Assembly: GCA_038496445.1 (NCBI GenBank)
Contig: JALMLS010000111.1
Span: 1-51,443 of the forward strand
Source: Trichosphaerium sp. ATCC 40318
Lineage: Eukaryota > Protista > Tubulinea
Reading direction: 5' to 3'
DNA: 51,443 nt
Positions 1 to 51,443 of this stretch are shown here, in pieces. Every line of letters begins with the position of its first letter. Within the stretch, counting starts at the first letter, position 1. The translations under genes and the position numbers were made by a program. The notes under the pieces are model-generated. The model was not told the origin of the DNA. It worked only from the letters and a program-made list of their open reading frames with translations, and made no database searches.

Positions 1-3000
1 TTTGAGGTACTTGACACTTGATTTGTTTCCTAGATTCAAATATGATTATTGTTTAACATCAATACAATTGATTGTTGTTGTGTTACACACGTACCACAAA
101 ACACAAGAATAGGTATTTTACTCCATTTCTTATTTTGCTTAATTATACTTTTCACCAAGTGCTCTGCTGCATTCTCATCTCCATCACCTTTACGGTACCT
201 GTTTGTTATAATACGTAGCCTGTTATTACAATATCCTTTAAACTTTTGAAGCCATGCCAAAACCTCTGAGGATGACATCATTGACAAAACCTTTGGAGTG
301 TTAGTACCCCTTCAACATATTCTATTTGGTTTGTGTACCTCTGTTTTCTTTGGCCGAGCTTTTAATAGCTTTACAATCTCTTTGTTCTCATTGGATAAGT
401 TATCGTCAACCCATAAGATGAGACACTTTGCATCTCTGTACTTGATGTTGAACTGTGATAGATTGATAGTGTTTGTGCTTTGATAATAAACAAGGTATCT
501 CGGAAGAATCTGTTAAAACAGAAAGTTAGAAGAAAACTGCCAAAGGTTATTAACAGATGTGAGGTTCGTACTTGTTTGTTGGAGAATACAACAATTTCAT
601 CAAAGTCTGGTTTTTCATGTTTTTTACAAGGATAGCAATTGCGAGCATTTGTTGTTTTTTTAACAATAGCATAGTGTGAATCGTATCCATCCTATTTTTG
701 CTGTTACACCACAACTAATGGGTAATTAATGGATTACCTTGCATCCTTTTCCGTAGAGGCTGTTTGGATCAAGAGGGTCAGGAACCTCAGTAGCTGGATA
801 AGGTTTTCCCATCATCACCCACGATATCAGCATACAAGGAGTATCTGTCTTGTTCCACTCAGCATACACCTTTCCTACAACAGTTTTATTAGCTCCAAGC
901 ACATGACTATAAACACGTACCATAGTCTGGGTATTGTGTAAAGTAGATACCATTCCCTTTGTAATAAAGTAAATCAGACACGTGCACATTGAAAAAGCAA
1001 CAGTACCAAAGAATCCTGCATCTTTCTTGCCTTTTGACTTTAACTTTGTTGGGTCTCTGAAGTTGTTGGTCGCAATTGAAAAACTGATGTGCTATGTATG
1101 CGTATAAGTAGCATACTTAATATGATGACAGTACCTCTGTTGTGCCGTGAAACCCACCAATGAGATTGATTTGCTCATTACCAGAAACACGAAGAGTGTA
1201 ATTTTTCAAATGGTTCATTGTCCGTTCTTGTGCTTCAAGTTTATTTTTATCAACTGCACTCAAACTACTATCGCGAATATCTAGATGATGGATTAATAAG
1301 AATTGCTAGCAAATGTTCAATCACTTACTTGAAGATTTAGATTGAAGTACTTTAGCAACGAGCTGTTCATATTTTTTTTGGAATGCAGCTTCAAGTGTTT
1401 GATTGTCAAAGAATACAATCTTTTCAAGTTTAAAGAACGACTCACTCTCAGTACCCATAAACTTGTAGAACATATTGCGAGCTCTCAAGTACTCATCACA
1501 ACGCTCCTTTTTAGATCAGTCAGCAAAGATGAAATACCAAGTCAGAATGCCAAGTTGGACAAAGTGTTACACATACTTTAGTTGTTTCGTTGCTTGTGAG
1601 AGAAGTCCATCTCAAACCTGGATACTTTTTCTTGTTCTTTTTCCAATTGCCTTGTGTTAAAAATTGTTCACCATGAAGACTGCTCCACAACCTATTGTGG
1701 CTTATTGTCAGAACAGGAAAGCCCTCTTTCAAGTGAGAGGCAGTGACAATATCTCCTATCAGATTGTTGTAAGCAAAGATGACCTTCACATTGTGGTTAC
1801 CTGTTTGTTCAAACTTATATGGAGGTTTTGTAGCAACAATAATATGACCGTTTTGAATACTTGCAGGGCATAGCTGAACTTGTCTACCTTCCAATGGTGC
1901 TAAGTATGATCCAATACATTTCTAAACATACATGAATTCTTACTTAACTACTATATTTGCTATCGTACCTTCCATAACCATGGCACCTTGCCTCTGATCA
2001 CAATGTTTACCACATTGTTACTATAGTACAGCACAATTGTGTTACCATAAAAATCATTCAATACAATCAGATTTGAAAAGAGGCGGAACTCTTTGTTTTG
2101 GAACTCTAGATATTTTGTAAGCATAAATACCACATTATTTCGGTGCTTCCCTCTTAATCTTGTTTGCAAGTTATTAAACGCATCTATTGACATTTCACTG
2201 ACTTGGTATGCTAAGAACTTTGAAACGGCTGATATGTGCTCATATTTGTCGGGAAGTGACTAAAGGTTGTTTAGCAACAATAACAATAAGAAAGCAAAGA
2301 AAAAACTGAGGAAAAAACATAAGCGAGAACATGTGTTTCAAACGTACTATTTTTTGAGTATTCTCATTTTTCTTGATTGTTTTAATCGTCTTGGTTACAA
2401 AACTATTATCTTTTTTAGGTATGAATGATAGTAACCTCCACTTTGTTGGCAACTTGCTCAAGTAAAACACATCAGAAAATATGGATAGTTCCTCCTTCCC
2501 TTCTTTAACTAGATCGATACTGGTGTCCTTTTCTGTCACAGGCGGAAAGTACAACATATCAGCTTTAGGCAATAATGAAATTATGACATATCCATCTGAG
2601 CCGTATACTTTCTAACCACAGTAAGTAAATAATGTACCAATAAACATGGTACCTTTTCTTCTCTTGTCAAGCGAACACAAAATGACAATTTAACCAAGAA
2701 TCTCATCACTTGCTTCACATCATCCACAGCACACTTTTTGAATACCTTTGAGATGCGGTAATGGGCCTCTGCATCTGTGAATACAGCACAGTGATTTCGA
2801 GACTTTTCATTTAACAATCTGTTCAGGTGTTCTGTAGGAGCAACAAAGACACTCATAATACGAGATAGAATGGGAGGGTCTAAACATGACATGTATGATG
2901 ACTAGAGGATAATTAAAACGAGTTCAATCTCATAGAAAATGCTTTAGGCAAGCAGTACCTCATCAAACATAATGCTACCAATAGAGTGAAGGTAATTTAA

Positions 3001-5551
3001 CGAGGCAACCAACTCAATTGGAGCCATTTTACATGTCTTAGGTAATAGTTTGATGACTTGTCCACTATCAAAATGTTATTCATCAGTGTTGTTGTAAATA
3101 ACAATCAACGTACATTGATATGATGTTACCCTTCAATCTATCCTTTTTCACAACTGCTTTCTTTAATGCTTTTTGTACTTCGTCATAAAGAGTTGGTACT
3201 TTTGGGTATTGTGACTTCATGTATTTTGCCTGACGCTTCAATTGTTTCTCAAGACCAGAGATACCTTTTGAAACAACATTAGGAGCCTTACTTAGTTTAA
3301 AATAAAACAAGTACCATCTAAGCAAAACACAAGGTACACTGATGATGTCATCTGATTGAAGGAGTATAGTGCTTTTTTATTGTCTTTTAAGTCTCCTGAA
3401 TGAATATCCAACTTGGATCCATATACTATCACTGAGTAGAATGTTCCATCTTGTCCACGCAAAAACTTACTAAGGGTATGAACCCAGTGTGTCAAGTGCT
3501 TCTTTTGTTCCACAATTGATAGTGATAAGTCAATCTAAAATAAATATTGATAAGAAAATGTTTGTGCACGTGGTCTTAGGATCCTTACAACAATGATGTA
3601 AATGGCAAGTTGTTTTGTGAAAAAATACTTGTGAAGTCCTTTGTATTCCATCTGTCCAGCAAAGTCTAAAACAGTGAATGATAAATCACCATATCTACAT
3701 GTTAGTGTTATGTCTTGTATAGAATATCAAACAAACGCACAATAGAGAAGAGGTATCAAAGCCAACTGTTGAATCAACACTGTCATCTTTTTCACCTGAC
3801 AACATCTTTACTAAAGTTGTCTTTCCTAATATTTATGTCAATGTAAAGAAACTCATATTGCTTGAGCATACCTGATCCTCCATGACCCACAACCAACAAT
3901 TTTGCTTTCAGTTGCTTCATGTATTCATATTCTGTGTGATCCATACCAGAAGCAATAGTTGATGGCTTTTTTTGATGGAACATTTTGTAATATTCACCTT
4001 GAAATTGTTCTTTTGTAATGTCGTGTATCTTTATTGGTATCACACGTGCCCCTGGAATATCACGTGCTTTTATTGTAACTAGTATCAATGTGAGTGCATA
4101 GTTAAATATGAGAATACTATTGGTATGTACCTTGATGTAATGATATCTCAGGGTCATGTAAACAAAGATCATAAACAAATACCACATCGCACACACAATT
4201 GTGTTCATCTGTGTGTTGTCTTATTCGTTCAACAACTTGAGTGAATGTCTCTTTTTTAACAATCTCAAAAATTAAGGATTTTTGACATGATATTTGGAAA
4301 GTGTCATTTGGTAAAGTAAAAAACGTGGGAGTTATAAACCAGTCATTCAGCTTCTTGAAATACTTCATATCTTCTGAAAATACATACACATCTTCAATGT
4401 CTGTGGATGTACTTTTGGTATAAATTATTGGCATTTTGAAAAAGGCGTGTTGATTGGGTTCTCCAGAAATCTTGGTATCTGCCAGATTACGAAAGTTGTC
4501 ATCCACAAAGTCACCAATGTATTTGGTACCATCTGGCCAATAATACTCTCCTTTTCCTGTTTTCTTGCCATCCACAAAGTCACCAATGTATTTGCTACCG
4601 CTTGGCCAAAAATACTCTCCTTTTCCTGTTAACTTGCCATCCACAAAGTCACCAATGTATTTGGTACCATCTGGCCAGTAACGCTCTCCTTTTCCTGTTT
4701 TCTTGTCATCCACAAAGTCACCGATGTATTTGGTTCCACTCGGCCAATAATACTCTCCTTTTCCTGTTTTCTTATCGTCCACAAAGTCACCAATGTATTT
4801 GGTACCATCTGGCCAATAATACTCTCCTTTTCCTGCTCTTGTCATCCACAAAGTCACCAATGTATTTGGTACCATCTGGCCAATAATACTCTCCTTTTCC
4901 TGTTCTTTTGTCATCCACAAAGTCACCAATGTATTTGGTACCATCTGGCCAATAACGCTCTCCTTTTCCTGTTAACTTGCCGTCCACAAAGTCACCAATG
5001 TATTTGGTACCACTCGGCCAATAATACTCTCCTTTTCCTGTTATCTTACCATCCACAAAGTCACCAATGTATTTGGTACCATCTAGCCAATAATACTCTC
5101 CTTTTCCTGTTCTCTTGCCATCCACAAAGTCACCAATGTATTTGGTACCATCTGGCCAATAATGCTCTCCTTTTCCTGTTAACTTGCCATCCACAAAGTC
5201 ACCGATGTATTTGGTACTGCTTGGCCAATGATACTCTCCTTTTCCTGTTATCTTGCCATCCACAAAGTCACCGATGTATTTGCTACCATTTTCATAGCCT
5301 ACGTATTTGGTTATCATCTTAAAATTCTCTTCAAAACATTAGAACTTACCACCAACATTGTTATCACAGTACCATGTCTGTTCGCCTTTACCATGTCTGA
5401 TACCACTTTTTAAAGTCCCTTTGTAAAAAGAACCTTCATCCAGAATGAATATTTTACCTACATAAGGATTATTGATAACAACTTCAAAAAAAACAATAAG
5501 ACGCTTACTAAAAACCAAAAAATCGCCTTGAGCGGATTTACTTTTGTCCAT
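1..5551 (-). CDS. Multi-exon Roco-family protein: MORN repeats - Roc GTPase - COR - PARP-like ADP-ribosyltransferase - receiver-like domain; 3' end runs off the window; apparent 2-nt frameshift in the MORN array near 4835
   Basis: Manual splicing via GT-AG introns. Starts MDKSKSAQG at 5551. MORN units YIGDFVDGKxTGKGEYYWPDGTK. Roc motifs: KLLVVGHGGSG|KTTL (P-loop, split by an intron near 3870-3826), STVGFD, LDFAGQMEYKGLHKYFF, IVYGSKLD. ART motifs: GGFHGTTE (~1150), DAGFFG|NGIYFTQYPDYG, SWVMMGKPY, GYDSH, DFDEIVVFSNKQ|ILPRYLVYY. Then ILWVDD...RIITNRYR...IPILVFCG. The COR assignment rests mainly on position after Roc. Confidence 0.85.
4495..5292 (-). repeat. Tandem 69-bp coding repeat, about 11.5 near-identical MORN units
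   Basis: Unit on + strand approximately ccatccacaaagtcaccaatgtatttggtaccatctggccaataatactctccttttcctgttaacttg; one unit lacks 2 nt (cctgctctt vs cctgttctctt). Confidence 0.95.
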
Positions 5552-6568
5552 TGCTTATGATCAACTGTAAACAACACAAAACCCAACTGACTGCACGTCT
5601 TTATTCGCTAAAAAGCTAATTCGTAAAACCGACAAAAATTGGCTAAAATAAATGTGCACATGAAAGTTTACGAAAAAGAAAAAAGTGTTTTTCAACGGTA
5701 GATAAATTACTTGTACTAGTAAAACGAGGTTGCTTGTACAAACGTAATAACGTCAAGTTGTTACGTGAGGATATAAGCCAAAAACCCTACAAAGCGTCAG
5801 GATAGAGTTTGCATCACCCTCTTGTAACAAGAAGCGAAGCCGACAGAGTTATAAAAAAACAGGCAAAACCCAAGATGAAGATTCACGTTTCAACTTTCTG
5901 GCGTACCTGAATAAAACCTCAAACCAATAGACCGTGTTTGTAATCACGTGATTTGTTTACTAAAGTTGACGGTTCTGTTCGAACAAAAACGGTTTACCGT
6001 CTGGTACTGTGCTAAATTAGTGAACCCACATATAGGGGATTTATTCTTGAAGCGCTTGTTCGCTCGAGGTCGAAAATAGCTTCGTTTGGAGTTTTTTGTT
6101 TGGCGGTAATGCGATTGCTTTGTTCATACTTTCAATTCGCTTTTAGCTCATTGAGCACTTCTGTGGTTTGATCGTACCGTGTACAGTTTGTGTAGGTAAA
6201 ATACTGCGATCATTATCCATGGTCTATTTAAACTGACATTGAAAAGTTTGTTCCCACTAGTACGTAAGTCATACTACGAAGTACGACAGTATAACACAAA
6301 TAGTTCACATTGTGATAGATCTACACTATTTGACAGAACTCTGTCAATCCTAGATCTGCAAGTGGCTCACTTTCTAGAAAATATTAGTAAAACTTGAATG
6401 AGACAATATCCACCTTTATTACATTGGTATGTACAGAAATGACAACTGGTATTGAAGCAAGGTTTGAGTACCTCTGTTGTGATGGTCAATGTAGTGAAGT
6501 GCAGAAAACCTAGTTGTAATACCAGAGAAACTAGGTTTAGGTGCCTTCTCCCTATATTGAAATACAGA

Positions 6569-8584
6569 TCAAAGATTCATTACATTGGTTTGAAGCTTTT
6601 CACAGAGTTCAAGTTCTGAAGTGAGATCTTCTTCATCAGAAGAGGACAATGCATCAATCTAAAAACTAATTAACTCATATACACTAACAATGTATTGTAA
6701 TAAATATGTAGTGACTTGTTACAAAACGCGTTTTTTTGGTTCAAACAAATGACGTACTTCAGAATCATAGTATTTCTTGAATTTTTCCATCTTTTCAATC
6801 CAACCATCTACAAACATCAGTCAGTAGCTGTTTCCATTGAACTGTTAATGTCTAAAAGTACATACCTTCAATTGACTCAGCATCTGACGTTAATAGGTCT
6901 TTTATAAATTCAACATAGCGTATGAGTAGAACAGCTTTACGAATACAATTGTTTTCGAAATAATCTTCTTGTTCCTGAAAAAAACAAAAAAAGATTGTAA
7001 GTACACGTGACTTGTTAAACAGAGATTTGTTGTTCCCCATACATTATCTTGAGTAAACTCTAATTTATCAGTAAATGCTACTTTATCATCTTGACGTGTT
7101 TCATATGATGTACTAAGGGTAAAACATCAGATGATGAGTGTTAAATCTAAACGTTCTTAAACGTACTCAAAAGAATAGTTGCTTGAAGCGTCATCCTCAG
7201 GCTCATCCATTTTCACGAGTATCACTGACCCTTTAGTACGACCCTTATCATCCATTATTGAGGGACAAGTACTCTTTATCTGGCACAACACACCTTCTTG
7301 AGGCTGTTCACAACCTTCGGTAAAGAGTAAATGACACATGGCACAACAAACGACAATAGATTGACTTTGACTCAAACGAGTTACGTACCTGGAGATCCAT
7401 AAACACGCTTGACATTATGACCTTGTGCTTTAAACTCTATTTTGATATTATAACAATCGATGGTTGTAATATAATCAAAGTCTGTAACCAACAAGTCATT
7501 GAATTCTTTTGGTGTTTTAACAGTGAAATAGTTACAACCTCTTGTATCTGTTATGATCGATACTGCTGAAGTATCAAACTGTGCGCCAATACCAACAAAC
7601 GTGGTGTATATTTTCTTGTTTGCCATTGCTTCAAAGGAAGGTTGAAGATCCTTTGCAAAGGCTCCCTACCGTAAAAGATTAGCCGACATGCCTTTGGTGA
7701 AAGTCGTACAGCATTGATTCGCATATCAGTGAAGAAGAACATTCTGTGTTCTCTCTTCTCTTTCACATCTTTCAACGCATCTTCAAGCATGATCTTTCCT
7801 GCCCTATAGCCTATCATACGAGGTGTTTTAGAAAGTGTAAGTGTCAAGACAGTAAGGTGAGTACCTTTTTCAAGATTTGTTCCACCTCGTGGTTGTACTT
7901 TTTCTATTCTCTGTTTGAGAGCATCTTTATCAACATCAGACCAACGTGTGAGTGGTAATAGATTCTCAGTAGTTGTATCAAATAGAACGATGCCCAAAAA
8001 GTCATCATCACGTATATTACTTAGCATACCAAGCATACTTTCTTTAGCAACTTCCATCTAAAAAACAAGGTCAAATCTTTGGACGAAGACAAATTAACCA
8101 GGGCATCTTCAGTCATTGTCTTAGCCGCCCAAGCTTTTATCCTAAAGAAAGACATACACATGATTTACTCTGACTATAGCTCATGCGACTTCTCATAGAT
8201 CCTGAGATATCCATGACAATAACAGTGTTCAAAGGTAACCTTTCATTGTGCTCATACAATCCTTTTCCATCAAGTTTTCCTGACATACCAATACACACGT
8301 GTCTTTCAATGTCACCTTTTTATTTTATTAAAGAACTAAGAAAAATAGCCACAGTGACAAACCAGCCAGTAGATTAGCATACCTGTTATAGGATTCCTTG
8401 ATTTACTTTTGAAATAGCGAGGTGAGAAGTATTTTTCTTTTTCTTGCTCTCCAACGTTGAATTTATGCTTATAAAGCATCCCTTCATATGTAATACTTGA
8501 TTCTGGTGGTAAAATGTCGCTATGTACATAACTACTGAACGCTGCAATGTCCTTTGCGCCTGCACTACTAGCTGCACAACCCAT
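6569..8584 (-). CDS. vWA (MIDAS) domain protein, copy 1, multi-exon, N-terminal MGC acylation-like motif
   Basis: MGCAASSAGAKDIAAF...LPPESSITYEGMLY; LNTVIVMDISGSM (DxSxS); LGIVLFD; PRGGTNLEKG; MFFFTDM; TTFVGIG; ends LQTNVMNL*. GT-AG introns throughout. Confidence 0.9.
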
Positions 8585-9110
8585 GACAAGCGGGTTTGTT
8601 GTTAAAGTTCGAAGGATATTTTTCAAATAAAATACAAATAAAAAGTACAAAAAGGTCCTTTTCACTTAACATACGCAGCGTGCGAAACACAGGCGCTATC
8701 AGTGTCGTGCGTTGTATGTCAGCGGTTGGCAGTATCATCAGTTTTTTGACTTATATCTATTTTCACGTGATTCTTAACCATTGGCTTATCGCCATCTAAC
8801 TGGTTTTCTGTTGGAAGACAATGCCATGAAAATGGAGAAACATTCCTTTTTTCGCACCCAAGCTATGCAGTTTTTTTTGCTTAACGAGTATATGTCAATA
8901 AGGTACGATAGAGTTATTACACTTATGTGCACATTGCTGTTGAACTAGTTCAGAGTAAGATTGGATGGCTTCCATTCAACACTACCTTTATCTGGTTAAA
9001 CACGTGTGCCCAACAGGCGTACTAAGGTAAACCTCATATTTATTGAAACATAAGCCAAGGATATCCAAAGTTAGGTATCCACAACAAACTTCATGCTTTG
9101 TACCACAATA

Positions 9111-9893
9111 TCATTCTGACATCAAAGCTTGCACACCCCATATCCTATGTGCACCTTTCAATACCTTTAGGCCCTCTTTTGTTATCAATTTGCAGTAGTG
9201 CAAGTCGATAGTGTGTACACCTACCAACGCCTTCAAACCTTCATCTGTCACTGGTACATGATGTAAATCAATATCATGTACACCAGCCAATGCCTTGATA
9301 CCTTTATCTGTAATTGAGGTATCTTCTAACGTGATAGTATGTACACCAGCCAAAGCCACCAAACCTTCATCTGTTACTTGTGTCCAAGATAAATATATTG
9401 CATGTACTCCCGCTAATGCCTTTATACCTTCATCCGTTATGTACTTACAAAACTGCAAAAAAATAGTGTGCACGCCTGCCAATGCCTTCAAACCTTCATC
9501 TGTTACCTTTGTAGATGTTAAATCAATCTCGTGAACACCAGCCAATGCCTTGATGCCCTCATCTGTTATATATTCGCAGTAATCCAAGTTGATTCTGTGT
9601 ACCCCTGCAAGTTGATATAAGTGACTATTGTGTACTTCAAAGTCACGAAACCAGATGAGCGTGTTCTTCAGTATACGTTCGTTTTCTGAAAGCAGTTTCA
9701 ACGCGGTTTCGCTTTTAACGTTGATTTGATCGTACCCAACAATATCATGGACGATGTCGTGGAGTGCGTGACATGTTTGGGCTCTAGTGCGTGCAAACAT
9801 CCCTTGTTTCAGTATGAGCACTATTATTTCGACTGGGAGCGCAATAAGGTCGAGTATGTCCTTGCAAGCATTTTCTGCGTTCACTTTCTCCAT
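9111..9893 (-). CDS. F-box-like + LRR protein (LAGVHTIxLxxTxVTDEGxKA repeats), no intron seen
   Basis: ORF 9111..9902, first ATG at 9893; N-terminal LIALPVEIIVLILK (F-box-like) followed by about 8 repeats of 21-22 aa. Confidence 0.85.
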   Translation of the reverse strand: MEKVNAENACKDILDLIALPVEIIVLILKQGMFARTRAQTCHALHDIVHDIVGYDQINVKSETALKLLSENERILKNTLIWFRDFEVHNSHLYQLAGVHRINLDYCEYITDEGIKALAGVHEIDLTSTKVTDEGLKALAGVHTIFLQFCKYITDEGIKALAGVHAIYLSWTQVTDEGLVALAGVHTITLEDTSITDKGIKALAGVHDIDLHHVPVTDEGLKALVGVHTIDLHYCKLITKEGLKVLKGAHRIWGVQALMSE

Positions 9894-10020
9894 TTTCTTC
9901 AATAACGTTTGTTTTGAAGCCGTTAGTAATAGAGGTGACTGATTAGTGCAACCAAGGGTTGAAAGTTGGGCAAAGTTGTTCCGCCTTGACTTAAACGGAC
10001 CGACACAGATAGCACTTACT

Positions 10021-10759
10021 ATGGCAATAAGGCGAACGGTACGCCATTATTATCGATTATTAACTTTCTAAAGAGACTTAGGTACAAACTGAGCGAATAT
10101 CATTTACCAAACTGCTACTGGAGCTGCCAGTTGAGCTACACCTCGATATAATGGATTTTTCATGCGAAGCGTATGTCAAATGGCCATTATTCTGTAAACT
10201 AACAGCGATTACGTCTCGATTTAATGACACGTTTGAAAAACACGGTAGATGGGTTAAATACACCTCTGATGGTAATAAATACCATCAACGCGTATATGAG
10301 AATGGTTTAAAGCAAGGAGAAGAAAAAAAATGGTGGAGAAAATCGAGTACACTTAAACTTGAGTGTCATTTCATTGATGATAAGTTGAATGGATTGTACA
10401 GGTCTTGGTATGCTAATAGTCAGTTGTCACAGGAGGTTCACTATGTAGATGGTAAGATGCAAGGAAATGGTAGGGAGTGGCATGAGAATGGTATGAAGTG
10501 TAGGATAGGTAACTATGTTGATGATAAAAAGGAAGGAGAGTTTCGTTGGTGGAACAACAGTGGTCAATTGATTATACATTGTTTTTATGTTAATGGTAAA
10601 CAACAAGGAGAGTATAAGGCATGGCATGATTGTGGTCAATTATATGAGAAGTATAATTGTGCTAATGGTAATATTGAAGGTGAATATAAGCGTTGGTTTG
10701 AAGATGGTGATTTATGTGAGCATTCTATTTATGAGAATGGTAAAATAGTACTAAGCTAG
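10021..10759 (+). CDS. F-box-like + MORN2 (YwqK-type) repeat protein with a short 5' exon and one 43-nt intron
   Basis: ATG GCA ATA AGG CGA ACG|gtacgc...gacttag|GTA CAA (intron 10039-10081) joins in frame to LLELPVELHLDIMDF and the 10151 ORF with GxYxxWYxNGQL repeats. Confidence 0.8.
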
Positions 10760-11070
10760 AACGCAAATTGATACTCGTTAATGAACTCCAAGCATTAGAT
10801 TGCGTTAATAACACAGTAGGAGATAATAAAGTCACGAGTTTAGAAGCTCCACATTTTCGTCAGTTAATGTAATCAACAATCCCATATGATTTTGGTATGT
10901 TGATACCTACGAGCCCCTGATTTCAGGGCTAAAGCAGAAGAACTCGTCTGTGATTATGAGCAAGGCACGCAATGTTCAGGTGAAATAGGTGAAAGTAGAT
11001 TTGGCCAAGCGTATCTACAGTAAACCCGGTTCTTATAAAAAGGCGTGAATACGTTGGATTTCATGCGTAC

Positions 11071-11084
11071 ACGTGACGTCACGT
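11071..11084. promoter_or_regulatory. Perfect 14-bp palindrome ACGTGACGTCACGT (CRE/E-box composite) upstream of the 11344 ORF
   Basis: Palindrome is directly visible; regulatory role is inferred. Confidence 0.3.
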
Positions 11085-11343
11085 TTTGCAAAAAACTCAT
11101 CATACGTATGGACTTGGATCACGTCGATTAATCGTTGGAGCACGTGCGTGTAGCGTTTCGTGAAAAGAACTTAAAATCTCAGCGAAATTTCATAGAGTTT
11201 TCATTGCGGAATAATAAAACCCGCAAGGTACGAATATAGTCATCCCGAAGTCAACAAAGTTCTTCATTTTAAGTTTACTGGCCCACTATTTACAACACCT
11301 CTTCGCTCTAACCCTCACATTGCTAAATACCTGACGTATAATA

Positions 11344-11586
11344 ATGGAAACAATATCTTCTCAATACTTTGACACCTATAACGTCCCTTCGTCTGATTTC
11401 AACTTCACAATCCCGCGTTTTGAGTATGATCCATACTTCGATCGTGATGTACCACGGTTAGATGAACCACACGAAGAGCCGCGAAAATATCGGTCACAAG
11501 ACGATTTAAAACTAACTGATGATTTTTGGGATGCAATGCATGTACCAGAAGTACTGGCTATTATTCGTGAGTCCGAAGAGGCGTAA
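11344..11586 (+). CDS. Small acidic intronless orphan protein (80 aa)
   Basis: ATG-initiated ORF with protein-like composition in otherwise non-coding sequence; no recognised domain. Confidence 0.5.
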   Translation: METISSQYFDTYNVPSSDFNFTIPRFEYDPYFDRDVPRLDEPHEEPRKYRSQDDLKLTDDFWDAMHVPEVLAIIRESEEA

Positions 11587-12450
11587 GAAGTCATTCACAA
11601 AGTGGGGAGATTTGGTATTTTTTCACTTTTTCAATCAGAGTAAAAAAAAATCAAACCCTCCTCGCATCTACTGCTGGCGATACTACAGCACTCCAAAAAC
11701 ATTTGTTGTATTTTTAAAAAACCTACACGTGCACACAGATGAGCTAAAATAGAAAAAAGCGTGGAATATTCAAGCCGTAAAAGCTTCTTTCTGTTTAGCA
11801 CAATGAAACGTGCATAAAACAAAAAAACTGTAAAGAATTCTGTAATAAAAAAGTGTACATACCTGACTTGTCTTTGTTTTAAATACCTCATTAGTGGTAC
11901 TACTCAGCGTAGTATTTGAAGTGTCATTTTTATAACGCTAAGAATTCCACAACAAAGAACGTGACCACAATAACGTGTTGTACATTTTTAGCGAACTCAC
12001 TAGTTTAACAAACCAAGCAAACACTAAGAAGGGCTTATTAATAAAATGGCACTTGTGCGATAGGTAGCCCGTGTATATATTGTAGTACATTTGAACAAAG
12101 GCAATTTGTATGTCTTGTAGTGGACTATTCCTTGACTCTGAACGAAGTACAGCGTGCTACGTTATCCAGATTGTACTAGGATCTTCATGTGATAGTATTC
12201 GATCTTCCATGTTCCTTCCACAACTCTCTGGTAAGGAAGAAAAACGGAACAGTTACGTTAAATCTCATTGGAATAATATGAGATTTTTCGCAATTCACAT
12301 TGTTTCACGCGTTCATAGCACCGTTAATAGTTTGGGTACACTTAAAAAATAACCTCTGAAAAAAGGATAGTGCCTAGTATTTGTGATGAAAACTTTTCAA
12401 TTTTCTCTCAAAGTCAACGCTGACTAATTTTTATAATTTTTCAAAACAAA

Positions 12451-12941
12451 ATGAGTGAAACCACTAAAACACCTCCTGGTAAGCCAGGTACGTCATTTTC
12501 AAACCCATTCGAGCGGTAGTCAGTCAATCTAAAAGTTCGTTAACGATATTTTTAAGTCAAGAAAATCGGCGGCGGCGTGCGCGTACCTGAGCACAAAGAT
12601 CGCCCAGCGAAGTGCGTGTTTTGAGTTCTAACGGCATCACTATCAACGACTATACTGACGTCATCTAGGCCTGCAGCAGCTTCCACACCAACCTCCGCAG
12701 TTGTACAAGGTGCGTTTAGGAGTATGCCTATAACCGCTGACCTATTTTAAAGGACTTTCCCCTCAAGCGTCCCTTGCTGTTACTGCAAGCGCCAAGCAAC
12801 CAGAGGGTGTAGTCCCACCTTCAAACAAGTCCCTTGTTGATACCAAAGCTGTAAGCCGTCCTTTAGCAACCTTCACCCTCTAACCCCCAATAGGACCCTA
12901 ACTACCGCAAGCCAAACCCATCTGCGACGAAGTACGCCTAG
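12451..12941 (+). CDS. Small 5-exon Pro/Ala/Lys-rich protein (~92 aa), weakly death-associated protein (DAP1)-like; absent from the ORF track
   Basis: Four GT-AG introns give MSETTKTPPGKPVKKIGGGVRVPEHKDRPAKPAAASTPTSAVVQGLSPQASLAVTASAKQPEGVVPPSNKSLVDTKADPNYRKPNPSATKYA*. PVKKIGGGVRV resembles the DAP PAVKAGGMRI motif. Confidence 0.75.
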
Positions 12942-13879
12942 AAAAACATGCTTTTTAGTTTTCCTCCGTTAAAATTTAATTTGCGTTCATCGCTGTTTTA
13001 TCATTCTCTAAAACCCCACAATGCGTAAATACTACGTGTCACGTAAACAAAATTTTCTCCTCACACACTTCTTTCTAGAAGAGACAAAAACGCAAACCAT
13101 GCTAAGCGTGAGCACTACCGCGTCTTGCAGTAAATGCTAAGCATAGATTCATTGTCCCTAAGCATGTACTATGTATTGTAGTTCTATGTAACAGGGACTG
13201 AGCTCTATGGGAGCCTTTGTAAACGCGATGAGTGATGTAAGAAAAAATGGCTCAAAAAGACAAAATCAATCCAAAAAATTTGATCAATTCGAACCGGAGA
13301 AATCTTGGTTGTTTTTTGTATTTTGTTGGCCTTTAAAACAATAAAAAAGTATCACCATCATTAGTTCTGGTTCTGTACTATCTGTTTAGTACTTTTAATT
13401 CGCTACAAGAGCTGTTTAACGTCATTTATTAGTACTTTTCTATTGACGCCAGAAAAACATTCTAAACTTACGGACGTTACAAATGTGCGTCTGATTTATT
13501 CACTAAAATAAAATGGCCAGCTAACAGTTTTTTTTTGTAGATTGTAGCGTGAACTTTGTGGACTTTAGAGCACTGCTTGCCTGGTAAAAAAACCGTCATA
13601 AGTATTGACATTCAAACGAAAAGGTGTACAAGTTCGTTACTTGCTTGGTGGTACCACATTTGCTTGATCACGCAACAAACCGCGTCAATGGCACTATATA
13701 GCGTATTTACACGCCGTTGAAGTAAGATTAAACATATTTAACCCTAAATTAACGTTACGATTCTATTTCTCGTTTTACATTAGTTTTTCATGTTATTTAC
13801 AACCTCAAAACGCTATTTTACGGCATATCATGCTTAACAGTTTTGTACATATCTACAAATCACTTATTGTCGCTTAAAG

Positions 13880-16800
13880 ATGGCAGTAAGACGATTACAG
13901 CCGCAAAAACGCCTCAGCAAAGCACATTGGGATGATTCTGTTAACCGAAAGGTTGCTATTGATTGTATTGCGTCTAGACAGAAAGTTCACGTAATGGATG
14001 ACTGGTATACAGTTCACAGAGACGATTTTGAGCAAGCTGAAAAAGGATTATTGTCGCGGTTAGTTTTCTTGATTTTGTGGCGTTATTCTAATAGTTTTAG
14101 ATATGGGACAGTATTCAAGTGCTTACAGGGTGAGTATCCAGATTATAAATGGGATAGTTGGTACTTTGGGTTGGCGTGACTTTGTTTTATTTACACATCT
14201 TGATTCAGTTTTGTTTAATTTTTTGTTCTTTTCAGATACACCTCTGCCACTCCGTATGAGAAGTATATTATGCAATGCGATGCTATTGAAGAAGTAGCCA
14301 GGAAGTATTATATCATGGATATTGATGATTGGTATAATGTATCATCGCTGGAAAGTGAAGAAAGACTAAGTTCGATCATACGAACAAGGTATTTTTTTTT
14401 GAGCTCTTCCGTCGTTTCAGTTTTCTCTTCTGACGAGAACACTACAGTTACCGAGATTCATTACCTTTGTTACTAGTGGATACATATCCTAATCATAAGT
14501 GGCAAATATGGCGACTAAGGTAAGCGTGGAGTCTCAAAATCAATACATTTTATGTTTTTTTTAACCATCTTTAACAGGTCTGTTCCTGCTGGCTATTGGC
14601 GTAGTTTGGATAATCAAAAGGCTGCTATTCAAATAATAGCTGAGGAGATAGGTATTAAAACTCTTGACTCATGGTATCCGGCAAATGTAACTGATATTTC
14701 GCCTTACACAGCTGGCCTTCTTAATGGGTATTTTGTTTTTTGATCAAAAGTTTGTTTGCCATTGTTTATACGTATGTTAGATACGCTTCATCACTTGCTC
14801 AATGTGTTGTCACACTATTCCCAGAATTTAAGTGGAAAGTATGGCTATTCAAGTGCGTACATTGACTTCTGTTTGAAATACGAAGAGCTAAGAAATTTCT
14901 AGTTCGGCACCAATTGGGTTTTGGGACTCTTTGGATAATCAACGTAAAGCCCTTGATCATATGGCAAGTGTATTAAATGTAAAACATTTGGATGATTGGT
15001 ATCCTGTATCATCACAAGAAATACAGTGCCTTGAGGGTTATGGCGCATTCAGAATGTACCACATCATTTTTTTCTTTCTTTTTTTTTGAACGATTGTTTT
15101 CTTAATTCTTTCTTATTATCCCCTAGATATAACTGCTCTATATCGACCACTTTAAAGACTCTATATCCAAAACACAATTGGGAGATATGGAAATTCAAGT
15201 AAGACAAAGTAACAATACTGTTGTTGTTCATGCTTATTTACTGGCTTTTTTATAAAGGTCTTTGCCAAAGCAGTATTGGAAGCAAAAAGATTCTCAAAGA
15301 ACCGCCTTTGACCGTCTTGCAGTACAACTTGGCTTATCTAGAATTGAAGATTGGTCTGCTTTTATTACTGGAAAGGAAACTAAATCTATTAAAGAATCAG
15401 CTTTAGAACCAGAAGTTACTGAGGAGCCAAAAGAGTACGACCATAAAACCTTATTAAAAAACCCAACCATCGCCCTCTTACCATCAATAACTTGCTATAA
15501 TTTACCTTTTTACATTTATTAAAAACTTGTTTTTCATGCAGCGATGGTAAACTGTCAAAGTGGGTTGTGGTCTTCATGTCATGACAAAACTTTTTGACTC
15601 ACGTGAAAAAAAATAGGATTAGTTTGAAGAAACAACGTTATAAGTTCAATAAAGTGGGCAAGAGACTGGGTATAAAGGTATTAGATGATTGGTATAAAGT
15701 CAAGAAGTATCAAGTATCCAATCAAAAGACACGTGCTGTTCTGTACGTGAAAAAATCGAATACATCCTTTTTTCTAAGTTTATGCTCTTTTCGGGTTTGT
15801 TGCTTATTGCTTTCTTTGTAGGAATATGTATAATGGTTCTATACCTGGAGCTATATCTAGGATATATCCAGAGCATGACTGGAACAGAGAGAGATGGAAT
15901 AATCCTTTCTGGTCTCAGAAAAAAAATCAAACTTCCTTTCTTACTAAAATTAAAAACGCACTTAGTATTACGAGCCCAGACATGTGGTCCGTGTTATTCC
16001 TCCCTATGTGCCTTTTTAAAGATTCCTCATTAATGATATAATAGGTATCGTGTATCTACAGTAGAATTAATCAAAATGGGAGGACATGGCTTGATGAGAT
16101 ACTGGCCTTATACTCTACAAAACTTGGAACCAAACTTTTCGTGGGCTTGGTCAAAATTTTCTAAAATGACAAAACAGAGTCATCAGCTGTACCTTTCTTT
16201 TCTCTATTTACTTCTTTTACATTCTCGAGTATATCAAAAATAGTCGTAGATACTCAATCTTGTTAAAAGATTGTCGTGCAATGACCTGCTTTGATTTAAA
16301 GGAACATGTCTTTTCTTTTTTTTTTGTCCTCTTTGGATTTTCTTTAATAAATCATTAGGGCGTTACTGCAATGTATCGAATCTATTTTTCCACATAAAGT
16401 TGTCCTCGAAGAACAAATTATTGCATTACAGCTAAGGCGAGGCAGTTTAACGGTAGATATTTATGTTCCTGAACATAACCTTGCATTTGAATATCAAGGT
16501 AAAAAAAACAAAGAAACAAAACAAAGCTCAACACTTTTTGGCTTACATGCTAATTTCACAGGACAACAGCATTACGATGATGTATATAAATGGAATGTTT
16601 CTTCCATACAAACAATTCGTGATAGTGAAAAGAAACAACACTGTGAAGAAGCTGGTAAGAAAAAAAAAGTGTTCTTATTGAAATGTTTTATCTTTTTCGA
16701 AGAAAAAACCGTCTCCCTCACTTACATTATTTAACTTTTGTCTTTGTTTTCACGTATTATATATCACATAGCTATGCGCAACATTTTAAAAGCTAGCCAA

Positions 16801-17130
16801 CAAAATATCACGTTTTTTTAAACACCCCTTCGCATTTGCTTTTGAACTTTTTTTTCTTCTTGCTTATCTTCTGTTCAAGGTATATGTCTTGTAGCTATAC
16901 CTTACTGGTGGAAAAAAGGGGATGCAGATTCTATTATTGCTACTATTAATCACTATAAACCGGAATTGAACTTCAAAGTTAAAGAAGGTGTTGAGCCACT
17001 TATTGAAGTACCTCAATCTCTGACTAGTAAGTTGTCTATTTTTTTTTTTGCGCTCTTTTTTGTCTAAAACGTATTCCTAGATAGCAAACTTATGGCACCT
17101 GCCCAATTGGTTCAGACAAGATTATTGTAA
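13880..17130 (+). CDS. Multi-exon protein with about 7 ~70-aa repeats (PxGYW..NQ..DDWY..YPxHxWxxWxF) and a C-terminal RAP/DUF559-like PD-(D/E)xK nuclease fold; start uncertain
   Basis: Spliced repeats are continuous. C-terminus: SLTVDIYVPEHNLAFEYQG|QQHY...IRDSEKKQHCEEAG|ICLVAIPYWW; stop at 17128-17130. Confidence 0.8.
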
Positions 17131-17580
17131 CATAACACATCAAAAAACACAATTTTTAGTAAAGTTAACACTTCCAGCTATGCCTGAATTGCCGTCTGTC
17201 AGTAAAACAAACAAGTTGACATCGTTTTAATTTATATTGTTGCCTAACAAATTTGCTTTATTTTTTGCCCTTATGTTTCACTGCTTAGCTATCTGCCATA
17301 GGAACCTCTATTGTTACAAGAAGCATACTATTGTATTAATTCCGAACAGCAAACAGTTTTTGCAAGCTTATGTTGCAACAGCACAAACATAAATCATTGT
17401 TTATCTTTCTCCATTTACACCTGCTCTACTTTGATACCCATCTGTCACAGTAATATAGGCATTAATACCACAATCAATATGTATACTCTAAACCTTGTAA
17501 GAGTTGTGCCATTTCTGCAATTTTCAAGTCAAACAGCTGTAGGTAAAACAAACTTAATATTTGTGAAGTAAGATGATTTA

Positions 17581-19482
17581 TTACATGTCTTCTATTTGAG
17601 CACATGATTTTGAGCCGGTAAAAGTCCCATCTGACCAATGAATGCATGGGACAGCTTCTTCTGTTTTTGTATTTAATTGAAAAGTCACGTGAGTCCCTGA
17701 CTTAAAACTTCTAGAAAAAGTTACAATATCACCATCTGTTACTTTTTTAGCATCTCCAAGTGGTTCTCCTAGAGGTTTGGAATACTCTGGACGCCAAACA
17801 TTCCAAGCTATAATAAAAATTAACAGCAGCTGTGAAACTTCAAACTAAAGCCTAGATGGAGACGTAGACCTTCAAGCCCAACGCAACAACAGAAAATGGT
17901 ATCAAGAAAAAAGTTTATCTTCAGTTTCGTACCTGTTTTATCTGTCCAACCGCTCGAACAAGCATAGTATGAATACTTTCCTGCACCTACAAGGAATGCA
18001 GCAAGTGTTTTGTTGTAGTTATCGGAACTACAAGGTTCACCATGAACCTCAGCAACACGAGGAACACTTCCTTCGTTTTGTAAAAGCTCGATATCCTAAT
18101 TATTTTTAACAACATATTATGAGCCTTATCACTGGTTTTATGGAATACTCATAACTCAGATACTATTAACAAAGCTCATTGAGCTCAATGAGAATATCAT
18201 CAAACAAAAAAAAAACACTTTGCGTACGCTTAGCCATGATCTCGTCGTATCAAAATCCTTAGCACCGAAATTTTCAAACATTCTGCCTGTTATACCTGTC
18301 CAATCTTGGTTGTTGGAGATAAGTACAGAATCTTCCCCAAGCGCTGCTTGGGCTTCTTGTAGGAGTTTAGCATGTCCGTCCAACCAAGCAGCTTCTTTTT
18401 CTTCTGCGACGTTACTAAATGATTCTAAACAAAATAGTCACTAAATACTAGTTTCTGATGATCAACAATAAGCAAAGAGCACGACAGGTTTGTTCCGCAG
18501 CCACTTGAAGTACGAGTCGAGCACTGCCCTTTCAATCGAATACCCTGAGGAATATTTCGAGTTTGTGATGGCACGAAGGGGTGGTGTTGGAGACAAAAAA
18601 AAATTCAAAAAAAAAAAGTTCAGGTTGAAATGTTTTTTTTTTTTCCTTTTCTCCGCCACGTACGGTTGTTACCGCGATCTGCAAATACACCGTCAATGTA
18701 ACCTGATGCTGTAGCGTTTTTAATTACATTCACCCATAACGTTCTTATTGTTTGTTAAGTTAGAGAGCAGGAAAGAATTGAGAACGTTACCTCATTTCAG
18801 CTTGTGACTAAAAACGAAATAAGTGTGAAACAAAATCACGTGATATTGAATGCTAGGTAACGTACCAAATCAAAAACTCCCTGATTACGTATTTTGACAA
18901 GATTGCCATTTTTATCGTGAAGTAGTAGACTCTCGTGCTAAAAAAAAGAAAAGTTAGTTGTTTTTTGGTTTGTTTTTTTTGTTTGCTTTTAAGCGTACTT
19001 GTTGGAGGTATGTATGTAAGTCGTACATATCCCAGTCCATCACAGAGTTAAGGTAAAACAATACCTTCACTGATGACTTCTTCATTTTAATTTGCTTTGC
19101 AGCAGCGACGATTTTCTCTTGGTGGAAGACACTTAGTAAAAAGTAATTGAAAAAAAAAAAAGTTAGTTGTGCTTTTTTTTTTCCAACGAACTTTCGGCCC
19201 CTTCATTTGCTGGTGGGTAATTTTGTGCCGTGTACTTTTCAAACGTAACCAAAGGAAAGCGCCTAACACGTGAATTAGACAGAAAATCAACGTGACTTTT
19301 CAGTACGTTATAAAATCTACTTCAGACTCAGGCATTGGCCCTGTTTCGTTTGCTGCATGGTAAAACACAGGGAGAGTGTCCCAACTGAAGTCAGGAAAGC
19401 TGTCTATCTTCTGTACTTCCCCAAAGCATAACCAAACAGAAAAAAGGACTTGAAGGACCAAGATATGTCGAAAAACGATCAT
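17581..19482 (-). CDS. Secreted putative glycoside hydrolase (GHL15-like family), multi-exon
   Basis: Signal peptide MIVFRHILVLQVLFSVWLCFG; FPDFSWDTLPVFYHAAN; FPLVTFEK; GRMFENF; LAAFLVGAGKYSYYACSSGW; WRPEYSKPLGEPLGDA...FSRSFKSGTHVTF; ends IEDM*. Confidence 0.75.
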
Positions 19483-20096
19483 TGAAGGCAAAAAACGTGT
19501 AACTCTTTGAAACGTTTTGAGTTTTTGCGCTTTTTTTGAAGTCGTCACGAGTCCAAGCAAAAAAAGAAATCGACGCTAATGTACTACACTTAAAGGTATG
19601 TTATGGTACTTTATATAAATGATGTTAAAAGCCGCGAAGTTCGTCACTGATCTTTATTTTTTGACATACAAAAATGGCATAGTTTTGCTAGTCCAGCGAC
19701 TGGTATTTGTATATAAACCCACTCGATACACTAATCGTTCAAGTTCTTCCAGTACTTCCACTACTTCCTTGTCCAAAACAGGCCGTTCATGGAACACTTC
19801 TTTCACGTGAAGAATTTATCAGTTGTAGGGGATTCTTACCTTCCATCATATTCTATGTAGAGTAATAATAATCTTGAGGGTGACCCTTGTTCGAGATGAC
19901 TAAAAAACAGTAAACAAAGAGATTCTCTGAACTATTTTTCAAATAGCTAGTTTAACTGAGCGTTGACGGGTTTATGAATAGTACCTGTGTACGCCGTTGT
20001 ATACGTTGCTTTTGCTGACGTCTTTTGGTTAAGTTTGTTGCCGGATAAGCCTTGTAACGTTAAACAAACACAGTTTTATTGTTTAAACAACGCGTC

Positions 20097-22308
20097 ATGG
20101 GTGGAGCTATAAGTACAGGTGCAAAAGGAACGGCAGCGTTCGGTAGTTATGTAGATAGAAACATGTTACCACCAGAATCAAGTATTACATATGAAGGGAT
20201 GCTTTATAAGCATAAATTCAACGTTGGAGAGCAAGAAAAAGAAAAATACTTCTCACCTCGCTATTTCAAAAGTAAATCAAAGAATCCTATTACAGGTACG
20301 TTAACCTATAAGAATTCAGTACAAAAACAAAATATTAAACAGTTCTGTGTAAAACAAAAATAGATTTCGGCTTAAACTTAACCATCTCATTAAGTCGGTG
20401 TTTTTGCTTTCTTCTTTTGATCTTGCTTGATCCAAGTCGAAGATGTCTTCTTCTTTCTTTCTCTTTGTTTCTTTTCCCTTTTACTAAGATATTGTATAAA
20501 AAGGCGATATTGAAAGACACGTGTGTATTGGTATGTCAGGAAAACTTGATGGAAAAGGATTGTATGAGCATAATGAAAGGTTACCTTTGAACACTGTTAT
20601 TGTCATGGATATCTCAGGATCTATGGGTAGTCGCATGGGAGATAAAGAAAAAAATTGTGTACGCTTAGATCAACTTATCCTCCAGCGACAAGAGCTGTGC
20701 GGCTGAGACATTTCTGAAGATTTCCAACCTAACATTTCTTTATACAAAGATTTGACTCTGTTTTTTTTTAGATGGCAGTAGCTAAAGAAAGTATGCTTGG
20801 TATGCTAAGTAATATACGTGATGATGACTGTTTGGGTATCGTTCTATTTGATACAACTACTGAGAATCTATTACCACTCACACGTTGGTCTGATGTTGAT
20901 AAAGATGCTCTCAAACAGAGAATAGAAAAAGTACAACCACGAGGTGGAACAAATCTTGAAAAAGGTACTCATTATCTTGACACTTTACGATTCTAAACAA
21001 CCTCGTATGATAGGCTATAAGGCAGGAAAGATCATGCTTGAAGATGCATTGAAAGATGTGAAAGAGAAGAGAGAACACAGAATGTTCTTCTTCACTGACA
21101 TGCAAATCAATGCTGTACGACTTTCACCAAAAGGCATTTGAAGTGTCGGCTAATCTTTTACGTAGGGAGCCTTTGCAAAGGATCTTCAACCTTCTTTTGA
21201 AGCAATGGCAAACAAGAAAATATACACCACGTTTGTTGGTATTGGTGCACAGTTTGATACTTCAGCAGTATCGATCATAACAGATACAAGAGGTTGTAAC
21301 TATTTCACTGTTAAAACACCAAAAGAATTCAATGATCTGTTGGTTACAGACTTTGATTATATTACAACCATCGATTGTTATAATATCAAAATAGAGTTTA
21401 AAGCACAAGGTCATAATGTCAAGCGTGTTTATGGATCTCCAGGTACGTAACTAATTTGAGTCAAAGTCAATCTATTGTCGTTTGTTGAGATGTGTCATTT
21501 ACTCTTTACCTAAGGTTGTGAACAGCCGCAAGAAGGTGTCTTGTGCCAGATAAAGAGTACTTGTCCCTCAATAATGGATGACAAGGGTCGTACTAAAGGG
21601 TCAGTGATACTCGTGAAAATGGATGAGCCTGAGGATGACGCTTCAAGCAACTATTCTTTTGAGTACGTTTAAGAACTTTAGATTTAACAATCATCTGATG
21701 CTTTACCCTTAGTACATCATATGAAACACGTCAAGATGATAAAGTAGCCTTTACTGATAAATTAGAGTTTACTCAAGATAATGTATGGGGAACAACAAAA
21801 CTGTTTAACAAGTCACGTGTACTTACAATTTTTTTTTTTTTTTCAGGAAGAAGAAGATTATTTCGAAAACAATTGTATTCGTAAAGCTGTTCTACTCATA
21901 CGCTATGTTGAATTTATAAAAGACCTATTGACCTCAGGTGCTGAGTCAATTGAAGGTATGTACTTTTAGACATTAACAGTTCAATGGAAACAGCTACTGA
22001 CTGATGTTTGTAGATGTTTGGATTGAAAAGATGGAAAAATTCAAGAAATACTATGATTCTGAAGTACGTCATTTGTTTGAAACCAAAAACACGTTTTGTA
22101 ACATGTGCCACTTATTATTTAATACGCTTTATTGTGTAATGTGTGCGCAAGTTAATTTGTTTTTTAGATTGATGCATTGTCCTCTTCTGATGAAGAAGAT
22201 CTCACTTCAGAACTTGAACTCTTTGAAAAGCTTCAAACTATTGTAAAGAAAGCAGTCGAGGCCCAACAAGAAAAAGATGCCGCCAAAACCAACGAAGAAG
22301 AGCAATAA
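20097..22308 (+). CDS. vWA (MIDAS) domain protein, copy 2, inverted paralogue of 6569..8584
   Basis: Same exon structure and near-identical exons (e.g. identical MANKKIYTTFVGIG ORF); starts MGGAISTG; ends KTNEEEQ*. Confidence 0.9.
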
Positions 22309-23577
22309 GTTAATAAAAATGAGAAATTGTTAAGAGATTTTAGCCCTAAGAAACCTATTTTCAGCGTGAAGCAGTACGTCTCCGTCATCAGAAATAATAC
22401 GATTATTGTTCAATGTAAATCCAGTGAAAGTACCAATCATCACATGCGATAAAACCACCTTGTACTTGAAGGTTAGGTAGAAAAGTCTTGTTCCCTACAT
22501 TCTGTACAATAATCTACAAATGCATTCAAGGTGACGGTGCTGTAGGTACTTTGGCATCATGAGAAAAGATCTTTGAGTGTTGAACAACAATTTTTTTTAC
22601 TGAACTTTTTGATAACATAGGCAATGTCGGTTCCTTTGTAACTTTACTGTTTTTCAACCTACAGACACTACATCATTTTGTTTAATAGTTTTAGAACTAT
22701 TTTCAAAATCATTGTTAATAGATACACGTGCAGTTTCAAGTATTTTGGATAGTTTTGGATAACGTTCAGCTAGTATCTCTTTAAACTTGATAGCAGTTAC
22801 CTAAAAACAAGGGTGAACACTGTTTGTTAGTTAGATGTCATTGTCTTACATCACGTGGGACTTCTATGTCTAATTCTTCCTTACCAATAGCTTCCTTGGC
22901 TTCATTATGGAATAAACAGCGTACTCTTATCTTCTAGAACGCAACTGTTAGTTAAATATTCTGTTTAAAGGTGAAAGTACCCCGTGAGTGGTGTATTCTT
23001 TTTGTACGCCATGTAGCTTTGTTCCTACCTTTCCAGAAGTAAAATGCATCATATGCTTCAAATATTGGTTAGTATGGTAACTTGTTGGTGTAGGTACCAT
23101 GTTGGGTGGTTGTTACTGTAAAGATAGTACTTAAAAAGTACTTAAGTACTACATTTAATAAAAAGTAATTTTCGTTTGGTTTTTTTGGGCAATCAGATGG
23201 TGTACAGTCAATATCTGGGCTCCTGCAAACGATCTTCTGTTATCTTATAATGTCAAAAATCGATAGTGTTCAGTGCCTTCAAATCTTTGATGTACAAGAA
23301 CATAATCTCTACGTATGAAGACAAAAAAATTCTAAGTCAAAACGGTGTATAGGTTACAGTTGCAGGACAGCGTGGACTTCGATGACTACTTGTATTAGCA
23401 TGCACGTATTGTGTAATACATTGAATCTCTTTAACCTAGCCTTTAAGGATGGGTGTGGTACCACACGTGACAATTGATTTTTTTTTGTCTAGAAAAATCA
23501 CTAGATAATTGTAGTCAATTGTATTCATTGGCTAGTTTTCCCTGAAATAAAAAGCACGTGAAAAGTACGAAGTCACC

Positions 23578-24672
23578 ATGGACCACGCAAAAAGCAATAA
23601 AACACAGGTTAAATTAGCGTCTGATACATCAAATACAAGGTAATTAATTGTTATGACCTAAAATAACGTTTGTAGCGGTCAAAAAACGTTATTGGACATA
23701 CCTAATGAGATTCTGGCTACAATTTTGACTCTCACAAAAGACCGATTTGCTGTGTGTCAAACGTGTCACATCATCTCTTCTGTCATTCACGACATTGTTG
23801 GTTACCACAGTATAAGTATAGCAACAAAAGAACAAGCAAGAAAAGCTGCAAAACACGAAGGAATCATTAAACACACAAAAATCAAGTTATTGGCTGATAA
23901 GTATTTTTTTCCTCCAGCCAAGATTCTGGCGCTATTCGCAGGAGTTCATACAATCTATCTCAGGAACACAAATGTCACAGATGAAGGACTGAAATCACTT
24001 GCTGGTGTTCACACTATTGATCTTTCATATACTAAAGTTACAGATGAAGCATTGAAGGCACTTGCAGGCGTTCACACTATTAATCTTTCATGTACTGAAG
24101 TGACAGATGAAGGTGTAAAAGCACTTGCAGGCGTTCATACTATTGATCTTTCATGTACTACAGTGACAGATGAAGGTGTAAAAGCACTTGCAGGTGTTCA
24201 TACTATTAACCTTTATCTCACTGACGTGACAGATGAAGCGATGAAAAGTCTTGTAGGTGTACACACCATTAACATCGACAATTGTACGAATATTACTGCT
24301 GAAGGATTCAAAGCACTCAAAGATGTCCATGACATTCACCTCAGCTGTCCAAAAAACGACTCCTTTCTCACACACCTTTGCAACGTACACTCTGTTTCTA
24401 TTCACTTTGGGAACATGTTGACAGATGACGCAATCAAAGCATTGACGAATGTCAAGCACCTTGAGCTTGTCATGTGCCCTCAAATAACAGACTTGAGCTT
24501 TGAGACATTGTTCAACCTTGAGCATCTCAGACTGGGTGGATGTACCAAGATAACAAATGGTTGTTTGAAACACTTAAAATCTCTAAAACGTTTCACAGAG
24601 GTGGCTACGTCTAGAATCACAAAAGAGGCTGTTGAGTCGATGGGTATCATATATGTACCAATAAATCAATGA
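23578..24672 (+). CDS. F-box-like + LRR protein with a short leader exon and one 36-nt intron
   Basis: ATG 23578 MDHAKSNKTQVKLASDTSNT-AG|gtaatt...ttgtag|C (intron 23640-23675) joins in frame to LLDIPNEILATIL and AGVHTI LRRs. The ORF-track start at 23692 is a TTG. Confidence 0.85.
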
Positions 24673-25532
24673 TAGTCCTATTTACCAGATAGTTTCGAAG
24701 TACAGTAGATGTTAGCAAAGGGTTTTGATTTGTAAGTATGCCCAAACAAAGAGTCATTTTAAACAAGTTTTAATAGGAAAATATAAATACCACGTGTGAT
24801 AACCACAATCCCCTTTTTTTCCCAATTCACATATTCAAGTTTGCTAGCACTTTGGTATTTTTATTTGGAACAAGAACGTTTGTATTGAATACCTTACACC
24901 CACAGATAACTGCAACGCAAATGCTAACAAGAAAAAAATGTCCTGAAAATGAAACCCGACAAGGGTTTTGGTTAAGGTACATTTACTGGAGTTGTGGAAT
25001 GTGATGAACTCATATTGCATTGTACCTTAATAGATCATGACAGAACTTGCCAGAACTAGCTAAAAACAGATCTGCTAGTTCTTGTAAGATCTTACACTTT
25101 GAAGTGTAAAAATAAGTGTACAAAACTTGATCCTGTCTACACGTATCCAAAGTGCCTCCTAGCACGCACGTGACTTTCTGCTTTTATGCTTATATAAATT
25201 ACTCCACAAGGATACACTAATGGTATAGCTTGCAGACTTGCACAAGGCTACCTATGCTCAAAAACCATCCCGAAAAATCAGGCTTAACACTAAAACAAAA
25301 TAGCGTTATTTCAGGACAAATCCTATACTAGTCGACTTCTATTTGGCATATGGTTTTTAGCTATCGTTTAAACTTGTCTTACTATTAATAGAGTTAAATG
25401 GTAAGAACGCGGTTGACTACATACCGCTTCAGTTTTTTTTATCCTGAACGGCAAAATTGGCGGGCGCACCAATAGCAGCAAAGCAGCAATCTGTTTAGGC
25501 AATAATTAAAGAAATAAGTGTCGAACAAACAG

Positions 25533-27092
25533 ATGGAAAATACCGCGACTGAGCTTGTAGCACTCCCAGTCGAAGTAATCGCTCATATTCTCAAACAAGG
25601 AACATTTACACTGCGCTCAGCGCAGACGTGCCGCTTATTACGTGATATCGTCCATAATATCATCGGATACGGCAAAATATTTGTCAAATCTGAAAGCGCA
25701 GCGAAAATCCTTTCAGGAAGTCCTTTGCTGAAGAATACCAAAATCTCTTTTTTTCGAAACTTTAGAGAGCACGTGAATGACAACTATCTGAAACTCCTCG
25801 CAGGAGCACATACTATCAACCTAGATAACTGTCAGTCAATAACAGATGATGGTATCAAGGCATTGGCCGGTGTACATACTATTGATTTATCACGTACAAA
25901 AGCAACAGATGAAGGCATCATGGCGTTAGCCGGTGTACATACTATTGATTTAGTAGAGACAAAAGTAACAGATGAAGGTGTAAAGGCATTGGCTGGTGTA
26001 CATACTATTTATTTATCAGAGACAAAAGTAACAGATGAAGGTGTAAAGGCATTGGCCGGTGTACATACTATTGATTTATCACGTACAAAAGTAACAGATG
26101 AAGGTTTAAAGGCATTGGCTGGTGTACATACTATTTATTTATCAGAGACAAAAGTAACAGATGAAGGTTTAAAGGCATTGGCCGGTGTACATACTATTGA
26201 TTTATCACATACAAAAGCAACAGATGAAGGCATCATGGCTTTAGCCGGTGTACATAATATTAATTTAAGACACACAAATGTAACAGATGAGGGTTTAAAG
26301 GCATTGGCTGGTGTAAATTCTATTGATTTATCACAGGCAAAAGTAACAGATGAAGGTGTAAAGGCATTGGCCGGTGTACATATTATTGATTTATCACGTA
26401 CAAAAGTAACAGATGAAGGTGTCAAGGCATTGGCAGGTGTACATACTATTGATTTAGCAGAGACAAAAGTAACAGATGAAGGTGTCAAGGCATTGGCCGG
26501 TGTACATACTATTGATTTATCATGTACAAAAGTAACAGATGAAGGTGTCAAGGCATTGGCTTGTGTACATGAAATTTATTTATCACGTACAAAAGTAACA
26601 GATGAAGGTGTAAAGGCATTGGCCGGTGTACATACTATTGATTTATCACATACAAACATAACAGATGAGGGTTTAAAGACATTGGCCGGTGTACATACTA
26701 TTTATTTAGCAGAGACAACAGTAACAGATGAGGGTTTAAAGGCATTGGCTGGTGTACATACTATCACCTTATTTAATTGTTTATCAATAACAGACAAAGG
26801 TATAGTTTTTTTGGCAGGTGCACGTGTTATCGATTTATCGCACACAAATGTAACAGATGAGGGTTTAAAGGCACTGGCTGGTGTACATGAGATTTATTTA
26901 ATACGTACAGATGTAACAGATGAAGGTATAGCTTTTTTGGCAGGTGTACACAAGATTGATTTATCACGGACAAATGTAACAGATGAAGGTTTGAAGGCGT
27001 TGGTAGGTGTACATGAAATTTATGCTAAATTATGTAACTTTATTACACAAAAGGGCATCGAGGTGTTACATGGTGCATACAAAGAAATGTAG
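25533..27092 (+). CDS. F-box-like + about 20 LRR protein, intronless, 63-bp tandem coding repeat
   Basis: LVALPVEVIAHILKQ followed by LAGVHTIDLSRTKVTDEGVKA units; DNA unit approximately ggcattggccggtgtacatactattgatttatcacgtacaaaagtaacagatgaaggtgtaaa. Confidence 0.92.
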   Translation: MENTATELVALPVEVIAHILKQGTFTLRSAQTCRLLRDIVHNIIGYGKIFVKSESAAKILSGSPLLKNTKISFFRNFREHVNDNYLKLLAGAHTINLDNCQSITDDGIKALAGVHTIDLSRTKATDEGIMALAGVHTIDLVETKVTDEGVKALAGVHTIYLSETKVTDEGVKALAGVHTIDLSRTKVTDEGLKALAGVHTIYLSETKVTDEGLKALAGVHTIDLSHTKATDEGIMALAGVHNINLRHTNVTDEGLKALAGVNSIDLSQAKVTDEGVKALAGVHIIDLSRTKVTDEGVKALAGVHTIDLAETKVTDEGVKALAGVHTIDLSCTKVTDEGVKALACVHEIYLSRTKVTDEGVKALAGVHTIDLSHTNITDEGLKTLAGVHTIYLAETTVTDEGLKALAGVHTITLFNCLSITDKGIVFLAGARVIDLSHTNVTDEGLKALAGVHEIYLIRTDVTDEGIAFLAGVHKIDLSRTNVTDEGLKALVGVHEIYAKLCNFITQKGIEVLHGAYKEM

Positions 27093-27138
27093 TAATAAAA
27101 TACATTGTTTAAATTACTAGAGAAAATAACTGTAGCAT

Positions 27139-27400
27139 ATGTCTGTGTACTGCTGTCAGGTGTGCAAAAGCATTTTTGATGTACCTGTGGCTACACTTAA
27201 GACAGTTAGAAAAGCCAACCATTTTGCAAAAACAGATTCAGGTTTGAAGGCTTCGGCAGGTGTATATGAGATTTATCACATGTTTGAAGGTGCACGTGCA
27301 CATAAAATTTCTCTGCAAGCTTGTGCATCCATAAGAGATGATTGATGAAGAAAGCACGAGCCATGGCTAGACTATCTTATGATTACTCTAGGTGTACATA
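27139..27400 (+). pseudogene. Decayed LRR relic of the AGVHTI family
   Basis: TDSGLKASAGVYEIY and GAHKISLQACASIRDD fragments with frame disruptions. Confidence 0.55.
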
Positions 27401-27449
27401 GACGTTCTTCCAAACAAATAGAATTTCGAATGAAAGCAATATTGTTTTT

Positions 27450-27722
27450 TTACATTCTTGGGCTTCCACCTTCGAATGCCATTTTTGCTAGATCTTTGTC
27501 ATTGCTAGATATCGTTACGATATTTGATATGCCTGTAGGTGGGTAGCAGAGGTCTTCTACCTGTGGGTCCCAAGTCAGAGCGTAGGTGTAGTCTGGTTTG
27601 GTATTAACCAGGATGCTTTTAGGGACTGTGACCGTGGCTTTAATCACTAATGTTCTGCCCAGTAGAGAATTGTATTTTTTACGAGCGTACTTTCGCACTG
27701 CTCGGATTAGTCTTGACATGTC
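27450..27722 (-). CDS. Small intronless orphan protein (~90 aa)
   Basis: ORF MSRLIRAVRKYARKKY...FEGGSPRM with higher GC than the flanks; no recognised domain. Confidence 0.45.
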   Translation of the reverse strand, partial: DMSRLIRAVRKYARKKYNSLLGRTLVIKATVTVPKSILVNTKPDYTYALTWDPQVEDLCYPPTGISNIVTISSNDKDLAKMAFEGGSPRM

Positions 27723-28837
27723 AAGCAGAAGTATAGATATTATAGTTGTAGTATTCGTATGCTCCACTAGATGAAAAAATACATTTTTCTTTTAACCAAG
27801 TATTCTTGTTGCAAAAAAATTGTGGTTTAACCCACGGTTTTTGTAAAAACTGGTCCAATGTGTTGTACGTGTTAATCAAAGCGTATCAAGGCGAAACAAT
27901 AGTATATATAAAGATTTTGTTGTTGGGATTTAAGATGTGGAGTTATGAAGTAAATCGAGAGTGGCTTTTTGAGAAACAAATGTGAAAAAAGTGAAATTTT
28001 GAAAAGACTTAAATGCAACTTACACTGGTTTCTATGTTACCGTGTGGTATATTCTACGCGTATTTTGAGACATTTCTATAGTTACAATGGATATTAAGCC
28101 AATACAAAATAATTTCAATCCAAAGAACTGAGAATCTGCTTAATCAACCTTTATTTACAAGTGGTATGTTATTAATGTCATGCAAGGTGCTTTTTGAGCT
28201 GTTCTGATCCAAAAAAAGGTCGATATTTCTGTTGTAGCTTCTCTAAAGCTCTTGTCGCTCAAAACGTGCCTCGATTTTATAACGTAGATGAATGATAGCG
28301 TTGGTGACGGTTTGAACCTATTACATGCCTTTTTGGTTCAAAAAAAACGTGATCGTACCGTTGCTCATTTTCTGTTGACTTTTGCTCTCAAACAAGCTTA
28401 ATTTGTTAAGATTTCCCTCCAAGACTCCTCAGAGTTTGGTGCACAGCTGTATCTAAGGCGTACCGCAATACGTATAGAACCTTTGTAAAAAGTGTCGTTT
28501 GAGAATAGAATCGTATGAAAGGTATTAATCGTCACTACGTTGAGTCTTTGCAGGCTACTGTAAGTTTAAGGCGTAGCAGCCTGAAATCAAGAAAGTTTAA
28601 GACTTTCGAACAGAGATGTATCTTTGTTAGACACTATACCCGATCACGTGATTAATCTAAGACAGTAATGGGAAAAAAGGAATTGAGCAAGTTTTTCTTC
28701 AGCACAAGTTTGTTTACAATAAAGTATAATCATCAAACATCGGGTCATTTCACAGAAACGGTTTTACGGCGCGATCCGGACTGATCTGGAAAGCAGCCTT
28801 ATCTGTAAACTTACACTGCTAAAACAACACTTCTTCA

Positions 28838-29977
28838 ATGGCAACGAACGCACACTTTAGAGATTCCTTTTCATCCTTAGAACCTACACACAAAGGCACC
28901 TACAGAGACCTACATAGCATTCCTCGAGAGATACTGCTTTATATTATGGATAAACACCATGAAGCATACGTAAAGATGCCTATGTTATCAAGAAAAATAG
29001 CTCTAACAAGGTTCGATGATCGTCTCGAAAAGCACGGCAAATGGGTGAAAAGAAAGCGTATTATTTTTTCACACCATCACCCAAAGGAACATATTGTACA
29101 AGTACATTACTGGATACATGGCGAATTAGCACAATTTATCAAGTTTCTTTGGGTACCCGTAGAATTTAACACCGAGTCCTTGTGCAGGCTACCAACTGAG
29201 AAGCTACATTGGGTAAATTTCGAACAACAAGAAAAAGTACATATCACGTGGTACAGCAATGGTCCCATAAGGAACCTAAGTTTGTCAGATAATAATATAC
29301 TGCAAGGAGAGTTTAGAAGGTGGTACAAGTGTCACTATGTGAAGGGTAAACGTGAAGGAGAGTATAACAAATGGTATGAAAACAATATCTTGATGAAACA
29401 ATATTATTACGTGAACGGTAAACGACATGGAAAGTGCAAGCAATGGTATGATAACAGTATATTGAAATTAGACGCTACCTACAAACACGGGAACAAAGAG
29501 GGAAAGTATAGGAGTTTCCATTCAAATGGTCAAGTTAAAGTGGAGTGTAACTATGCAAAAGGCAATAGACATGGAAAGTACAGAGCGTTTAATAAGTCAG
29601 GAAGTTTAAGGAGTGAACGAAAATATGTCAATGGCAAAATCAAAGGTGCATATAGAACCTGGTACAGTAATGGTAAGATGAAACTACTAGCCATCTATGT
29701 CAATGGTAGAAAAGAAGGGTTGTTCCAGACATGGTACAGAGATGGAAAAATAGATACGCAATGCTATTACAGCCACAATGAACTTCATGGAGAGTATAAA
29801 GAGTATTACGATAATGGTCAATTAAAACTTGAATGCCAGTTTGTCAATGGTACACTCAAAGGAAGATACAAGGAGTGGTCCGTAAAAGGAAGATTGAGTG
29901 GAGAACGAGTTCTAAGTCCTACCCAGCACAGAATTAGAATAATACTTAGGCCTCCGCAATGGTCGATTAAAACTTGA
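28838..29977 (+). CDS. F-box-like + MORN2 repeat protein, intronless, paralogue of 10021..10759
   Basis: LHSIPREILLYIMDKHHEAYVKMP...RFDDRLEKHGKWVK matches LPVELHLDIMDFSCEAYVKWP...RFNDTFEKHGRWVK; about 9 MORN2 repeats; decayed duplicated repeat at 29958-30050. Confidence 0.88.
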   Translation: MATNAHFRDSFSSLEPTHKGTYRDLHSIPREILLYIMDKHHEAYVKMPMLSRKIALTRFDDRLEKHGKWVKRKRIIFSHHHPKEHIVQVHYWIHGELAQFIKFLWVPVEFNTESLCRLPTEKLHWVNFEQQEKVHITWYSNGPIRNLSLSDNNILQGEFRRWYKCHYVKGKREGEYNKWYENNILMKQYYYVNGKRHGKCKQWYDNSILKLDATYKHGNKEGKYRSFHSNGQVKVECNYAKGNRHGKYRAFNKSGSLRSERKYVNGKIKGAYRTWYSNGKMKLLAIYVNGRKEGLFQTWYRDGKIDTQCYYSHNELHGEYKEYYDNGQLKLECQFVNGTLKGRYKEWSVKGRLSGERVLSPTQHRIRIILRPPQWSIKT

Positions 29978-30340
29978 ATGCCAATGATAGAGTCAAAGGA
30001 GGATGCAAAGAGTGGTCAGTAGGCGGAAGATTGTGTAGACAATAGAATACAAGCGCGTTCCGTGATCTTCATGCTGGCTGGTTTTACGCGTTGGCAACCG
30101 TTTGCATACTGCATAGATTAATGTCCAATCGCCTCTAGTACACTTTTATCTGATCCGACAGGACCTCAATAGACTTTGGATCGCTCACAATAGATACAAC
30201 ACAACCAACTGTAGTTAAAACTCGATGTCGACATGTACTAGTACGAAGTGACACTAGAAAGCACATCTTTGTAAATATAAAGATAAACAGGTCATGCACG
30301 TGTGAGAAAAGGTTTTTTTTATTTCATTTTTTTAGTTTAC

Positions 30341-32981
30341 TTATTGAAACAACAGTTTGTCTGTTTCTACAGAAACGCCAATCCTCGATTCAGCAAGTAC
30401 CAAAATATCTCCAAAATCAATATAATCAGCATAACGTGCAATAACAGAATCATCACCAGTGTGAGCTACAATTGATCCATTTGTAAGAGCGTAGTAGTCC
30501 AATCCTACAAAGAAATAAACAAAAAAAAAAAAACAAAAACGAAAAATCAAACAACTGTTTGAGTCTTTAACAAAATAAATGCAATAACCGTGTATAGTAC
30601 ACTTAAGTATGCAAATCATTCGTATTGTGTACGAGTCATTGCACCAAAGAATCTCAGAAACAGAGGAAACCGAAAAAATTCGGAGAAAAAAAAAAGATAT
30701 TTCGAAAAAAAACTCTTACCTCGTGACATTGATGGAACTGAACATAATCCTCCGGATGCAACAGAAACCTATGAAATAGCATTAAGAAATACGTACTAGC
30801 TCATTATTTTAGAAATACTTTTTGTCCTGAATCATCCATAACAACACCAAGTGGAGGGTTTAAAATTTGACCAAAGTTTGTACTCAAGCCATTAACTGAA
30901 CCTCTACGTTGCTCTGAGTATGCAATCTAGGGTAAAACGAATAAATTTCTCAGCTAAGTTAACAAAAAAAGAATTGAAAAAGAAATAAGAACATACCAAG
31001 AAAGAATTATCTCGTACAACTGATGTTGCTGTCAAGTAAAATTCATTTCCTCTTGGGTCTGGATTTTTAGATGATAGTACAAGCTCAGGTGTTACAGACG
31101 TGATACGATCATCATGAGTTGTCTAAACAATGAGAAAAGTGAGTAACTTGAAGCAAAAGTCAAACCAAAAAAAGACTGGTTTTATGGCTTTCTGTAAATT
31201 TTGATCTTACCTTAGCTACAACAGCTGTAATCCTATCTCCATTTGTGTAATCTGGATAAACAAATACGAAAGCATAATCGCTAAGTCTAGATAGGGCAAT
31301 ATACGACCAGCTCTCATCAGCTCCACCTAAAGAAAAAGAAAGCAATTTAGAAATCTTACTTTGTTACTTTTTTGGTCGCTTTACGGTGCCTTAAAATTAA
31401 AGAAACTAGACACACGTAGTTGTAGCAAACATGGATAAAACGGTCAAAAGAAATTTAGTTCCAGAGCAAGAAAGGAAAAGAAAAAAAAAACAATACCTGA
31501 GTTGAGCAATGTAGTTGATCCAAACTCTGGAATGCCTTGCTCATAATTTAATACAACAGATGTTATAGCATAATCTCTTTGTTGATCGTCAAACACAATA
31601 ACAACCTTAAGACAAAAAAAAATTGTCAGGGAGTACGACGTTGCGCAAACAAGTGCGTGTGAAAAAAAGCAAAAAAAAAGATAGCATTTACTTACAATAT
31701 TAGGGCGAAGCTGTACTGCATCAAAGAAGTAATTTGGTTGGATATTATTTAGAGATGTTATTTCGTGAAGTGTTAGATTCAATGAGCCTTAAAAAAAATT
31801 AATTAGCGTTCAACCACAAAACGAACTTGCTTCAAATTTTGTTTTGTGCAACATTAAAATGAAAAAAAAGTTGTACCTTGATTCCTCTCGTACTTGGCTA
31901 CTTGAGCAAACATTTGAGTTTGATTGTACCAAGTAAGCAAGTATGTAAAATCAGATAAAGGTGTTACATCTGCAGTCTCAGCATTACCATAATACCGAAC
32001 AATTGGACTCCAGACAACATCTACAAATTCAGAATAAAATAAGAAAAAAATTAACAAGAAAAGCTTTCTCCTACCTTTGCCTTTAACTTCACCTACACGT
32101 GTGTGAAGAGCATTTTCATTACCCATAAAGAATGTCAATGCAAAAGTGTTATCTTCTAGACGCGATACACGTGTATCAATGCTAGTAGCATCAGGTGAGG
32201 TGTAAGCTATTTTTTCTGATATTGTTTTATTTGAAGGCGTATAAATCATCACGCCTTTGCTCTCAGCAATAACAATTACGTCTGTAGATAGTAACGTTGC
32301 CTTATATATCGTGTTAGCGTTGTTTTGAATGCGTATAAAGGTCGTACGCGCATTGAGTACGCTGAAACTTCAAGGTCTACTATGGTGTCCCATTGGATAT
32401 CACTGTTAACTATTTCTCCATGCGCCACGCGTAATGTACCTTTTGAGCGTGTTAGAGTCTGGTAGATTTGAGAATAATGCCGTACCATCTACAAAAAACA
32501 AAACAATGTTCGATTCGGTTATTGCTAGCAGTCGTTAGGTGATTAGAAGCTAATAGCTACAAACGTACCAACCAGTTGAACGTATTGTGTACTTTCACCT
32601 ACGTTTAGGCTACTAGGGTGTCTGTAAATAGTACCACCAGCTCCTTGTACGATTTTATCTACATTTAAGTAAATACCGTTACACAAGCGTACACTAGGTC
32701 ATACCATCTTCTATGGAAACCACAAGACCTTTTGCAAGGTCTGCAACCTGATCATCCTTGTTGAAACTGACTTCTACACAAGCTGTCAAATCGTTGTATA
32801 CAATATTGCCCTAAGGTTCTCAGTACGTCTTTCACGCGTATACAATTACCTTTGTGTTGTTTTTGGCGAGCGCAACAATAACTAAGATAAACAACAAGAT
32901 ATTGAACGCAACGAACCCAAAAAATATCAATCGTAACCGTAGGTTACTCTGAGAACCGCCTATGAGAGGATTCGTTTCCAT
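30341..32981 (-). CDS. Multi-exon type II single-pass membrane protein with beta-rich repeats; function unknown; start uncertain
   Basis: METNPLIGG...LIFFGFVAFNILLFILVIVALA (TM segment), many GT-AG exons, repeated 'LSDxxFxxVY' blades, ends RIGVSVETDKLLFQ*. Confidence 0.7.
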
Positions 32982-33348
32982 CTAGCAGCGTACGAAGTTT
33001 CTGGGATTTGCCAGCAAAATCTGTTTCGGATTCAACCTAAACCCAAGTACCGCCAGGTAGCAATTACATGTACCCAGAATAGTATTGTAGGTGTTAAAAT
33101 TGTACTAGCGTTTTCTGGCTACGTCTAAAATAAGTAAACGGGTTGGAGGTAACGGCATCGCTAGCAAGCAGGTTAATAGAGTATAGTCCGCGGTAGTTTG
33201 TCATCACACGCTTAAGTTAGCTTTTTATTACGGTGATTTATTGGAGGGCAGCCCATTGAGAAAATACGCTACGGGGTAAACGAGATTTACAGTTTGAAAG
33301 CCAAACACGTTTTAAGCGACTTTTTAATCACACAAGTACTCAACAGAC

Positions 33349-35854
33349 ATGGCAGAGCCTCGTAAAGGCGAGACTGATTCTGTACTAAAGCACGAGCGTG
33401 CGTTTGTGTATATTTAGAACCAAAATCGCACCTTTCACACCTATTTTTCGTCCGCTGCGCTGTTTGCGTGCGAAACTAACTAAACTGCAGTTGATGATGG
33501 TTATTGTGACTTTGTTGCCGATGCTCCAGATAGGCATCTAGAAGTTTCAGAAGATACAGTACGGAAAGTAGCTGCCACTCAAGAGTATTTAAGACAATAT
33601 TACACCGAATTAATTTCGTATTTGAATCACCGTCAAAGAAGGTGCGTAATTACGATGTATGGATTATCGTTAACTCGCTTGCCACTGCTAGATACCAAAA
33701 CTTTAAGCAAAAACTCCAACGCCATAATTACAGTGATGAAGTACGACAAAAACACGCCCGAAGATACTTTAGAAAGGAGTCAAACTACTTGAGACGCAAA
33801 CGAAGCAGAATGACAATAAAGGATTTTCACTTGCTCGCTCTACTTGGAAAGGTACGTGTTAATAAAGCAAATACACGCGCAATGAGGTGATTCTAAAGCG
33901 AAATTCTAGGGTGGTTATGGTGAAGTTTACTTGACGCGCCACAGAAAGACTCAAGAGATCCTAGCGTTAAAGAAGATGAAAAAATCGAGGTTTGTAGCTA
34001 AAAATGAAGTACGTTTAGCGTGTAGAAACCGAGCAATTTTTGTTGAAATGACATTTGACATTTGGCTTTTTACAATCATATATTTACTCTGTTACAGGTA
34101 CACCGTGTCAAACAAGAGCGTAATATAATGGTAAAGACGAATTCAGAATGGCTTACTCAATTAAAATATTCGTTCCAAGATAAAGCGAATGTATACCTTG
34201 CTATGGTACCCTTGGGTTTTACATCATAACTGCTTGCGTTTATTTTTCTGAGCGAATTTTTTTTTTGGTTTTTTGTAGACACAAAGCCTTCCTTACTCTG
34301 TTTGTTAAAGGAATATATTGCTGGTGGAGATATTAAGCATTTACTTGATCATGTTGGATGTCTTCCTGAGGATGCTGCCAAGTTCTTCCTTACTGAGATG
34401 TTCTTGGCTGTTAATACATTACATAAGCTTGGTTACATCCATAGGTACAGTTTTTATTTGGTTTCCGCGTAGTTCCTTCATTTTTGTTTTAATTCCTTTT
34501 TGTTTTAATTCCTTTGTGATCTGTTCTATACTTACTCGGGTACAAGGGATCTTAAACCTGACAACTTTATGGTCGATGCAAGCGGGCATTTGAAATTAAT
34601 TGATTTTGGACTTTCTAAGCAAGGAATGGCGTCTTCTTTCTATAATTCGGCTAGTTTCAAGACATTCTCTTCTGTAAGTCGTTTTTTCTGAACCTCCCAA
34701 TTTGACGTATGCCATTGTTTTAATGTTTTTGTAGAGAAGAAAGAGTGACACATTAGGATCTACAACAAAACGAGGACCTAGACGAAAATCTAGAGTACGT
34801 ATTTGGTGATTGTTTTAAACAACTTGTTAATTGTTTTAGGCGTATTCTATGGTTGGTTCACCGGAGTATATGGCGATAGAGATTCTTGATGGTGAAGTAA
34901 GCGCTATTTCTTTTTAGATAGCTATAAGATCATTTTTATTTAATAGAGATCTAGGGGTATAGTTCTGTTGTTGATTACTGGTCTTTGGGTGTTATATTTT
35001 ATGAAATGCTGTTTGGTATCACACCGTTCATTGCAGACACTATAATTGACGTTTTCAGCAACATTGTGTTCGTATTTTCTTAATATGAAGCAGAAAGATT
35101 TACACGTAGTGACCTTATATTTACTTGCTTTAGAAACTATAATAAATCTCTTGTACGTGACCTTCATGAGAAGTATGGCGACGCTGAGGGCGCTGATATC
35201 CAAATTTCAGACGAAGCATGGGATTTATTGACCAAGTAAGGAATCTCAATGATAATCGTTGTAACACTCCTTGACTAGATTAATTTGTTCATCTGATACT
35301 CGTATTGGCGCTACAAATGGATTCAAAGATGTTCAAAATCATCCTTTTTTCGCTGATATTGAGTGGGAAGAGGTTCGCAACTTGGAACCTCCGTTTATAC
35401 CAGAGGTATGCTTCTTTCAAGTAAATGTAGTCGATTTTTGACTACGCGATTATACAGTTCGTCTAACCCATTGAACCTTCGCAAAACGCCTAAAAACTAA
35501 TGTATACATAGCTTGAGAGTGATATTGACACATCCTACTTTGTAAATGACGATATGGACTCTGGCGAGCTCGGTAACCTTGATGAGTTGCTAGAGGATGA
35601 TAGTGAACCTGGGGCATACTTAGGACAATTTTCTGCTAGAACAGACCTTAAGGAAGGAGGTGCGTAGTTGGTTAAAACTTTTTTTTTGTAGAATTCTTGT
35701 TTTGTTTGTTTGTTTGTTTATTGTTCTTATTTCGTCTTTAGGCACTACAGAAGGGGGTGATGCTTATGTACTTAAGTATGCTTTTGCTGGTTTTTCATTC
35801 AGACATTATGCAACGCTTAAAAAATCAGGAGAAGTCAAAAAAACAGCTGAGTAA
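33349..35854 (+). CDS. NDR/Dbf2/LATS-family AGC Ser/Thr kinase, multi-exon
   Basis: MOB-binding segment [13 protein letters not shown]; LGK|GGYGEV; ALKKMKK; HR|DLKPDN; DFGLS; [14 protein letters not shown]; DYWSLG; PPFIPE|[10 protein letters not shown]; hydrophobic motif FAGFSFR. Confidence 0.95.
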
Positions 35855-36164
35855 TAACTTTACTAAGCTTCAAAAAAAAAACCCCAAAGTAATTACAAAA
35901 ACAAATAGTTGCCTTTGTCAAAATAAAACTTGTACTGTACATTCTTTCAATATGATTTAATTAAAACTTTACAGGCTAACGAAAAGTATTACAAAAAGTT
36001 AGATTTATTACTCTAGAAGGAACTGAAAGTTAGTAGGTTCAAATTATTCTCTCTACAAAATTTGGCTTGTAAATCTGTAAAAAGTGCAACATGGATTTCT
36101 AAAAATATTGAAATATCCCTAAGCTAAATAAAAAAGCCATCACTTTTTGATTATGCAAAGATTA

Positions 36165-36260
36165 CAATAGTAGATTTCAGTACTCCAAACCGAGTCCTTG
36201 TGAGGCACCAACTGAAAGCCATTTAGAAACAAGAAAAAGTAATATCGCGTGGTAGAGCAC
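36165..36260 (+). pseudogene. Short decayed fragment of the 28838 MORN2 gene family
   Basis: accgagtccttgtgaggcaccaactgaaagcc...acaagaaaaagtaatatcgcgtggtagagca aligns to 29171-29258 with indels. Confidence 0.7.
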
Positions 36261-36997
36261 AACAAAATAGATTGCAGACTACAATAGATGGGTTATTGAC
36301 TCGATCCAACAAAGTATCGCTAACCACGTAGCTAGATATTTGCACCACAATTTATAAGTACTGAGTTTCAAAACCATACAACATGTGGTTTGATACGCGT
36401 TTAAACACGTGTATTTAATGTTAGAAAACACAGAAACTTGTTTAGCTTTAACGTCGCAAGGTACCAAACTTACTATGAATCATAATCGCGTAGTAAATAG
36501 AATTGGTAATAGCAGGAAAGTTTAGTGTGTATCAAATGTGTCGACTTAGTCGAAAAAAAGGAGTTTGTAGTTCAATGTACTAAAACATTTACTAACGCCA
36601 GTTAGATTTTAGATACAAACTACTTCATTCAATAGTCTTTCATACAAAAAATAGTACTTGTAGAGGTCAGGATAAAGTTGTTTTTAAATTCATATTTACT
36701 TAACAATTCATCGCATCCAACAGTTTACGTATTGATGACGTTAATGACATCAACAAGACCGTAATACACACTCACATCTGTATCCCTTATTTTCATTCGG
36801 AAAGGTTCTCTATCACACAAAATAGAATACCTGCGTAAAAATGTATAAGTGAACATTTCCGTTCTAAAAACCTACACCACGGTTCAGGAATAATAGGGCA
36901 TAACTCGTATTAATACCCCACTGTCTATAAGCGTATGTAGTCGAAAACTTTGTTTAGTTTAGAAAATAATAATAACAAACAATACCGGCAACAACTC

Positions 36998-39900
36998 ATG
37001 ACCACAGAATTTTTACGTAAGTCGGAAGTTGATTACACAAAAACGTGGCTGGGTAGTTTTGAAGAAGGCCATTGGTATGTGAAGAAGAAGAAGGAGGGGT
37101 TGTTTTTATGTGGGTACGTACAGAAGGAAGTATATTTCCTGAGGACCTTAAAGTGTAATCGTTTTTGTTTAGGCCTAAGGGGTTCCGTTTTGGTCCCTTG
37201 GAGACTACAAAAGCAGTAGACGCTCCTGAAAAGAAGTGTGTCGTACTGTCGGCTACAGACGCGAAAATAATGGGGTTTGCTTACTCGACGCTGTATAAAC
37301 CAGACAAGGATAAGAAAGTGAAGAAAGGAATAAAAGAGCTACGCAAACTATCACGTGGCACGTTTGTAGGTACGCCAGTTTTTAGAGCAACAACTTGTTT
37401 ATTAGAGAGCGAAATTTGTTGTTGCAAAACACGTGTCATGTATCACGTGAGTGTTCGAACGACTATTGTTCGAAATATTGTTCGAAAAAACCACCTTTTG
37501 TAGTATTTTCGAACAAATTTTTTTTTAACAAAGCAACGCTTCTGTACCTTTACCATCGATTTTTGAACAACTAGTGAGCAGTCTGTTCGAAAGTTGTGTT
37601 ATTTTACTGTTTTTATCAAATTTTTCGAACAAAACGGGACTACTTTGTTCGAACACTTAGAAACTCCATATATTTGAATATTCCGATAGAAAAAAGGTTT
37701 TTACGTTAGCACAATTTTTTGATTAATGCAATTTTCGAACAAAACGTGCTTTAAAATTGCTTTTAATTTTTATGTGATTGTTGCTTACGTAAGATTTTAT
37801 AGCCACTCTACAGCGAATAATAGACGAAGATCGCGACAAACGAAACCGTACGTTGAACGGAGTTTTTCTGTTGTTTAGTAGACTTTTTCTGAAGTTACAA
37901 CGCTGATTATTTTTGTAGTTGCTGAATACAATAAAAAGGCGAAAGGGAAAAATGCTGTAGTGGTACGACGTGTTGCAATATGTCGCCAAACAGGAAAAAG
38001 ATTTTATTTTTTTCTCTTCTCACTTCACGTGCTCTTGTTGGCGCCTATTTGAGCTTGCTATGCTTGCTTTATAGCGACATATTTTCGAACAAATAGAACG
38101 CATTTGTAGTAGAATAGTTTTTTGGTTGACACGTTTGTTTAGCCTAAGGTTAGTGAAGCCGACGAAGAATTGGTTGTAAGTTGGGGAGTTTTTTCGTGCT
38201 GTTCTAATCTTGTTCTAGCTCGTCCTTCCATGGACTGTCTATATTCAATGGGATGGAGTTATTGCAACGTTTAAAGAAGGAAGAGATGCAGTAGTTGTAG
38301 CTGAAGATAAAGACAAGCTAACAACACTTGTGGTAACTCCAACCTGTTATGTTTACTGTTGATCGCTAACTGTTTTTGCAGAGCTACTTCTTTGCAAAGC
38401 CTACAGACTCCACTCCTAGTACCCTATTACAATGAATACTATACCATACCAACTAACATTCTTTAGAACCCAGGGCAATGCAAAGAAACATGAAAAAGTG
38501 GAATGGTGTATTCCCAAACAACTTTCTGGCAAAGGTACTTTTTTTGTCTTTAGTTCCGTTGTAGCCCCGTGGTTTTCAGTTTTATCATCACCATTTATCA
38601 TCAACATTTCACAAAAACCTTATCACATACAATACCAGTAAAGCTTCCACAGTGTGGTTGTGGAAGCACAGCTAACTTGAACGTAAAACTTGTTCAACAA
38701 AAAATTTTCACTTGAGTTGCAAAACTTCCTCCCAAGTAGTGATTGTAGTTAAGCCGTGTGACAAGAATCTAGATTGTATTATACTCTCTAATGACTACAC
38801 TTAACAGCTTCAAGCACAACTGTGGGAACTTTTTTTTTTAGCGAGGTTTGAAGCTCAAAACTGTTTTTGTCTAACTTTTTTTTTTATTACTTTCTTGTAA
38901 CAGCATGGACCGTTTTCTTACATCTTTTTAGGGAGGTCCATTCTCGTTCATGATAGACCAAGTATCAAACGCAAAGAAGCTCATATCAGAGATAAAACTT
39001 ATTAAGCCAGGGAACAGAATAATCTTGTACATGGCTTGTGGTCATTAACAACCATATTTTCACATTTTATTTTTCTGACTTTCTCATTTAGTACTAAGTG
39101 TGAGGTTCACACATTAATGTCTTTCTTCTTCCTTGGGTTCTTTGCAAAACAAAAGGACACTAAGATGAGCAGAGTATCAGAATTCAATGCAGGTGCATGG
39201 GTATTCTCTACACTTGTACAAAGACAACTTGTTGTTGCATTGACACATTACTTCAACCAATACAAGAATGTTTCAGACTTCAAAGATGATGATAAGGACG
39301 TAATAATCAGGTGGCTACAGTTGATACCTAAAGGTAAAATAGTAGATAGATAGTACATATGTAATTGTTAACATTAGAAGATGCTACAGGAACACCTCCA
39401 AATGTCCAAAAAAGTTGTGTTTTTGATGAACCTGATTGGGAGAATTCAAACCAACAACTTTGTGATCTTCAAGGTACAAGGTTTAAATTGTTTCATGGTC
39501 AACATATTTCATCTTTTAACTCTTTGTTCAAGTGGACCTTGAAGGTGGTCTTGAGGATGTTGATGGATCTTCTAAGATATGCTTTGCTGATCCAACACCT
39601 GGTGGAACAATATTATCTAGCAGTGGTTTGGTATGACTATCTTTCAATTTCAAGTATTTTGTTTACTAACTTATTTTTCTTGCAGCATTGGACACAAGAG
39701 GTAGCATTGATATTTGGCTAGAAACTCTTCCCCATATTTACTTATTGATATCATAGGAATTAATGATGGGTATTTTCCCAGAGGTATTAATGATGTTAGC
39801 GATAATACCGCACATTGATGACACGTGAGTCAAAACGACTTTTTCGTTTTGTTTGATGGAACTTTTTATCTTCATTGTTACTGAAACGTTTACTTTAAGG

Positions 39901-40719
39901 CAAGCTTGGTGTGTATCCAATGTGAATCGTTGTAGTGATTACAAAGGATATGATAGAAAGTTTAGGATCCAAAAGGAACCATCTAAGAATAACGACCTTC
40001 ATGAACTTATCGGCATTGATGGTAACTTTACTGTTTTTTTTTTGAATTTCATTAGCCGATTTTTTCAACCTTAACATTGTCATCATTGGCTGTTACTACT
40101 TGCTAATACCTTTCGTTTAGCAACAGTATTTGGGTCCAAAACAAAGGTAATGTGTTTCTTGTTTTCACCAAGTTGCATCTAAGAATATTTTAGGAAAGTT
40201 TATTGCGTGAATGTAACAAGGCTTACCTTGGATTTTCTTCAAGCTCAAACGACGTAATCGCCACTGGACATTGGTAAGCGCATAACAATTAGTAGCCATT
40301 GTACTTACCAATATCAAAGGGGCGGTGGTGTATTCAAGGGTGACAAAACAGTTAAAGCACTCGTTCAACTCATTGCCGCATCTCAAGGTAAGTTTTTTAT
40401 CACAAAGTTTTTGAAGAACGACTCACTTATATGCATCGCAGCAAGAAAAAAGCTTGTCTACAAAGCTTTCCGTGATGCTGATTTTAAAGATGGTCTGGAC
40501 AAAACATACAAGATGTTAGTTGACAATAAAGTGACAGTAAGCTCATACACATTCAACTAATTTGAAGTATTACTTTTTGATGTTTTTTTTTTCAAGGTGA
40601 AACAATTGTATAAGTTGGTAGAGGAGGCTACAGGAGAACTAAAGAAGGCTTCCAAGCACAAGGACCCAGTGTTGTGTGGATTTGCTTTAATTCAACATTT
40701 GATAACAAAGATGTTATAA
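36998..40719 (+). CDS. PARG: Poly(ADP-ribose) glycohydrolase-like protein (divergent PARG), full copy, many exons
   Basis: Spliced: EGGLEDVDGSSKICFADPTPGGTILSSSGL|HWTQE|ELMMGIFPEVL...CSDYKGYDRKF...ELIGIDA...LLRECNKAYLGF...IATGHW|GGGVFKGDKTVKALVQLIAASQARKKLVY. This matches canonical PARG motifs (QEE, YxGY, AIDA, RElNKAYxGF, ATGNWGCGxFxGD, K-x-L-x-Q). Confidence 0.88.
37451..37656. mobile_element. Possible MITE in PARG intron 2, TTCGAA-rich
   Basis: Terminal inverted GTGTTCGAAC...GTTCGAACAC, multiple internal TTCGAA(C) units, flanked by TGA/TTA. Confidence 0.4.
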
Positions 40720-40804
40720 GCGTTCAATCAAACGCTCTATTGAGGACAGATTTATCTAAACAAAAGCACTGATATATATTTATACTTTACTTAGAAATAC
40801 ATAG

Positions 40805-41720
40805 AATATTACTGCTTGCCCCCAATAAAGGACATGATTATGTGGTAAAAGTATTACTTGAATCAGGAGCCAACATTGAAGCTAAAATACTATGGCCACA
40901 ATGTGGTTAAAGTATTACTTGAATCAGGAGCCAACATTGAAGCCAAAGAAAACAATGGATGTACTGCTTAAATTATTGCAGGCCAGTAATGATGTTGTTA
41001 TGTTTAAAGTGCATGTGAGTAATAGTGTTGTTATGCTTAAAGAGCATGTTAGTAATGTTTTTGTTACTTAAATCAAGAGCCAACATTGAAGCCAAAATAC
41101 TATGGCCATAATGTGGTTAAAGTATTACTTGAATCAGGAGCCAACATTGAAGCCAAAGAATACAATGGATTTACTTCTTTAATTATGCAGTATGCCCATT
41201 TTGTGTTTTAGATTCAATGTTGGCTCCTGATTCAAGTAATACTTTTATCACTTTATCATGTCCATAATACGCAAATAATTAAAGTGTATGCAAGTAACAG
41301 ATGTTGTTATATTTAAAACATTATCATACCTGCATTAATTAAAGCAGTACATCCATCGTCTTCTATGGCTTCAATGTTGGCTCTTGATTCAAGTAATACT
41401 TTAACTACTTTATCATGTCCTTTATCGGCTAACAATTAAAGCTAATGTGAGTAACATATGTTGTTATGTTTAAAACATAGTTATCTTTGGCTTCAATGTT
41501 GGCTCCTGATTCAAGTAATACTTTTATCACATTATCGTCTCCTTCAAGGGCTAACAATTAAAGTGTATGTGAGTAACAGATGTTGTTATATTTAAAACAT
41601 TATCATACCTGCAATAATTAAAGCAGTACATCCATTGAATTGTTTGGTGTCAACGTTCAATCTTGATTGTATTCATAACATTACAATAACTTGGAGATTA
41701 TTGCAAGCTACAAATTGGGT
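40805..41720. pseudogene. Ankyrin-repeat exon relics in both orientations
   Basis: GHDxVVKVLLESGANIEAKxxNGCTALIIA units on + (40815-41185) and - (41185-41700), with a recurring intron gtatgataatgttttaaa...aattgttag; stops and deletions present. Confidence 0.8.
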
Positions 41721-42950
41721 TGACTCAACTGTTGGTACATACAAAATTGAATAGAATAGAATGTCTTCTGTGCCTCAAAAGAAAAGTTTTTGTTTCAGCG
41801 CATCACCTAAAGGAACAGCGTTTTTAAAAAAAGAGAACGTGTTTATACCAAGAGAGGTGTATTTGCTTTGATGCTGAGCTAATTCGGCTATTGAAGAATT
41901 TTTAACATAACCTGTAAAGGATAGTTACATTTTCTTACTCTTGCCTTTTTTGTCAACACACCAGAAACTGGCTTATCATGCTTTAAAAAAGCTGTAGATT
42001 GTAGTGCGAAGGTTTTTAGGGCGTATTTGCTACTGTGCATATAATGAGGAATTTCGACTTGTAAAAACTTGAACATAAAAATAATATGTTTCAGAGATTG
42101 GTCTTTTTTTGGTTTATTTTTACTCATAACTTTTCACTTGTAATCGTAATTTACATGTAAATGTTGTTAGTGAACTACTGAGGCTTAAACTATGTTTTAT
42201 TAAGTTTACAAGGTTGTTAATAACGACAGTTGGCCGTCACAGTGATTGAAAAAAAAACCAATTGATTCACTTCTATTGATGAGAGCCTACTGAGCACTTT
42301 CTAAGGCCTTTAAAGTATAACGTTGCAAAAGCAGCTTTAAACAACGTTTCAATGTATCCGAAGAGGTTGTATAAGGACCAATACCAAGTGGTGATCTTTT
42401 TTTGTATTATGACTGTATTGTGCAACCAATAAATAAAGTGTTTTTGAATGAGTTACGATTTGCGAGTGAGCGTAAAAAAACTAAACCCAAAACTAAGTCC
42501 ATTCTTTGAAACCATAAAGTTTTACTCTCAGCTTTTTACGAGTAATTCCTTAATGTAGTCTTAAATGTTTTTCCATCAAAAACTCTACACAAGTAGTGGT
42601 TTTGAAAGCTCTCTTACCAAACATTGGCTTTATCTCCCATACAACTGTAACAAAAAAAATTTATAGAAGTCGAAACCGTTTTCATAACATCACTAGCTTA
42701 TTAGAGATCCTTCCACACGCGTTAGAACGTTTCTTGTAACACTACCAGAGAAACGTTTTCCGGTTGTATTCGAAAGTCAGTCCAAAAGCTTGTAGCCAGC
42801 TTATGTACATACAGGAGTAAATGGTTTCATCTGGGTTTTTTTGTTGTTTTATGGTTCCTGCCACGAAAGTGTACACCTTGTTTGCATGCACACAGTGAGT
42901 AGGTCAATATATAAGGGCCCTTTGGACCGTTTACCAACCAGTTTTTGTGT

Positions 42951-43211
42951 CGGACCCACGTTTTTTCCGAATTTTTCGAAAGAAAAAATTCGAAAAAATA
43001 GAATTCAATACAAAAACCGAATGCCTATACCCACCAATGGATCACTATATGTGAGCGAAGGTCGGGTTCTAGTTCCGAGCACAGCGAGGACCCGACCGTA
43101 AGTGAACCAGGCGCTTTCTAGTTTAGTGGACTGCCCTAGCTATACATCTTTCTACGAATTCTATTTTTTCGAATTTTTGTTTTCGGAAAATTCGGAAAAA
43201 ACTATGGCCCC
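42951..43211. mobile_element. MITE copy 1 (261 bp), ~55-bp TIRs, 8-bp TSD TTTTGTGT
   Basis: TSD at 42943-42950 and 43212-43219; TIR core gttttttccgaatttt(t/c)cgaaa..aaaaattcgaaaaaatagaattc. Confidence 0.92.
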
Positions 43212-43504
43212 TTTTGTGTTTCGGTCCGAGACCGGTATTTCTGCCATCTCTACTCCTTTGTGCGCACGTGATTTTAGAGGATAAGTAATGTATGTATTGG
43301 TTTCTTTGCTGAATAGGAACTCCGAATACATGTTCGAATTGTTACGCGACTTAAAAGTATCCGTCGGACGGATACCTGATGCTACCTACAACTGCTATAT
43401 GCCAGGTGAAGCTTATGATTGATTGATTATTCCCTTTAAGTGAACAAGGTTTTATGATAAGTAATAGCGAATTGAAATGACCATTCTTTCATTTCACAAA
43501 CAAA

Positions 43505-44547
43505 ATGATAGGCTTACGAAAGTCCGCCAAGTATAAGAAATATGATTTAGAGTGGCTTGGCACTTGTTTAGACGAAGGCTGGTATATAAAGAAAGAGAAA
43601 AAGGGTTTATTCCTATGCGGGTGCGTATGAGATCTCTCGGAACGTCCGGACGTTTCGTAAGACTTTTTTTTTTAATCGTTTATTTTTTTTCCAGATCAAA
43701 ATCCTTTGGGTGGGGTCCCTTGGAACGTGTTGAGTCATATGACGCTGCAGGAAAGAAATGTATTATATTTGAAGCTATTGCTCCCGGGATTATTTGTTTC
43801 GACTATGCTAAGGTCAACAATAAGAAGATGTTGAAGGAACTGCGTGAAATATCTACACGTGGGAAATTAGTTGGTAATGCAGTTTATTGAAACTAGAACG
43901 ACACGTGATGTCGCGTTATAATAATATCATGGCGTTGTTGATGCTAGTATTATATCGTTTTTTTTACAGACGCCGGATAAACAGAAAAGGAAAAAACTGA
44001 AGTTTGTTTTAGGCTGTTTTCAACCACGTGGTTGGTTTTTTATTTTGTTTTTGCGATCAAGATTACTCTTTTCTTTATGATTGTACATTTATGCCTTTAA
44101 CCTAATGTTGTGTTTTTTTAGCTTCGCTGGGGAAACTTATTAGCGAAGAGCTTGATAAAAGGAATCGTACGTGTTTGCTTGTTTTGAATTGTTTTTTTTT
44201 AATTTTTTATTGTGTTTTTTTTTTGACATTACGCTAACTCTTCGTCTTTAGGTGCTGCGTATAATAATAAGAAAGATAAAAAAACTACTGTACGTCATAA
44301 CGGTTTTTTAGTAGTGATAAAGAAGAGTTTTTTCGGGTTTTTTTTGTAACGCACGTGTTAGGTTAAAGCGAAAGAAGACACTCTTGAGGTATGTTTGTTT
44401 TTTTCTAGGTTTCGTTTTGTTAGCTCATTAATTTCTTTTAGCTTCTCCTTCCATGGCAAATCTATATTCAATGGGACAGTATTATTCAATATTTAAAAAA
44501 ATCTAGAGATTCAGTTGTTAATGCTAGTGATGATACCAAACTGGCTG
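43505..44547 (+). pseudogene. Diverged PARG paralogue, N-terminal exons only, truncated at the right inverted repeat
   Basis: MIGLRKSAKYKKYDLEWLG..GWYIKKEKKGLFLCG|SKSFGWGPLE..KELREISTRGKLV|..ISEELDKRN|..LLLPWQIYIQWD aligns with copy 1 (LRKS..WLG..WYVKKKKEGLFLCG|..GPLE..IDEDRDKRN|..LVLPWTVYIQWD) with the same intron positions. Confidence 0.8.
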
Positions 44548-45100
44548 TGTTTCGGTACCATTCAACAAATAAACACCAACACATTACGAATTCTTAAGCA
44601 GTACGTATTTACCGATTCTCTAAAATCACGTGCGCAAAGTTGTAGATGTTCGAAATACAAATCTCGTACCGAAACACAAATTGGTTCGTATACGGTCCAA
44701 ATGGTCCGCTGTAACAACAATCCCAGAGGCCCTATCTGTATGTACATAAGGTGATGATAGTGATAATTTTTCTCACTTTCACTAAAATATTTCAAAAACC
44801 GTTCGTTAAGCCCAATGTTTGTTAAAGTGGCTTGAAAAAGAGACCTTTCAAAACAACTTGTAGAGATTTTGATGTTAAAGCGATTAAGACTACTTTTAAA
44901 GTAGCTGGTTCAAAAAGGAGCCAACAACTAACAAGTTCACTGAATGAGAAGACAAGCTTGTAATTATCATAGGACCGGTTACAGACTGAAAACCGATATC
45001 TTGCCAGACCAGTATTGAACCAATATTTGCTACCTCTACAAAGCGCTAACAATAAAAGGCATAAACTCGAGAAATGATCTATTTCGAAGTAGAATAGACT

Positions 45101-45500
45101 ATGCACACTATCTATTTGCATTAGTGTAACGTAACAGATGAGGGTATGAAGGTTGATGGGCGGACCCACGTTTTTTCCGAATTTTTCGAAAGACAAAATT
45201 CGAAAAAATAGAATTCGATACAAAAACCGAATGCCTATACCCACCAATGGATCACTATATGTGAGCGAAGGTCGGGTTCTAGTTCCGAGCACAGTGAGGA
45301 CCCGACCGTAAGTGAACCAGGCGCTTTCTAGTTTAGTGGACTGCCCTAGCTATGCATCTTTCTACACTTTCGAATTTTTGTTTTCGGAAAATTCAGAAAA
45401 AACTATAGCCCCTTGATGGGTGCTCATCAATTAATTTACCTTAGAGATGGCAAATAATGAGTTGAAGGCTCTATCAGGAGCACATACTAACAACCTACGA
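45101..45500 (+). pseudogene. Decayed AGVHTI-family LRR relic interrupted by MITE copy 2
   Basis: MHTIYLH*CNVTDEGMK before the MITE; LMGAH and ELKALSGAHT after it. Confidence 0.65.
45161..45412. mobile_element. MITE copy 2 (252 bp), 8-bp TSD TTGATGGG
   Basis: Near-identical to 42951-43211 in the same orientation; TSD at 45153-45160 and 45413-45420. Confidence 0.92.
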
Positions 45501-45784
45501 CTTGGTAGCAGACGACAGTGTCAACTCCAGCTTTTTTTTAGCAAAAAGTTTTGTCAGTGGTTGAGTATTTTCCGTTATGTTAATGTCAATAGAGCCGCAT
45601 GACTTGTAGAATAACCTAAACGACGTATGTATATTTTCAAAATAAACAGTGGGGCTTATGTTGAGTTGAAGGTACATCTTTATTTACAAAAAATCCTATA
45701 TGTATGACAGACAATGTATGTATTTCTAGGTAAAGTGATTTTGTACTACTTGTTTAGATATCAATAGAGAGTTTGATTGAATGC

Positions 45785-48570
45785 TTACAACATCTTTGTT
45801 ATCAAATGTTGAATTAAAGCAAATCCACACAACACTGGGTCCTTATGCTTGGAAGCTTTCTTTAGTTCTCCTGTAGCCTCCTCTACCAACTTATACAATT
45901 GTTTCACCTTGAAAAAAAAAACATCAAAAAGTAATACTTCAAATTATTTGAATGTGTATGAGCTTACTGTCACTTTGTTGTCAACTAACATCTTGTATGT
46001 TTTGTCCAGACCATCTTTAAAATCAGCATCACGGAAAGCTTTGTAGACAAGCTTTTTTCTTGCTGCGATGCATATAAGTGAGTCGTTCTTCAAAAACTTT
46101 GTGATAAAAAACTTACCTTGAGATGCGGCAATGAGTTGAACGAGTGCTTTAACTGTTTTGTCACCCTTGAATACACCACCGCCCCTTTGATATTGGTAAG
46201 TATAATGGCTACTAATTGTTATACGCTTACCAATGTCCAGTGGCGATTACGTCGTTTGAGCTTGAAGAAAATCCAAGGTAAGCCTTATTACATTCACGCA
46301 ATAAACTTTCCTAAAATATTCTTAGATGCAACTTGGTGAAAACAAGAAACACGTTACCTTTGTTTTGGACCCAAATACTGTTGCTAAACGAAAGGTATTA
46401 GCAAGTAGTAACAGCCAATGATGACAATGTAAATGTTGAAAAAATCAGCTATTGAAATTCAAAAAAAAACAGTAAAGTTACCATCAATGCCGATAAGTTC
46501 ATGAAGGTCGTTATTCTTAGATGGTTCCTTTTGGATCCTAAACTTTCTATCATATCCTTTGTAATCACTACAACGATTCACATTGGATACACACCAAGCT
46601 TGCCTAAAAGTAAACGTTTCAGTAACAATGAAGATAAAAGTTCCATCAAACAAAACGAAAAAGTCGTTTTGACTCACGTGTCATCAATGTGCGGTATTAT
46701 CGCTAACATCATTAATACCTCTGGGAAAATACCCATCATTAATTCCTATGATATCAATAAGTAAATATGGGGAAGAGTTTCTAGCCAAATATCAATGCTA
46801 CCTCTTGTGTCCAATGCTGCAAGAAAAATAAGTTAGTAAACAAAATACTTGAAATTGAAAGATAGTCATACCAAACCACTGCTAGATAATATTGTTCCAC
46901 CAGGAGTTGGATCAGCAAAGCATATCTTAGAAGATCCATCAACATCCTCAAGACCACCTTCAAGGTCCACTTGAACAAAGAGTTAAAAGATGAAATATGT
47001 TGACCATGAAACAATTTAAACCTTGTACCTTGAAGATCACAAAGTTGTTGGTTTGAATTCTCCCAATCAGGTTCATCAAAAACACAACTTTTTTGGACAT
47101 TTGGAGGTGTTCCTGTAGCATCTTCTAATGTTAACAATTACATATGTACTATCTATCTACTATTTTACCTTTAGGTATCAACTGTAGCCACCTGATTATT
47201 ACGTCCTTGTCATCATCTTTGAAGTCTGAAACATTCTTGTATTGGTTGAAGTAATGTGTCAATGCAACAACAAGTTGTCTTTGTACAAGTGTAGAGAATA
47301 CCCATGCACCTGCATTGAATTCTGATACTCTGCTCATCTTAGTGTCCTTTTGTTTTGCAAAGAACCCAAGGAAGAAGAAAGACATCAATGTGTGAACCTC
47401 ACACTTAGTACTAAATGAGAAAGTCAGAAAAATAAAATGTGAAAATATGGTTGTTAATGACCACAAGCCATGTACAAGATTATTCTGTTCCCTGGCTTAA
47501 TAAGTTTTATCTCTGATATGAGCTTCTTTGCGTTTGATACTTGGTCTATCATGAACGAGAATGGACCTCCCTAAAAAGATGTAAGAAAACGGTCCATGCT
47601 GGTACAAGAAAGTAATAAAAAAAAAAGTTAGACATAAACAGTTTTGAGCTTCAAACCTCGCTAAACAAAAAGTTTACAATGTTGTGCTTGAAGCTGTTAA
47701 GTGTAGTCATTAGAGAGTAAAATACAATCTAGATTCTTGTCACACGGCTTAACTACAATCACTACTTGGGAGGAAGTTTTGCAACTCAGGTGAAAATTTT
47801 TTGTTGAACAAGTTTTACGTTCAAGTTAGCTGTGCTTCCACAACCACACTGTGGAAGCTTTACTGGTATTGTATGTGATAAGGTTTTTGTGAAATGTTGA
47901 TGATAAATGGTGATGATAAAACTGAAAACCACGGAGCTACAACGGAACAAAAGACAAAAAAAAAGTACCTTTGCCAGAAAGTTGTTTGGGAATACACCAT
48001 TCCACTTTTTCATGTTTCTTTGCATTGCCCTGGGTTCTAAAGAATGTTAGTTGGTATGGTATAGTATTCATTGTAATAGGGTACTAGGAGTGGAGTCTGT
48101 AGGCTTTGCAAAGAAGTAGCTCTGCAAAAACAGTTAGCGATCAACAGTAAACATAACAGGTTGGAGTTACCACAAGTGTTGTTAGCTTGTCTTTATCATC
48201 AGCTACAACTACTGCATCTCTTCCTTCTTTAAACGTTGCAATAACTCCATCCCATTGAATATAGACAGTCCATGGAAGGACGAGCTAGAACAAGATTAGA
48301 ACAGCACGACAAAAAAAACCCCAACTTACAACTAATTCTTCGTCGGCTTCACTAACCTTAGGCTAAACAAACGTGTCAACCGAAAAACTGTTCGACTACA
48401 AATGCGTTCTATTTGTTCGAAAATATGTCGCTATAAAGCAAGCATAGCAAGCTCAAATAGGCGCCAACAAGAGCACGTGAAGTGAGAAAAAGAAAAAAAT
48501 CTTTATCCTATTTGACGACATATTGCAACACGTCGTACAGTTACAGGATTTTTCCCTTTCGCCTTTTTAT
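45785..48570 (-). pseudogene. PARG copy 2, 5'-truncated (left palindrome arm); catalytic exons appear intact
   Basis: Reverse complement of about 37930-40719 with few substitutions; stop at 45785-45787; begins inside exon 4. Confidence 0.75.
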
Positions 48571-51443
48571 AACCAAATGCCTATGTGCGATTGTTGCTGA
48601 CGTAAGATTTCATAGCCACTCTACAGCGAATAATAGACGAAGATCGCGACAAACGAAACCGTACGTTGAACGGAGTTTCTCTTGTTTAGTAGTATATTTC
48701 TGAACTTACAACGCTGATTATTTTTGTAGTTGCTGAATACAATAAAAAGGCGAAAGGGAAAAATCCTGTAACTGTACGACGTGTTGCAATATGTCGTCAA
48801 ATAGGATAAAGATTTTTTTCTTTTTCTCACTTCACGTGCTCTTGTTGGCGCCTATTTGAGCTTGCTATGCTTGCTTTATAGCGACATATTTTCGAACAAA
48901 TAGAACGCATTTGTAGTCGAACAGTTTTTCGGTTGACACGTTTGTTTAGCCTAAGGTTAGTGAAGCCGACGAAGAATTAGTTGTAAGTTGGGGTTTTTTT
49001 TGTCGTGCTGTTCTAATCTTGTTCTAGCTCGTCCTTCCATGGACTGTCTATATTCAATGGGATGGAGTTATTGCAACGTTTAAAGAAGGAAGAGATGCAG
49101 TAGTTGTAGCTGATGATAAAGACAAGCTAACAACACTTGTGGTAACTCCAACCTGTTATGTTTACTGTTGATCGCTAACTGTTTTTGCAGAGCTACTTCT
49201 TTGCAAAGCCTACAGACTCCACTCCTAGTACCCTATTACAATGAATACTATACCATACCAACTAACATTCTTTAGAACCCAGGGCAATGCAAAGAAACAT
49301 GAAAAAGTGGAATGGTGTATTCCCAAACAACTTTCTGGCAAAGGTACTTTTTTTTTGTCTTTTGTTCCGTTGTAGCTCCGTGGTTTTCAGTTTTATCATC
49401 ACCATTTATCATCAACATTTCACAAAAACCTTATCACATACAATACCAGTAAAGCTTCCACAGTGTGGTTGTGGAAGCACAGCTAACTTGAACGTAAAAC
49501 TTGTTCAACAAAAAATTTTCACCTGAGTTGCAAAACTTCCTCCCAAGTAGTGATTGTAGTTAAGCCGTGTGACAAGAATCTAGATTGTATTTTACTCTCT
49601 AATGACTACACTTAACAGCTTCAAGCACAACATTGTAAACTTTTTGTTTAGCGAGGTTTGAAGCTCAAAACTGTTTATGTCTAACTTTTTTTTTATTACT
49701 TTCTTGTACCAGCATGGACCGTTTTCTTACATCTTTTTAGGGAGGTCCATTCTCGTTCATGATAGACCAAGTATCAAACGCAAAGAAGCTCATATCAGAG
49801 ATAAAACTTATTAAGCCAGGGAACAGAATAATCTTGTACATGGCTTGTGGTCATTAACAACCATATTTTCACATTTTATTTTTCTGACTTTCTCATTTAG
49901 TACTAAGTGTGAGGTTCACACATTGATGTCTTTCTTCTTCCTTGGGTTCTTTGCAAAACAAAAGGACACTAAGATGAGCAGAGTATCAGAATTCAATGCA
50001 GGTGCATGGGTATTCTCTACACTTGTACAAAGACAACTTGTTGTTGCATTGACACATTACTTCAACCAATACAAGAATGTTTCAGACTTCAAAGATGATG
50101 ACAAGGACGTAATAATCAGGTGGCTACAGTTGATACCTAAAGGTAAAATAGTAGATAGATAGTACATATGTAATTGTTAACATTAGAAGATGCTACAGGA
50201 ACACCTCCAAATGTCCAAAAAAGTTGTGTTTTTGATGAACCTGATTGGGAGAATTCAAACCAACAACTTTGTGATCTTCAAGGTACAAGGTTTAAATTGT
50301 TTCATGGTCAACATATTTCATCTTTTAACTCTTTGTTCAAGTGGACCTTGAAGGTGGTCTTGAGGATGTTGATGGATCTTCTAAGATATGCTTTGCTGAT
50401 CCAACTCCTGGTGGAACAATATTATCTAGCAGTGGTTTGGTATGACTATCTTTCAATTTCAAGTATTTTGTTTACTAACTTATTTTTCTTGCAGCATTGG
50501 ACACAAGAGGTAGCATTGATATTTGGCTAGAAACTCTTCCCCATATTTACTTATTGATATCATAGGAATTAATGATGGGTATTTTCCCAGAGGTATTAAT
50601 GATGTTAGCGATAATACCGCACATTGATGACACGTGAGTCAAAACGACTTTTTCGTTTTGTTTGATGGAACTTTTATCTTCATTGTTACTGAAACGTTTA
50701 CTTTTAGGCAAGCTTGGTGTGTATCCAATGTGAATCGTTGTAGTGATTACAAAGGATATGATAGAAAGTTTAGGATCCAAAAGGAACCATCTAAGAATAA
50801 CGACCTTCATGAACTTATCGGCATTGATGGTAACTTTACTGTTTTTTTTTGAATTTCAATAGCTGATTTTTTCAACATTTACATTGTCATCATTGGCTGT
50901 TACTACTTGCTAATACCTTTCGTTTAGCAACAGTATTTGGGTCCAAAACAAAGGTAACGTGTTTCTTGTTTTCACCAAGTTGCATCTAAGAATATTTTAG
51001 GAAAGTTTATTGCGTGAATGTAATAAGGCTTACCTTGGATTTTCTTCAAGCTCAAACGACGTAATCGCCACTGGACATTGGTAAGCGTATAACAATTAGT
51101 AGCCATTATACTTACCAATATCAAAGGGGCGGTGGTGTATTCAAGGGTGACAAAACAGTTAAAGCACTCGTTCAACTCATTGCCGCATCTCAAGGTAAGT
51201 TTTTTATCACAAAGTTTTTGAAGAACGACTCACTTATATGCATCGCAGCAAGAAAAAAGCTTGTCTACAAAGCTTTCCGTGATGCTGATTTTAAAGATGG
51301 TCTGGACAAAACATACAAGATGTTAGTTGACAACAAAGTGACAGTAAGCTCATACACATTCAAATAATTTGAAGTATTACTTTTTGATGTTTTTTTTTTC
51401 AAGGTGAAACAATTGTATAAGTTGGTAGAGGAGGCTACAGGAG
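45868..51443. repeat. Large palindrome: arms of at least 2.7 kb, 171-bp spacer (48571-48741)
   Basis: ...gcctttttat (48570) mirrors ataaaaaggc... (48742); mirrored ORF coordinates sum to 97311-97312. Confidence 0.95.
48571..51443 (+). pseudogene. PARG copy 3, lacking exons 1-2 (spacer plus right palindrome arm); runs off the window
   Basis: Starts in the 3' end of intron 2; same exons as copy 1 up to the window edge. Confidence 0.75.

Follow-up and report, generated by a model that had tools for sequence, protein, structure and literature searches.

The gene at positions 1..5551 of the window, the whole stretch of 51,443 nt that was analysed, encodes a Roco protein in which a PARP-type ADP-ribosyltransferase (ART) follows the COR domain. 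The architecture of MORN repeats, Roc, COR, ART and pseudo-receiver is real. Domain order, splicing and, in expressed paralogues, the continuity from COR to ART were observed. A Roc-COR-PARP combination was not found in the literature searched, the Roco papers PMC6337361 and PMC11378527 included. A Roco with a PARP-type ART after COR is an unrecorded architecture of the PARP family, for which no describing paper was found. A preliminary description had proposed this chain of domains and had called it undescribed; both statements hold. The gene has the following features:

1..5551, minus strand: the gene as far as the window contains it, 23 exons separated by 22 introns (GT-AG, 41-88 nt), ~1466 codons
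5350..5457, minus strand: exon 2, which encodes a single degenerate MORN unit (Pfam MORN, E 0.004)
4496..5298, minus strand: tandem MORN array in a single exon, 11 units of the 69-nt type and a partial unit, DNA identity of units 83-97%
4833..4840, minus strand: frameshift in the 7th MORN unit, which has 67 nt
3905..4495, minus strand: linker of ~180 aa from MORN to Roc, split by an intron at 4130-4079
3265..3904, minus strand: Roc GTPase, G1 3818-3887, G3 3652-3666, G4 3406-3420, G5 degenerate
2653..3264, minus strand: COR-A-like region, by relatives-only profile (exon 10 E 1e-9, exon 9 second-ranked)
1802..2611, minus strand: COR-B-like region with an LCP motif at its end, weak match to a relatives-only profile
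480..1506, minus strand: PARP-type (ARTD) ADP-ribosyltransferase with an N-terminal helix, H 1147-1149, Y 943-945, E 596-598
1..434, minus strand: pseudo-receiver (CheY fold), DD pair retained, Thr at the phospho-acceptor position, truncated by the window end

Gene structure and reading frame

The exons had been spliced by hand in the preliminary description. RNA joints agree by length with 10 of the 22 introns and reveal an extra in-frame intron at 1800-1756 that the hand splicing had missed. The 3′ part of the gene runs through 1261 codons and 21 exons free of stops; the other two frames of the same part contain 68 and 109. The 3′ end of the gene lies beyond position 1 of the window. A spliced paralogue contig of 1926 nt, corresponding to 2901 to 373, connects COR, ART and receiver-like tail in one transcript. 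The relative L008 has an uninterrupted ORF of 1973 aa with LRR, Roc, COR, ART and a REC-like domain. Both support the proposed chain of domains. The RNA contained many divergent paralogues (contigs of 88-100%). A further paralogue was not found elsewhere in the 51,443-nt window. The exons tested encode no transmembrane stretch.

The MORN array was recognised by Pfam with E-values of 1e-38 and 2e-27. One degenerate, 11 tandem and one partial unit agree with the earlier count of 13. The mean DNA identity among the units is 90%. Amino acid changes affect 8 of the 23 positions of the unit; positions 11 (I/L/R/K) and 17 (Y/H/R) have non-synonymous changes only. The array-wide pN/pS of 0.53 (10 units) indicates that there is no overall positive selection on the array. 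The following linker had no match in Pfam, PDB or the Roc profile, and the suggestion of a second GTPase in this stretch found no support in these searches.

The 7th MORN unit has 67 nt instead of 69 nt, which throws the genomic reading frame out of register near 4836 and leads to a stop at 4787-4789. None of the RNA joints listed supports the GT-AG pair at 4872/4833 around this site. The 2-nt frameshift was absent from the preliminary description. An insertion of 2 nt in run X3 at 4835-4836 was rejected as a correction because 22 X3 contigs can be placed at two sites of the array. For the frameshifted copy, recent pseudogenisation and an indel from assembly of the repeat are about equally likely.

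Roc-COR, ART and receiver-like tail

The Roc GTPase is confirmed with the motifs reported before: GHGGSGKT, STVG, DFAGQ (3652-3666) and GSKLD (3406-3420). G1 is interrupted by an intron. Exon 6 matched Pfam Roc with an E-value of 1e-3 and a Roc profile made from relatives only with 1e-10. The relatives pass the Pfam Roc cut-off, and the best PDB match of their Roc is LRRK2. The gene lacks a NACHT or NB-ARC ATPase typical of NLR/STAND proteins; its NTPase is Roc.

The COR-length region is supported through relatives. The COR-A profile, built from six relatives only, detected exon 10 (E 1e-9), and hhalign gave 94.7% for the region. Profile member L052 is a Pfam COR-A (E 1e-17). For the COR-B profile, exons 12 and 13 were the top two of 1710 stretches, in a weak match with an E-value of about 0.2; the L002 counterpart of this region matches Pfam COR-B (E 8e-4). 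A direct COR match in Pfam or PDB was obtained neither for the window gene nor for its closest relatives, and a PDB search with the COR-A profile did not retrieve a COR. The indirect evidence suggests that COR-A directly follows Roc. The domain after COR is the ART and not a kinase, as it would be in Roco group 2.

The PARP-type catalytic domain with H, Y and E was correctly recognised. The spliced paralogue P0002 is 78-96% identical to ART exons 15, 16, 18, 19 and 20 and exceeds the Pfam PARP (PF00644) cut-off with 38 versus 26.7 bits. Best PDB matches of the family ART are PARP2/PARP1; phmmer of P0002 against PDB gave no match. The window gene was searched exon by exon; single COR, ART and receiver exons had no Pfam match because they are too short. 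The ART part of both AlphaFold models had a pLDDT <50, with 37 for the single-sequence P0002 model. The interpretation of H-Y-E as the triad of polymerising PARPs went too far: PARP4 is a mono-ART despite its triad, and the acceptor-site Met890 matters (PMC6486540). An equivalent of this PARP1 residue is absent, with a one-residue gap there relative to PARP2. Mono-ADP-ribosylation is therefore the more probable activity of the predicted ART. The catalytic His is replaced by Arg in L008 and P0019, which suggests that some relatives can do without ART activity.

The tail folds like a receiver (Z 13.5, rmsd 2.8, 119 aligned; Foldseek probability 1.0) and was the sole part resolved in a 14-sequence AlphaFold model. 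The earlier assignment as receiver-like stands for the fold. By motif register, Thr occupies the phospho-acceptor Asp position (Thr or Ser in relatives). The conserved Lys after the last strand is absent. The nearest Atlas models are rotifer proteins, also with an ART.

Relatives and known systems

The protist relatives L003, L004, L032, L002 and L001 have the same Roc-COR-ART core. Seven ARTs form one group (99/88), and five of these are tied to Roc or COR. The family ART further belongs to a separate ART group that also contains receptor-ARTs of protists as well as proteins from Chlamydiales and Gammaproteobacteria MAGs. Prokaryote genomes contained only distant ART relatives (26-31%); those scanned carried no Roc, and kinase, ankyrin or TPR domains instead. 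Viral contigs yielded no relative. A full-length MORN-Roc-COR-ART protein was not retrieved from protein databases by searches that were length-limited and lossy. P0001, judged from scattered 33% hits, and P0004 and P0005, judged by domain scan, were discarded as spurious repeat matches.

MORN repeats are protein-interaction modules (PMC7725318). They are not the defining sensor of the Roco-ART family, because the relatives L004 and L008 use LRRs. The N-terminal repeat appears swappable, MORN here and LRR in relatives.

Roco group 2 (LRRK1/LRRK2, Dictyostelium Roco kinases) shares the succession of N-terminal repeats, Roc, COR and an enzyme directly after COR. The window gene differs by an ART in place of the kinase, MORN in place of LRR/ANK/ARM and a pseudo-receiver in place of WD40. 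None of the three Roco groups of PMC6337361 has this topology. Brown algae have pseudogene-rich LRR-Roc-COR families, which were proposed as immune receptors (PMC11378527). These resemble the Roco-ART family in expansion, variable repeat sensor and pseudogenes. They lack an effector domain and encode each LRR in an exon of its own, whereas here a single exon holds the repeats and COR is followed by an enzyme. With the PARP/ARTD family (PARP1/2, tankyrases, PARP3/4) the ART shares H-Y-E, the FGxGIYF motif and, in the paralogue, a PF00644 score above cut-off. It is devoid of WGR, regulatory helical domain, SAM and ankyrin, has a gap at the Met890 position and belongs to a separate ART group.

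Fungal NLRs carry repeats of high internal conservation (PMC4986451). Together with TIR-type NADase receptors they offer a parallel in logic: a sensor made of repeats, an NTP-dependent switch and an effector that uses NAD+, with near-identical repeats as a further likeness. The Roco-ART protein has a Roc-COR GTPase instead of a STAND ATPase and N-terminal repeats in a reversed order. It is not an NLR member and may at most work alike. Receivers of conflict systems that lack the aspartate or act independently of kinases also have a CheY fold without the phospho-acceptor Asp, in proteins devoid of a histidine kinase (PMC8195603). The pseudo-receiver differs in being part of a eukaryotic fusion protein, in which it follows an ART.

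Proposed function and alternatives

We give an even chance to an expanded family of cytosolic Rocos in an amoebozoan, probably Trichosphaerium, with an ART replacing the kinase, a GTP-gated switch to ADP-ribosylation, a variable repeat sensor and a most likely role in biological conflict. A protein ligand would bind the near-identical MORN repeats. By analogy to the Roco mechanism, the nucleotide and dimer state of Roc-COR would then change and release the ART; that GTP state and ART are coupled is assumed purely by analogy. The ART would move single ADP-ribose units from NAD+ onto itself or targets, and the non-phosphorylatable receiver may serve as regulatory lid or as docking module. The most likely setting is a conflict, either with bacteria or with giant viruses. 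The family is predicted to be functional, though the window copy is frameshifted as assembled.

The same enzyme and switch could serve housekeeping signalling as in LRRK2 and Dictyostelium Rocos, that is, membrane traffic, phagosome/cytoskeleton control or fusion/fission of the multinucleate amoeba, and not immunity. Characterised Rocos work in trafficking and signalling (PMC6337361), and paralogues occur in uninfected-looking transcriptomes. In a sister clade, the ART follows LRR/EGF ectodomains and a single TM helix, an arrangement resembling receptor kinases, so the ART can be a general signalling output. This alternative is rather unlikely, since an arms race accounts better for the many divergent paralogues, the homogenised variable repeats and the broken copy. 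Roc-COR might also be a passive scaffold or dimeriser, with a GTP-independent ART that is constitutively active or under the control of the pseudo-receiver. The highly diverged COR and degenerate G5 would agree with this, as would the ART-receiver pairing without Roc that recurs in rotifer proteins. The retention of G1, G3 and G4 in the window gene, L003, L004 and L008 despite an overall identity of ~25-35% makes it improbable.

Damaged copies could further indicate that the family is a by-product of shuffled repeats and exons, in decay and lacking a working ART. Besides the frameshift in the window copy and the His-to-Arg exchange in L008, L003 contains one stop and one frameshift, and L002 one frameshift. 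The break in L002 lies in an A-run, and is therefore typical of sequencing error. Spliced transcripts, the 1261 stop-free codons over 21 exons and conservation of H-Y-E in P0002, P0010, P0007, L003 and L006 render such decay very improbable.

An immune role of the Roco-ART protein is plausible by analogy. In a more far-reaching form, which we consider possible and short of probable, an old Roco class of single origin would provide intracellular immune receptors in several protist lineages. Its MORN/LRR array would sense an invader protein, the Roc-COR switch would fire and the PARP-type enzyme would ADP-ribosylate targets or drain NAD+. If true, this class would be the counterpart of TIR-NLRs on a GTPase basis. 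For LRRK2, the Parkinson's protein, it is still under debate whether Roc-COR controls the enzyme next to it, and in which way. A natural Roco with another, easily assayed enzyme after COR, measurable by NAD+ use, would test Roc-COR as a general modular switch. Free-living amoebae host giant viruses and intracellular bacteria, and the Roco-ART protein is a concrete candidate receptor-effector for their innate immunity.

Gene model, transcripts and the MORN array

The region 1-5551 (-) is a single gene of a compact eukaryotic genome (GC 36%), and its 3' side leaves the window at position 1. In the final model, 22 GT-AG introns (41-88 nt) separate 23 exons; the GC content is 0.37 in exons and 0.32 in introns. 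Three-frame reading provided 21 introns; RNA contigs added the in-frame intron 1800-1756 and corrected the boundaries of intron 737-692. The 3' part has 1261 stop-free codons; its other two frames contain 68 and 109 stops. RNA joints agree in length with 10 introns of this model and, as near joints, imply 4 further ones. Intron 3740-3695 has an uncommon donor (GTGCGT) and a clear CTAAC branch point.

Introns matched in length by RNA joints
94-30 (-)
338-291 (-)
571-510 (-)
737-692 (-)
920-875 (-)
1328-1281 (-)
1576-1507 (-)
1800-1756 (-)
1968-1922 (-)
2652-2612 (-)

RNA contigs aligned to the gene with identities from below 90% up to 100% and many alternative letters, which points to many expressed paralogues. 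The best protein match, P0002, is the product of a spliced transcript of Trichosphaerium sp. ATCC 40318 and shares 78-97% identity with window exons 15, 16, 18, 19, 20 and 21 (the spliced model was queried one exon at a time). The GC content and the small size of the introns are also consistent with the genome of this organism. COR and ART occur in one transcript, as initially read: a spliced 1926-nt paralogue contig joins COR-A (2901) to the receiver (373). Overlapping RNA contigs span the MORN end, the linker and the Roc start. The Roc-to-COR junction is on none of the RNA contigs listed, and the reading frame is open across it.

The MORN array comprises one degenerate, 11 tandem and one partial unit. 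The seventh tandem unit has 67 nt instead of 69, which shifts the frame near 4836 and leads to a stop at 4787-4789. The preliminary reading from MORN to ART, whose domain order stands, lacked this short unit and the resulting stop. The shift is about as likely to come from an assembly indel as to mark a true pseudogene. The likely source assembly combined long reads with subsequent short-read polishing (PMC10521059), which is ill suited to resolving a 90%-identical repeat such as this array, and RNA contigs over the array are placed ambiguously. The window copy is a poorer representative of the family than the intact paralogues. MORN units share 83-97% DNA identity and invariant amino acids at 15 of 23 positions; position 11 is I, L, R or K and position 17 is Y, H or R. 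The array-wide pN/pS of 0.53 does not support diversifying selection at array level. In its pattern of variation the array is similar to the repeats of fungal NLRs, which are homogenised and vary locally (PMC4986451). MORN repeats bind proteins (PMC7725318).

Other features of the window
37771-40743 (+), 45761-48570 (-), 48582-51443 (+): three copies of a ~2.8-kb element, 98-99.96% identity
6576-8587 and 20094-22250, opposite strands: duplicated VWA-domain gene, about 92% identical
9114-10046, 23662-24669, 25518-27089, 10082-10756, 28823-29974: intronless F-box-like/LRR and MORN_2 genes

The element copies 45761-48570 and 48582-51443 are arranged around 48570-48742 as an almost perfect inverted repeat, either a mobile element or an assembly artefact. 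For the F-box-like/LRR and MORN_2 kinds of genes, a giant-virus origin was reported in Trichosphaerium.

Roc, COR, ART and receiver domains

Motifs G1-G4 are present in the window Roc, and exon 6 matches Pfam Roc. With a Roc profile built without the window, three Roc exons took the top ranks among 1710 natural stretches. Exon 10 (E 1e-9; hhalign 94.7% against relatives, one being Pfam COR-A) is assigned to COR-A transitively, via these relatives. A PDB search with the profile of the COR-A relatives found no COR. The COR-B region is a weak match (E about 0.2), yet top-ranked and collinear.

The ART is of the PARP type, as had been proposed: P0002 exceeds the Pfam PARP cut-off, and PARP2 and PARP1 lead the matches of the family profile. 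The H-Y-E triad is retained in P0002, P0010, P0007, L003 and L006; Arg replaces the catalytic His in L008 and P0019. The triad had been taken as the sign of a polymerising PARP. It does not prove polymerisation, since PARP4 has H-Y-E and is a mono-ART; the acceptor-site Met890 matters (PMC6486540). The Met890 position is a gap in the ART family, so mono-ADP-ribosylation appears more likely.

The receiver part of the model (pLDDT 72-91) has a CheY fold (Z 13.5). The DD pair is kept; Thr or Ser at the phospho-Asp position and the absence of the conserved Lys make it a pseudo-receiver. Among the Atlas models closest to it are rotifer proteins with an arginine-type ART, which suggests that the receiver-ART partnership recurs.

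Related loci and ART relationships

Independent related loci (L) sharing the core
L008: uninterrupted 1973-aa ORF with LRR, Roc, COR-length region, ART, receiver-like segment and C-terminal extension
L003: ordered Roc, COR, ART and receiver, interrupted once by a stop and once by a frameshift
L004: LRR, Roc and COR, followed by segments like ART and receiver
L032, L002, L001: COR through receiver
L052: canonical Roc-COR-A-COR-B (LRRK2 E 2e-17), then a degenerate ART

The repeats in front of this core are swappable. The GC content of these loci ranges from 26 to 64%, therefore they represent several lineages. L052 (52-2502) has a ~100-aa insertion between G1 and G2 of Roc, a canonical COR and a degenerate ART without the His; it may be an independent fusion.

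In a tree of ARTs (62 rows; arbitrary root; intron-split L004, L032 and L052 omitted), seven ARTs form one group (support 99/88). Of these, five are linked to Roc or COR; the other two, L006 and P0019, are fragments that do not reach the upstream part. The sister group consists of protist proteins with an LRR/EGF ectodomain, one TM helix and an ART, and includes the sampled receptor-ART loci. In more distant proteins the ART is joined to a kinase, NACHT, Sel1, U-box, TPR or SidE-PDE domain; some of these proteins come from MAGs of Chlamydiales and Gammaproteobacteria.

The receptor-ART loci (L010, L013, L015, L016, L020, L024, L029, L030, L031, L039, L041, L051, L067) are long ORFs without introns that encode a large ectodomain, a single strong TM helix and, some 185-200 aa behind the helix, a PARP-type ART; several have a signal-peptide-like start. 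The ectodomains of four scanned loci contain LRR and/or EGF. The layout of ectodomain, TM helix and enzyme is that of receptor kinases; this architecture is possibly undescribed. Five further loci (L044:2-3592, L037:4992-7490, L049:197-2491, L069:2732-4807, L070:3959-8158) combine a related ART with NACHT, SidE-type PDE, U-box, kinase or ankyrin/TPR; MAGs of Gammaproteobacteria and Chlamydiales are the source of L069 and L070. The protein match P0019 has an ART (His to Arg), a receiver-like segment, then C2, ankyrin and PF10021 domains. The last looks like a bacterial-type PARG, which would place writer and eraser on one chain.

Novelty and predicted function

The MORN-Roc-COR-ART-receiver architecture, observed with its splicing and intact motifs, is very probably real. 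Full-text searches, in a collection with few subscription papers, gave no description of a Roc-COR-PARP architecture, in agreement with the preliminary description, which knew of none. A review presents three Roco topologies, none with an ART, and does not mention PARP (PMC6337361); PARP and MORN are likewise absent from a survey of Rocos in brown algae (PMC11378527). GTPase and MORN are unmentioned in a survey of PARPs, as are Roco and ADP-ribosyl genes in the Trichosphaerium genome paper.

A ligand would bind the repeats, and Roc-COR would then switch nucleotide and dimer state and release the ART. The released ART may catalyse mono-ADP-ribosylation or use NAD+, and the pseudo-receiver would modulate. 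The ART is probably active in the family. Gating by Roc-COR is slightly favoured, and an immune rather than a housekeeping role is somewhat less likely than not. Sequence comparison points to a real Roco variant with an ART, of predicted function.
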